In this document: positions 1-64,000 of the stretch, one piece after another
Position numbering within the stretch: position 1 is the first letter of the stretch
Layout: the number at the start of each line of letters is the position of its first letter
Assembly: GCA_038087875.1 (NCBI GenBank)
Contig: CM075990.1
Coordinates: 434,001 to 498,000, forward strand
DNA length: 64,000 bases
Source: Malacoraja senta
Taxonomy: Eukaryota
Reading direction: 5' to 3'
Program-made: the position numbers and the translations under genes
Notes under the pieces: model-generated
Told to the model about the DNA's origin: nothing
Databases searched by the model: none
The model's input: the letters and a program-made list of their open reading frames with translations, nothing else

Positions 1-578
1 GGCCACAGTTCCCCTCACGCTACAAGTGCTGGCAGTGAACAGTGCTATCAGGGGTGACATTGGAGGGGGCATGAAATCCAGAGAAATGAAACCAGCTGCT
101 GAATCTTCTCTTCAGGTAAGACTTATCCAACAGGTAATACCTGGATGAGGAAGCATAAGCTGTCAGACTAATCAAGGTACCGACGACGACACACCCCACA
201 CCTTCATCGGCAGTAAGCAGTTCACTGAAGCTGGTGGCAGCTTGAAAGCTGGGCAGAGGTCTTTCAGATCAAGGTCCAAGCCGGTCTCAGGAAAAATATG
301 GAATCCACGCACCCTACCAGTCCTACTCTCCAATCAAGGAAGGAAATATAACCTGCATCAGGGGCCTTTGGGCTTACCATAAGACCACAGTTAACCATGG
401 AGGTAGGTGGGTCTGGTTCTTGCGAAACATGGGGTATGTGGACCATTTACAAGTTGGTAATATTTACACTTGTTTTATGTACAAATGACAATGATAACAT
501 GAGATTCAGATCCGTTTATAAACTAAAATGCTAACATGTGATTGGTTTATTCTACACAGTATACAAGGGTTCCAAGCA

Positions 579-935
579 TGGCTTGGAATTGGGGCCAGAG
601 TTGTCTTTCGAGGTAGGCTCAATATTACGGCCAGGATTGCCTTCCGAGACAAGCTCGGAAATATGGCCAGAGTTGTCTTTCATGGCAGGCTCAGAATTAT
701 GGCCAGAGTTGTCTTTCAAGGCAGGCCCAGTATTATGGCCAGGATTGCCTTTCAAGACAGGCTCAGAAATAAGGCCAGAGTTGTCTTTCGAGGCAGGCTC
801 AGAATTATGGCCAGAGTTGTCTTTCGAGGCAGGCTCAGTATTATGGCCAGGATTACCTTTCGAGACAGGTTCGGGAACCTGGGCAGAGTTGTCGTTCAAG
901 GCAGGCACGGAATTATGGCAGGCCTGGCCTGTTCA
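579..935. repeat. 36-bp minisatellite (~9 units, gaattatggccagagttgtctttcgaggcaggctca) inside DIRS A RT; duplicate at ~14106-14462
   Basis: 12-aa period (ELWPELSFEAGS) in overlapping ORFs; units visible in the DNA. Confidence 0.95.
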
Positions 936-3464
936 TTGTGAAAGATGGAGGATGTCGGTTCATCCTTGATTTAACTCGCATGTGCAATATAGACTTTTCA
1001 GGATATGGAACTCCGTTACTGTCTAACAACTGATTTTCATAGGATCTTTATTGCATGCATCGATCTCAAAGATGCATACTATTCAGGTCCCATTCACAGG
1101 GATCACCTGAGACATTTGAAATTTATCTGGATGGGGCAATGCTAACAATTAATGCGTTGCAATATGGGCTAACTTCAGCTCCCAGGTAATTTACCAAATT
1201 ACTAAACCAGTGCTTGGACTGCTCAGAGCTCAAAAACACTTGTTATGGCTTAACTGGATGATATTCTAAACGCTGTATTTTGCTAAAATCAACTGTTTCA
1301 GCCACAAACTATATTTGAGAAATTGAGGTTCCTCATCCATCCAGTTAAATTTTTGTTGATACCAACTAGAGTTATTGATTATTCGGATTTACCTTTAACT
1401 ATTAATTTGTCTGTGACTCCGCCCTGGGGCAAGAGATTGGAATTAATAGAACCCTGTAACAACCTTGTTGTTATGAAGCAACCTTCTATTCATCAAGTGT
1501 AATTGGCAATATAGTAGCTGTGTTTCAGCTGTGCAAATTGGGTCTTTGCCTTATCAGAACTTACAATGTGCAATGTAGTAACCTCTCAAGTGCCACGTAG
1601 GTCATTGTTAACAGACCTATGCTATTACCAGCTGAAGCTACCAAAGTCACAATGGTGGACGAACAGTATTCAGCATTGCTCCAGTAGTTTTTGGTCAGTA
1701 AATCTTCAGTTATTTTACAAACTGATGCTAGTGCTCAAAGATGGAAAATTACGAATGCCATCTCTAGTTACGGAGGCGGATGGGATTTGCATGAGTTACC
1801 AATTCTTCAGTTATTGGTATCAACTACCTATAGACACTAGGTGCATTCTATGGGTTAAAGGGTTGTTGTGCGAATATGCATAATCTGCATGCTCAATTCC
1901 AAGTTGATACACTGTGGTGGTGGCATATGTTAGTCACATGGGTGCAATCAAGTCAAAGTATCCTGTCATAATTTACCTAACCTCATATGGCGCTGGTGTA
2001 TCATCACGTAAAATCAATGACAACACAGAATGGATGTTGGATCACAAAGTATTATATGACATTATGGCTCAATGGAACACTGAATATCGATATGTTTTCA
2101 TCCAGGCTCATTCACCGGTTGCATAAACATGTGGCATCACAGTGGCGAGAGATACATTCTCGCAACACGGGGGAGGAATGTTCTTTTATGTATTTTCTCC
2201 ATTTTGCCACATCAGTCGGGTCTTGCAATAAATTCAGCAAGATCCCGCTTCAGGTTTTTTTGTACTGTCTGACTGGCCTATGCAGCCATGGTTCCCGCTT
2301 ATGTTGGGAATAATAATAGAACCTTATATGGGTATTCTAAAGATAAAACTTTGCTGGTTCAGCCTGTGACTCGGGAAACCAGCCTCTGCATGATTAAATC
2401 AATTCATTGACGCAGACTCTGAGAGGACTTCTCCTGCGGCTCGAGTTGTCAGACCGATTCATGTATCCATGCAGAGTGCAGGGATAGCACCAAAAAAGCA
2501 GTACATTTCCTCTTCAGGAGATGGGAAGCATTTTGTTTAAATGCTATGTTACATATAATACGGCACGGATACTGACATCTTGGAGTTCATTTTCAAATGG
2601 GTCCTTGACAATAAATTAAGTTACAATGCCATTAACTGTGCCCAACGTGCCTTCTGATCATATTTGCTGCAGCGAACGGGACCCGCTCTGTCGGGTCTCA
2701 CCCTCTAATTTACCAGGGGGCTCCAGCTACATTCTTATCTTTGGCCCGGCTCATAAAGTAGTTATCCTCATGGTGCTGCTTTCAGCACAACGGGTCCAGT
2801 CATTACATAAATTGCGACTGGACAGGATGGTTACACCTGCAAATAATATAAATGTTTATGATTTAGTTAAGCAGAGCAGCCCAGGGGCGTCAGGTCTCAA
2901 ACTAGTTCTCATGGCATACCCCATGGACCTTTGGTTATGTGTGGTCACACATTACAACAATACATCAAGGTCATCTGGAGCCTTAGAGGCTCTGATACTA
3001 GCAATGTTTGTTAGTTACAAAAAACCTCATAAGAAGGTATCAGTTCAGACAATCTCCAGGTGTTTAAAACAGGGTTTTGGCTTATGCAGGAGTAGATACT
3101 CATATTTTCTAATCTCACTCCACCAGGGTTGCTACAACATCAGCAGCAAGGGTTATGTAGGTCTGCTGGACCACATCCTAGCGATTGCAGGATGGTCTAA
3201 CGAACGTGTTTTCCAAACATTTTATAATAACCCATTGCCAGACCAGGGGTATTTGCCAACTCTATTTTAGGTTATATTTTATAGTTTCCTCCCGGATGAG
3301 AGGGGTTACTATTATTATTATTTGTTCATTAAAAAGCATCAGCATGTTTTAAATCTATGTCATGTCTGTATGCATTATGAATGTTTCCCTTATCTGTGGT
3401 CAACTGATGCAGTTGTGCTTGTGTGGACTCGTTTCCACGGCATGAAATTACAGAGCTTTGAAAT

Positions 3465-3576
3465 CTTCACGTAGTCACTCACGTGACTCCGAAGTAAAAT
3501 AGTAAGATTAAACGAGAACTTACCAGTTTGAAGTTTGATCTTTATTTTATGAGGAGTTACGATGAGCGATTACGTG
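3465..3576. other. Internal complementary region (ICR) of DIRS A
   Basis: cttcacgtagtcactcacgtgactccgaagtaa is the reverse complement of the family left end; aatagtaagattaaacgagaacttaccag... is the reverse complement of the right end. Confidence 0.92.
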
Positions 3577-4208
3577 CCCTCCGCTCCCAACCCTCGTATC
3601 ATAAAGGTCATCTGGTAGTTCTAGTCCTCTCTAATCTTACTATGTTCAGTTCAACAACTGTTATCTGTGATTTCACACCGCTGCTTTGAAGATTGACGTG
3701 CATGCGAGCTGACGGCCTTCTTCAGGTAATCGCTCATAAAATAAATATCAAACTTCAAACTGGTAAGTTCTCATTTAATCTTACTATTAAACTGTACATG
3801 AGTACAATAAATCCATATACAAGTACAAGTAATTTACAAAGAGAAAAATACCAGAGTACACAATATAGTGTGACAGCTTTCCAGCATTACAGGGACAGGG
3901 AAATCACAAGGGCCACATTGAGTTATGTTGGGTGATCGGGATTATACCGTTTGCTGATGAGAGGACCTTTCAGTAGTCTGATAACAGCAAGGAAGTAGCT
4001 GTTCTGCCTGATGTGTGAAGGGAGAAAAGGGTTGTGAGGACTGTTTATGCTCTGGGTATCCTTCCAGCCTCATCACAGTTGCATCCATCCCTCATGAAGC
4101 TAGCTGGTCAGTTGGAACTCATAACTATTCCCCCATCCACTGGAGCCAGCAGCTTACATTCCACTGGTTGAGGCCACCCTTACTTCCCAGTGGAGTTCCA
4201 AATGGAGT

Positions 4209-4340
4209 CTAAAGAAGGATCTTGACCATAAACATCACCCATCCCTTCTGTCCAGAGATGCCACCTGTCCCGCTGAGTTACTCCAGCATTTTGTGTCTAT
4301 CTAAGGTGTAAACCAGCATCTACAGTTCCTTACTACATCT
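4209..4340 (+). repeat. Penelope-type terminal repeat fragment (duplicate ~17800-17930)
   Basis: Shares ccagagatgc..cctgtcccgctgagttactccagcattttgtgtctatc..aaaccagcatct with the Penelope fragment at 22536-22905. Confidence 0.7.
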
Positions 4341-4741
4341 TACTCCGACCAGCGCGGCCCGGGAAGGAAGCGGCTGTTCCAGATACTCCAATGCCGCTGA
4401 AGAGTCTTCTCCCGATGCCGGAACTCCATCATCCGGCGAGAGGGCCTATAACATCCAGCCACCGTTGCGACGAATGCGGAGGCCTCAAATAGGCCCCGAC
4501 CTCGGGTGAACTAAGAGGAGGAGGACTGGACTTTTTAGTGCCTTCCCTCACAGTGAAAAGTTGCTTCTGCTGTGGGGGAACGTTCCTGTTAAATTCTATA
4601 GTGTGTTGTGTCTTTTTTATTTTTTTATTTTATATGGATGTATGGTAATCTGATTTCTTCTCTGTAAAGCACTTTGGCTTCAACTTGATTTGATTTAAAA
4701 TTGCTCTATAAATAAAAAATTACTTACTTACTTACTTACTT
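4341..4741 (+). mobile_element. Non-coding SINE-like element with L2-type 3' end and (tact)n tail (duplicate ~17931-18332)
   Basis: GC-rich body followed by tgtaaagcactttg...ataaataaaaaa(ttac)n. Confidence 0.55.
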
Positions 4742-5011
4742 CCCAGTGGGCAGGAATAAACCTCAGCTCATGCCCACCAGACGCTGTGAAATTTTAATCC
4801 TGGACTTTGACCCAACCAGCCCAGGTGGGCTGAAACTGGATGCCAGGACACAGCTTTTAATATGTGATTGTCACAAAACTGCTTTTGCAGTCCAGCTGCC
4901 TGGCCTCTTTAATGTCGGTTTCCTTTGAGCTACAAAACATTGGGCTCTGGCAATACATTGGGTCCAGTCATTCCTACTCCTTGTATGGTCTCTGCTTCGG
5001 CCTTTGAACTT

Positions 5012-5083
5012 TGGGGCGGCACGGTGGCGCAATGGCAGAGTTGCAGCCTTACAGCACCAGAGTCCCAGGTTCCATCCTGACTA
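5012..5083 (+). mobile_element. tRNA-like SINE head interrupted by the Rex1/Babar LINE tail
   Basis: ggtggcgcaatggcagag (A box) and ggttccatcc (B box); matches the heads of other SINE copies. Confidence 0.7.
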
Positions 5084-6178
5084 AGATTCAAGATTCAAGA
5101 GAGTTTGTTGTCATGTGTCCCTGATAGGACAATGAAATTCTTGCTTTACTTCAGCACAACAGAACATAGTAGGCATGAATACAGAACAGATCAGTGTGTC
5201 CATATACCATTATATAAATATATACACACATGAATAATTAAACTGATTAAGTGCAAATAAACAGATAATGTGCTATTAATGTTCAGAGATTTGTCCGAGA
5301 CAAGTTTAATAACCTGATGGTTGTGGGGAAGTAGCTATTCCTGAACCTGGTCGTTGGCTCCTGTAACTTCTACCTGAAGGTAGCGGGGAGTTGAGTGTGT
5401 GGCCAGGATGGTGTGGTTCCTTGATGATGCTGCCAGCCTTTTTGAGGCAGCGACTGCGATAGATCCCCTCGATGGAAGGGAGGTCAGAGCCGATGATGGA
5501 CTGGGCAGTGTTTACTACTTTTTGTAGTCTTTTCCGCTCCAGGGCACTCAAGTTGCCGAACCAAGCCACGATGCAACTGGTCAGCATGTTCTCTTCACAT
5601 TGTGTTTCTGAATTTGTTGTTGTTGTTTTTTGGATCGAATTTCTGTCTTTAATTTGTGTATTGGTGATGTCTTTATAACTTATTTTACTCTGATTATATG
5701 TTTCTTTGTTAAATTTTGTAAGGTGTCCTTGAGACTTTTGTATAGGCGCCCATAAATAAAATTTATTATTATTATTATTATTACTGTGCACCTGTAGAAG
5801 TTAGAGAGTCCTCTCTGACAAACCGACTCTCCGTAATCTTCTCAGGAAGTAGAGGCGCTGATGTGCTTTCTTAATAATTGCATCAGTGTTCTCGGACCAG
5901 GAAAGATCTTCAGAGATATGCACGCCCAGGAATTTGAGGATCTTGACCCTTTCAACCATCGACCCGTTGATATAAACGGGACTCTGGGTCCCCATCCTAC
6001 TCCTTCCAAAGTCCACAATCAGTTCCTTGGTTTTGCTGGTGTTGAGGGCCAGGTTATTGTGCTGGCACCATATGGGCAGTTGCTCGATCTCTCTTCTGTA
6101 CTCTGACTCATCCCCATCAGTGATACGTCCCACAACAGTGGTGTCGTCAGCGAACTTGATGATGGAATTCACACTATG
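5084..6178 (-). mobile_element. 5'-truncated Rex1/Babar-clade LINE (RT C-terminus and 3' UTR); deleted duplicate ~18674-19492
   Basis: KFADDTTVVG..WCQHNNLALNTSKTKELIVDF..KFLGVHIS..AHQRLYFLRRL; SGRSYRS..TTRFRNSYFP; (tcttgaa)n tail on minus strand. Confidence 0.88.
5595..5783 (+). mobile_element. L2-like 3' end with (tat)n tail nested in the Rex1 LINE (duplicate ~19195-19384)
   Basis: gtaaggtgtccttgag...aggcgcccataaataaaatt(tat)n interrupts the Rex1 reading frame, which resumes on both sides. Confidence 0.7.
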
Positions 6179-6402
6179 ACGCGGCTGGACACTACAGGAG
6201 AAGGAAGATCGTCAAGGCAACCAGATGGTCTTTTGAGATTGAAAAGGGCTTCGAGGGGTAAAAGATAGCTTAATAGTATGATTATATGCTGAATAGTTTA
6301 AATTTAAAATTGTACTGGAAAGTATTCCTTGGATTTAGTAGCGAGAGAGTGATGCCACAAAAGTTTGATAGTATATATGGGCACTGAATAAATCTCTTAT
6401 AG

Positions 6403-6815
6403 TATGGTATGGTACTTTATTTGTCATCTGTACTGAGGTACAGTGAAATTAATGTTTGTATACAGCTCAGTACTAGTATCACTATACATAAGCACTTCAA
6501 TACATATTAGATAAGTATTACAGATACAGTACAAGTGTACAGCTGTAGTACACTGAGACAATATACAGAGTCACCAGTTTGGCGCCATTTTCAAGTCCCA
6601 GTGTTGCAAGTGCAGGTTCTTGATCTGACCATGAAGGTCTGTTGTCCTGGTGGCGCTGCAGGGACGGCCCGGCTAAGCGTAGCCATGGTGTCCTGCGCCG
6701 CTGCTCCACCGCTGTAGGCCGCGTGCGGTCCACATACTCGGCCTCTTGGAGCGGCGCCCGGTCCTGCCGAGCCCCAGGATGCTGCAGGGCCTCCAGCGGC
6801 CCACTCCCCTGTCAG
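6403..6815 (-). mobile_element. SINE-like element with Rex1-type 3' tail
   Basis: Minus-strand atttcactgtacctcagtacagatgacaaataaag(tacca)n end with GC-rich body. Confidence 0.5.
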
Positions 6816-6936
6816 CTTGTGCAGTGAAAAATGTTTCATCCTAGTAAAATATAAATGGAACAATTTCACAGCCTTACTGGTACCACACTAGTCACTTAAT
6901 GGAAAGCCTGCTTTCGTTCTCAAAGCTGTACAAAAT

Positions 6937-7254
6937 GACATGGTGGCACAGCGGTTGAGTTGCTGCATTACAGCGCTTGCGGCGCCGGAGGCCCGGGTTC
7001 AATCCCGACTATGAGTGCTGTCTCTACGGTGTTTGTATGTTCTTCCCGTGAATGCATGGATTTTCTCCGAGATCTTCGGTTTCTCCCACACTCCAAAGAC
7101 GTACAGGCTTTCAGGTTAATTTACTTGGTATAAGTGTAAATTGTCCCTAGTGTGTGTAAGGTAGCGTTAATGTGCGGGGATCGCTGGTCGGCGCGGACTC
7201 GGTGGGCCGAAGGGCCTGTTTCTGCGCTGTATCTCTAAACTAAACTAAACTAAA
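6937..7254 (+). mobile_element. tRNA-derived SINE (HE1/V-SINE-like) with CR1-type tail
   Basis: A/B boxes, central ttcggtttc..cccacactccaaagac core, gggccgaagggcctgtttc tail, (ctaaa)n; several copies in window. Confidence 0.85.
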
Positions 7255-7579
7255 TGTTTCAAGACAATCTTCCTTCCAGACACACCTTCAGGAGCCATTG
7301 AAAAATTAATTGAAGACACAAGGCACTGCAGATGCTGGAACCCAGAGCAACAAATTATAGCCGGAACTGTGGGGGGAAGGAGCTGTCGAGCTCATGGGTC
7401 TGTATCAGGACTGAGGGTGAAAAAGCAAGAGAGGGGTATAAAGAGGAGAAGGGGCAAGGAGAGACTGGGGCCAGTAGGTAATAGGGGTGCCAAAGTTGGG
7501 TGAAGGATGAGGGAGAGACGGTGCTCAGTGAGGGAGGTGGAGGGATGGAGTTACGATACAGAAACTGGTGAGTCCTGAT

Positions 7580-7834
7580 GGAGAGGTCGGGCAGGCTAGG
7601 ACTGTGTTCCTTGGAGAGTAGGAGGATGAGGAGTGATCTGTTAGTGGAGAATAAGATCATGAGGGGAATAGATAGGGCAGATGCACAGGGCTTTTACCAG
7701 AGAAGAGAAATCAAGAACCAGAGGACATAGGGTTTATGGTGACAAGGGAGAGATTTAATAAGTACCTGAGGGACAACTTTTTCACACAGAGGGTGGTGGG
7801 TGCAGGAGATGAGCTGCCAGTGGAGGTAGTTGAG
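7580..7834 (+). mobile_element. Old CR1 3' fragment; continues at 11585-11608 and 22099-22240
   Basis: Degenerate R..RGDL / TRGH / FFTQRVV / ELPVEVVE; the 3' UTR resumes after two nested insertions. Confidence 0.75.
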
Positions 7835-8383
7835 ACCGGTCCTGTTGCTCAGAAGGGTAAGGAAAAGAAGAGGGGGGCAATATTAATAGGGGACTCTATA
7901 GTTAGGGGGTCAGACAGGCGATTCTGTGGACGCAGTCGGGAGACCCGGATGGTAGTTTGCCTCCCTGGTGCCAGGGTCTGTGATGTGTCCCAACGTGTCC
8001 AAGACATCCTGAAAGGGCAGGGAGAGGAGCCCGAGGTCGTGATACATATAGGTACCAATGACATAGGTAAAAAAAGAGAAGAGGTCCTGAAAGGAGAATT
8101 TAGGGAGTTAGGAGGGGAGTTAAAGAGAAGGACAGCAAAGGTAACAATCTCGGGATTACTGCCTGTACCACGCGACAGTGAGAGTAGGAATGGAGCGAGG
8201 TGGAGGATAAATGCGTGGCTGAAGGACTGGTGCAGAAGGCAGGGATTCAAATTTCTGGATCATTGGGACTTCTTTTGTGGAAGGTTCGACCTGTACAAAA
8301 AGGATGGGTTGCACTTGAACCTGAGGGGGACCGATATCCTGGCGGGGAGATCTGCAAAGGCTACTGGGGAGACTTTAAACTAG
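7835..8383 (+). CDS. CR1 ORF1 C-terminal SGNH/GDSL esterase domain (5'-truncated)
   Basis: IGDSIVR, LPGA, HIGTND and DGLHLN blocks. Confidence 0.88.
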   Translation, partial: TGPVAQKGKEKKRGAILIGDSIVRGSDRRFCGRSRETRMVVCLPGARVCDVSQRVQDILKGQGEEPEVVIHIGTNDIGKKREEVLKGEFRELGGELKRRTAKVTISGLLPVPRDSESRNGARWRINAWLKDWCRRQGFKFLDHWDFFCGRFDLYKKDGLHLNLRGTDILAGRSAKATGETLN

Positions 8384-8562
8384 AATGGTTGGGGGGAGGG
8401 ACTCAAATAGAGAATGCTATTAGACAGTGTGTGAGGCAGGAGGCAGAGAAGGAAAGCACTCAGACCCAACATGCAGGGGGGAAAGAAGAAAACAATAATA
8501 AACAGAGAATAAGAGGTGGTGGGGTTCTTAAATGGGTGAGCAGAGAAACAGAGGGGTGTAAA

Positions 8563-11485
8563 ATGCGGGCGGAAGCAATAGGTAGCAAGGTGAAAGGTAA
8601 AAGTGGCAGGCAGACAAATCCAGGACAAAAATCAAAAAGAGCCACTTTTCAACATAATTGTATAAGGGGTAAGAGCGTTGTAAAAACAAGTCTGAAGGCT
8701 TTGTGTCTCAATGCAAGGAGCATTCGTAATAAGGTGGATGAGTTGAACGTGCAGATAGCAATTAATGATTATGATATAGTTGGGATCACGGAGACATGGC
8801 TCCAAGGTGACCAAGGCTGGGAGCTGAACAATATTCAGGAGGGATAGAGAGAAAGGAAAAGGAGGTGGGGTGGCGTTGCTGGTTAGAGAGGAGATTAACG
8901 CAGTGGAAAGGAAGGACATTAGCTTGGAGGATGTGGAATCGGTATGGGTAGAGCTGCGAAACACTAAGGGGCAGAAAACGCTGGTGGGCGTTGTGTACAG
9001 GCCACCTAGCAGTAGTAGTGAAGTTGGGGATGGCATCAAACAGGAAATTAGAAATGCGTGCAACAAAGGCAAAACAGTTATAATGGGTGACTTCAATCTA
9101 CATATAGATTGGGTGAATCAAATTGGCAGGGGTGCTGAGGAAGAGGATTTCTTGGAATGTATGAGGGATAGTTATCTAAACCTACATGTAGAGGAACCAA
9201 CGAGAGAGCAGGCTATTCTAGACTGGGTATTGAGTAATGAGGAAGGGTTAGTTAGCAGACTCGTTGTGCGTGCCCCCTTGGGCAAGAGTGATCATAATAT
9301 GGTTGAGTTCTTCATTAGGATGGAGAGTGACATTGTTAATTCAGAAACAACGGTTCTGAACTTAAAGAAAGGCAACTTTGAGGGTATGAGACATGAATTG
9401 GCCAAGATTGACTGGCAATTAGTTCTAAAAGGGTTGACGGTGGATATGCAATGGAAGGCATTTAAAGACTGCATGGATGAACTACAAAAATTGTTCATCC
9501 CAGTTTGGCAAAAGAATAAATCAAGGAAGGTAATGCATCCGTGGATAACAAGGGAAATCAGGGATAGTATCAAAGCAAAAGATGATGCGTACAAATTAGC
9601 CAGAAAAAGCAGCATACCAGAGGACTGGGAGAAATTCAGAGACCAGCAGAGGAGGACAAAGGGCTTAATTAGGAAAGGGAAAATAGATTATGAAAGGAAA
9701 CTGGCAAGGAACATAAAAACTGACTGCAAAAGTTTTTATAGATATGTGAAGAGAAAGAGATTAGTTAAATCAAATGTAGGTCCCTTGCAGTCAGAAACAG
9801 GTGAATTGATCATGGGGAACAAGGATATGGCAGACCAATTGAATAACTACTTTGGTTCCGTCTTCACTAAGGAAGACATAAATAATCTGCCGGAAATAGC
9901 AGGGGGCCGCGGGTCAAAGGAGATGGAGGAACTGAGTGAAATCCAGGTTAGTCGGGAAGTGGTGTTGGGTAAATTGAATGGATTAAAGGCCGATAAATCA
10001 CCAGGGCCAGATAGGCTGCATCCCAGAGTACTTAAGGAAGTAGCTCCAGAAATAGTGGATGCATTAGTGATAATTTTTCAAAACTCTTTAGATTCTGGAG
10101 TAGTTCCTGAGGATTGGAGGGTAGCAAACGTAACCCCACTTTTTAAGAAGGGAGGGAGAGAGAAAACGGGGAATTACAGACCAGTTAGTCTAACATCGGT
10201 AGTGGGGAAACTGCTAGAGTCAGTTATTAAAGATGGGATAGCAGCACATTTGGAAAGTGGTGAAATCATTGGACAAAGTCAGCATGGATTTACGAAAGGT
10301 AAATCGTGTCTGACGAATCTTATAGAATTTTTCGAGGATGTAACTAGTAGAGTGGTTAGGGGAGAACCAGTGGATGTGTTGTATCTGGACTTTCAGAAGG
10401 CTTTCGACAAGGTACCACATAAGAGATTAGGATACAAACTTAAATCACACGGTATTGGGGGTTCAGTATTGATGTGGATAGAGAACTGGCTGGCAAACAG
10501 GAAGCAAAGAGTAGGAGTAAACGGGTCCTTTTCACAATGGCAGGCAGTGACTAGTGGGGTACCACAAGGCTCAGTGCTGGGACCCCAGCTATTTACAATT
10601 TATATTAATGATCTGGACGAGGGAATTGAAAGCAACATCTCCAAGTTTGCGGATGACACTAAGCTGGGGGGCAGTGTTAGCTGTGAGGAGGATGCTAGGA
10701 GACTGCAAGGTGACTTGGATAGGCTGGGTGAGTGGGCAAATGTTTGGCAGATGCAGTATAATGTGGATAAATGTGAGGTTATCCACTTTGGTAGCAAAAA
10801 CGGGAAGGCAGACTATTATCTAAATGGTGGCCGATTAGGAAATGGGGAGATGCAGCGAGACCTGGGTGTCATGGTACACCAGTCATTGAAAGTAGGCATG
10901 CAGGTGCAGCAGGCAGTGAAGAAAGCGAATGGTATGTTGGCCTTCATAGCAAGAGGATTTGAGTATAGGAGCAGTGAGGTTCTACTGCAGTTGTACAGGG
11001 TCTTGGTGAGACCACACCTGGAGTATTGCGTACAGTTTTGGTCTCCAAATCTGAGGAAGGACATTATAGCCATAGAGGGAGTGCAGAGAAGGTTCACCAG
11101 ACTGATTCCTGGGATGTCAGGACTTTCATATGAAGAAAGACTGGATAGACTTGGCTTATACTCGCTAGAATTTAGGAGATTGAGAGGGGATCTTATAGAA
11201 ACGTACAAGATTCTTATGGGGTTGGACAGGCTAGATGCAGGAAGATTGTTCCCGATGTTGGGGAAGTCCAGGACAAGAGGTCACAGCTTAAGGATAAGGG
11301 GAAAATCCTTTAAGACCGAGATGAGGAAAAACTTTTTCACACAGAGAGTGGTGAATCTCTGGAACTCTCTGCCACAGAGGGTAGTTGAGGCCAGTTCATT
11401 GGCTATATTTAAGAGGGAATTAGATGTGGCCCTTGTGGCTAAAGGGATCAGGGGGTATGGAGAGAAGGCAGGTACGGGATACTGA
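8563..11485 (+). pseudogene. CR1 ORF2 (APE endonuclease + RT); one frameshift near 8830, then 871 aa open
   Basis: [63 protein letters not shown]. Confidence 0.95.
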
Positions 11486-11608
11486 GTTGGATGATCAGCC
11501 ATGATCGTATTGAATGGCGGTGCAGGCTCGAAGGGCCGAATGGCCTACTCCTGCACCTAATTTCTATGTATCTATGTATCTATGTACCATAACAACTTTT
11601 AAAGTACA

Positions 11609-12302
11609 CTAGTCCAAGGGGGACTCATAGGGTCCTGTCCCCTCAACGGGTGTTTGCGGGGGTGGGGTGGTGGGCGGCCTGCGGCGTCACACACACACTA
11701 TCCACCCCCCCCCCCCCACACACACACACTAACCATTCTCCACACACACTTACCACCTCCCTTAATATTATATTAATACTAGACTAAGTGGGACCCGATG
11801 GGTCCCATGCTCACGGGAGGGCTGGTCCCCCAACGCAATATTCCACCTCTCCACCAATTGCAATATTGGTGGTCAGTGGAGACTGGGGGGCTTTCTGGAA
11901 CGCTAGTATGGGTGTTGTAGGCTGAAAGGACTGGTTTCCAGAGGACAAGTATGGACATTGTGGGCCAAATGGATTCTTGGGGTGGCAGCTCAGTCACTCA
12001 AACCTGATGTGCTGGCAGCTCACTCACGGCTGGTGGGCAGGCAGTTGACACGGTTATTCCTTGAAATTCCTTTTCAAGCAGGGTGCAAGGCCACCAAATT
12101 CAAATGCTGTTTCCTACCATTCCAAGCAGGGTGCAAGGCCACCAAATTCAAGTGCAGTTTCTTACCACTCCAAGCAGGGTGCAAGGCCACAAAATTCAAG
12201 TGCAGTTTCCTACCACTTCAAGCAGTGTGCAAGGCCACCAAACTCAAGTGCAGTTTCATGCCACTTCAAGCAGGGTGCAAGGCCACCAAATTCAACTGCA
12301 GT
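11609..12302 (-). mobile_element. Non-autonomous Helitron-like element, 3' part with two tandem hairpin+CTAG termini
   Basis: CTAG at 11609-11612 and 11779-11782, each next to a GC hairpin (tgggaccc-gat-gggtccca at 11789-11807) and followed by T on the minus strand. Confidence 0.75.
12076..12302. repeat. 48-bp minisatellite (caagcagggtgcaaggccaccaaattcaagtgcagtttcctaccactt), ~4.7 units
   Basis: 16-aa period QAGCKATKFKCSFLPL. Confidence 0.95.
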
Positions 12303-12498
12303 GGAGAGAAGGAATGGGTGACGTTTTGGGTCGAGACCCTTCTTCACACCGAATCGAGGAGCAGGAGGAATCACAGAGGGGGAGTAGCGAGAGAGGATGT
12401 TAGAGATCTCTCGTCAGAGAGAGGAAGAGAACATCTTCAAAGTAGACATACCTTGGGGAGATTTTGCATTGGAGCAGCAATAATGTGGTAGAAACGCC

Positions 12499-12685
12499 CT
12501 GCAGATGCAGGTTTAAACTGAAGATGGACATAAAATGCTGGAGTAACTCAGTGAGACAGGTCTGAAGAAGAGTCGCGACCCGAAACACCATCTATTCCTT
12601 CTATCCAGAGATGCTGCCTGTCACGCTGAGTTACTCTGAGATTTTGTGTCTATCTTCGGTTTAAACCAGCATCTGCAGTTCCTAC
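12499..12685. repeat. Inverted pair of Penelope-type terminal repeats around a hammerhead-like core
   Basis: Arms ~12499-12560 and ~12617-12678 are imperfect reverse complements; CTGAAGA..GAAA at 12562-12585. Confidence 0.7.
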
Positions 12686-12691
12686 TAAATT

Positions 12692-15600
12692 TTACTTCGG
12701 AGTCACGTGAGTGACTTCGTGAGGAAGGCAGTCAGCCCGCATGCGCATCATTACATCTAACGCATTGCGCAACGACTGACTGGCAGGCGCGTTGCTCCTT
12801 CCAGCGGTAAGTTTACACCTGCAGGTAAGTTTTAAACTTATTTCCAGGTTCTGTTTTTTGTCTGGCAGGAAGCTCTGTTACACAGTTTTCCTGCTGGATA
12901 CAATTTTGGGGCGAAGTCCGGACGGGCCGCGGGGAAACCAGTTATGGACCGTGGGGAGATCCCGTCGGCCGTCGGGTTCGCTACCTAAGTCGCTGACAAT
13001 GGGGTCAGCGGCTCCCAGACCGCTGTGGTTCCCCAGAAAGGGGGTAAATCCAAGAGTAAGTCGGTCTCGCCACCCGAGTCGCTGACAGTGTGGTCAGCGG
13101 TTCCCAGAAAGGGGGTAAAACCAAGAATAAGTCGGTCAGGCCTATGGACTCGGACGAGTCAGGCCAGGAGGCTTCCCCTCCGACATACCTGGGTACGTCC
13201 TCGGATGTTTAACCCACATGGAGCATGGATAGCGCCCTCGGGCGTTTATCCCACTAATGTGATGCTCCTGATATAGGTCCGTAGGAGGGGCCATATCAGC
13301 GCAGGTATCCTCTGGGGCCTGCGGCAGCACCTGTTTTCAGGGCTGCCTACGAATCTCCCTCTCTGTGGAGGGGAGTGCGAGTGGTCAGTGTGTAACTGAC
13401 TTCAAATTCGAAAGTATGTCCGTGGAACATACTGGAGCACATGCATATGGCTTCAAGGAAATACTCGCAAACGAAGGGATTGCTGCTGGAAGAGTTGGTT
13501 CCAGCCGTTAGCAGAAAACCTGGAAGGGGCCACAGTTCCCCTCACGCTACAAGTGCTGACTGTGAACAGCGCTATCAGGGGTGACATTGGAGGGGGCATG
13601 AAATCCAGAGAAATGAAACCAGCTGCTGAATCTTCTCTTCAGGTAAGACTTATCCAACAGGTAATACCTGGATGAGGAAGCATAAGCTGTCGGACTAATC
13701 AAGGTACCGACGACGACACACCCCACACCTTCATCGGCAGTAAGCAGTTCACTGAAGCTGGTGGCAGCTTGAAAGCTGGGCAGAGGTCTTTCAGGCCAAG
13801 GTCCAAGCCGGTCTCAGGAAAAATATGGAATCCACGCACCCTACCAGTCCTACTCTCCAATCAAGGAAGGAAATATAACCCGCATCAGGGGCCTTTGGGC
13901 TTACCATAAGACCACAGTTAACCATGGAGGTAGGTGGGTCTGGTTCTTGCGAAACATGGGGTATGTGGACCATTTACAAGTTGGTAATATTTACACTTGT
14001 TTTTTGTACAAATGACAATGATAACATGAGATTCAGATCCGTTTATAAACTAAAATAATAACATGTGATTGGTTTATTCTACACAGTATACAAGGGTTCC
14101 AAGCATGGCTTGGAATTGGGGCCAGAGTTGCCTTTCGAGGCAGGCTCAATATTACGGCCAGGATTACCTTCCGAGACAAGCTCGGAAATATGGCCAGAGT
14201 TGTCTTTCATGGCAGGCTCAGAATTATGGCCAGAGTTGTCTTTCAAGGCAGGCCCAGTATTATGGCCAGGATTGCCTTTCAAGACAGGCTCGGAAATAAG
14301 GCCAGATTTGTCTTTCGAGGCAGGCTCAGAATTATGGCCAGAGTTGTCTTTCGAGGCAGGCTCAGTATTATGGCCAGGATTACCTTTCGAGACAGGCTCA
14401 GGAACCTGGCCAGAGTTGTCGTTCAAGGCAGGCACGGAATTATGGCAGGCCTGGCCTGTTCATTGTGAAAGATGGAGGATGTCGGTTCATCCTTGATTTA
14501 ACTCGCACGTGCAATATAGACTTTTCAGGATATGGAACTTCGTTACTGTCTAACAACTGATTTCCATAGGATCTTTATGGCATGCATCGATCTCAAAGAT
14601 GCATACTATTCAGGTCCCATTCACAGGGATCACCTGAGACATTTGAAATTTATCTGGATGGGGCAATGCTAACAATTAATGTGTTGCAATATGGGCTAAC
14701 GTCAGCTCCCAGGTAATTTACCAAATTACTAAACCAGTGCTTGGACTGCTCAGATCTCAAAAACACTTGTTATGGCTTAACTGGATGATATTCTAAACGC
14801 TGTATTTTGCTAAAATCAACAGTTTCAGCCACAAACTATATTTGAGAAATTGAGGTTCCTCATCCATCCAGTTAATTTTTTGTTGATACCAACTAGAGTT
14901 ATTGATTATTCGGATTTACCTTTAACTATTAATTTGTCTGTGACTCCGCCCTGGGGCAAGAGATTGGAATTAATAGAACCCTGTAACAACCTTGTTGTTA
15001 TGAAGCAGCCTTCTATTCATCAAGTGTAATTGGCAATATAGTAGCTATGTTCAGCTGTGCAAATTGGGTCTTTGCCTTATCAGAACTTACAACGTGCAAA
15101 GTAGTAACCTCTCAAGTGCCATGTAGGTCATTGTTAACAGACCTGTGCTATTACCAGCTGAAGCTGCCAAAGTCACAATGGTGGACGAACAGTATTCAGC
15201 ATTGCTCCAGTAGTTTTTGGTCAGTAAATCTTCAGTTATTTTACAAACTGATGCTAGTGCTCAAAGATGGAAAATTACGAATGCCATCTCTAGTTACGGA
15301 GGCGGATGGAATTTGCATGAGTTACCAATTCTTCAGTTATTGGTATCAACTACCTATAGACACTAGGTGCATTCTATGGGTTAAAGGGTTATTGTGCGAA
15401 TATGCATAATCTGCATGCTCAATTCCAAGTTGATACACTGTGGTGGTGGCATATGTTAGTCACATGGGTGCAATCAAGTCAAAGTATCCTGTCATAATTT
15501 ACCTAAACTCATTTGGCGCTGGTGTATCATCACTTAAAATCAATGACAACACAGAATGGATGTTGGATCACAAAGTATTATATGACATTATGGCTGGATG

Positions 15601-17407
15601 GAACACTGAATATCGATATGTTTGCATCCAGGCTCATTCACCGGTTGCAAAAACATGTGGCATCACAGTGGCGAGAGATACATACTCGCAACACGGGGGA
15701 GGAATGTTCTTTTATGTATTTTCTCCATTTTGCCACATCAGTCGGGTCTTGCAATAAATTCAGCAAGAACCCGCTTCAGGTTTTTTTGTACTGTCTGACT
15801 GGCCTATGCAGCCATGGTTCCCGCTTATGTTGGGAATAATAATAGAACCTTATATGGGTATTCTAAACATAAAACTTTGCTGGTTCAGCCTGTGACTCGG
15901 GAAACCAGCCTCTGCATGATTAAATCAATTCATTGACGCAGACTCTGAGAAGACTTCTCCTGCGGCTCGGGTAGTCAGACCGATCCATGTATCCATGCAG
16001 AGTGCAGGGATAGCACCAAAAAAGCAGTACATTTCCTCTTCAGGAGATGGGAAGCATTTTCTTTAAATGCTATGTTACATATAATACGGCACGGATACTG
16101 ACATCTTGGAGTTCATTTTCAAATGGGTCCTTGACAATAAATTAAATTACAGTGCCATTAACTGTGCCCAACGTGCCTTCTCATCATATTTGCTGCAGCG
16201 AGCGGGACCCGCTCTGTTGGGTCTCACCCTCTGATACCCAGTTTATAAAGGATATATTTAACACAAGTTCTCCCAGTCCCAAGTACACGGAAGTATGGTA
16301 TATTGACATTGTGTGAACACTAATTTACCAGGGGGCTCCAGCTGCATTCTTATCTTTGGCCCGGCTCATAAGGTAGTTATCCTCATGGCGCTGCTTTCAG
16401 CACAACGGGTCCAGTCATTACATAAATTGCGACTGGACAGGATGGTTACACCTGCAAATAATATAAATGTTTATGATTTAGTTAAGCAGAACAGCCCAGG
16501 GGCGTCAGGTCTCAAACTAGTTCTCATGGTATACCCCATGGACCATTGGTTATGTGTGGTCACACATTACAACAATACATCAAGGTCATCTGGAGCCTTA
16601 GAGGCTCTGATACTAGCAATGTTTGTTAGTTACAAAAAACCTCATAAGAAGGTATCAGTTCAGACCATCTCCAGGTGTTTAAAACAGGGTTTTGGCTTAT
16701 GCAGGAGGAGATACTCATATTTTCTAATCTCACTCCACCAGGGCTGCTACAACATCAGCAGCAAGGGTTATGTACGGTCTGCTGGACCACATCCTAGCGA
16801 TTGCAGGATGGTCTAACGAACGAGTTTTCCAAACATTTTATAATAACCCATTGCCAGACCAGGGGTATTTGCCAACTCTATTTTAGGTTATATTTTATAG
16901 TTTCCTCCTGGATGAGAGGGGTTACTATTATTATTATTATTTGTTCATTAAAAAGCATCAGCATGTTTTAAATCTATGTCATGTCTGTATGCATTATGAA
17001 TGTTTCCCTTATCTGTGGTCAACTGATGCAGTTGTGCTTGTGTGGACTCGTTTCCACGGCATGAAATTACAGAGCTTTGAAATATTCACGTAGTCACTCA
17101 CGTAACTCCGAAGTAAAATAGTAAGATTAAACGAGAACTTACCAGTTTGAAGTTTGATCTTTATTTTATGAGGAGTTACGATGAGCGATTACGTGCCCTC
17201 CGCTCCCAACCCTCGTATCATAAAGGTCATCTGGTAGTTCTAGTCCTCTCTAATCTTACTATGTTCAGTTCAACAACTGTTATCTGTGATTTCACACCGC
17301 TGCTTTGAAGATTGACGTGCATGCGAGCTGACGGCCTTCTTCAGGTAATCGCTCATAAAATAAATATCAAACTTCAAACTGGTAAGTTCTCATTTAATCT
17401 TACTATT
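12692..17407 (+). mobile_element. DIRS1-like retrotransposon B with both termini and ICR (~17085-17195); duplicate of A; decayed
   Basis: ATT-ttacttcggagtcacgtgagtgac left end and cttact-ATT right end; colinear with A at offset 13527. Confidence 0.95.
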
Positions 17408-19825
17408 AAACTGTACATGAGTACAATAAATCCATATACAAGTACAAGTAATTTACAAAGAGAAAAATACCAGAGTACACAATATAGTGTGACAGCTTTC
17501 CAGCATTACAGGGACAGGGAAATCACAAGGGCCACATTGAGTTTGCTGATGAGAGGACCTTTCAGTAGTCTGATAAAAGCAAGGAAGTAGCTGTTCTGCC
17601 TGATGTGAGAAAGGAGAAAAGGGTTGTGAGGACTGTTTATGCTCTGGGTATCCTTCCAGCCTCATCACAGTTGCATCCACCCCTCATGAAGCTAGCTGGT
17701 CAGTTGGAACTCATAACTATTCCCCCATCCACTAGAGCCAGCAGCTTACATTCCACTGGTTGAGGCCACCCTTACTTCCCAGTGGAGTTCCAAATGGAGT
17801 CTAAAGAAGGATCTTGACCATAAACATCACCCATCCCTTCTGTCCAGAGATGCCGCCTGTCCCGCTGAGTTACTCCAGCATTTTGTGTCTATCTAAGGTG
17901 TAAACCAGCATCTGCAGTTCCTTACTACATCTTACTCCGACCAGCGCGGCCCGGGAAGGAAGCGGCCGTTCCAGATACTCCAATGCCGCTGAAGAGTCTT
18001 CTCCCGATGCCGGAACTCCATCATCCGGCGAGAGGGCCTATAACATCCAGCCACCGTTGCGACGAATGCGGAGGCCTCCAATAGGCCCCGACCTCGGGTG
18101 AACTAAGAGGAGGAGGACTGGACTTTTTAGTGCCTTCCCTCACAGTGGAAAGTTGCTTCTGCTGTGGGGGAACGTTCATGTTAAATTCTATAGTGTGTTG
18201 TGTCTTTTTTATTTTTATATTTTATATGGATGTATGGTAATCTGATTTCTTCTCTGTAAAGCACTTTGGCTTCAACTTGATTTGATTTAGAAGTGCTGTA
18301 TAAATAAAAATTACTTACTTACTTACTTACTTCCCAGTGGGCAGGAATGAACCTCAGCTCATGCCCACCAGACGCTGTGAAATTTTAATCCTGGACTTTG
18401 ACCCAACCAGCCCAGGTGGGCTGAAACTGGATGCCAGGACACAGCTTTTAATATGTGAATGTCACAAAACTGCTTTTGCAGTCCAGCTGCCTGGCCTCAT
18501 TAATGTCGGTTTCCTTTGAGCTACAAAACATTGGGCTCTGGCAATACATTGGGTCCAGTCATTCCTACTCCTTGTATGGTCTCTGCTTCGGCCTTTGAAC
18601 TTTGGGGTGACACGGTGGCGCAACGGCAGAGTTGCAGCCTTACAGCACCAGAGTCCCAGGTTCCATCCTGACTAAGATTCAAGATTCAAGAGAGTTTGTT
18701 GTCATGTGTCCCTGATAGGACAATGAAATTTTTGCTTTACTTCAGCACAACAGAACATACTAGGCATGAATACAGAACAGATCAGTGTGTCCATATACCA
18801 TTATATAAATATATACACACATGAATAAATAAACTGATTAAGTGCAAATAAACAGATAATGTGCTATTAATGTTCAGAGATTTGTCCGAGCCAAGTTTAA
18901 TAACCTGATGGTTGTGGGGAAGTAGCTATTCCTGAACCTGGTCGTTGCAGTCTTCAGGCTCCTGTAACTTCTACCTGAAGGTAGCGGGGAGATGAGTGTG
19001 TGGCCAGGATGGTGTGGTTCCTTGATGATGCTGCCAGCCTTTTTGAGGCAGCGACTGCGATAGATCCCCTCGATGGAAGGGAGGTCAGAGCCGATGATGG
19101 ACTGGGCAGTGTTTACTACTTTTTGTAGTCTTTTCCGCTCCAGGGCACTCAAGTTGCCGAACCAAGCCATGATGCAACCGGTCAGCATGCTCTCTTCACA
19201 TTGTGTTTCTGAATTTGTTGTTGTTGTTTTTTGGATCGAATTTCTGTCTTTAATTTGTGTATTGGTGATGTCTTTATAACTTATTTTACTCTGATTATAT
19301 GTTTCTTTGTTAAATTTTGTAAGGTGTCCTTGAGACTTTTGTATAGGCGCCCATAAATAAAATTTATTATTATTATTATTATTACTGTGGAGAATCGCTC
19401 GATCTCTCTTCTATACTCTGACTCATCCCCATCAGTGATACGTCCCACAACAGTGGTGTCGTCAGCGAACTCGATGATGGAGTTCACACTATGGACACTA
19501 CAGGAGAAGGAAGATCGTCAAGGCAACCAGAGTGTTTGCGGGGGGGGAGGTGGGGGGGAGGGTGGGGGGGGTGGGCGGCCTGTGGCCTATTCCACCTCTC
19601 CACAAATTCCAATATTGGTAGCCAGTGGAGGCTGGGGGGCTTTCTGGAACGCTAGTATGGGTGTTGTAGGCTGAAAGGACTGGTTTCCAGAGGGCGAGTA
19701 TGGACGTTGTGGGCCAAATGGATTCTTGGGGTGGCAGCTCAGTCACTCAAGCCTGATGTGCTGGCAGCTCACTCACGGCTGGTGGGCAGGCAGTTGACTC
19801 ACGGTTATTCCTTGAAATTCCATTT

Positions 19826-20246
19826 CAAGCAGGATGCAAGGCCACCAAATTCAAATGCTGTTTCTTAGCACTCCAAGCAGGGTGCAAGGCCTCCAAATTC
19901 AAGTGCAGTTTCCTACCACTTCAAGCATTGTGCAAGGCCACCAAACTCAAGTGCAGTTTCATGCCACATCAAGCAGGGCGCAAGGCCACCAAATGCAAGT
20001 GCAGTTTCATGCCATTTCAAGCAGGGTGCAAGGCCACCAAATTCAACTGCAGTTTGATGCCTTTTCAAACAGGGTTCAAGGCCACTAAATTCAAGTGCAG
20101 TTTTGTACCACTTCAAGCAGGGTGCAAGGTCACCAAATTCAAGTGCAGTTTTGTACCACTTCAAGCAGGGTGCAAGGCCACCAAATTCAAATGCAGTTTC
20201 ATAATTTCATGCAGGGTGCAAGGCCACCAAATTCAAATGCAGTTTC
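19826..20246. repeat. 48-bp minisatellite, ~9 units (remnant unit at ~20757-20808)
   Basis: Same unit as 12076-12302. Confidence 0.95.
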
Positions 20247-20756
20247 AATACAATACAATACAATACAATTTATTTGTTGTCATTTGAACCTCATTGAATT
20301 TCAAACGAAATTTGGTTTCTGCAGTCATACAACAAGAAAAGAACCAAAACACAACACAATTTACACAAACATCCATCACAGTGAATCTCCTCCTCACTGT
20401 GATGGAAGGCAAAGTCTTATCTCTCCCCTGCACTCCCCATTTTTCTCCCGATGTCAAAGTCAAAGCCCCCGGCGGGCGATGGTAAATAGGTCCCACTGCC
20501 ATTAAGGCCGCGCCAGGTGATGCAAGGCCGCGCTCCTGGTCTTGATGTTGGAGCCCCCGGCGGGAACTAGCAAGTCCCGTGGCCATTAAAGCAGTGCCGG
20601 GCAATGTAAGGCCCTGCTCCAGGTCACTTTCAACCCTGCAACTCGGGCGGGAGAATTTGCCATTGCGGAAGCTCCGAAAAGCGTTCTCCCACCAGGGACC
20701 CGCGAGCTCCCGGTGTTACCGTCCACTGGGCTTACGGCTGGAGCCTCCGAAGCTCC
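20247..20756 (-). mobile_element. SINE-like element with Rex1-type 3' stem-loop and (ttgta)n tail, inserted in the minisatellite
   Basis: Minus-strand aaatttcgtttgaa...caaatgacaacaaataaa(ttgta)n; minisatellite resumes after it. Confidence 0.6.
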
Positions 20757-21194
20757 ATTGCAAAACCACCACTTTCAAATGCAGTTTCATACCATTTAAA
20801 GCAGGATGAAACCACCATGAAACCACCATAAAACCACACAAAATACCATATAAACACTACATAAACACCACACTCACCGTTCAGTAGACATTCAGTGTGT
20901 TCAGTTGATTCACAGCTCAGACAGAGTCATGACCTCTCTCTCCCCCATCTTGCAGAGACCGAGCCACACCCACACTTCCGGGTTTGACAAGCCCTCCCCC
21001 TCCCACCGGAGGGGGCGTGGCCTTCATGGCAGGATTGACAGGAGAGAGATTCTCAACAATTTTTAAACACTAATAACACTTTTATTTTTCATTGATGGGA
21101 AGAATCCTCAGCACCTGATGAGCGGAGGGGGACTGAGTCAGATGGCCAAAAATCACAGCCGTAAGTGCTAGAATTATATCTAAAATCAATATAC

Positions 21195-21520
21195 AGGGGG
21201 GGGAGGGGGTAGGGAGGGGTGGAGGGAAAGGGGGAGGGAGAGGGGGGGAGAGAGAGAGAGGGGAGAGAGAGGGGGAGGGAGGGGAGGAGGGGAGGGTGGG
21301 GGAGAGGTGGTGTGGGGGGAGAGAGAGGGGGGAAGGGGGGAGAGGAGGTGGTAAAGAGGGGAGTGGGGGTAGAGGAGGGGGGAAGGGGATGACTAGGGGG
21401 GAGGGGGAGAGGATGGGGAGAGGAAGGGGGGAGGAGGGGGGACGAGGAGGGGGGAGATGAGGGGGGAGAGGAGGGGGGAGAGGGAGGAAGGGGGAGGGGG
21501 GAGAAAGAGGGAGAGGGCGG
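21195..21520. repeat. G/A polypurine low-complexity tract
   Basis: Almost only G and A for ~320 bp. Confidence 0.95.
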
Positions 21521-22535
21521 ACTTGAACTCGGCGAGCGGGCGGCGGGCCTCGGGACCTCGCTGGACGTCGCAGGACCGCTGAAGCCCTCGGAAACCCAAC
21601 CAAATTACTGCGTGTTCTGCGGCTTCAATCCAGAGTCCGGAGGGGAGGGCGGCTGAGCTGCGGGCGGAGCGCTGCGGACGGCCGGCATAGTGTGACTTGA
21701 CTGCGCGTGGGAGGTGACAAAATGACAGCGAGTCGCGGGGGTGGGGTGGGGTTAACGTAACTCGCAGCGCGTGCAAAAACAGTGGCCAGCAGGCTGCGCT
21801 TTGAAAACTCTGCGCAGCTGGCCACGAGGAGCAGAGCCATTGTGACGTCATCAGCTCATTGGCTTTAAAAAAGATCTCAGATTTGTGAACAATTTAAATA
21901 GAAAACTCAATAAATAATGAATCAAATTTTCAGATGAGGCGATTTTTGAAATCGTGAGGTAAATCTCTATCGGAATATGTAAAAATGTTACCGTTAGCGC
22001 GTCGTGTTTTCGAGGAGATGTGAATCACAGACAAACCAGACACACACACACAAATAAATACATCCACATCCAAGATCAGAGTTTTATAATAATAGAGATT
22101 TGGACAGGTACAAGGATAGGAAAGGTTTAAAGGGATATGGGCCAAAAATGGCAGGTGAGACTAGTGTAGATGGGGCACCTTGGTTGGGATCGGCAAGCTG
22201 GGCTGAAAGGCCTGTTTCCGTGTTGTATGAATCTATGACTCATTGCATTTAATTTAGTACTCATCGATATTGTGCCATTGATAGTACACAATTGGCATCC
22301 TAAATTAACCTGGATCACAAGCAAGGAGATTCACTCCATTGACATACAGTGGGATCATGTTAAATTCCCTCAGAAGACTCCTGATGCGTGCACACTGTGA
22401 TATGGTGCTCTGTGGAGATCAGGTAAACTAGTAGCGTACTGAAGATGTTTCAGAAGTAATTGAAATTTAACATCCAAATGATCACCTCTCTGTGATACGA
22501 TAGACAGGTCTCTGATAAAGATTGGCTTGATCAAG

Positions 22536-22905
22536 GAAGGAACTGCAGATGCTGGTTTACACCAAAGATTGACTCAAAATGCTGGAGAAACTCAGCGGGA
22601 CGGTCAATATTTGTGGATAGAGTAACGTTTCGGGTCGAGCCCCTTCTTCAGACTGAGAGTCAGGGGAGAGAGACACATAGAGATAAGGAAGGGTGAGACG
22701 TTAAAACAGTGTAGAATAGATCATTGCTAGCTGGGAGAAAGTGAAGGAGATAAAATGTAATGATGGCGAGAGAGGGAAAGCAAGGGTTACTTGAAGTTAG
22801 AAGGTCAATATTCATACCGCTGGGGTGTAAGCTGCCCAATCGAAATATGAGGTGCTGTTCCTCTAATTTGCGCTGGGCCACACTCTGACAGTGGAGGAGG
22901 CCCAG
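22536..22905 (-). mobile_element. Penelope-like element 3' fragment (GIY-YIG endonuclease C-terminus plus terminal repeat)
   Basis: AQRKLEEQHLIFRLGSLHPSGMNI, followed by ctgaagaaggggctcgacccgaaacgtta. Confidence 0.82.
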
Positions 22906-23364
22906 GACGGGGGCTTATGATGATGCCAGTGGGAATGCTCAGTGAGAATGTTGTTGTAAGGTGGAGATGTGCTGAGTGAGGATGCAGCAGAGGGTTGCAC
23001 AGGGGAAGGAGCACATCACTCAGCTTCTGATAATGAAAACAAATAGAGCAGAGGAGGAAGGAGTTGAGCAGAGTGAAGATTGTCTGTCAGCCAAGTTCTC
23101 TCTCAGCTCTTTCATCTATAAATATCTATCCATGAAATGACAAGTTGGCACTCAGGTTGCAAAATTGTGTAAGACATGAAAGTAATCATTACATTTCATT
23201 ATGAAAGAAAGGAAAATTAGCATTGTCAAACATTAAAACATTGTCAAACTTCGAACCACAAACATATGGTGAATGTCAATAGCATTTTTTTTTTAATTTC
23301 CTACTTGTTCAACATGGAGTAACACTTTTTTCAGTTTAGTTTAGTTTATTGTCACATGTACCGA

Positions 23365-23815
23365 GATAGAAACATAGAAACATAGAAATATGGGTGCAGG
23401 AGTAGACCATTCAGCCCTTCGAGCTAGCACCGCCATCCAATATGATCATGGCTGATCATCTGAAATCAGTACCCCGTTCCTGCATTTTCCCCATATTCAT
23501 TTATTCCTTTAGCCCTAAGAGCTAAATCTAACTCTCTCTTGAAAACATCCAGTAAATTGGCCCCCACTGCCTTCTGTGGCAGAGAATTCCACATTCACAA
23601 CTCTCTGGATGAAGACATTTTTCCTCATCTCAGTCCTAAATGGCCTACCCTTTATTCTTAAACTGGGACCGCAGGTTCTGGACTATCCCAAAATCAGGAA
23701 CATCTTTCTTGCATCTATCCTGTCCAATCCATTAAGATTTTTTTTTCTATTAGATCCCCTCTCACCCTTCTAAATTCCAGTGAATACAAGCCTAATCGAC
23801 CCATTCTTTCATCCT
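23365..23815 (-). mobile_element. CR1 3' fragment nested in a Rex1-type tail
   Basis: (atagaaac)n tail and reverse complement of the CR1 ORF2 end. Confidence 0.85.
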
Positions 23816-23875
23816 ATTTCAGTGAAAAGCTTTTGTTGCATGCTATCTAGTCAGCAGAACAACAAGACATGATTA

Positions 23876-24565
23876 CTAGATTTTACAATAAATGCCGTGC
23901 CTTTTATTGCCTTTTTCATGATTTCACCAAAATGCCTTTTTCACGATCGAGTGCCCAAATCAGCCTTATTTTGCCGTTTTGCTAAAAGGTCGTACTATTT
24001 TCTCTAATTGTACCATGATTACAATGACTTTTCTATGTTAACACATTAATATTAATGTTATATTAAACGTGTTAACATAGTAGGGTTGGGCGGGGGTGTG
24101 TGGGCGGCAGGTGCTTTGGGCAGGGGGTGTGTGGGCGGGGGTGGGTAGGCGGGGGCGAGTTATGCGGGGGGGTGGGGGAAGGGGGGGCAGAGGGGGTGGG
24201 GGGTTGTGGGCTGGGGGGTTAGTTGTGGGTGTTTGGGGGTGTATGGGCGGGGGAGAGAGTTGTGGGGGGAGAGGGGTATGTGGGCGTGGGGGGGAGTGAG
24301 CTTGGATCCGCCGGGATCAGAGTCTCTGCTTTCCGTTTATCGACTTCGGCAACATCTCCGCCTCTGGGCTGAGCTGGGTCTCCCACGCTGGACTGGGCTG
24401 AGCAGGGTCTCCAATGCTGGGCTGGGTCGGGTCTCCAATCCTGGGCTGGGTCTCTGATGCTGGGTCTCCGACACTGGGTTGCTCGGGGCTGGGCTGCTTC
24501 GAGTCCCACCGAAAATTGTGTCCATTAATCTCCACCGGCCATCCTCGGCTCCAATAAAGATGCGA
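23876..24565 (-). mobile_element. Possible second Helitron-like element 3' end running into the gap; contains a G-rich tract (24083-24300) and ~25-bp repeats (24363-24497)
   Basis: Minus-strand caataaa...tttattg hairpin then taaaat-CTAG|T; abruptly interrupts a Rex1-type tail. Confidence 0.4.
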
Positions 24566-24765
24566 NNNNNNNNNNNNNNNNNNNNNNNNNNNNNNNNNNN
24601 NNNNNNNNNNNNNNNNNNNNNNNNNNNNNNNNNNNNNNNNNNNNNNNNNNNNNNNNNNNNNNNNNNNNNNNNNNNNNNNNNNNNNNNNNNNNNNNNNNNN
24701 NNNNNNNNNNNNNNNNNNNNNNNNNNNNNNNNNNNNNNNNNNNNNNNNNNNNNNNNNNNNNNNNN
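24566..24765. other. Assembly gap (200 N)
   Basis: Run of n. Confidence 1.
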
Positions 24766-26455
24766 TGCTGGAAATAGTAAGGGACCGGGGGTTAAATGAG
24801 ATTGAGGAACTGAGTGAAATACAGGTTAGCCGGGAAGTGGTGTTAGGTAAATTGAATGGATTAAAGGCCGATAAATCCCAGGGCCAGATAAGTTGCATCC
24901 CAGAGTACTTAAGGAAGTAACCGCAGAAATAGTGGATGCATTAGTGATAATTTTTCAAAACTCTTTAGATTCTGGAGTAGTTCCTGAGGACTGGATGGTA
25001 GCTAATGTAATCCCACTTTTTAAAAAGGGAGGGAGAGAAAAAACGGGGAATTACAGACCAGTTAGTCTAACATCGGTGGTGGGGAAAATTCTGGAGGCAG
25101 TTATTAAAGATGGGATAGCAGCACATTTGGAAAGTGGTGAATACATTGGACAAATTCAGCATGGATTTATGAAAGGTAAATCATGTCTGACAAATCTTAT
25201 AAAGTTTTTCGAGGATGTAACTAGTAGAGTGGATAAGGGAGAACCAGTGGATGTGTTATATCTGGACTTTCAGAAGGCTTTCGACAAGGTCCTACATAAG
25301 AGATTAGTATGCAAACTTAAAGCACACAGTATTGGGGGTTCAGTATTGATGTGGATAGAGAACTGGCTGGCAGACAGGAAACAAAGAGTAGGAGTAAACG
25401 GGTCCTTTTCAGAATGGCAGGCAGTGACTAGTGGGGTACCGCAAGGCTCAGTGCTGGGACCTCAGCTATTTACAATATATAATAATGATCTGGATGAGGG
25501 AATTGAATGCAACAACTCCAAGTTTGCGGATGACACAAAGCTGGGGGGGGGAGTGTTAGCTGTGAGGAGGATGCTAGGAGGCTGCAAGGTGACTTGGATA
25601 GGTTGGATGAGTGGGCAAATGCATGGCAGATGCAGTATAATGTGGATAAATGTGAGGTTATCCACTTTGGTGGCAAAAACAGGACAGTAGACTATTATCT
25701 GAATGGTGGCCGATTAGGAAAAGGGGAGATGCAACGAGACATGGGTGTCATGGTACACCAGTCATTGAAAGTAAGCATGCAGGTGCAGCAGGCAGTGAAG
25801 AAAGCAAATGGTATGTTAGCATTCATAGCAAAAGGATTTGAGGATAAGAGCAGGGAGGTTCTACTGCAGTTGTACAGGGTCTTGGTGAGACCACACCTGG
25901 AGTATTGCGTACGGTTGTGTTCTCCTAATCTGAGGAAAGACATTCTTGCCATAGAGGGAGTACAGAGAAGGTTCACCAGACTGATTCCTGGGATGGCAGG
26001 ACTTTCATATGAAGAAAGACTGGATAGACTTGGCATGTACACGCTAGAATTTAGAAGATTGAGGGGGGATCTTATAGAAACTTACAAAATTCTTAAGGGG
26101 TTGGACAGGATAGATGCAGGAAGATTATTGGGGAAGTCCACAACTAGGGGTCACAGTTTAAGGATAAGAAGGAAGTCTTTTAGGACCGAGATGAGAAAAT
26201 CATTTTGTACACAGAGAGTGGCGAATCTGTGGAATTCTCTGCCACAGAAGGTAGTTGAGGCCAGTTCATTGGCTATATTTAAGAGGGAGTTAGATGTGGC
26301 CCTTGTGGATAAACAGATCAGGGGGTATGGAGAGAAGGCAGGGATGGGATACTGAGTTGGATGATTAGCCATGATCATATCGAATGGCGGTGCAGGCTCA
26401 AAGGGGCCGAATGGCCTACTCCTGCACCTATTTTCTATGTTTTTATGTTTCTATG
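24766..26455 (+). mobile_element. CR1 LINE, RT region to 3' tail; frameshift at poly-G near 25545
   Basis: ORFs 24893-25690 and 25594-26355 nearly identical to 8870-11485; tctatgtt tail. Confidence 0.95.
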
Positions 26456-26651
26456 TGTAACCATTCAGATGCATGTTCCTCCGAGTGTTTTTGCTCGGAA
26501 AATTACAAAAAAAATACAGAAATGTGAATGGATAAGGCAGCACATCAAATTTATCTAAAATATCTAAATGCATTCACAGTGGTGGTGGATGGAATCTAAC
26601 TACACTTACTTTAGTTTAGTTTAAAGAAACATGGTATCAGGCCCTTCGGAC

Positions 26652-27594
26652 CAAAGATCTTTTTGCAAGCAAGATAGTCCACTCAACAAAAAAGACGTAG
26701 TATGGTCATGGGCAGATTCATGGTAATTTTCGGCCCCATTTCCGTAACCGGCTTCCGTCTCTGCACCAAAGATCCATAGCGGATCAAAGATACTAGTGTT
26801 GAGATAGAAGCCGGTTACGGAAACATCCTCATAAAAATAAAAGTTATTTGGTAAAAATCTTCTCCTCATTTTCAGAATTTTAATTTATTAACACAAACTG
26901 TTCCCCCGCAACGTTGCGAGTCGGGTGGGGTCCGGTCGGGTCGTGTTACGGAAATGATGAAAAAAAGGCCCATGTTCCGTTCATTGCGTACTACACATCA
27001 GCCCATTGCATTTAGCAGGAAACATAGAAACATAGAAACATAGAAATAGGTGCAGAAGTAGGCCATTCGGCCCTTTGAGCCTGCACCGCCATTTGATATG
27101 ATCATGGCTGTTCATCCAACTCAGTATCCCATCCCTGCCTTCTCTCCATACCCCCTGATCCCTTTAGCCACAAGGGCCACATCTAACTCCCTCCTAAATA
27201 TAGCCAATGAACTAGCCTCAACTACCTTCTGTGGCAGAGAATTCCACAGATTCACCACTCTCTGTGTAAAAAATGATTTCCTCATCTCGGTCCTAAAAGT
27301 CTTCCCTCTTATCCTTAAACTGTGACCCCTAGTTCTGGGACCTCCCCAACATCGGGAATAATCTTCCTGCATCTAGCCTGTCCAACCCCTTAAGAATTTT
27401 GTAAGTTTCTATAAGATCCCCCTCAGTCTTCTGAATTCCAACGTGTACAAGCCGAGTCTATCCAGTCTTTCTTCATATGAAAGTCCTGCCATCCCAGGAA
27501 TCAGTCTTGTGAACCTTCTCTGTACTCCCTCTATGGCAAGAATGTCTTTCCTCAGATTAGGAGTGGTCTATATTGCTCCGCTATAGGTTATTTG
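26652..27594. mobile_element. MITE-like DNA element with ~34-bp imperfect TIRs (CAAA...TTTG), interrupted by CR1
   Basis: caaagatctttttgcaagcaagatagtccactc versus gagtggtctatattgctccgctataggttatttg; internal hairpin tttccgtaaccggcttc/gaagccggttacggaaa. Confidence 0.6.
27020..27562 (-). mobile_element. CR1 3' fragment
   Basis: (aaacatag)n tail; RTRGHSLRIRGKTFRTEMRKSFFTQRVV. Confidence 0.93.
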
Positions 27595-27617
27595 CTTCCA
27601 TACTGCACACTATTAAG

Positions 27618-27915
27618 GGAGACACAGTGGTGCAGCAGTAGAGTTATTGCCTTATAGCGCCAGAGACCCAGGTTCGATCCTTACTATGAGTGCTGTCTGT
27701 ACCGAGTTTGTATGTTCTCCCTGTAACTGCGTGGGTTTTCTCCAAGATCTTCCGTTTCCTCCCACACTCCAAAGATGTACAGGTTTGTAGGTTAATTGTC
27801 TTGGTATAAGTATAAATTGTCCCTAGTATGTGTCGGAGATCACTGGTCAGTTCGGACTCGGTGGGCCGAAGGGCCTATTTCCGCGCTGTATCTCTAAACT
27901 AAAATAAAATAAAAT
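27618..27915 (+). mobile_element. tRNA-derived SINE
   Basis: Homologous to 6937-7254. Confidence 0.85.
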
Positions 27916-28946
27916 ATTCTGACTTGGAAATAAATCACCATATCTTTATTGCTGCTGGATCTAGAGCCCTGGACTCCCTTATCCAGAACATTCATCAGAG
28001 GGTGAACACTTCATCACCATCTATTCATGGAAAATTAAGAATAGGCAATCGATATTTGCAATGTGCACCTAGATTCCATACGGCACAATAAAAATGCTTC
28101 CTATTACAGTCTGCTTGCTGCTACCATCAGGCAGGAGGTGCAGAAGCCTGAAGTCCCACACTACCAGCATCAGGCTACTTTCTAGCAACCATCAGGATCT
28201 TGAACCAACCTGCACAATACTAAACCTATCTCAGCAACAGAACACTACAGAACAACTTTGTGCACTACCATCACTTGTTTTCTAATTGTGTTTTGCACTA
28301 ATGTCTTGCTTTTACGTTTCTATGCGCTGCATTGTATAATTTATGTATAATTTATGTATCATTTATGTATTCTTTTGTTGTCTGAGTCTATGGATTTTAA
28401 TTATACCTATACCTCACTACAAGGTGAGGGTGGGAGGTGTGAGCAGTGCCTCGGAGGGGGGGGGGAGAAACTAAACGACTTTTTTTCCCCCCAATATCAT
28501 ATCGCTGGCCAGTAGTTTGACAGCCCTGCTTTAAACCAATGCCCTCTAGTTCTTGAATCACATATGCCGGAAAAAAGACTATGCATTCACCTTGTATATT
28601 CCCCTCGTGGTTTTTACTCACTTCTAAAACAATTTTTGCTTTATTTTGAATATCCAGCACCTGCAGATTTTGGTTCCATGAATGTCAAATGTACTGCAGT
28701 TTGCCATTTTAAATAGTGTGCTTAAGTGTCTAAAACAATTTTGCTTCGGAGTCACATGAGTGACTACGTGAAGAGCCTGCCAGCACGCATGCGCGTCATA
28801 TCGTCTAACGCATGGCGCAGCGACTGGTTGGGAGGCGCATTGCTCCTCCACCCATAAGTTAAAAAAGGCCTGCAGGTAAGTTTCCTTATTCTGAGGTCGT
28901 TTTTTGTTCTGGGAAATTTCTTTACAGAACGGTGATTTCCAGAGTA

Positions 28947-30171
28947 ATGGAAAAATCGAGGGCCAAGTCTAAGTGGGCCGCGGCGAAACTGGCTGTGGAG
29001 GACTTCTGCTGCGAAACTGGCTGCGACCGACTTCACCACCTGGGTCGCTGACTGTGCAATCAGTAACCTCTGACTTGGTTCCTGCAGAATCTGCAGCGGT
29101 TCCCCAGGTTGGGGGTAAAGCCAAATGTAAGTCGGATAGGCCTGTGGACTCGGACGAGTCGGGCCGGGAAGATTCACCGCCTGCGGCAGGTAGCGCCCGT
29201 GGGTGTTTATCGCACATGGCGCGGTTAATGGAGCAAATGCTCCAACGTGACATACTCCAGCAGTCGGAGGTTTGTCAGCGTGGGCCTCCTTGGACACCCA
29301 CGGCAGCACCTAGTACAGGGCTGCACAATGTCTCCCTCTCCTTGGAGGGGAGCATAAGGAGTCAGTTCTGGGCTGGCTCTGAAGTCGGGGGTTTGGCTGA
29401 AGATTCATCTAGTGTGCTTGGGGTGCATGAAGCTCAGAAACTGCTTGGCATGGTCTCCAAATTCGCGATACCCTCACAAACAGGAGAGCCTTTACAAGAA
29501 CAGCTGGCTGCTAGTGTTGATTACCTTACATCCAACCAGCTGCAGGAGCAGGTAATGATCGACACAGCTGCTAAATATTTAGTGCCTGCTAACTGTGCTT
29601 CTTTGAATGTTCCTGCGGTGAATAATTGGATTTGGGGATACATTGGTGGGGGCATCAGAGCCCAAGAAGTCAAGACCCAAAGAATCCTCAAGCTGCTGAC
29701 TTCGGGTATAACGGCATTTGCCAGATCCATAGATGGAATTCTGTTGAGCAGCAGGATGCGCTGGCACTTTTATGCAATGCTCAGTTTGAGATCAATTGCT
29801 TTAGAAAGAGTGCGATCCGACCTGCCCTGAACCCCAAATTTGCGGGGTTGTGCAAAGCCAGCAACACTCAGCCGCCAAATTTACTATTCGGGGAGAACCT
29901 GTCAAAACTGGTCAAGGACCTGGATGAGGAGGCAAAGACTGTCGGGCTAATAAAGGCGCCGTCAACCAGCAAGACCTCGCAACTTCGGCGGCAGCACCCC
30001 TATGCATCCACCAGCAGGAAACGTTATCCGGAGGCTGGTGAAAGCTCGAAGGCTGTACATTCTGGACATAGGTCTTTTTTCGGCCAAGGCCCAGAACTGC
30101 CTTCTTGGAAAATGCGCCATCCCCACATTCCAGCTCCTCTACCCCCCAGGACTCGGGGACGGAAGAAGTAA
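28947..30171 (+). pseudogene. DIRS C gag-like ORF1 (frameshifted)
   Basis: PANCASLNVPAVNNWIW, IRPALNPKFAGLC, LLFGENL; homologous segments in D and E. Confidence 0.8.
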
Positions 30172-30191
30172 ACACAAACCCATTGGTAACC

Positions 30192-32113
30192 ATGGAGGTA
30201 GGTGGGTCTGGTTTCTTCCGGAACATGGGGTGTGTAAATTGTTCACAAGTTGGTGGAAGATTACACTTGTTTTGGAATGCATGGAGTTCAATAACATCTG
30301 ACCCATTTATATTGCACAGTATTCAGGGGTATAAAATTGAGTTCCTTCATAATTCCTTTCCACCAGTACAGCATGCACCTAACCGAACGTTTGTGCTTTC
30401 ACAGCAGGAAAGTTTGGATGGGCATGCAGAAATTTTGAGATTACATTCAAAAGGGATAATTGAGAAGTCCCGACATGACTCTCACAAGTTTGTATCTAAT
30501 ATTTTTACAAGGAAAAAGAAAGATGGTGGATGCCGCATCATCATTGATTTGAAGCAGCTAAATACATTTGTGCAGTATATACATTTTAAAATGGAAACTT
30601 TTGTTACTGCCAAACATTTGGTTTCCAAAGGATACTTTATGGCTTGCATCGACCTCAAAGATGCATACTATTCGGTACCTATGCACAGGGATCACCGAAG
30701 GTAACTGAAATTTAACTGGATGGGGCAGCTGTGGCAGTTTATGGCTGCCTAATGAGTTAACATCAGCCCCCAGATTGTTTACTAAAATACTAAAACCGGC
30801 ACGTGTTTCTCAGAACGCAGAAACATATTGTCATGGCATACCTGGATGATATCTTAATTACTGGAAAAACTCTGGAATTAGCTAAATTAGCTGTTTCAGC
30901 CACCAAACTCTCGTTTGAGAAATTGGAGTTTCTCATTCATCCAGTTAAATCTAAGTTAATACCATCCACTGTTATGGATTATTTAGGGTTCACTATTAAC
31001 TCTGTCACATGTCTGTGACTTTGCCTGGGGGCAAGGCAGCAGAGTTGATAGAGGTCTGTAACAGCCTTGTTGCTGTTAGTCAACCATCTATTCGACAAGT
31101 AGCTAGGGTGATTGGCAAGATAGTGGCTGCATTTCCAGCCACACAATTTGGACCTTTGCATTATCAAAATTTACAGCGGGCAATGGTGCAAGCACTTAAA
31201 AATCATGCTGGTCACTTTGACAGGCCAATGCAGTTACCAGCTAAAGCTATTTCTGAATTGCAATGGTGGATACTAAACATTCGGCATTGTTCTAATACCA
31301 TTGTAGTCAGCAGTCCTTCAGTCGTTTTACAGACTGATGCTAGCGCTCAAGGTTGGGATGCTACAAATACCATCTCTAGTTGTGGTGGCAGATGGGATGC
31401 ACATGAGTCATCTTTGCTTCAGGCACTTGGTATTAATTATTTGGAGATGTTGGGCGCATTCTATGGGCTTACTGCACAAACATGCACCATCTGCATGTTC
31501 GTCTTCAGATTGACAACACCACTGCGGTGGCATATATCAATCACAAGGGTGGAATTAAGTCGCTATCTTGTGATAATCTGGCTAACACTATTTGGCACTG
31601 GTGCATCAAAAGAAATATTTGGGTATCAGCTACTTACCTTCCAGGTAAGCTCAATACAGTGGCGGACACCAGGTCACGAAAGTTCAATGACAACACCAAA
31701 TAGATGTTGGACCACAAAGTGTTTGCCGACATTGTAGCTCGGTATGGAATGCCGGATATCGATCTGTTTGCATCCAGGCTTAATCACCAGTTGCCAACAT
31801 ATGTTGCATGGGAGCCAGACCCTGGGTCAGTGGCGATGGATGCATTCTCGCTACACTGGGGAGGTTTGTTTTTCAAAACATTTCCTCCCTACTGCCTCAT
31901 CAGTCGGGTCTTGCGAAAAATCCAACAAGACTCCGCGTCGGGTATTTTGGTAGTACCCGACTGGCCTACTCAGCCATGGTTCCCTGTGGTTCTGGGTATG
32001 GTATCAGAACCATGTATGCCCATTTCCAAACGCACTGATTTATTGGTTCATCCTGTGACAGGCGAGAGTCACCGTGCCATGACCGGATAAATTTGTTAAT
32101 TTGCAGAGTCTGA
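30192..32113 (+). pseudogene. DIRS C pol: RT, RNase H and adenine-methyltransferase-like domain (disrupted)
   Basis: KKDGGCRIIIDL, HFKMET, IDLKDAY, YLDDIL, TDAS, INYLE, IDNTTAVAYIN, ADTRSR, DLFASRLN, FPPY, PDWPTQPWF. Confidence 0.93.
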
Positions 32114-32563
32114 GGAGACCTTTCCTGGGACTTGGACTGACGGATTGAACCTTGAAAATGATCACGGCGGCATGGAGGGATACCACCAAAAAACAATATA
32201 TCTCATATATTAGGAAATGGGAGATATTCTGTACTCGGACTAACATCACGTCCAACACAGCTCGTGTAACGATGTGCTAGAATTCTTGTCCAGCCTTCAT
32301 TTTGATGAAGGTCTGAGCGACAGTGCCATCAACTGTGCAAGAAGTGCCCTATCATCTTACTTGTGGAGGGGGTCGAGACACCACGCTGTCAGGTCTCACC
32401 CTCTAGTGTCGAGACTTATGAAGGGTATTTTTAACACTAATCCCCCAGGGCTAGGTACTCCCAGATCTGGGATGTTGGCATTGTCCTGACATTGCTTCGG
32501 GGTTGGGCTCCAGCAATGTCCCTGTCTCTGGCCAAGCTAACGTATAAAGTAGTTATGCTTATG

Positions 32564-33604
32564 GTAGCAATGTTACAAAATTTTGAGATTTAAAAAATAA
32601 AGTCTGCAATTTATCACATCAGATAAAGCATAAAAAGAAGTTTAATTTGACACCTAATTCACTTTCATATCTTCAGTATTAAAGACGTTATGGCCATTTT
32701 CATACTCAGAAATTAGCATCTTGTTCCCTATTGCTTTTCCATTGACTTAACACAAAAGCTGTGATCGAGGACAGTTAAAAGCCCATAACTTTCTTAAAAA
32801 TTAAGATAACTGAAAGAAATTTTCAGTTATTATAGATTGAAGCATTCTGAAACAAATATGAAACAATCTTACTTAGAAGACATGAAAGTAAAGCATATAA
32901 TTAGTTAGTTACCTAATTGTAGCTAATTACAAAATTCAATTACTAGATCTAAACATCTATCAATTTCTTAAGAATAGATTAACATTTTTAAATAGCCTAA
33001 GTGTCCAAATAACATTCACACAATAATTCACAATATAACATAATTTTTAAATCTCATTTTCATGAATTTACAGGCCAAATGGAAGGAATTGAATGTTTAA
33101 TACCTGTAAATTAATGGGCATTTAAATCATCTTGTGAGTGAAGATTTCTGGAACGCGATCTTTTGGAACATTCATTTGCGGTGAATTTAACCCCGTATTG
33201 GCATGAAAAATACTGCCGTTAGTTCGGTGAATAAAATCACCGTGTCGCATGAAAAAATGTGAATTAAAGGCTTCTTAAGAAGCACTTTTATACATTTAAA
33301 GAAACCACTTTCATTTACCTGTCCAGTGTGTGAAATCCGTCCCCGTTATCGGCGTTGACGCTTCAGGAGCTGCTTTTAAAATTACTCCAGCGCTGACATT
33401 GACGATTTAATAAAAATAAAAAATTCACAAACGCCGCTAGAAACGATTTGTCAGCAAAAGGTTGTACTCCAACGAAATATAATTCAGGACAAGGGAGGAG
33501 AAACCGCGTTTTAACCCCGCCCCCCCTTAAAGGCGCCAAAATCACGCACACGGCCAGTGGCAGAATTACAGCGCGACTGAATGTAAGTTTTGTAACATAC
33601 CTAC
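32564..33604. mobile_element. Non-autonomous DNA transposon with ~17-bp TIRs inserted in the DIRS C recombinase
   Basis: gtagcaatgttacaaaa ... ttttgtaacatacctac, flanked by duplicated (c)ttatg(g). Confidence 0.88.
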
Positions 33605-34050
33605 TTATGGCACTAGTCTCGGCGCAGCGGGTCCAGTCGCTGCACAAGTTGCGACTGGACACTATGGCAATAACTTCCAATAAAGTAACTTTCTATATAT
33701 ATGAGTTAGTTAAACAGAATAGACCAGGGTCATCCGGTCTTAAATTGGAGTTCTTAGCATACTCCATAGACCTTCGTCTGTGTATAGTCACTCATTTACA
33801 TCATTATGTCAAGGTCACTAAAAACCTGAGAGGCACTGAAATGGCATTATTAATCAGTCATAAGAAACCTCACAGAAGGGTGTCAGTGCACACCATCTCT
33901 AGATGGCTTAGACAGGTTTTGGCTGCTGCAGGTGTGGACACTGATGTTTTTAAATCTCATTCCACCAGGGCTGCATCGACATCGGCAGCGAAAGGGTTAG
34001 AACTTCCTATGGATCACATCCTTACAACGGCAGGATGGTCTAGTGAAATA

Positions 34051-36140
34051 GGATGTAGGATGTAACTAGTAGAGTGGATAAGGGAGAACCAGTGGATATG
34101 TTATATCTGGACTTTCAGAAGGCTTTCGACAAGGTCCCACATAAGAGATTAGTATACAAACTTAAAGCACATGGTATTGGGGGTTCAGTATTGATGTGGA
34201 TAGAGAACCTATCTCAGCAACAGAACACTACAGAACAACTTTGTGCACTACCATCACTTGTTTTCTAATTGTGTTTTGCACTAATGTCTTGCTTTTACGT
34301 TTCTATGCGCTGCATTGTATAATTTATGTATAATTTATGTATCATTTATGTATTCTTTTGTTGTCTGAGTCTATGGATTTTAATTATACCTATACCTCAC
34401 TACAAGGTGAGGGTGGGAGGTGTGAGCAGTGCCTCGGAGGGGGGGGGAGAAACTAAACTACTTTTTTTCCCCCAATATCATATCGCCGGCCAGTAGTTTG
34501 ACAGCCCTGCTTTAAACCAATGCCCTCTAGTTCTTGAATCACATATGACGGAAAAAAGACTATGCATTCACCTTGTATATTCCCCTCGTGGTTTAACCCC
34601 GCCCCCCCTTAAAGGCGCCAAAATCACGCACACGGCCAGTGGCAGAATTACAGCACGACTGAATGTAAGTTTTGTAACATACCTACTTATGGCACTAGTC
34701 TCGGCGCAGCGGGTCCAGTCGCTGCACAAGTTGCGACTGGACACTATGGCAATAACTTCCAATAAAGTAACTTTCTATATATATGAGTTAGTTAAACAGA
34801 ATAGACCAGGGTCGTCCGGTCTTAAATTGGAGTTCTTAGCATACTCCATAGACCTTCGTCTGTGTATAGTCACTCATTTACATCATTATGTCAAGGTCAC
34901 TAAAAACCTGAGAGGCACTGAAATGGCATTATTGATGTGGATAGAGAACTGGCTGGCAGACAGGAAGCAAAGAGTAGGAGTAAACGGGTCCTTTTCACAA
35001 TTGCAGGCAGTGACTAGTGGGGTACCGCAAGGCTCAGTGCTGGGACCCCAGCTATTTACGATATATATTAATTATTTGGACGAGGGAATTGAATGCAATA
35101 TCTCCAAGTTTGCGGATGACACGAAGCTGGGGGGCAGTGTTAGCTGTGAGGAGGATGCTCGGAGGCTGCAAGGTGACTTGGATAGGTTGGGTGAGTGGGC
35201 AAATGCATGGCAGATGCAGTATAATGTGGATAAATGTGAGGTTATCCACTTTGGTGGCAAAAACAGGAAAGTAGACTATTATCTGAATGGTGGCCGATTA
35301 GGAAAAGGGGAGATGCAACGAGACCTGGGTGTCATGGTACACCAGTCATTAAAAGTAGGCATGCAGGTGCAGCAGGCAGTGAAGAAGGCGAATGGTATGT
35401 TAGCATTCATAGCAAAAGGATTTGAGTATAGGAGCAGCGAGGTTCTACTGGTTTCGGCCCGAAACGTTGCCTATTTCCTTCGCTCCATAGATGCTGCTGC
35501 ACCCGCTGAGTTTCTCCAGCATTTTTGTGTACCTGAGGTTCTACTGCAGTTGTACAGGGTCTTGGTGAGACCACACCTGGAGTATTGCGTACAGTTTTGG
35601 TCTCCTAATCTGAGGAAGGACATTCTTGCCATAGAGGGAGTACAGAGAAGGTTCACCAGACTGATTCCAAGGATGTCAGGACTTTCATATGAAGAAAGAC
35701 TGGATAGACTCGGCTTGTACTCGCTAGAATTTAGAAGATTGAGAGGGGATCTTATAGAAATGTACAAAATTCTTAAGGGGTTGGACAGGCTAGATGCAGG
35801 AAGATTGTTCCCGATGTTGGGGAAGTCCAGAACAAGGGGTCACAGTTTAAGGATAAGGTGGAAATCTTTTAGGACCGAGATGAGGAAAACATTTTTCACA
35901 CGGAGAGTGGAGAATCTCTGGAATTCTCTGCCACAGAAGGTAGTTGAGGCCAGTTCATTGGCTATATTTAAGAGGGAGTTAGATGTGGCTCTTGTGGCTA
36001 AAGGGATCAGGGGGTATGGAGAGAAAGCAGGTACAGGATACTGAGTTGGATGATCAGCCATGATCATATTGAATGGCGGTGCAGGCTCGAAGGGTCGAAT
36101 GGCCTACTCCTGCACCTATTTTCTATGTTTCTATGTTTCT
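34051..36140 (+). mobile_element. 5'-truncated CR1 carrying a templated insertion (34209-34929) and a Penelope-tail insertion (35451-35534)
   Basis: RT motifs [24 protein letters not shown]; tctatgtt tail. Confidence 0.93.
35451..35534 (+). mobile_element. 84-bp Penelope-type terminal repeat fragment with 12-bp TSD
   Basis: gaggttctactg at 35439-35450 and 35535-35546; insert gtttcggcccgaaacgttg...ctgagtttctccagcatttttgtgtacct. Confidence 0.82.
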
Positions 36141-37596
36141 AATGTAACCCCACTTTTTAAAAGGGAGGGAGAGAGAAATCAGGGAATTACAGACCAGTTA
36201 GTCAAACATCGGTAGTGGGGAAACTGCTAGAGTCAGTTATTAAAGATGGGATAGCAGCACATTTGGAAAGTGGTGAAATCATTGGACAAAGTCAGCATGG
36301 ATTTATGAAATGTAAATCATGTCTAACAAATCTTATAGAATTTTTCGAGGATGTAACTTGTAGAGTGGATAAGGGAGAACCAGTGGATGTGTTATATCTG
36401 GACTTTCAGAAGGCTTTTGACAAGGTCCCACATAAGAGATTAGTATACAAACTTAAAGCACATAGTATTGTGGGTTCAGTATTGATTTGAATAGAGAACT
36501 GGCTGGCAGACAGGAAGCAAAGAGTAGGAGTAAACGGGTCCTTTTCAGAATGGCAAGCAGTGACTAGTGGGGTACCGCAAGGCTCAGTGCTGGGACCCCA
36601 GCTATTTACAATATATATTAATGATTTGGACGAGGGAATTGAATGCAACATCTCCAAGTTTGCGGATGACACGAAGCTGGGGGCAGTGTTAGCTGTGAGG
36701 AGGATGCTAGGAGGCTGCAAGGTGACTTGGATAGGCTGGGTGAGTGGACAAATGCATGGCAGATGCAGTATAATGTGGATAAATGTGAGGTTATCCATTT
36801 TGGTGGCAAAAACAGTAAAGTATATTATCTGAATGGTGGCCGATTAGGAAAAGTGGAGATGCATCGAGACCTGGGTGTCATGGTACACCAGTCATTGAAA
36901 GTAGGCATGCAGGTGCAGCAGGCAGTGAAGAAAGTGAATGGTATGTTAGCATTCATAGCAAAAGGATTTGAGTATAGGAGCAGGGAGGTTCTAATGCAGT
37001 TGTACAGGGTCTTGGTGAGACCACACCTGGATTATTGCGTACAGTTTTGGTCTCCAAATCTGAGAAACGACATTCTTGCCATAGAGGGAGTACAGAGAAG
37101 GTTTACCAGACTGATTCCTGGGATGTCAGGACTTCCATATGAAGAAAGACTGGATAGACTCGGCTTGTACTCGCTAGAATTTAGAAGATTGAGGGGGGAT
37201 CTTATAGAAACTTACAAAATTCTTAAGGGGTTGGACAGGCTAGATGCAGGAAGATTGTTCACGATGTTGGGGAAGTCCAGAACAAGGGGTCACATTTTAA
37301 GGATTAGGGGGAAATCCTTTAGGACCGAGATGAGAAAAACATTTTTCACACAGAGAGTGGTGAATCTCTGGAACTCTCTGCCACAGAAGGTAGTTGAGGC
37401 CAGTTCATTGGCTATATTTAAGAGGGAGTTAGATGTGGCCCTTTTGGCTAAAGGGGTCAGGGGGTATGGAGAGAAGGCAGGTACGTGATACTGAGTTGGA
37501 TGATCAGCCATGATCATATTGAATGGCGGTGCAGGCTCGAAGGGCCGAATGGCCTCCTCCTGCACCTATTTTCTATGTTTCTATGTCTATGTTTCT
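36141..37596 (+). mobile_element. Second 5'-truncated CR1, head-to-tail after the first
   Basis: Starts at NVTPLFK-encoding DNA right after the previous tail; has its own tail. Confidence 0.94.
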
Positions 37597-38084
37597 AATA
37601 ACTTTTCAGATATTTTATAACAAACCCGTTGCCTGGCCTTGGGTGTTTGGGGATTCAATTTTAAATTCTGTCTTATAATTTACCCCAAATGTTAGGGGTC
37701 ATTATTATTTCTTGTTAATCAAAGCATCAGCATGTTTGAATAACCAGGGATTACGTGCCCTCAGCGCCCAACCCTCTATCACAAAGGTCAGCTGGTGTAC
37801 TAGTCTTCTCTAATCTTACTATGTTTAGTTCAAGAAACTGTTATCTATGATCTCACATTGCTGCTTTGAAGATTGACGCGCATGCGTGCTGGTGGGCTCT
37901 TCACGTAATCCCTCAACGTAAGTCCTCATTAAATAAAGATCAAACTTCAAACTGGTAAGTTCTCGTTTAATCTTACTATTAAATTGCTGACAGAAAATTA
38001 TTCTCATTGGTGAGTGTGGAGGAGATCTGGAAGCCTTGGGCGAATTGAATAGTTCGTGACTTAATTATTATTATTTTTTTTAAT

Positions 38085-38176
38085 TTAAGCGTGAGAAATT
38101 TGTGATCAGCATGAGAGCGTGGGAATTTCATGAAATGCGTGAGTCTTACGCTCAATCCGTGAGAGTTGGCATCCCT
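38085..38176. mobile_element. hAT-like DNA transposon end fragment
   Basis: Ends gagttggcatccctg (reverse complement cagggatgccaactc) with gcgtgaga subterminal repeats. Confidence 0.4.
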
Positions 38177-39547
38177 GTTTACAGTGTATAGATACATGAT
38201 AAGGGAATAACATTTAGTGCAAGGTAAAGCCAGCAAACATTACATTACGATAAACTTGACGACTTGAGATACCTTTTTGGGAGTGCTTCTTGTGATATTG
38301 TCATGATTGACTACATATTGCAAATTGGAAAGGAAGCTAATGAACAGTAGGCCTTTGGAAGGCAAAACTCAGGTATTACAAATGGTATGATTTTAACCTT
38401 ATTACTCTTTGTGAAATTTGGTGTGGATTCTGGCATTCACATCTCGCTACATTGCAACAGTAACCAAGGCAAGATCATATCAAACAGGGAATACTTAAAG
38501 GATTTAGTTCTTCTCAGATCTTCATAAGCAGTTGATGTCATGGATTAAACATAGAAACGAGCGATTCTGAAACTTAAATTTGCAGCTGTATAACCTTAAA
38601 GAAAATTTGGCAAGAGTTTAATTCAATAAACATCTGAATCTTCACTGATTTTGGAATGGGGACAACATTTTTTCAGTGAGCATGTGCTTTAATTCTGGTG
38701 GTAATCACTATATACAGACTGCTAATAAAATTTTGCAGCCATAAAGGGGGAAAATAGTCATCACACTTTCTCTTCTGAACTATTCAAGAATCCATCAAAA
38801 GGAAATCTTTACTGATGAATGACAAAATAAACCTTTCACCTTTCCAAGATGGTCAGCTTTATGTTTTTAATTTAATTTACAATAATTTCCCTCAAACTCT
38901 TCAACTTACTCCATTATTTTCCCAACAGAAAATTGACCAAAACTCATTTCATGTACGGGATTGATTTGCTTTAATCAGCATTAAGCCCTTGGCAAAGAAC
39001 TCCTGTAAGAATCTCTGCCTTTATTTGATCATATCTAAATGTTAATTTTATTAACTCATATAAATCTTGCTGTCTCTTTTGCCCAACGAGGAGATAGATC
39101 TAATTCTCTTGAGAGATGACCCCCTGGCCCATTGGTTAGCACTTCATTATTCGAATCAGTCTGAGTCCATTAAACATACAGGAGTGTTGAAGTGCACCGA
39201 GAGCGGATTATCCTATTCTTTTGAATGCTTACACATCTTCAACAGAATCAAATTATTGGCCATCTGCTAGATTGCTGCAAGTGTGCGTGCTCTGCATAAA
39301 TTCACGGCTGCCATTCCCCGCGTTTGTAACAGTCACCTGTTTTAGACATTTCTCTAAACCGTAAATACATTACAACCCATTTGCATTCCTCGCCGAAGGA
39401 CTCCATGACTCCTTGACTCCTTAGTAGAACAGTCTCAAACTGAATTTTACCTTTTAAAGTGGTGTAGTTAGTAGCAGCTGCCTCACAGCTCCAGAGAGCC
39501 AGGCTCAATCCTGAGCTCTGGTGCTGTATGTCAGGTGTTTTTACATT

Positions 39548-42500
39548 TTACTTCGGAGTCACGTGAGTGACTACGTGAAGAACCCCGTCAGGGCGCATGC
39601 GCGTCATTACGTCTGACGCATTGGCGACAACGGCAGCAGGAGCACGGAGCTCTTGCTGCAGCTTAGTAATTACAGCTCCACCAAAGTCGGGGAGACTTTG
39701 GAGGAGTTAGAGAAAAGTAAAGAAATTGTTTCTGTGTGTTTTTCCCCCACATACAGGAACAAGGAAAAGGTGCAGGCTGCTGCCGACAAGGAGAGAGAGA
39801 GCTGCGGGAGTGCAGTTTCTGAAAGGCAGCCTGTCACCTCGGGGGAGTCGCAAGCCGGTAGCGGTGCGGCAACAGACTTCAGAAAGTGCCCAGCCGGGTC
39901 CACAGCCAACGCCAGTCGGGCGGTCGGCATAACCCAAGTCTGTAAGGGCTATAGACTCCACAGATTCGGGCCACAAGAGTCCCGTCGGGGACAGGATACC
40001 TTTCCCCAGCGGTTATCCAATAGGAGCAGCTCATACAGGGGCTGCTCCACAGAGACGCTCCAGGAGGAGCAGTGCAGACGGGAAGCCATAGGGAAGGCTC
40101 CGCTGGCAGTGCCTAGGAGAGGTCTGCTTCATAAAGCCACACTCCAGGGGAGTTGTGCAGGCGGGAAGCCTTAGGGAAGGCTCCGCTGGCAGTGCCTAGG
40201 AGAGGTCTGCTTCATAAAGCCATACTCCAGGAGGAGTTGTGCAGGCGGGAGGCCGTGGGGACGGCTCCGCTGGCAGTGCCTAGTAGAGGCCTGCTTGAAA
40301 GCACCCTCTTTGCAAGAGGTGAGTGCAGAAGGGCAGATACGCTCTGACCCTGAGTCCGACGACTTCCAAAGGGAGGGCAGGCAGCTGTCAGAGCTGACAC
40401 CGTGTGCAGCACGGTTTGCCATGTCGTCGGACGCTGGTGAGCCTCTGGGTGAGGAACTTGCCACCAGCATAAATTACCAAGTCTCACATCAGCTACAGGA
40501 GCTGACAATGGATGAGACAGTAACGAAGTATGAAGCCCCAACCAACTGTGGACTGTTAAAAGTTCCTGTTGGGAACAGGAAGAATTGGGGCAAGATGGGC
40601 ATACTAATGAAAGCCCAGGAGCATGTGAAGCTCCAGCATATTTTAAAGTTGCTTGCATCTGGTATAACGAGCTTTGCCAGGATGGTGGATGGAGAGGCCA
40701 TGACAAATTACAACAAAAGGCGCTATTGTGGAGTGCCCACTTTGAGATAAATTGCCTCCGCAAGATGCGATTAGACCAACCATCAATGCTAAATATGCTT
40801 CACTCTGCCAGCCTGGCACAGTGCAACCGGCACAGCTGTTTGGCGAGGATTTCGCACAGCAGGTGAAGGAGCTGGAGGAGGAGGCTAAGATGGCAGCCAC
40901 ATATTCACCAAAGCGGAAGTATCCCTATAAGGGAGAAGACTGGTCCGGGCAAGGGACGAGTCCAGCTACGATGCAGCGCAGTTGGCATTCGGCTGTAGCA
41001 CCGCCACGGAGGTGAGATATCCAGCTCAAGGCCGGGGAAGAATGCCAGGTGGTAAGGAGGTAAGAGGGTCTGGTTCTCATGTAGACAGATCTAATGTGAT
41101 ACAATTAAATGTTTACCTCAGATATGTTTATACTGAAGGTTTAAAATTCAGCTGGATGGGGCAATTATGCCAATACAATCCACTGCCTAATGGTTTCTCT
41201 TCAGTTTCTAGAGGGATTACAAAGTTGTTAAAACCTATTCTAGGCATGATGAGAAGTCAAGGCCATGTGCTCATGGCTTAGCTAGATAATATCTTGATTG
41301 TAGGACAATCAAAGGAAACAGCTGAAGCATCAGTGGCAGTTGGTAAAAAACATTTTTTAATTGGGCTTTATAACCTATCCAGAGAAATCTAAATTTATAC
41401 CTGTGACACAAATTGACTAGTTGGGTTCACAATGGACTTAATCAACATCATTGTGACCTTGCCCAGGCAAAAAAGGGTAGAGCTAATTAAGAGCTATATC
41501 AAGTTAATTGCTGACACACAGCCTTCAATTAGCCAGGTGACAAGTCTGCTGTGGTAATGGCTGGCAGCATTTCCAGCAGTTCAATATGGCCACTTTATTA
41601 TCTACAATTACAAAGGTCAAAGGAACAAGCATTGAGGATACATCGGGGTCATTATAATAGACCTATGCTTCTATCAATAGAGGCTGTTGCTGATGTACAA
41701 TGGTGGATTCAGCATGTGTCCACTAGTAGTTCCAAAGTGTTATTGGACCAAGCTTCCATGATTTGCAGACAGATGTCAGAGCACTTGGGTAGCGTGCTAC
41801 TGATACAAGAACCAGCGGTGGAGACAGATGAACATTGCTTCTGCAAACATGGGGAATTAACCAAGAGTATTTTATGGACTCAAGGCTTATGGCACTAACT
41901 AAACTAGTTTGCATGTGCAGTGCAAAATAGACAACACTACAGCAGTTGCTGATATGAATCACATGGGTGGAATCAAATCATTATCATGTGACAGGTTGCC
42001 AAATACAATTGGACCTGGAGTAGGGATAGAGAGATTTGGATTGGAGCTATCTATCTGCCAGGGAAACTTAATGTAGTGCCAGATGGCAGCTCACGAAAAT
42101 TTCATCATAACACAGAGTGGATGTGGAACCAGGATGTGTTCAAGAACATAGTACTTCTATATGGAAGGCCAAAATATGTTTCATAGGCACCAGATCCAGG
42201 GGCAGTGGCAATTGATGTTTTTTCTCTAAATTGGGATGATATGTTTGTGTACATTTTCCCACCATTCTGCCTCATGGGTCGCTGTTTGAGAAAATCAAGC
42301 AGGATGCCGCTTCAGGGGTTTTGGTGATACCAAATTGCCTGATTCAACCATGGTTCCCTTTGATGTTACAGATAGCGATCCAACCTCTTTTTGCTGATTC
42401 CAAAGTAGGAATTTCCTGGAGCATCCAGTAACGCATTAAGTTCATCCGTTATGTGATGGTATGGATCTGTTAATTTGCAGGTTTTAAGAATGCCTTACAT

Positions 42501-44035
42501 TGGTCGAGGACTTTCTAGGCCAACGGTGGATATACTCACTGCAGCCTGGAGAAACAGTACTCAAAAACAGTATATGACATGTAATAAAAAATAAAAAAAT
42601 AAAAAAAATAAAAATGGGAATAATATGGTGTTCAAAAGAATATTCAATATGATACTGTAGTTATTGAAAATGTGTTAGAGTTTATGTACACTTTATTATG
42701 ATGAGGGTCTTAGCTATACTGCTATCAATACAGCTAGAAGTGCTTGGTCGGCATATCTTGTAATAGGTACACGGACACAAAGTATAGGTTCTCACCCTCT
42801 CATATCTAGGTTGATGAAAGGAATCTTTAATTCCAAACCGTCTAAGCCTAGGTATATGGTAATCTGCGAGGTAAGTGTTGTTCGTAACATACTTCGTCAT
42901 TGGGTCCTTGTCACGTCTAACTTTGTTAAAATTAACCATGAAATTGGCTATGCTAATGGCATTGGTGTCAGTACAGAGAGTGCAGACTTTCCGAAAACTT
43001 CAGTTCGAGAGAATGGAAGTGAATACAGAGAATGTTCTGTTTTATATTTCTGACCTGCTCAAACAAAGCAGGCCAGGTGCGACAGGTTTTAAGATTGTGT
43101 TCTCAGCATATCCCTACAGCTCCATGTTTATGTGTAAGGACACATTTGTTACATTACATTGAAGCCACAAGGGCTTTAAGACAAGAAGAAACGGGATTAT
43201 TTGTCAGTTACAAGAAGCCAACATAAAAGAGTGGCAGTTCAGACTATCTCAAGGTGGTTAAAGCAAGAGTTGGTTCAGGCAGGAATTAACATTTATGTGT
43301 TTACATCTCATTCCACTAGCGCAGTAGCAACATCCGCGGCCAGGGCGATGGACGTTCCCATCGACCATATATTAAAAGCCGCAGGTTGGAAAAATTAACT
43401 TGTGTTTCAGCAATACTACCATCGGCCGATTGCCGATAGAGGGCTGTTTGCCAACTCAATATTGAGTGCTGTTGCTATTATTTAAAGTCTGTTTTCAATA
43501 CTGTTTCATTCTGTTTTGTTTGTTGCCCTACATTAAGAGGGTTTATTGGTTGTTTTATGACCAAAAATAAAACTGTTTTGTTTTTGCATGATATGCAATG
43601 TCATGTTTACAACATTATTGATGATACTCAGTCAATCGATGCAGTGAGAAGCCGGGATTTTGATCTGCGGCATAAAAATCACAGAGCTTTAAAATCTTCA
43701 CGTAGTCACTCACGTGACTCCGAAGTAAAATAGTAAGATTAAACGAGAACTTACCAGTTTGAAGTTTGATCTTTATTTTATGAGGAGTTACGTTGGTGAT
43801 TACGTGCCCGCCACGCCCAAACCTCTCTCATAGAAAAAAGGTCATAATGGTAGTTCTCATGTTGATCATCTTAATATGTTACTTCAATTATGGTGTTGTC
43901 TGTGATTTCATACCGCTGCTTTGAAGATTGACGCGCATGTGCCCTGACGGGGTTCTTCACGTAATCACCAACGTAACTCCTCATAAAATAAAGATCAAAC
44001 TTCAAACTGGTAAGTTCTCGTTTAATCTTACTATT
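39548..44035 (+). mobile_element. DIRS1-like retrotransposon D with intact termini, ITRs and ICR (43696-43806); ORFs decayed, RT partly deleted
   Basis: Left ITR tacgtgaagaaccccgtcagggcgcatgcgcgtca versus right tgacgcgcatgtgccctgacggggttcttcacgta; recombinase remnants VQRVQT, QTISRWL, HSTSA, AAGW. Confidence 0.95.
40057..40300. repeat. ~84-bp tandem repeat (3 units) inside DIRS D gag
   Basis: ggctccgctggcagtgcctag..gagg.ctgctt repeated three times. Confidence 0.9.
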
Positions 44036-44249
44036 CTCCTTGTGACTGCGTGGGTTTCCTCTAGGAACTCCGGTTTCCTCCCTCACCCCGAAAATATGTA
44101 AATTGTAAATTGCCTTCATATGTAGATGAGGTGTAGATGAAAGGGAGTCTCTGTGGGCAGTTGATGGGAATGTAGGGGAAATAAATCTATTGGAGTAATG
44201 TTAATGGAAAATTGGGTGCTTGATGATTACAGACTCATAACTGAGTGCT

Positions 44250-44525
44250 CATAACTGAACACAATACTCTAAATGGGGCCCAACCAATGTCTTATACAAG
44301 TGCAACAGGATCTCCCTACTTCTATACTCAATACTCTGACTGATGAAGGGCAAATTGCCAAACATCTTTTTAACCACCCAATCTACCTGCGACTCCATCT
44401 TCAAGGAACCATGCACCTGCACTCCAAGATATCTCTGCTCTACAGCACTCCCCAGAGCCCAACCGTTCACTGTGTAGGTCCTTCCCATGTTAGACTTCCC
44501 AAACTGCAACACTTCACATTTCTCT
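44250..44525 (-). mobile_element. Old CR1 RT fragment
   Basis: EKCEVLQFGKSN..LGVQVH..LYKTLVGPHLEYCVQ. Confidence 0.8.
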
Positions 44526-44529
44526 GTCA

Positions 44530-44752
44530 TTGTTACTTTTTTGCATATATTTTATTCATTTGTTCTATATCTCTCTACATCACCATCTACTTTTCCCATT
44601 TCCCTTTCCCCTGACTCTCAGTCTGAAGAAGGGTCTCGACCCAAAACTTCACCCATTCCTTCTCTCCAGAGATGCTGCCTGTCCCGCTGAGTTACTCCAG
44701 CATTTGGCTCTATTTTCGGATTTAACCAGCATCTGTAATTCCTTCCCACACA
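44530..44752 (+). repeat. Penelope-type terminal repeat
   Basis: ctgactctcagtctgaagaagggtctcgaccc...ccagagatgctgcctgtcccgctgagttactccagc. Confidence 0.75.
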
Positions 44753-45059
44753 CTTCTCACATTGTTGGTCAGACTCGTACCTTGCAGCCTTTGGGTCCAG
44801 CGATCATGAGTAAACTACCAGGAAGGTGTTGTACCTGCTCCAGCATATTCTCCTTGGTGGAATCCTTCATTCTGAGAGTTGCCTTGTAGAACTTCGCCTC
44901 ACCTTCCATTTCTCCATCTTCATTCCACAGGAGTCTCAATCAGTGAGCGCACACGTCCTAGGGCAAGTGTTATGGATGTGCCTTATCCAGAATATATTTT
45001 GGTGTGCATGGAAGAATGTAATGAGGCTTTGAATTGGATTTTTTTAATGAATAATCATA

Positions 45060-46081
45060 AGTCTGGTCGTCATACAATATATGCTTGCTTGGCTTCCTGC
45101 ACTAAACTGATTCATTTATGAAAAAGTTATATGATGCTGAACAACATCTAAGTTAATATGCCAATCCTATTCATAGCAATCGCATTAAAATGTGTTAATT
45201 GATGTTTTGGGTAACTGCTTCATCCTGAGTATGTTCTGAGTTCAAAAAGAAAATTAAATTCGGGTAGCACGATGGCGTAGCAGTAGAGTTGCCACCTTAC
45301 AACGGCAGTACCTGGGTTCGATCCCGACTACGGGTGCTGTCTGTACGGAGTTTGTACTTTCTTCTCGTGACAAGCGTGGGTTTTCTCTGAGATCTTCGGT
45401 TTCTTCCCACACTCCAAAAACATACAGATTTGTAGGTTAATTGGCTTAGTATAAATGTCTAGATGTAAAATTGTCCCTAGTGTGTGTAGGATAGTGTTAA
45501 TGTGCGGGGATCGCTGGTCGGTGCGGACTCAGTGGGCTCTAAACTAAACTAAGCTAAACTAAATAATTATGAATGGTCCTTATATATGCACGCTTGGCTT
45601 CCTACACAAAATTGATTCATTTATGAAAAAGTCATATAATATTGAACAACATCTAAATTCACATGCCAATACAATTCATAGTTATCCCATCAAAATGTGT
45701 TAATTGGTGTTTTAGGTAACTGCTTCAGCCTGAGTATGTTCTGAGTTCAAAAAGAAAATGAAATTCAGACCGCACAGTGGCACAGCAGTAGAGTTGCCAC
45801 CTTAAAACGACAGTACCTGGGTTTGATCCTGACTACGGGTGCTGTCTGTACAGAGTTTGTAAGTTCTCCCTGTGACCTGCGTGGGTTTTCTCTGGAATCT
45901 ACGGTTTCCTCCCACACTCCAAAGCCGTACAGGGTTGTAGGCTATTTGGCCAGGTATAAATGTAAATTGTCCCTAGTGTGTGTAGGATAGTGTTAATGTG
46001 CGGCGATCACTGGTCGGCACGGACTCAGTGGGCCGAAGGAACCTTTTTCCGAGCTGTATATCTGAACTAAACTAAACTAAA
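45060..46081 (+). repeat. Old ~500-bp tandem duplication; each unit is unique DNA plus a SINE (45262-45563, 45768-46081)
   Basis: gcttggcttcct..gattcatttatgaaaaagt..ctgagtatgttctgagttcaaaaagaaaat precedes both SINEs. Confidence 0.88.
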
Positions 46082-46512
46082 GATGCTCACGCCACACTTT
46101 AACCCTGACATTGCCGATGGGTTAACGTGTAAGTCAGTTAGATCAGGAATATAAAATATCCAGTGTGTTAAATGTTGACATGGGCCATTGTAATATCTCC
46201 CAGCCTGCTGTAGAAAACCATTATTTCCTACTATAACAATTTATACATCATGTCCAAACTTTAAACTTGTCATGGAATTAGGCTGCTCCACATCTTGAGT
46301 CAAAGTACAAACCCCAGTCAATAGTATAAAGCTATGTCAACCTTGATGGTATAGAGGTTAGATTTTGCATTCAGTGCTGATATAAACAGTGTCAAGAGTC
46401 ATAAATGTTTAATTGTCATATGCACCAGGATTAGAATACTGGAATTCTTACTTGCTGCAGCTTTTCAGATTTATTATCAGAACAAAATAATAACTAAATA
46501 TACAGTAATTAA

Positions 46513-46820
46513 TGTGGCGCAGCGGTAGATTTGCTGCCTTACAGCTCCAGAAACTCGGGTTCGATCCTGACTACAGGTGTTTGTCAGTCCGGGGTTTGTA
46601 CTTTCTCCCAGTGACCTGTGTTGGTTTTCTCCAAGAACTTCGGTTTCCTCCCACACTCCAAAGACGTACAGGTTTGTAGATTAATTTTCTTGGTATAAAC
46701 GTGAAAAAAAATCTCCCTAGTGTGTGCAGGGTAGTGCTAATGTGTGGGGATTGCTGGTCGGCATGGACTCGGTGGGCCGAAGGGCCTGTTACCACACTGT
46801 CTCTAAACTAAACTAAACTA
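46513..46820 (+). mobile_element. tRNA-derived SINE
   Basis: Homologous to 6937-7254, (ctaaa)n tail. Confidence 0.85.
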
Positions 46821-48027
46821 ATAAGATAAATCATCACTGACTACAAGATAATCAGACAATAATAATAAAAAAACAAAGTACGTTAGTGCAACTTATACAA
46901 GGTCCATAGTAGATTGCAGTGGAGTAGATTTATAAATAATAATATAATTTGTGAAACATGGTATCAACCAACAAAATGCCTGCAGCTCTACTCTGAGCTG
47001 TCCTCCAGTATCTATGAAAAACTGCCTGCAGGTGTGATTGAGTGCTGCTGTTCTCTTGCTCTCCAATATTTTACAGTGTAACTCTCTCATGACTTAGTAA
47101 CCGACCAGCACTGCTAATACCCACTCACATACTGGATGTGATGGCCACAATCTTTAACAAGTTCAACAGCTCTCCTGCCAGGCTTAGAAACTCCCTTGTA
47201 TCTTATCGGGTGTGTTCAAGTGCTTCCATGCAGGAGACCATGGCCAGTGCTCTATGAATGCCTGGGGATAACCTGATGGAGGAAATCAACTGCACTTCAG
47301 ATCACAATGTTTGGATTTTTTACTCTATTGTCAAAGTTATAGACTCACAGAGTCGTATTGTAATATAGCGTGGAAACAGGCCCTTTCAGCCCAATTTGCC
47401 CACACCTGCCAACATGTCCCAGCAACATTAGTCCCACCTGCCCGCATTTGGTCCATATCCCTCCAAACCTGCCCAATCCAGGTACCTGTCTAACTGTTTC
47501 TTAACTAACTCCTCCGGCAGCTTGTTCCATACACCCACCACCCTTTGTGTGAAAAGTTTTTTTTTTTTAATTGTCTTTACGTTCTTCTTCTTATCGAGTC
47601 CACACACAAGATTAGAAGTTGTTCAGCCAGAGCTGAGCACACTTCTCGGCATCTGCATGCAATGGTGTCTGTCTTGTGCTTCTTGTGTGCGGTGGAAAGA
47701 TTGGTGAAAACAGGGTGGCGACGTGAACGCTCTTTCCTTGACCCCACTGTCTTTAAGTAAAAGTATTAATATATCAAACAAAATATTGGTTGTAAAACAC
47801 TGCACGCAAAATATTTGTTGTAAAACATTGCTCCCATAGTGGTGGCTTCTTACACCTACTATTCACTAACCTTGGTGGTGTTTTAATTGTCAATATTTAA
47901 TTGTCAGTATTAATTAAATGGCACATTCTTGGATTGGTTTGAGAAAAGACAGTCTCTTGAGCAGTGTTGATGATGTGCTGTGCAGAATGATGACTTTTAT
48001 TCTCACAAAGAGTTTTGTCCAAGAAAT

Positions 48028-48875
48028 TTGGATTATTGCATGCAGTTCTGGCCACTCAATTGCAGAAAGGATGTGGAGGCTTTGGAGAGGTTGCAGAGGA
48101 GTTTTACCAGAACACTGCCTGGATTAAAGTGCTACTGCTATGGGGAGAGGTTTGATAGACTTGGTTTGTTTTCCCTGGAACATTGGAGGTTCAGGGGAGA
48201 CATAAAATTATGAGACACATACATCATCATCATCATCGTTGAAAACATTAGCGACGCAGTTGTGCTAGTTTCCAACGGGAACGGTGACGGTCGCGCCACA
48301 CATCTCTGTCCTCCAGTTCCTGCGGAGGATTTTGGTGTGTTTGCTTTATCATCATTCCTTACAATGCTGTGTACGACAGTGATCGCAACTTCTACTGAAG
48401 TGTGGATGGCCGTTGGCTCGCTGGAAACTTATCCACCCTTTGACAGGTCTTGTTTTTGGTCCTGCTGGGGGTCCACAGCCCGCTCCTCACCTAGCAAACC
48501 AGGTGGGGGAGACAGTTTAGTCGCCGGCTATCTGACCATGGAGCATGGTACCCGTGGCGGGAGGAACTCCCCCCGACCTGACATATACATGGACAGTTAG
48601 AACCTTGTCCAAAGCTAGAGGCCATAGATATAAATTAAGAGGGGGGAACTTTAACAGAGATATGCGGGGCAAGTTTTTTTACATAGAGTGGTGGGGGCCT
48701 GGAACCCAATGCAAAGGGTGGTGGTGGCATTTATGAGGCTTTTGGATAGGCACATGGAAGTGCAGGGATTAGAGAGATATGGATCATCTACGGGCAGATG
48801 AGATCAGTTTAACTTGGCATCATGTTTGGCACAGACATTGTGGACCAAAGGGTCCGTTTCTGTGCAGTTCTATGT
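48028..48875 (+). mobile_element. Old CR1 3' fragment with nested element
   Basis: LDYCMQFW..KDVEALERLQRSFTR..RLGLFSLE; ARGHRYKLRG. Confidence 0.8.
48225..48579 (-). mobile_element. 355-bp non-autonomous retroelement with (gat)n tail and 11-bp TSD, RTE-like
   Basis: gacacatacat (48214-48224) and gacatatacat (48580-48590) flank it; (cat)n at the left end. Confidence 0.65.
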
Positions 48876-49054
48876 AAAAGAAGGGTTTGGCTATCCCTCA
48901 GACTCACATGACACTTGTTTAACCTCTGCCAGTGCTGGAGAAATCCCCAAAATGAGATTGAAATTCAATAGGGAGTAGTTTGCATGGGTGACGTTTTGGG
49001 TCGAGACACTTCTGAAGAGTCTGTACAATGGTCTCAACCAAATCCTTCTCTTCA

Positions 49055-51714
49055 GAGGATGTAGAATCGAAATGGGTAGAGCTGTGAAACACTAAGGGGC
49101 AGAAAACACTAGTGGCTGTTGTGTACAGGCCACCTAACCGTAGTAGTGGAGTTGGGGATGGCATCAAACAGGAAATGAGAAATGCGTGCAACAAAGGTAA
49201 AACTGTTATAATGGGTGACTTCAATCTTCATATATATTGGGTAAATCAAATTGGCAGGGGTGCAGAGGAAGAGGATTTCTTGGAATGTATGCGGGATAGT
49301 TTTCTAAACCAACATGTACAGGAACCAACGAGAGAGCAGGCTATTCTAGACTGGGTATTGAGTAATGAGGAAGGGTTAGTTAGCAGGATTGTTGTGCGTG
49401 GCCCCTTGGGCAAGAGTGACCATAATATGGTTGAGTTCTTCATTTGGACGGAGAGTGACATTGTTAATTCAGAAACAAGGGTTCTGAACTTAAAGAAAGG
49501 TAACTTTGAGGGTATGAGACGTGAATTGGCCAACATTGACTGGCAATTGATTCTTAAAGGGTTGACGGTGGATATGCAATGGAAGGCATTTAAAGACTGC
49601 ATGGATGAACTGCAACAATTGTTCATCACAGTTTTGGAAAAGAATCAATCAGGGAAGGTAGTGCATCCGTGGATAACAAGGGAAATCAGGGATAGTATCA
49701 AAACAAAAGATGAACAAAACAAATTAGCCAGAAAAAGCAGCCTACCAGAGGACTGGGCGAAATTCAGAGTCCAGCAGAGGAGGACAAAAGGCTTAATTAG
49801 GAAAGGGAAAATAGATTATGAAAGAAAACTGGCAGGGAACATAAAAACTGACTGCAAACGTTTTTTGTAGATATGTGAAGAGAAAAAGATTAGTTAAAAC
49901 AAATGTAGGTCCCTTGCAGTCACAAACAGGTGAATTGATCATGGGGAACAAGGACATGGCAGACCAATTGAATAACTACTTTGGTTCTGTCTTCAATAAG
50001 GAAGACATAAATAATCTGCCGAAAATAGCAGGGGTCAAATGAGATGGAGGAACTGAGTGAAATCCAGGTTAGCCGGGAAGTGGTGTTAGGCAAATTGAAT
50101 GGATTAAAGGCCGATAAATCCCCAGGTCCAGATAGGCTGCATCCCAGAGTACTTAAGGAAGTAGCCCCATAAATAATGGATGCATTAGTGATAATTTTTC
50201 AAAACTCCTTAGATTCTGGAGTAGTTCCTGAGGATTGGAGGGTAGCTAAAGTAACCCCACTTTTTAAAAAGGGAGGGAGAGAAAAAATGGGGAATTACAG
50301 ACCAGTTAGTCTAACATCGGTAGTGGGGAAACTGCTAGAGTCAGTTATTAAAGATGGGATAGCAGCACATTTGGAAAGTGGTGAAATCATTGGACAAAGT
50401 CAGCATGGATTTACAAAAGGTAAATCATGTTTGACGAATCTTATAGAATTTTTCGAGGATGTAACTAGTAGAGTGGATAAGGGAGAACCAGTCTGAAAGT
50501 TATATCTGGACTTTCAGAAGGCTTTCGACAAGGTCCCACATAAGAGATTAGTATACAAACTTAAAGCACACGGTATTGGGGGTTCAGTATTGATGTGGAT
50601 AGAGAACTGGCTGGCAAACAGGAAGCAAAGAGTAGGAGTAAACGGGTCCTTTTCAGAATGGCAGGCAGTGACTAGTGGGGTACCGCAAGGCTCAGTGCTG
50701 GGATCCCAGCTATTTACAATATATATTAATGATTTGGACGAGGGAATTGAGTGCAACATCTCCAAGTTTGCGGATGACATGAAGCTGGGGGGCAGTATTA
50801 GCTGTGAGGAGGATGCTAGGAGGCTGCAAGGTGACTTGGATAGGCTGGGTGAGTGGGCAAATGCATGGCAGATGCAGTATAATGTGGATAAATGTGGGGT
50901 TATCCACTTTGGTGGCAAAAACAGGAAAGTAGACTATTATCTGAATGGTGGCCGATTAGGAAAAGAGGAGATGCAATGAGACCTGGGTGTCATGGTACAC
51001 CAGTCATTGAAAATAGGCATGCAGGTGCAGCAGGCAGTGAAGAAAGCGAATGGTATGTTAGCATTCATAGCAAAAGGATTTGAGTATAGGAGCAGGGAGG
51101 TTCTACTGCAGTTGTACAGGGTCTTGGTGAGACCACACCTGGAGTATTGAGTACAGTTTTGGTCTCCAAATCTGAAGAAAGACATTTTTGCCATAGAGGG
51201 AGTACAGAGAAGGTTCACCAGACTGATTCCTGGGATGTCAGGACTTTCATATGAAGAAAGACTGGATATACTCGGCTTGTACTCGCTAGAATTTAGAAGA
51301 TTGAGGGGTGATCTTATAGAAACTTACAAAATTCTTAAGGGGTTGGACAGGCTAGATGCAGGAAGATTGTTCCCGATGTTGGGGAAGTCCAGGACAAGGG
51401 GTCACAGTTTAAGGATAAAGGGGAAATCTTTTAGGACCGAGATGAGAAAATAATTTTTCACACAGGTTTCACACATTGGTGAATCTCTGGAATTCTCTGC
51501 CACAGAAGGTAGTTGAGGCCAGTTCATTGGCTATATTTAAGAGGGAGTTTGATGTGGCCCTTGTGGCTAAAGGGATCAGGTGGTATGGAGAGAAGGCCAT
51601 CCAACTCAGGATACTGAGTTGGATGATCAGCCATGATCATATTGAATGGCGGTGCAGGCTCAAAGGGCCGAATGGCCTACTCCTGCGCCTATTTTCTATG
51701 TTTCTATGTTTCTA
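49055..51714 (+). mobile_element. 5'-truncated CR1 (APE C-terminal part + RT), several stops and frameshifts
   Basis: ORFs 49112-49870, 50176-50496, 50590-50979 and 51235-51453 match 8870-11485; tctatgtt tail. Confidence 0.95.
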
Positions 51715-51967
51715 TGAGATGCTGCCTGTCCCTGCCGAGTTACTCCAGCACTTTGTGTCTTTCTTCAGTGTAAACTGACATCTGCAGTTCCTTCCTGTAC
51801 AGGAAGTAGTTGCAATTCAGGGAGAACTATTGTGAACTTCTAAAACAAAGTCACAGTGAATAGTATTTGTCTCTTTAGAATCTTTACACAGGAATGCAAT
51901 TTTAAGAAAACTTTGCTTTTTTGGTGCTTTGACAGACATTTAATAAAAGCATTGTAAAACAACACAG

Positions 51968-52088
51968 TTTTAGAGATGCAGCGCGGAAATAGGCCCTTCG
52001 GCCCAAAGTCTGCACCGACCAGCGATCACCGCACATTAACATTATCCTACACACACCAGGGACAATTTATACATACACAAAGCCAATT
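51968..52088 (-). mobile_element. 3' half of a tRNA-derived SINE interrupted by DIRS E
   Basis: Reverse complement of aattggc..taaattgtccct.gtgtgtgtaggata.tgttaatgtgcgg.gatcgctggtcgg. Confidence 0.8.
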
Positions 52089-53995
52089 TTACTTCGGAGT
52101 CACGTGAGTGATTCTGTGAAGAACCCCGCCAGTCCACATGCAGGTCATTACGTCTGACGCGTGGCGCAGCGACCGGCTTGGAGGTGCAGCGCTCCTCCAG
52201 CGGTAAGTTTAAAAACCCTCAGGTAAGTGTTAAACTTAGTCGGAGGTCGTTTTCTGCGCTTGGTAATTCTTGTTTCAGGAGACAAGTTTGAGTATGGAGA
52301 AAGCGTCGAAGGTGAAGTCAAGGCGAGCTGCCGGGAGAGTAGCTGTGGAAGACCGCGGGAGTGCGGGTAGCGGGCGGCCGCCTATCTCACCTACCGAGTC
52401 GCTGGCGGTACGGCCAGTGATTTCAGACTTGGTGTCCGAGAGCACCGTGGCTGCACCATTGGGGCGGAAAGCCACAAAAAAGTCTGCACGGCCCGTACTC
52501 GGATGAGTCGGGCCGGGAGGTTTCCTCTCCGGTAATGGATAACGTCTTTGGACGTTTGTCCAGGATGGAGCTCCTAATTGAGAGGATGCTCCACCAAGAT
52601 ACACTCCAACAGGAGGAGTTGTGTCAGCGCGGGTCTCCTCGGGGGCCCGCGCCAGCGGCACCTGTATCAGGGCTGCTTAATGTCTCCCTCTTGGAGGAGG
52701 AGAGCATGCGGAGTCAGTTTTATTCTGACGCCGAGTCTGTGGGTATAGCCATTGAGAATACCCCAAGGGATGAAGGGCACGAGCCAGAGGTACCAGTCCT
52801 GGCAGCAAGATTTGCCATCCCAACAGAAACAGGGGAGCCGCTGGGTGAAGAGTTGGCTGCAAGTATAAATTATCTGCCTCACACCAGCTTCAAGAGCATA
52901 CTATGGATGAAACGTCCAGAAAATATGAGACCCCTGTTAGTTGTGTGCTGCTCAAAGTGCCGGCGGTTAACCACGCCATCTGGGGTCATATGGGTGTAGG
53001 CATCAGAGCTCAGGAACTGAGGCTTCAGAGGGTTCTGAAGCTGCTCGCCTCGGGCATTACAGCGTTCGCCAGGTCAGTGGATGGAGGGCACCTGTCTGAT
53101 GAGCAGCTGGATGCCCTGGCCCTCAATTGCAATGCACACTTTTAGATTAATTGCCTCCAATGTTTCTAGAGGAGCAATCCTCTTTCTCCATTACAATCCA
53201 GTCCACTTGCTGGGCGGAGTTATCCATCAGTTGAATCATATTTTTAATATTTACTGACCAATAATAATACATAAAATTAGGTAGTGCTAAACCCCCTAAT
53301 AGTTTAGGTTTATTCAGATGAGTTTTTTGTATTCTATGTGATTTATAGTCCCATATAAAATTAGTGATATTTGAGTCGAGTTTTTAAAAAAACTTCTTTG
53401 GTAAGTATATAGGAATTGATTGAAATAGGTATAAAATTTGTGGTAAAAAGATCATTTTTATTGAGTTTATTCGGCCTATTAAAGACATCGGGAGCGTTTT
53501 CCAGAATTTAATTAGTGTGTTTAATTTATTAAGTAAGGGGTCAAAATTTGCCCTAAACATACCTTGATATGATCTGGTAATTTCTTTTTTTTTTTTTTAA
53601 TTTTTATTTATTAGAAGTACATTACATTACAACCACATACATTAATACTCGTCATTTATATCTTCTTACAATTAATGTACTCCCTTTATTTATTTTTTTA
53701 CACTAGAGAAAGAAAAGATTGAAAGAGAGAAGAAAGTAAAGGAAAAAGTGCAAGTGTAGAAAAGTGTAGAAAATGTAACAACAAAAAAGAACGAAGACCC
53801 TATAAGAGCGAAATTAAAAACAAAAAGAAAAAGAGTTAAGAAATAGGCCCTAAGAAAAGAAAAGAGAAAGAGAAAAAAAGAGAAACAAATGTTTTTTTTT
53901 TTTGAGCATCACGTAAATAGGACATACCAACTCTTCAACTATCATCCCCCCTTACCCGACCTCAATTTTTTATTTTTTTAAAGTACTTTTGCACC

Positions 53996-56900
53996 CTATG
54001 TTTGTAATAATTCTATAAATGCAGACCACGTCAGGTGGAAGTGATCTGGATTACCTGCTAGGAGGAGTCTTATCTCTTCAAGGTGTAATGTTTCAAACAT
54101 ATTTGAAATCCACATATTTATAGTTGGTATTGGAGCCTTCTTCCAAAATTTTAGAATTAGCTTTTTTCCAGTTATTAACCCATAATCCATTAATTTCTTT
54201 TGAAACACATTTAGTTCTGGATCATCTTCCGTTATTCCGAAGATAATCCATTCTGCTTTGGGTATCAGTCTTGTTTTAAATAACTTTGTAAAGATTTCAA
54301 AAATTTCATTCCAAAATTTTTGAATTTTTGTACAGAAGACAAATGAGTGCGCTATAGTTGCTTCTTGGGATTGACATTTATCACAAATAGATGATACGTT
54401 TGGGAAAATTTTATGAATTTTAGTTTTCGAATAATATAATCTATGTAAAATTTTAAATTGTATTAAAGTGTGTCTTACATTAATCGAGCATTTATGCACT
54501 TTTAATAAGTATTCATTCCAACTTTCCTTTGAAATTTTAATAGCTAACTCTTGTTCCCAGTCTCTTCTGATACCCTCCGTAGATAGTATTTGTGCATTTA
54601 AGATAATATTGTACAAATATGATATTAAGTTTGCTGATTCCGCTTTTATCTGCATTGCCTCGTCCAGTACATCTGCTGGGTTATTATGATGATCTTTTGT
54701 ATATTTTTTCAAATAGTCGCATATTTGAAAGTATTTAAAATATTGATTATTTCCGAGTTTATATTTTATTTGTAATTGTTGAAATGAAAGTAATTTTCCA
54801 GTTTCATACAAGTCACCAAGCGTTTTAATTCCTAGTCTATCCCATTGTGTATAAGCTTTATCTATAATAGAAGGACTAAACGAAGGGTTATTGACTATAG
54901 GTAATAAAAGTGATAAGTTTCTTAATTTTAAATTTTGTTTTATTTGTTTCCAAATACGGATTGTACTATGAATAATTGGGTTCTTATTATAGTTTATGTT
55001 ATTCAATTTCATTGGAGAGAGGAGGATCGCTCCAATGTTTCTAGAGGAGCAATCCTCTTTCTCCATTACAATCCAGTCTACTTGCTGGGTGGAGTTATCC
55101 ATCAGTTGAATCATGTTTTTAATATTTACTGACCAATAATAATACATAAAATTAGGTAGTGCTAGACCCCCCAATACTTTAGATTTATTCAGATGGGTTT
55201 TTTGTATTCTATGTGATTTATAGTCCCATATAAAATTAGTGATATCTGAGTCGAGTTTTTTAAAAAACTTCTTAGGTAAGTATATAGGAATTGATTGAAA
55301 TAGGTATAAAATTTGTGGTAAAAAGATCATTTTTATTGCGTTTATTCGGCCTATTAAAGACATCGGGAGCGTTTTCCAGAATTTAATTAATGTATTCAGT
55401 TTATTAAGTAGGGGGTCAAAATTTGCCCTGAACATACCTTGATATGTTCTGGTAATTTCGATTCCCAAATATTTAAATTTTTCTGTAGCTATTTTAAAAG
55501 GGAATTTTAAAAGATGTGTTGAATCTTTCGGTTTTATTGACATAATTTCACTTTTATTCCAATTTATTCTATATCCAGAAAATGATCCGAAGTCTTCAAT
55601 TAAATTTAATATATTTGGTATAGTGATTTGAGGTTTTGTAATATACAATAATATATCATCCGCGTATAAAGATATTTTATTATATGAGTCTTTAGTATTA
55701 TATCCATGAATATCAGGGTGTATTCTAATTTTTTCTGCTAGCGGTTCAATAATGAGAGCAAACAGCTGTGGTGATAATGAGCATCCTTGTCTATTTCCCC
55801 TTGATAGTTGAAATTTCAAGGATAATATGTTATTAGTAAGTATTCTAGCTGTAGGTTTGTTATATAGTAACTTAATCCATAAAATAAAATTCTCTCCCAG
55901 TTGAAATTTTTGTAATACTTTATCCATATAATTCCATTCTACTTGATCAAATGCTTTTTCAGCATCCAGCGAAATAATTGATAATTCTTGATCTTCAGAT
56001 TTGTGTGAGTGCATTATGTTGAGTAGACGTCTCATATTATTAGAAGAGTATCTCTTAGGGATAAACCCTGTCTGATCTGGGTTTATTAATTTACTAATGT
56101 ATTTACTTAATCTTCTAGCTAATGTTTTCGCTAATATTTTTTGATCTGTGTTTAACAATGCTATAGCTCTATATGAGCCAGGTTCTTCTAAATCTTTATT
56201 TTTCTTAGGTATTAATGTAATCGTTGATTCCGCTAATGTATCAGGTAGTATTCGTTTTTTAAAAGCGTATTGGTACATTTTTTGTAATCTTGGTATTATT
56301 TTATCATAAAAGCTTTTATAAAATTCATTAGTAAATCCATCAGGGCCTGGTGTTTTTCCATTTTTTAGTGAGTTTATTGTATCTTCTAATTCCTTAATTG
56401 AGATTTGTGCACCCAGTTCCTCTTGTTCCTTCAGCTCTAACTTTGGAAGATTACAGGTATCCAAGAACTTTGTGATATTATTGGAATCAATTATCGTTTT
56501 AGATGTATACAAATTCTCGTAAAATTGCGCAAATCTTTTATTAATATCCTTCGGTGTTGTTAATAATTCCCCTTTATCTGATTTGATCTTTGGTATAGTA
56601 TGTTCCTTTTCTCGTTTTTTTAGCTGGCGAGCCAAAAGTTTATGCGGTTTATCCCCAAATTCAAAGTGCTCTTGTTTTGTAATTTGAAAAAGTCTTATAC
56701 GTTTGGCAGATAATAATTTATTTAATTTAAATTTTGAAATTATTATTTTATTATGTTTATCTATTGATGGATCTTTAGCATTATCTATATCCATTTGTCT
56801 AATAAGTTCTTCTAACTGTCTTTGTTCATTCTTATTCTTTTTATTTTGAAAAGCTTGATATGAAATTATAATACCCCTAATGTATGCTTTAAAAGATTCC

Positions 56901-57765
56901 CAAAGTAAAGTAGGCGATATATCTGAAGTATCATTTGTTTGAAAAAAGACCTCCATTTGTTCTTTTAAATATATACTCGCTTGTGGATCTTTTAAAATTT
57001 GAGTTAAATCTCCAGAATGAATTATTCTTAGACAATCCTTCCAGTTTTAAAAAGAAAGTTAGTGGAGAATGGTCTGAAATTGAATTTGTATGGTATATTG
57101 CATTAGATGTTTGGGGGATTAATTTTGTATCCAGCAGAAAGTAGTCTATACGTGAGTATGTCTTATGTACCATTGAGTAAAACGAATATTCCCTGCCAGT
57201 TGGATTCACAATTCTCCAAACATCTGCTATATTAGTGTTATTTATGTAGGTATTGAGGAGTTCCCCAGTTTTCGATTTCATATTCCCTCTCTGTTTTTGA
57301 CTTGATTTATCTAAGTACGGATCTAAAACACAGTTAAAGTCTCCGCCTATTATAACATTTTGATAGTTTGACTCTGCAATTATATTGAAGATTTTATTGA
57401 AAAAGTGGGGGTTATCAAAGTTAGGGGCATATATATTTACCAAAGTAAGTGGAGTGTCATGGATTTCTCCATTAACTATTAGGTATCTCCCTTCTATATC
57501 TGTTATAATATTCTTTGCTTTAAATGGTATACCTTTTCTTATGATAATTGACGTGCCTCTAGATTTTGAAGTGAATGAAGAGTGGTATGTTTGACCTATC
57601 CATTTTGCCCTCAGCCTAACTTGGTCCTGAGGTTTTAGGTGTGTTTCTTGTACGAAGGTAATGTCAGAATTATACATTTTTAGCTGAGCTAATATCTTAC
57701 CCCTTTTGATAGGTTCGTTAATACCTCTTATATTCCTCCTAGGTTCTTTTGTGTGGTGTCATGCA
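53996..57765 (-). pseudogene. L1 ORF2 (APE, RT, C-terminal Cys-rich region); frameshifts near 57735 and 57000
   Basis: NIRGINEPIKR, VQETHL, NIYAPN, GGDFN, SRIDY, ISDH; KTPGPDG, SLDAEKAFD, RQGCSLSP, LYADD; CDKC..H..C. Confidence 0.95.
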
Positions 57766-58572
57766 TTTTGAATAATTATAGTACCTTTGAATCTTGTGGT
57801 GCGTCCATGTCCCAGGTCTTTAGGTATTGGGGGAGTTTTTGAATTATTAACTTTTGTTGGTATGTCCATATTACTCTTATCACTAAACACAAAACACAAA
57901 CAAGTGATTTTATGTGATAAAAAAAAAACTAAAAAAGTGAGGCTACAGTGTCTATAGTCGGCACTGTAGCGAGTGACCCACCTGTAGGTGGGAAAAAACC
58001 TTATTTTGACTTCCATTGCGTTGTTGCTCAACTAGCTCCGCTCTCTTAGTTAATCATAACATATTAAAATATTAAAACGAGGCCTCACATTCAGATATAT
58101 AATACAATTTTACCCTGATATTTCCTTATAACATATATATATATCAGAGTTTAATTATTAAACCAATATTTTTGATTTCAATAAGAATCAACTGTTGGTT
58201 GAAGGGGTTAACGAGACGTGCTCCTGGACATAAGCCAGGAGCTCGTTTCTCATCCCCTCCTCCCGCTTATAGACAAGGTTACAATTTATTAAAAATTCAT
58301 ATTAGTATGTTAGTTCATTATTTTTTTGTTTTTTTTGCTAGTATTCTAATCTAACCTGCATAACTTTTAAAGTTGTTAATAGGATAAGTTCTTACAATTG
58401 GTTATAACATTTTAATCAATAAGCAATTATTTTCTAATTCATATTCCATCTGTAAAGTTGTTTACACGTTTTGAACAGAAAATGTCCTTGCTTCAACATT
58501 CCAGAGATAACAGTGTAACTATCCCCAGACAAAACATAGCTGAGAATTATTCGGATCTGCCAAAGCTCCCTT

Positions 58573-59643
58573 TTATTTCTGTTTTTCAACAATCGTTTGG
58601 GCATATTTGAAAGCGTCTTCAGGCTTAACAAATGACTTTTCAAGACCATTAAAGGAAATACGCATTTTCGCGGGATAAAAAACCCCAAATCTGACCCCTT
58701 CTCTCCCTCTTAAAAGATCTTTAACCTTATCAAATTTGTTTCTTTTTTGCACAATTTCATGTGGGTAGTCCCTGAATATCTTAATAGTGTCCTTGTCCAG
58801 CCGTAATTGTACACCATATTTGATTTTACTCATAACGTATTCCAGTTCTGCAGTATCTCAAAATTTCACTATAATATGTCGTGGATAAGCTTTTCCCGCA
58901 TCAGATCTTTTTCCAAATCTTGGGACACGATGAGCCACTTCGATTTTCGGTTCCTTGGAAAGATTCAACAGTTGTTTCAACAAGCCCATGGCAAATTCAC
59001 GTACCTGTTCCCCTTCTGCCCCCTCTGAAACACCAAGAATTCTCAAATTCTGGCGTCTAGAGCGAGCTTCCAGGTCCAGGCATTTGAATGAGACTTTCTC
59101 TAATTGAGTCCCCATTTGTAGTGATGCTTGTTCGTTTTCTCGCCTCATTTGCTCATGTTCTTGCCTCAATTTCGCCATGTCTTCAACCAGTCGTGCCATA
59201 TTTTTCTCCAATTCCGTAATTGTGTGCATACTTGCAGCTACTGTTTCAAGTACAGCCGTGAACTTATCCGTAGTAATTACATCCATCTTATCCATTTTCT
59301 CTGATAGTCCATCTTTCACCTCATCAATTCGTTTATTCATAATGTCCAGTAAATCCGTCATATTCTTCTGGTTACCAGCGTTTAAATCCTTCATCATCTT
59401 CTCCATTCCTTCCATCATTTTTGCCGAATTTTCCTTCATTTCCTTCTTATCTTCCACCCTATTATCCGAGATCTCATCTTTCAAATTTTTCATTGATTTC
59501 TTCAAGTCATCAAAGTCTTTCTTAGATCTTGTATCCATTTCTGCAGCCACTTCAGAGACTTCAGAGGTAACTTCTGCTTCGAACTTTTTCGACAGCTTAT
59601 TCACAGCTCTCTGAGGGCTCACAGCTGGAGGCAATTTACTCAT
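58573..59643 (-). pseudogene. L1 ORF1 (coiled coil, RRM, CTD); frameshift near 58858
   Basis: DLEARSRRQNLRILGVSEG, EVAHRV, PRHIIVKF, IFRDY, FYPAKMRI. Confidence 0.92.
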
Positions 59644-62035
59644 TTAAAGGGCTTCAAACCACCGTTTAAAACATCGCGTTTAACGATGACGTCATCAGCG
59701 CGGTAACCAGAAGCTCCGGTAAGGTTTTTAAAAACAATCCCGATTTTCGGACCCGTTTTACACGATAAATCGTGAAGTTTTTCGGGAGAGGAGCTGGGTG
59801 CACGTCTGTTAGTCTAACATGACGCCACCGGAAGTCTGATCTGGTAATTTCTATTCCCAAATATTTAAATTTTTCTGTAGCTATTTTAAAAGGGAATTTT
59901 AAAAGATGTGTTGAATCTTTCGGTTTTATTGACATAATTTCACTTTTATTCCAATTTATTCTATATCCAGAAAAAGGTCCAAAGTCTTCAATTAAATTTA
60001 ATATATTTGGTATAGTGATTTGAGGTTTTGTAATGTACAGTAATATATCATCCGCGTATAAAGATATTTTATTATATGAATCTTTAGTATTATATCCATG
60101 GATATCAGGGTGTATTCTATTTTTTTCTGCTAGCGGTTCAATAATGAGAGCAAACAGCTGTGGTGATAATGAGCATCCTTGTCTATTTCCCCTTGAGAGT
60201 TGGAATTTCGAGGATAATATGTTATCAGTTAGTATTCTAGCTGTAGGTTTGTTATATAGTAACCAATGAAACTGAATAACATAAATTATAATAAGAACCC
60301 AATTATTCATAGTACAATCCGAATTTGGAAACAAATAAAACAAAATTTAAAATTAAGAAATTTATCACTTTTATTACCTATAGTCAATAACCCTTCGTTT
60401 AATCCTTCTATTATAGATAAAGCTTATACACAATGGGATAGATTAGGAATTAAAACGCTCGGTGACTTGTATGAAACTGGAAAATTACTTTCATTTCAAC
60501 AATTACAAATAAAATATAAACTCGGAAATAATCAATATTTTAAATATTTTCAAATATGCGACTATTTGAAAAAATATACAAAAGATCATTATAATAACCC
60601 AGTAGATGTATTGGACGAGGCAATGCAGATAAAAGCGGAATCAGCAAACTTAATATCATATTTGTATAATATTATCTTAAATGTACAACTACCATCTACG
60701 GAGGGTATCAGAAGAGACTGGGAACAAGAGTCAGCTATTAAAATTTCAAAGGAAAGTTGGAATGAATACTTATTAAACGTGCATAAATGCTCGATTAATG
60801 TAAGACACACTTTAATACAATTTAAAATTTTACATAGATTATATTATTCGAAAACTAAAATTCATAAAATTTTCCCAAATGTATCATCTATTTGTGATAA
60901 ATGTCAATCCCAAGAAGCTACTATAGCGCACTCATTCGTTTTCTGTACAAAAATTCAAACATTTTGGAATGAAATTTTTGAAATCTTTACAAAGTTATTT
61001 AAAACAAGACTGATACCCAAAGCAGAATGGATTATCTTCGGTATAACGGAAGATGGTCCAGAACTAAATGTGTTTCAAAAGAAACTAATGGACTATGGGT
61101 TAATAATTGGAAAAAAGCTAATTCTAAAATTTTGGAAGAAGGCTCCAATACCAACTATAAATATGTGGATTTCAAATATGTTTGAAACATTACACCTAGA
61201 AGAGATAAGACTCCTCCTAGCAGGTAAACCAGATCACTTCCACCTGACGTGGTCTGCATTTATAGAATTATTACAAACATAGGGTGCAAAAGTACTTTAA
61301 AAAAAAAAAAAAAAAAAATTGAGGTCAGGTAAGGGGGGATGATAGTTGAAGAGTTGGTATGTCCCATTGACGTAATGCTCATAAAAATATTTGTTTTTCT
61401 CTTTTTCCTCTTTCTCTCTCTCTTTCTTTCCTAGGGTCTATTTCTTAACTCTTTTTCTTTTGTTTTTAATTTAGCTCTTATAGGGTCTTCGTCCTTTTTT
61501 GTTGTCACATTTCCTACACTTTCACTTTTTCCTTCACTTTCTTCTTTCTTTCAATCTTTTCCTTTTCTAGTGTAAAAAATAAATGGAGTACATTAATTGT
61601 AAGAAGATATAAATGACGAGTACTAATGTATGTGGTTGTAATGTAATGTACTTCTAATAAATAAAAATAAAAAAAATAAAAAAGATTAATTGCCTGAGGA
61701 AGAGTGCCATCCACCCTACTATCAACCCTAAGTTTGTCGCTCTGTGCAAGCCCAGCAATATCCAGCCACCAAATCTGCTGTTCAGTGAAGACCTCTCTAA
61801 AAGAGTTAAGGAGCTGGACGACGAGGCAAGAACGGTCGGACTCATCAAAGCACCGACGACCAGCAGAACCTCTTTTCGGCGGCAGCACCCCAACAAACGG
61901 CTCGCTGAAACCGGTTCGCGACAAGGACCAAGCCGGCCATTCATAAATATGCACAGCTGGCGCACTCCAACAGGGGCACGGGCGAATATGTCCTTACCCC
62001 CCACAAACAGGGGGCAGAAAATTCCACCGATAACC

Positions 62036-63967
62036 ATGTAGGTAGGTGGGTTTGGTTCTTGTCGAATCATATTAAGTGGGAATCACCTACAAGTTGGGGG
62101 GAGATTACACTTCATTTTGAAGGAATGGTATGGGATAACATCAGATCCGTTTATACTGCACAGTATACAAGGGTTTCGAATTGAATTCCTTCTCAATTTG
62201 CGTCCACCCACACAGCATACACCAAACTGGACATTTGTTTTCTCACAAAAAGAGAATTTGGAGGTACAAGCTGAAATTGAAAATTTATACAAAAAAGGGG
62301 TAATTGAGAAGGCGGTTCACCAACCTCACCAATTTGTGTCTAATATTTTTCCTAGGCCAAAGAAGGATGGGAGCTGTCGAATCATCCTTGACTTGATGAG
62401 CCTTAACACCTTTGTGCAGTATAAACATTTCAAAATGGAAACCTTTGTTACTGCCAAACAATTGATTTCCAGAGGATGTATGGCATGGATAGATCTTAAA
62501 GATGCATATTATTCAGTGCCTGTTCATAGGGATCATCGGAGATATTTGAAGTTTAGCTGGATGAGGCAATTATGGCAATTTAAAGCACTGCCTAATGGGT
62601 TAACCTCGGCCCCTAGACTATTTACAAAACTGTTAAAACCATTGCTGGGGCTACTCCGGGCTCAGAGTCATATTGTAATAGCTTATTTGGATGATATTTT
62701 AATCATAGGGAAGACTCGGGAAGCAGCTGAATTATCTGTGTCAGCTGTTAAACTCATGTTTGAGAGATTGGGGTTGCTCAACCATCCAGTTAAATCCAAA
62801 TTGATACCAGTTAGAGTTATTGATTATTTGGGATTCACTATTAACTCAACTCACATGTCTGTGACTCTGCCCAGGTGCAAGAGATTAGACTTAATTGAAG
62901 GCTGTAACAAGCTCATGATGGAGCAGCAACCTTCAATTAGACATGTGACCAGCTTGATTGGCAAATTAGTGGCTGCCTTTCCAGCTGCACAGTTTGGACC
63001 TTTGCACTATCAAAATTTACAACGTGCAAAGGAGCAGGCACTCGGGGTACATGCAGGTCATTTTGACAAGCCTGTGCAATTAACAGCTGAAGCCATTGCT
63101 GAAGTGCAGTGGTGGATAGTGAGCATTTGGAGTTGCTCTGGGAAAGTTCTGATTGAGAAACCTTCAGTTGTCTTACAGACTGATGTTAGTACCCTAGGAT
63201 GGAGTGCTACTGATACCATCTCTAGCTGTGGAGGCAGATGGAATATGCATGAGGCATTTATTCTTCAATCACATGGGATTAGCTATTTAGAACTGTTGGG
63301 AGCATTCTATGGTGTTATGGCTTATTGTACTAGTATGCGTCACTTGCATGTTCAGCTTCAGATTGACAACACTACGGCAGTGGCGTATGTTAATCACATG
63401 GGTGGAATCAAGTCGGAATCTTGTGATAGATTGGCTAACCTTATTTGGCACTGGTGTATTACAAGAAATATTTGGGTTTCAGCTATCTACCTACCAGGTA
63501 GATTAAACATGGTGGCAGACACCAGGTCATGTAAATTCAATGACAACACAGAATGGATGTTGAATCATGATGTATTTAATGATATTGTTGTTCGGTATGG
63601 GATGCCAGATATCGATTTGTTTGCATCCAGACTCAATCACCAGTTACCGAAGTATGTTTCATGGGAACCAGACCCAGGGGCAGTAGCGGTAGATGCATTC
63701 TCGCTACACTGGGGTGGAATGTTTTTATATGCATTTCCCCCATTTTGCCTCATCATTCGGTGCTAGCTCAAGATCAAGCAGGACGACGCCTCAGGAGTTT
63801 TGGTGGTACCCGACTGGCCTACACAGCCATGGTTCCCACTCGTTTTGGGGATAATAACACAGCCTATTATGACTGTCCCGAAACGTAGTGACCTACTGGT
63901 GCACCCTGTAACTGGGGATCAACATCCATTACATGACCGTATTGATCTATTAATTTGCAGATTCTGA
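62036..63967 (+). pseudogene. DIRS E pol: RT, RNase H and adenine-methyltransferase-like domain; single frame with two nonsense codons (62039, 63764)
   Basis: 549-aa ORF with IDLKDAY, LPNGLTSAPRLFTK, YLDDIL, TDVS, YLEL, IDNTT, DLFASRLN, YAFPPF. Confidence 0.95.
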
Positions 63968-64000
63968 GGAAGCCATACCTGGGGCTTGGATTATCCGATC

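Follow-up and report, generated by a model that had tools for sequence, protein, structure and literature searches.

Positions 11609-22098 of the Malacoraja senta DNA analysed here (a stretch of 64,000 nucleotides, hereafter the window) form a 10.5-kb unit with a 5'-TC start and a CTAG-3' end on the minus strand, which splits an old CR1 element at A|T and encloses a copy of DNA found nearby. This structure, comprising the ends, the A|T split and the local copy, is real, in support of the initial annotation, which had described Helitron-type ends around a copy of neighbouring DNA. The unit is read as a non-autonomous Helitron of the TC...CTRR type. We tentatively suggest, as a plausible reading and not a firm one, that a small non-autonomous Helitron first inserted at A|T in the old CR1 and then grew to its present size on the spot, through repair of a break, without the unit having moved there whole. 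The features are listed in Table 1.

Table 1. Features of the unit, its template and its target, in window positions.
Feature	Positions	Strand	Basis or remark
Copy A, donor-like, running off the left edge of the window	1-6225	+	Alignment
Donor-side breakpoint	6225/6226		Blunt, at A|T, without Helitron sequence
Old CR1 (target), upstream piece	7779-7835	+	81% to old CR1 copy at 47499-47555
Younger CR1 (esterase ORF1, EN/RT ORF2) inserted in old CR1	7840-11585	+	Left limit approximate
Left flank, 23 bp of old CR1, last base A	11586-11608	+	In-frame, gap-free rejoin
Outer Helitron-type 3' end: CTAG, 6-bp stem, 12-nt loop (weak)	11609-11649	-	Folding against shuffles
Inner Helitron-type 3' end: perfect 8-bp hairpin, CTAG then T	11779-11838	-	Homologous to outer end; missing from right piece
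Left Helitron body, 48-bp minisatellite of 4.8 units, cut mid-unit at 12302	11839-12302	-	
Left junction	12302/12303		Cuts minisatellite unit and SINE mid-element; 1-bp microhomology; not A|T
Cargo, 7229 bp	12303-19531	+	13528-19531 shown as copy of 1-6225
DIRS1-like retrotransposon, 4.7 kb, dead	12689-17407	+	ATT ends, inverted termini, ICR 17086-17172, decayed RT/RH and YR
SINE-like repeat	17799-17939		82% to 12560-12699; presumably a SINE
Non-LTR retrotransposon fragment, presumably Rex/Babar-like	18874-19495	-	Name from motifs; limits approximate; Atlas lead weak
Right junction	19531/19532		Blunt; Helitron side starts at 11650 equivalent, 41 bp short of outer CTAG
Right Helitron piece, 5'-TC end at 22098	19532-22098	-	Neither terminator; no Rep/helicase match
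48-bp minisatellite of right piece, 9 units	19820-20247		
Retroposon-like insert, ~525 bp, microsatellite tail, nested in Helitron minisatellite	20248-20773	-	Class inferred
Right flank, remainder of old CR1 3' end, first base T	22099-22240	+	Homology and rejoin

Ends and Insertion Site

At the left end CTAG occupies 11609-11612 and is preceded by A at 11608, and at the right end the minus-strand TC (22098-22097) adjoins T at 22099, so that the TC...CTAG termini at A|T of the initial annotation are borne out. When the flanks are rejoined without the unit, the C-terminus of the old CR1 ORF2 is restored in frame; aligned with the window's young CR1, it shares 10 of 24 residues and needs no gap. 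Of the 81 join offsets tested, the best seven all entail zero net gain or loss, which indicates that there is no TSD, as had been claimed. Similar scores are obtained when the join is shifted by anything between -4 and +2 nt, offset 0 scoring 47 against a best of 50; it is therefore the Helitron signature that fixes the exact boundary. Both flanks are linked by a second old-CR1 copy (47372-47555), which covers only 3 nt to the left of the join and matches the right flank as well as the piece at 7779-7835; it follows that the old element was struck twice, once by the young CR1 and once by the unit.

Two 3' Ends and Possible Mobility

The left Helitron piece carries two 3' ends, which the initial annotation had missed. 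It had described a hairpin followed by CTAG at the terminus, of which the CTAG stands; the fold at this outer end is weak, and the good hairpin belongs to the inner end at 11779. An equally good fold was obtained in 58 of 200 shuffles for the outer hairpin (z -0.48; rank 31 among the 290 CTAG sites of the window) and in 7 of 200 for the inner one (rank 3 of 290), and both CTAG ends (11609 and 11779) have T as the next base. Fourteen CTAG sites lie in 11601-19531 and four in the scanned part of the right piece (some 200 bp omitted); none folds like that at 11779, and the outer end comes next. Judged by these folds, a transposase setting out from 22098 would travel 10.3 kb before reaching a good terminator, the one at 11779, and since none lies in between, the description of the unit as potentially mobilisable appears structurally fair, given an active partner.

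The weak outer hairpin, a boundary that slides by a few bases, the lack of a second full copy of the element within the 64-kb window and the lack of a Rep/helicase Pfam match in the 11 Helitron-piece frames tested would all suit ends that are not of Helitron type, the terminal words standing there by chance. Such a coincidence is nevertheless very improbable: the chance of both words at this join is about 4.5e-5, with four slide positions allowed, and CTAG|T occurs at two homologous ends, of which the inner has one of the top-ranking hairpins. An autonomous Helitron was rejected, given the missing Rep/helicase match and the ~2.1 kb of element sequence, which is too short. Spurious reading frames of the Helitron were also used as family probes, with none of 426 candidates scored, and the one match among 1.84 billion proteins (P0001) was discarded as chance, being an unrelated repeat protein matched over ~37 residues at 32-41%. 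The 5'-end motif had no match in metagenome contigs, and the minisatellite motif none in metagenome, prokaryote-genome or viral contigs; a vertebrate repeat is not expected in such contigs, and these counts are uninformative.

The Cargo and Its Template Copy

Positions 1-6225 and 13528-19531 differ by 105 substitutions in 5901 aligned bases (~1.8% divergence, ~98% identity) and by eight internal indels, which upholds the duplication claimed for 13528-19530 and moves its right limit to 19531. The duplication is demonstrated for 13528-19531 only, as the counterpart of 12303-13527 would fall outside the window. Copy A lies 5.4 kb from the insertion site of the unit, in direct orientation. In the RT region nine derived changes fall in copy A and ten in copy B, the copy within the cargo, with eight ambiguous; with derived changes in each, the two copies have aged side by side. 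A derivation of copy B from present-day copy A was rejected, because a loss of 89 bp sits in copy A. The non-LTR fragment in the cargo is 286 bp shorter than its counterpart in copy A.

Derived changes on either side (9 against 10) are also what two haplotypes would show, and a mis-join of two haplotypes through Helitron sequence during assembly has to be weighed, the more so with a 200-N gap 2.5 kb to the right. We regard it as improbable, however, given that the unit is free of N, that the usable overlap amounts to only 41-75 bp with 0-1 bp of homology at the junctions, and that 1.8% divergence with eight indels is, as a general expectation, high for alleles.

The fragment named Rex1 in the initial annotation is presumably a Rex/Babar-like element; the name derives from motifs, with a weak lead from the Atlas and no Pfam match. 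None of the DIRS-B, Rex-like or Helitron frames was assigned to a Pfam family (three sub-threshold chance rows were ignored).

The cargo had further been said to include a whole DIRS, which is accurate for the ends of the element and not for its coding region, which is shattered. ATT stands at 12689 and at 17405-17407, as the NTT end rule in the available text of the DIRS1-like definition has it (PMC3266345). The inverted and internal complementary matches pair 12689-12722 with 17119-17086 (94%), 17117-17172 with 17407-17352 (96%) and 12708-12750 with 17355-17313 (79%). The RT/RNase H region is recognised by tblastn against the RVT_1-bearing DIRS-like ORF of the window (E 3e-37). For the YR, 20 of 30 Atlas hits fell in Phage_integrase clusters (best 0.96; the family is on 15-30% of members), and Pfam gave no match for it. 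The ATT ends, the inverted termini, the ICR with its 3-bp circular junction and the RT/RH and YR remnants resemble DIRS1-like elements as described in that text (PMC3266345), unlike which every frame is broken here. The longest stop-free frame is 169 aa, and six stops and 16 frame-breaking deletions are common to both cargo copies, so the DIRS was dead before the duplication; an intact or active DIRS was rejected on account of its broken frames. The DIRS is passive, dead cargo, and its identity looks incidental. As no host gene was found in the cargo and the DIRS is dead, the functional impact is probably nil.

Two Helitron Pieces

The Helitron interior is present twice over (11839-12302 and 19588-20053, 93%). 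Outside the minisatellite the two pieces differ at 10 of 237 sites (4.2%), as against 98 of 5757 sites (1.7%) in the cargo (Fisher p = 0.01), where 237-bp windows reach a maximum of eight differences. The differences between the pieces are spread over the whole shared body, the order of units differs between their 48-bp arrays, and a segment of ~154 bp bearing the inner terminator is missing from the right piece; in the DIRS, by comparison, the 36-bp array counts 9.3 repeats in either cargo copy. By these features the left and right pieces look like two different copies of a Helitron family, although the excess is modest, coming from one comparison with p = 0.01, and gene conversion could produce the same picture.

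The initial annotation had offered, as one of two routes, a tandem duplication broken inside the Helitron, and it is this reading that the unequal divergence of pieces and cargo fits poorly. A plain tandem duplication that breaks inside a single Helitron and is followed by deletions would explain the direct orientation, the local template and the 1-bp microhomology at the left junction. Yet it predicts one junction and would need three junction events, two of them further deletions, and it predicts equal divergence, whereas the divergence of the Helitron pieces is 2.5 times that of the cargo, and the pieces differ in array structure and carry the ~154-bp terminator-bearing segment on one side only. 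We consider it, too, improbable.

Junctions and Origin of the Unit

The right junction was corrected from 19530/19531 to 19531/19532, whereupon 11609-11649 and 19532-22098 abut as a continuous element of 2608 bp with no Helitron base lost or repeated. At the left junction, the missing upstream part of the SINE is shown by one full-length and two partly matching SINE copies. Past 6225, copy A runs into unrelated DNA from 6226 onwards, with no Helitron, and the breakpoint 6225/6226 falls precisely between A and T (A|TC as read on the minus strand), a site with a background frequency of ~7.5%. No homologue in the window spans 6225/6226; we infer that the join there is ancestral, on the one ground that the cargo homology ends exactly at the Helitron junction.

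These observations bear directly on the other route of the initial annotation, rolling-circle capture by read-through, which fails from the visible donor: read-through needs the 5' part of a Helitron abutting the donor cargo, and copy A has none at 6226. The reading we favour, repair in place, starts from what is observed: the terminal signals, the insertion at A|T, a local copy of 98% identity, two junctions and a continuous element of ~2.6 kb. A non-autonomous Helitron of ~2.6 kb would have inserted at A|T of the old CR1, and would later have been broken next to the terminator stem, 41 bp short of its 3' end. The short left-hand end may then have paired with the 3' end of another Helitron copy, one bearing two such ends, and repair would have copied ~7.9 kb, namely a piece of that second Helitron (11650-12302) and 7.2 kb of neighbouring DNA, before the new strand joined the right end bluntly at 19531/19532 through filler-DNA or one-sided-invasion repair. 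One-sided invasion is known as a route of repair. A single break explains why the right piece starts precisely at the base matching 11650. On this reading the second Helitron piece should lie ~1.2-1.9 kb before position 1, with the equivalents of 12303 and 11609 near -1224 and -1918; alternatively, the junction at 12302/12303 may stem from a template switch.

Repair in place is supported by a donor without Helitron at 6225/6226 and by Helitron pieces that look like different copies, and it is favoured because the template is local (5.4 kb), whereas Helraiser, in the available text of PMC4778049, showed no local hopping or clustering in 701 events. Filler-DNA capture inside Helitrons has been argued for (PMC6544945, in the sections available), as has recombination between Helitron copies (PMC13342296, likewise). 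Against it stands the donor breakpoint at A|T, a site that a repair join would hit ~7.5% of the time, and which favours transposase action. Strand invasion would also have had only a short end of 41 bp to work with, and a repair tract of 7.9 kb is long. In addition, the filler-DNA model as set out in the available text of PMC6544945 expects 2-13 bp of junction homology, compared with 0 and 1 bp here.

The A|T donor breakpoint and its blunt join lend weight to an end bypass made by a transposase. A 3'-truncated Helitron at the A|T of 6225/6226 on another haplotype would have read through 7.2 kb, with an older Helitron stump supplying the CTAG, and the 10.5-kb product would have inserted 5.4 kb away; in a variant, one-ended cis strand transfer would occur at the same A|T. 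The right piece, with neither terminator and an end immediately short of the outer stem, agrees with this. So do, within the text available, the hairpin-less Helraiser, which carried 1.6 kb of flank in at least 36% of events, with non-CTAG ends (PMC4778049), and bat Helitrons that acquired new 3' ends beside pre-existing 5'-truncated copies (PMC4224331; PMC4778049); plant Helitrons are stated in a review to insert near other Helitrons (PMC12477314). We nonetheless hold end bypass to be unlikely, though not negligible. With no Helitron at the visible donor site, it calls for a haplotype since lost, and in the Helraiser assays no local hopping was seen. The truncated end, moreover, does not resemble CTRR, the element would have had to run past the strong inner terminator, and no second copy of the unit was found within the window. 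It is quite doubtful that a vertebrate Helitron outside the bats bypassed its end, took up 7.2 kb with a DIRS complete at its ends as well as a portion of another Helitron, and landed again 5 kb away from the donor.

Locality and two different Helitron pieces would equally be accounted for if the resident Helitron had undergone unequal crossing-over with another copy lying upstream of the window, giving a tandem duplication, and a separate 5.4-kb deletion (6226 to the 11649 equivalent) had cut back the second unit. Recombination of Helitron copies is invoked in the available text of PMC13342296, and young local duplications occur elsewhere in the window. Two events are needed, however, and the A|T is again left a coincidence; moreover, with differences across the whole shared body, the crossover would have to fall within the last 41-75 bp, beside the deletion endpoint. 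We judge this course of events quite unlikely.

Relation to Known Helitrons

Bat Helitrons carry both retrotransposons and DNA transposons (PMC4224331, available text), and usual validation of a Helitron consists of multiple copies or empty sites (same source). The unit is like the non-autonomous Helibat of vesper bats, as far as PMC4224331 and PMC4778049 are available, in its TC/CTAG ends, its A|T target and its transposon-bearing cargo, and also in the formation of new 3' ends beside 5'-truncated copies. Helibat elements, however, measure 123-5503 bp and were validated in this manner, according to the text available, whereas the present unit reaches 10.5 kb, was encountered a single time and sits at a distance of 5.4 kb from its template. 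Maize helA offers a parallel in its internal second 3' end, which has been explained by nesting, with multiple termini in 28.7% of helA (PMC3288121, sections available); unlike there, where 99 of 100 internal ends have lost CTAG, the internal CTAG is kept here and has the better hairpin. Host DNA between intact element ends is likewise found in insect Hel1 and expected under the filler-DNA model (PMC6544945, available text). The Hel1 inserts described there span tens to hundreds of bases, are amplified and have 2-13 bp of junction homology; the insert here, in contrast, is 7.9 kb long, was seen once, has 0-1 bp of homology and includes part of a second Helitron. The choice between filler DNA and end bypass is still called unresolved in the text available of that paper. 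Neither a Helitron-DIRS composite nor a direct test of local Helitron capture was found in the literature searched, which took in only a minority of subscription papers.

If repair in place holds, the locus could serve as a clean single-locus example of Helitron-bounded composites arising without transposition, an ordinary local rearrangement in which TC...CTAG ends around a duplicate are no proof of rolling-circle capture. If a transposase was at work, a vertebrate Helitron would have carried out local reinsertion and a 10-kb read-through. End bypass in particular would amount to a natural local hop, unlike the Helraiser assays, and to an element about twice the largest catalogued in bats, and further genomic copies would be possible. 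With donor and product side by side at one locus, the mechanism of capture could be decided with little more sequence.

Sequence Context

Of the sequence words in 11500-21150, fractions of 0.27-0.46 were present in 20 of 22 sequencing runs (8 organisms, 10 studies), none reaching half; these fractions are not counted as evidence. The window consists almost entirely of repeats, among them CR1 LINEs, a Tx1/L1-type LINE, several DIRS-like elements and SINEs, and contains other young local duplications. Its SINE and CR1 tails resemble what we take to be those of cartilaginous fishes.

Insertions into the old CR1 element and the right Helitron piece

The 3' end of an old CR1 element (window 7779-11608 and 22099-22240) was the target of two insertions about 23 bp apart, namely the 10.5-kb Helitron-bounded unit and a young CR1 that carries an esterase ORF1. 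Within the right Helitron piece of this unit, the minisatellite is interrupted by a retroposon-like insert of about 525 bp with a microsatellite tail (20248-20773), past which the array restarts at 20774.

DIRS1-like copies and neighboring SINEs

Both ends of the DIRS1-like retrotransposon carried as cargo in the unit are adjoined by similar SINE copies (12600-12699 and 17839-17939), and their 86% match extends some 10 bases into the left end of the DIRS element, an extension that is probably due to chance. Within the element, directly upstream of its RT, lies a coding-like tandem array of 36-bp units. Additional DIRS1-like copies are evident in the window at 28737, 39541-44035, 52084 and 62042-63766, and three of these share the left-end motif of the cargo element; the copy at 39541-44035 has both ends and an ICR, and that at 62042-63766 retains a 574-aa RT frame.

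Other rearrangements in the window

A Tx1/L1-type LINE with a 1016-aa RT frame lies within a rearranged block at 53155-61697, and further young local duplications are seen at 28223-28613, 33510-33854 and 34206-34936. An assembly gap of 200 N (24566-24765) is located 2.5 kb to the right of the Helitron-bounded unit.

Repeats and duplications within the window
Feature	Position	Second position	Identity	Copies
Inverted repeat, LINE block	53573-55015	60263-61697	94%	
Repeat, LINE block	53155-53584	55030-55459	96%	
Repeat, LINE block	55445-55871	59837-60263	96%	
Young inverted duplication	28223-28613	34206-34594	98.7%	
Young duplication	33510-33854	34592-34936	99.1%	
36-bp tandem array	586-919	14113-14446		9.3

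What the first reader, a model, noticed from the sequence alone, without database searches (positions are those of the whole stretch)
53144..61695. 5'-inverted (twin-priming-type) L1 in a fish-like genome, with the inversion point on an RNA stem-loop
Seen: a 13-bp TSD at a tttt/aga site brackets an 839-bp inverted piece (equivalent to 55032-55870 of the full L1) and a forward 3' piece (equivalent to 55015 to the tail). About 14-16 nt are missing at the inversion point, with ct and c microhomologies at the junctions. The missing bases are the loop of a perfect 8-bp hairpin, cattggag-N12-ctccaatg (55010-55037), so both pieces begin ccaatg. Established: TSD, inversion, small deletion and microhomology are the twin-priming signature, described mainly for mammalian L1. 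I do not know of a description in cartilaginous fish. Inference: the mechanism is older than mammals and RNA structure may set the internal priming site.
Basis: partly seen in the sequence, partly recalled or inferred. Interest (0 to 1): 0.75.

Follow-up and report, generated by a model that had tools for sequence, protein, structure and literature searches.

The report
Front-flipped L1 in a cartilaginous fish
One L1 jumping-gene copy in what is likely a shark- or ray-type genome sits with its front part backwards, likely made by the "twin priming" copying accident well known from mammals, and its break lies at the foot of a predicted strong RNA hairpin, a single case that hints at, but does not show, a role for RNA folding.

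Summary
The structure is real. A 13-bp TSD brackets an 839-bp inverted piece and a 1,420-bp forward piece with A-tail. The pieces abut in L1 coordinates (14-17 nt missing; CT and C microhomologies) and diverge alike (p=0.29). A full-length L1 of the same family, with its own 16-bp TSD, later landed inside the inverted piece. Sizes match human twin-primed L1 (median deletion 14.5 bp).

A longer hairpin (55065-55013, -29.9 kcal/mol, strongest in ORF2, matched by 1 of 5,000 synonymous recodings) wins. The missing bases lie in its 3' arm, and the forward piece starts 2-3 nt inside its base (8 of 3,346 positions as low; post hoc, n=1).

No genome was held. Contigs showed one other opposite-strand joint (1 of 15 shown) but not this junction. 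I found no paper on a cartilaginous-fish case, but key subscription papers were not held. This scan has noted similar flips in RTE and other LINEs on other DNA (unchecked). Verdict: known mechanism in a new host, with a testable hairpin lead.

The parts
53144..53156 (+). Left copy of the 13-bp TSD of the inverted L1; its last 2 nt (CT) are the 5' microhomology
53157..53585 (-). Inverted piece, first part (equals 55032-55460 of the nested copy; ORF2 sequence)
   Evidence: 95.6% over 430 nt; 18 of 413 differences
53570..53585 (+). Left copy of the 16-bp TSD of the nested L1
53586..59836 (-). Nested full-length L1 of the same family, younger than the inverted copy; used as the reference
53996..57758 (-). 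ORF2 of the nested L1 (endonuclease, RT, weak zf-RVT), broken by a frameshift near 57000-57046
58573..59643 (-). ORF1 of the nested L1 (coiled coil, weak L1-type RNA-binding match), in-frame stop at 58858-58860
55013..55065 (-). Predicted long RNA hairpin in ORF2 (5' arm 55065-55046, loop 55045-55034, 3' arm 55033-55013), read from the nested copy as a proxy for the source RNA
55010..55037 (-).
59837..59852 (+). Right copy of the 16-bp TSD of the nested L1
59853..60263 (-). Inverted piece, second part (equals 55461-55871)
   Evidence: 96.5% over 427 nt
60263..60263 (.). Inversion junction, 1-nt microhomology (C)
60263..61682 (+). Forward 3' piece: end of ORF2, 3' UTR, AATAAA and A-rich tail (equals 55015 to the tail)
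   Evidence: 94.1% over 1,441 columns
61683..61695 (+). Right copy of the 13-bp TSD
52421..53143 (+). Left part of the interrupted host retroelement (DIRS-like; label recalled, from no call)
   Evidence: 66% to the paralogue at 29461-29799
61696..63766 (+). Right part of the host retroelement, with an RT frame at 62042-63766
   Evidence: 73% to 29789-30000; RVT_1 E 1.8e-18

Best explanation
This is a single L1 insertion with an inverted front part, likely made by twin priming, in what is likely a cartilaginous-fish genome, and later split by a full-length L1 of the same family. Shown: one TSD around both pieces, near-abutting breakpoints, microhomologies, like divergence, the nested element with its own TSD. 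Inferred steps: (1) the endonuclease nicked the bottom strand at TAATCT/AAAA and RT copied about 1.4 kb from the A-tail; (2) that copy stopped at 55015, 2-3 nt into the base of the strongest predicted ORF2 hairpin, likely a pause site (my odds that the hairpin is causal: about 0.4); (3) the top strand was nicked 13 nt away and its 3' end (...CT) primed on the AG at 55031-55030 and copied 839 nt upstream; (4) the two copies were joined through one C, losing the 14-17 nt between them; (5) later another family member inserted into the inverted piece.
For: TSD unique and single-copy in the paralogous empty site. Pieces 14-17 nt apart in L1 coordinates, with 2-nt and 1-nt microhomologies. Divergence from the nested copy: 31 of 823 in the inverted piece against 29 of 1,019 in forward ORF2, Fisher p=0.29. 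Human tumour L1 inversions: 66% have an internal deletion, median 14.5 bp, median forward 1.51 kb and inverted 0.54 kb (passages of 10.1101/2024.08.27.596794); TSDs of 10-20 bp (passages of PMC4245944). ORF2 matches human L1 ORF2p at E 3.4e-131. A second opposite-strand joint in this family, 54347/55058, stands in one contig of run X12. Hairpin: second-lowest z and energy of 309 windows; 1 of 5,000 synonymous recodings and 0 of 30 recoded whole ORFs reach it; 8 of 3,346 stop positions face a structure as stable.
Against: The junction itself was not among the 15 of 53 joints shown, so there is no independent read support. Microhomologies of 1-2 nt are common by chance. Primer pairing at the site is unremarkable (320 of 6,100 positions as good; rough, because RNA parameters were used and the terminal-pair constraint was not fully enforced). 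Hairpin link: n=1; the test was chosen after seeing the fold; the fold is read from a copy 3-4% diverged and the deleted arm cannot be read in the inverted copy; the primed AG is paired, not in the loop; the other joint has no hairpin ahead of 54347 (-3.5 kcal/mol, 62% of positions as low); joint ends in the hairpin were 2 of 50 against 0.42 expected, P=0.068; two distant L1s lack a hairpin at this motif (416 and 322 of 500 recodings fold as well). Only 1 of 15 shown joints changes strand, against 1,685 loose ends, so inversions look much rarer here than the 31% in human and chimpanzee; this is a weak inference from collapsed contigs.
Confidence: 0.85

Rival explanations
1. Twin priming as above, but the hairpin is a bystander: breakpoints fall by chance and by 1-2 nt microhomology, as the standard human model has it.
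For: Deletion size and piece lengths are typical of human cases. The other opposite-strand joint has no hairpin ahead of 54347. One case, post hoc test.
Against: Only 8 of 3,346 positions face so stable a fold; even the whole 53-nt span is 1.6% of that range. Loop-linked twin priming has a precedent for U5 snRNA, four of four (passage of PMC4476161).
Confidence: 0.5
2. One cDNA, cut and flipped: RT read through to 55871, the single-stranded cDNA folded (the 8-bp hairpin forms once 55037 is copied), was cut at the fold, and the freed 5' part was joined backwards to the top strand by end-joining. This would give the first reader's hairpin a role, in DNA.
For: The cDNA fold is the 8-bp hairpin (-7.7 to -9.1 kcal/mol) for ends at 55037-55055. 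Both pieces begin CCAATG in exact register, 0.07-0.18% by chance, about 2% with 2-nt slip. Hairpin cleavage at L1-made breaks is proposed for flanking DNA (passages of 10.1101/2024.12.14.628481).
Against: Once the cDNA reaches 55066 the long hairpin wins in DNA too (-12.8), and this model needs cDNA to 55871. The shared CCAATG follows in part from the long hairpin's own GGAG/CTCC repeats. No case of this route for L1 bodies was seen in the passages read.
Confidence: 0.07
3. An ordinary 5'-truncated L1 that later suffered a local 839-bp inversion, perhaps at a cruciform from the same palindrome.
For: One breakpoint lies in a long imperfect palindrome. An earlier scan note (e1-7146221) preferred this reading for a fungal LINE.
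Against: The other breakpoint would have to fall exactly on the TSD edge while leaving the 13 bp intact.
Confidence: 0.04
4. Two or three independent L1 insertions in opposite orientation, or an assembly misjoin between family members.
For: The family is very abundant (49,410 and 25,751 contigs laid in X11 and X12), nests in itself here, and no read support for the junction was seen.
Against: The inverted piece has no tail and no TSD of its own; the two pieces abut within 14-17 nt on a 6.2-kb element; a misjoin would not create two exact TSDs, one checked against a paralogous empty site.
Confidence: 0.04

Closest known systems
5'-inverted (twin-primed) L1 insertions of human and chimpanzee (model of Ostertag and Kazazian 2001, paper not held; as described in PMC2912911 and 10.1101/2024.08.27.596794)
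   Same: One TSD of 10-20 bp, inverted and truncated 5' piece, short internal deletion, microhomology at both junctions, forward piece longer than the inverted one.
   Different: Host is likely a cartilaginous fish; the element is a fish-type L1 (best hits about 50% identical, named ones from teleosts); frequency here is unknown and may be far below 31%; the breakpoint sits at a strong predicted RNA hairpin, which the passages read do not discuss.
One 5'-inverted insert of zebrafish Nimb-2_DR in chicken DT40 cells (PMC4245944, passages)
   Same: A fish LINE giving a 5' inversion outside mammals.
   Different: Engineered cell-culture event of another clade; that paper found no inversions for human L1 in chicken cells or for ZfL2-1, and concluded that inversion depends on host and LINE.
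Antisense U5/L1 chimeras made by twin priming (PMC4476161, passages)
   Same: RNA structure is linked to the internal priming point (all four truncations in one loop).
   Different: Human, a second RNA in trans, priming in a single-stranded loop; here the primed bases are predicted to be paired and the link is to where the first copy stops.

Membership tests
L1-clade LINE | ORF2 with APE endonuclease, RT and C-terminal Cys region, closest to L1 ORF2p | tested here: met
   Exo_endo_phos E 5.2e-15, RVT_1 E 5.1e-39, zf-RVT E 4e-4 below cut-off; human ORF2p E 3.4e-131 against R2 1e-24
L1-clade LINE | ORF1 with coiled coil and L1-type RNA-binding domain | tested here: inconclusive
   Transposase_22 E 0.013, below cut-off; top solved match human ORF1p E 0.023; the frame is cut by a stop and the second part matched nothing
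L1-clade LINE | A-rich tail and variable TSD of about 7-20 bp | tested here: met
   13-bp and 16-bp TSDs, AATAAA plus A-rich tails
L1-clade LINE | Placement in L1 rather than Tx1 on an RT tree | not tested
   No tree was built; similarity only
Twin-primed 5'-inverted insertion | One TSD around both pieces | tested here: met
   with paralogous empty site
Twin-primed 5'-inverted insertion | Inverted and forward pieces adjacent in element coordinates, with a small deletion or duplication | tested here: met
   14-17 nt deletion
Twin-primed 5'-inverted insertion | Microhomology at the 5' junction and at the inversion junction | tested here: met
   2 nt and 1 nt; too short to exceed chance alone
Twin-primed 5'-inverted insertion | Endonuclease-type target on the first-nicked strand | tested here: inconclusive
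   TAATCT/AAAAGT, a loose match; this family's own consensus is unknown
Twin-primed 5'-inverted insertion | Both pieces from one RNA (same age and lineage) | tested here: met
   3.8% against 2.8% divergence, p=0.29; low power
Twin-primed 5'-inverted insertion | Two separate priming events on one RNA | not testable with these tools
   Mechanistic step, inferred from the product
Twin-primed 5'-inverted insertion | Junction present in independent reads | tested here: inconclusive
   Not among 15 of 53 joints shown; contigs only

The most novel reading that the evidence does not exclude
Twin priming is an ancestral property of vertebrate L1, active in cartilaginous fish, and the breakpoint is programmed by the RNA: this L1 lineage carries a selected hairpin inside ORF2 (third codon positions tuned to pair, over a conserved E-D-C / A-I-L peptide) that stalls its own reverse transcriptase and makes an inversion and truncation hotspot.
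Probability: 0.2. Interest if true: 0.7.

Novelty: new member of a known kind. Interest (0 to 1): 0.42.

Why it matters
[quoted passage not shown] A natural case with human-like dimensions in a likely cartilaginous fish would put the capacity near the root of jawed vertebrates and means repeat annotation there splits such copies in two. Why the first copy stops where it does is an open question for L1. A very abundant family with one outstanding hairpin inside ORF2 makes the 'RNA structure sets the breakpoint' idea directly testable by counting. One dead copy has no evident function for the host.

Tried and rejected
Genome-wide count: no genome is held. Laying four runs on the full-length L1 gave contigs only; 15 of 53 joints and 24 of 1,685 loose ends were shown, most joints have short sides, and the look-up of joined forms was not given. 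X13 and X15 laid few contigs (156 and 41).

Priming set by best complementarity: not supported, rough test. Hairpin conservation: no close relatives with DNA were found (one locus at 37%, whose match ends before the motif; none; four loci; eight). Only 2 of these 13 loci cover the motif and neither folds there; at 30-33% identity this says little about the lineage. No Rfam match in 53000-62000. Other 5'-inverted LINEs in the window: none among the 9 CR1 segments mapped; the two minus-strand ones end at the 3' terminus and are separate copies. Pfam gave no family for the host element's other frames.

Literature: searches showed no natural fish, shark, amphibian or plant case in listings or in the passages read; one search is void, since its term missed a paper known to hold the phrase. 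PMC311219 and PMC1716264 are not held.

Full report
Anatomy. Read on the plus strand, the region is: host retroelement, TSD (53144-53156), inverted L1 piece part 1 (53157-53585), a full-length L1 on the minus strand (53586-59836), inverted piece part 2 (59837-60263), forward L1 piece with tail (60263-61682), TSD (61683-61695), host retroelement. Against the full-length copy, part 1 matches 55030-55459 at 95.6%, part 2 matches 55445-55871 at 96.5% and the forward piece matches 55015 to the tail at 94.1%. The two parts overlap by a 16-bp exact repeat, the TSD of the nested copy, so the nested copy is the younger. Counting that repeat once, the inverted piece is 839 bp.

The outer TSD is real. 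It occurs twice in 64 kb, at the two edges. The flanks, aligned separately to a paralogue of the host element, end at 29799 and resume at 29789, so the paralogue holds the 13-mer region once. The host has an RT frame; I call it DIRS-like from recall, not from a call. On the first-nicked strand the outer target reads TAATCT/AAAAGT and the nested one ATTTCT/ATTCCC.

One event. The pieces are 14-17 nt apart on a 6.2-kb element, with CT shared at the 5' junction and C at the inversion junction. Differences from the nested copy are 31 of 823 and 29 of 1,019, p=0.29, mostly synonymous (36 synonymous and 22 non-synonymous codons, one a stop). This argues against separate insertions and against a later inversion, which would need a break exactly at the TSD edge.

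Element and host. ORF2 carries endonuclease and RT domains and matches human L1 ORF2p at E 3.4e-131. Its C-terminal half finds 88 relatives, at best 53% identical; the named ones are teleost proteins. ORF1 is only weakly L1-like. The window's CR1 is closest, among named hits in the best 120 of 7,727, to a bamboo shark (75%) and a manta (64%); one 63% hit is filed under a bacterium; birds and turtles give 44-56%. The host is therefore likely a cartilaginous fish; this rests on a repeat, not a host gene.

The hairpin. It folds in 32-48-nt excerpts, but in the 131-nt excerpt a longer hairpin replaces it (z -6.5), and in four contexts of 86-701 nt its mean pair probability is 0.0 while the long stem pairs at 0.74-1.0. 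The long hairpin spans 55065-55013. It ranks second of 309 windows by z and by energy and is the strongest in ORF2. Keeping the protein and drawing codons by ORF2 usage, 1 of 5,000 draws folds as well, and the best hairpin in each of 30 recoded whole ORFs reached -19.9 at most, against -29.9. The peptide it encodes is conserved in fish-type relatives, but whether their DNA folds could not be tested, and two distant L1s do not (2 of 2). In this fold the missing bases lie in the 3' arm, the forward piece begins 2-3 nt inside the base, where an RT coming from the tail would first meet the stem, and the internal primer lands 2-4 nt below the loop on paired bases. Of 3,346 possible stop positions 8 face a structure as stable (14 of 6,000 over the whole element). 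That figure is post hoc, from one event, and read from a proxy copy; the inverted copy differs from it at 1 of 48 positions over 55032-55079 and 2 of 26 over 54990-55015.

Other copies. No genome is held. Two of 16 listed runs hold 0.68 of the words of 59500-62300. Four runs were laid on the full-length L1. The family is abundant in X11 and X12. Of 53 joints 15 were shown, one of them opposite-strand (54347/55058, one contig, 39 letters on the shorter side); its geometry and TSD cannot be read. The junction studied here was not shown. Position 54347 has no hairpin ahead; 55058 lies in the 5' arm of the long hairpin, and another joint ends at 55028. Two of 50 listed joint ends fall in the hairpin against 0.42 expected, P=0.068 (25 distinct joints from tables 5 and 5c, many with short sides). 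At most 39 opposite-strand joints against 1,685 loose ends suggests inversions are a few percent or less, but collapsed contigs make this weak.

What is in print. I read passages of PMC4245944, PMC5389967 (reference list only), PMC2912911 (and section 8), PMC6007223, 10.1101/2024.12.14.628481, PMC4476161, PMC13174262, 10.1101/2024.08.27.596794, PMC11484939 and PMC4859970; no whole texts and no supplements. 5'-inverted copies are 639 of 2,068 recent human and chimpanzee L1s. In tumours 66% carry an internal deletion, median 14.5 bp, explained as the first copy failing to reach the internal primer: this case is typical. Outside mammals the passages give one zebrafish Nimb-2 insert in chicken cells. 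Nine working searches showed no natural fish or shark case, but the library lacks the older Okada-laboratory papers on zebrafish L1, so absence from print is not established. Earlier notes of this scan report similar flips in RTE, dinoflagellate and fungal LINEs; they are unchecked AI notes, which suggest the pattern is widespread and supplied the rival readings tested above.

Verdict. Observation confirmed. Twin priming 0.85. Within that, hairpin causal about 0.4; rival confidences overlap with the best explanation for that reason. A new member of a known kind, interest 0.42; up to 0.7 if the hairpin proves a selected breakpoint hotspot.

Noticed in passing
window 55013-55065 (minus strand): Unusually strong hairpin inside L1 ORF2, with G/C third positions in an ORF of 24% GC3 and codon-antisense arms (E/L, D/I, C/A); a candidate cis-acting RNA element in its own right.
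   Followed up: partly
window 58200-58260, 57933-58013, 59002-59081 (minus strand): Three more strong predicted hairpins in the full-length L1: two in the ORF1-ORF2 spacer, one in ORF1 (-35.3, -24.9, -38.4 kcal/mol).
   Followed up: no
window 55410-55466 and 53570-53585: The nested L1 landed at the position equal to 55445-55460, inside another predicted hairpin (-20.5 kcal/mol; z -4.25). Run X12 shows another joint from the L1 5' end (59836) to 54851, perhaps a second L1-in-L1 insertion.
   Followed up: no
window 61305-61330 and 53958-53979: An internal A-run just after the ORF2 stop, 21 nt in the inverted copy and shorter in the nested one, ahead of a long low-complexity 3' UTR.
   Followed up: no
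window 34497-36146: A 515-codon open frame joins a recombinase-like frame of the host-type element to CR1 RT sequence; the CR1 piece is interrupted near 35450 with an 11-nt overlap.
   Followed up: no
window 516-1027 and 14043-14554; 11953-12350 and 19752-20245: Two duplicated tandem arrays (36-nt and 48-nt units); the first lies in a duplication about 13.5 kb apart, 98-99% alike where compared.
   Followed up: no
window 43723-44041: 84-nt inverted repeat, 98% complementary, 151 nt apart; MITE-like.
   Followed up: no
window about 24565-24764: A run of 200 N (assembly gap) inside a CR1 copy, far from the finding.
   Followed up: no
L003:5001-6173, L004:5001-6164, L005:5001-6284: Three large viral contigs (186-211 kb) each carry a roughly 400-residue L1-like RT segment, 39-41% identical to this ORF2.
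   Followed up: no
L006 (whole contig), L002:548-3424: Long open L1 ORF2 frames in a bacterial MAG contig and in a small viral-collection contig, likely host contamination.
   Followed up: partly
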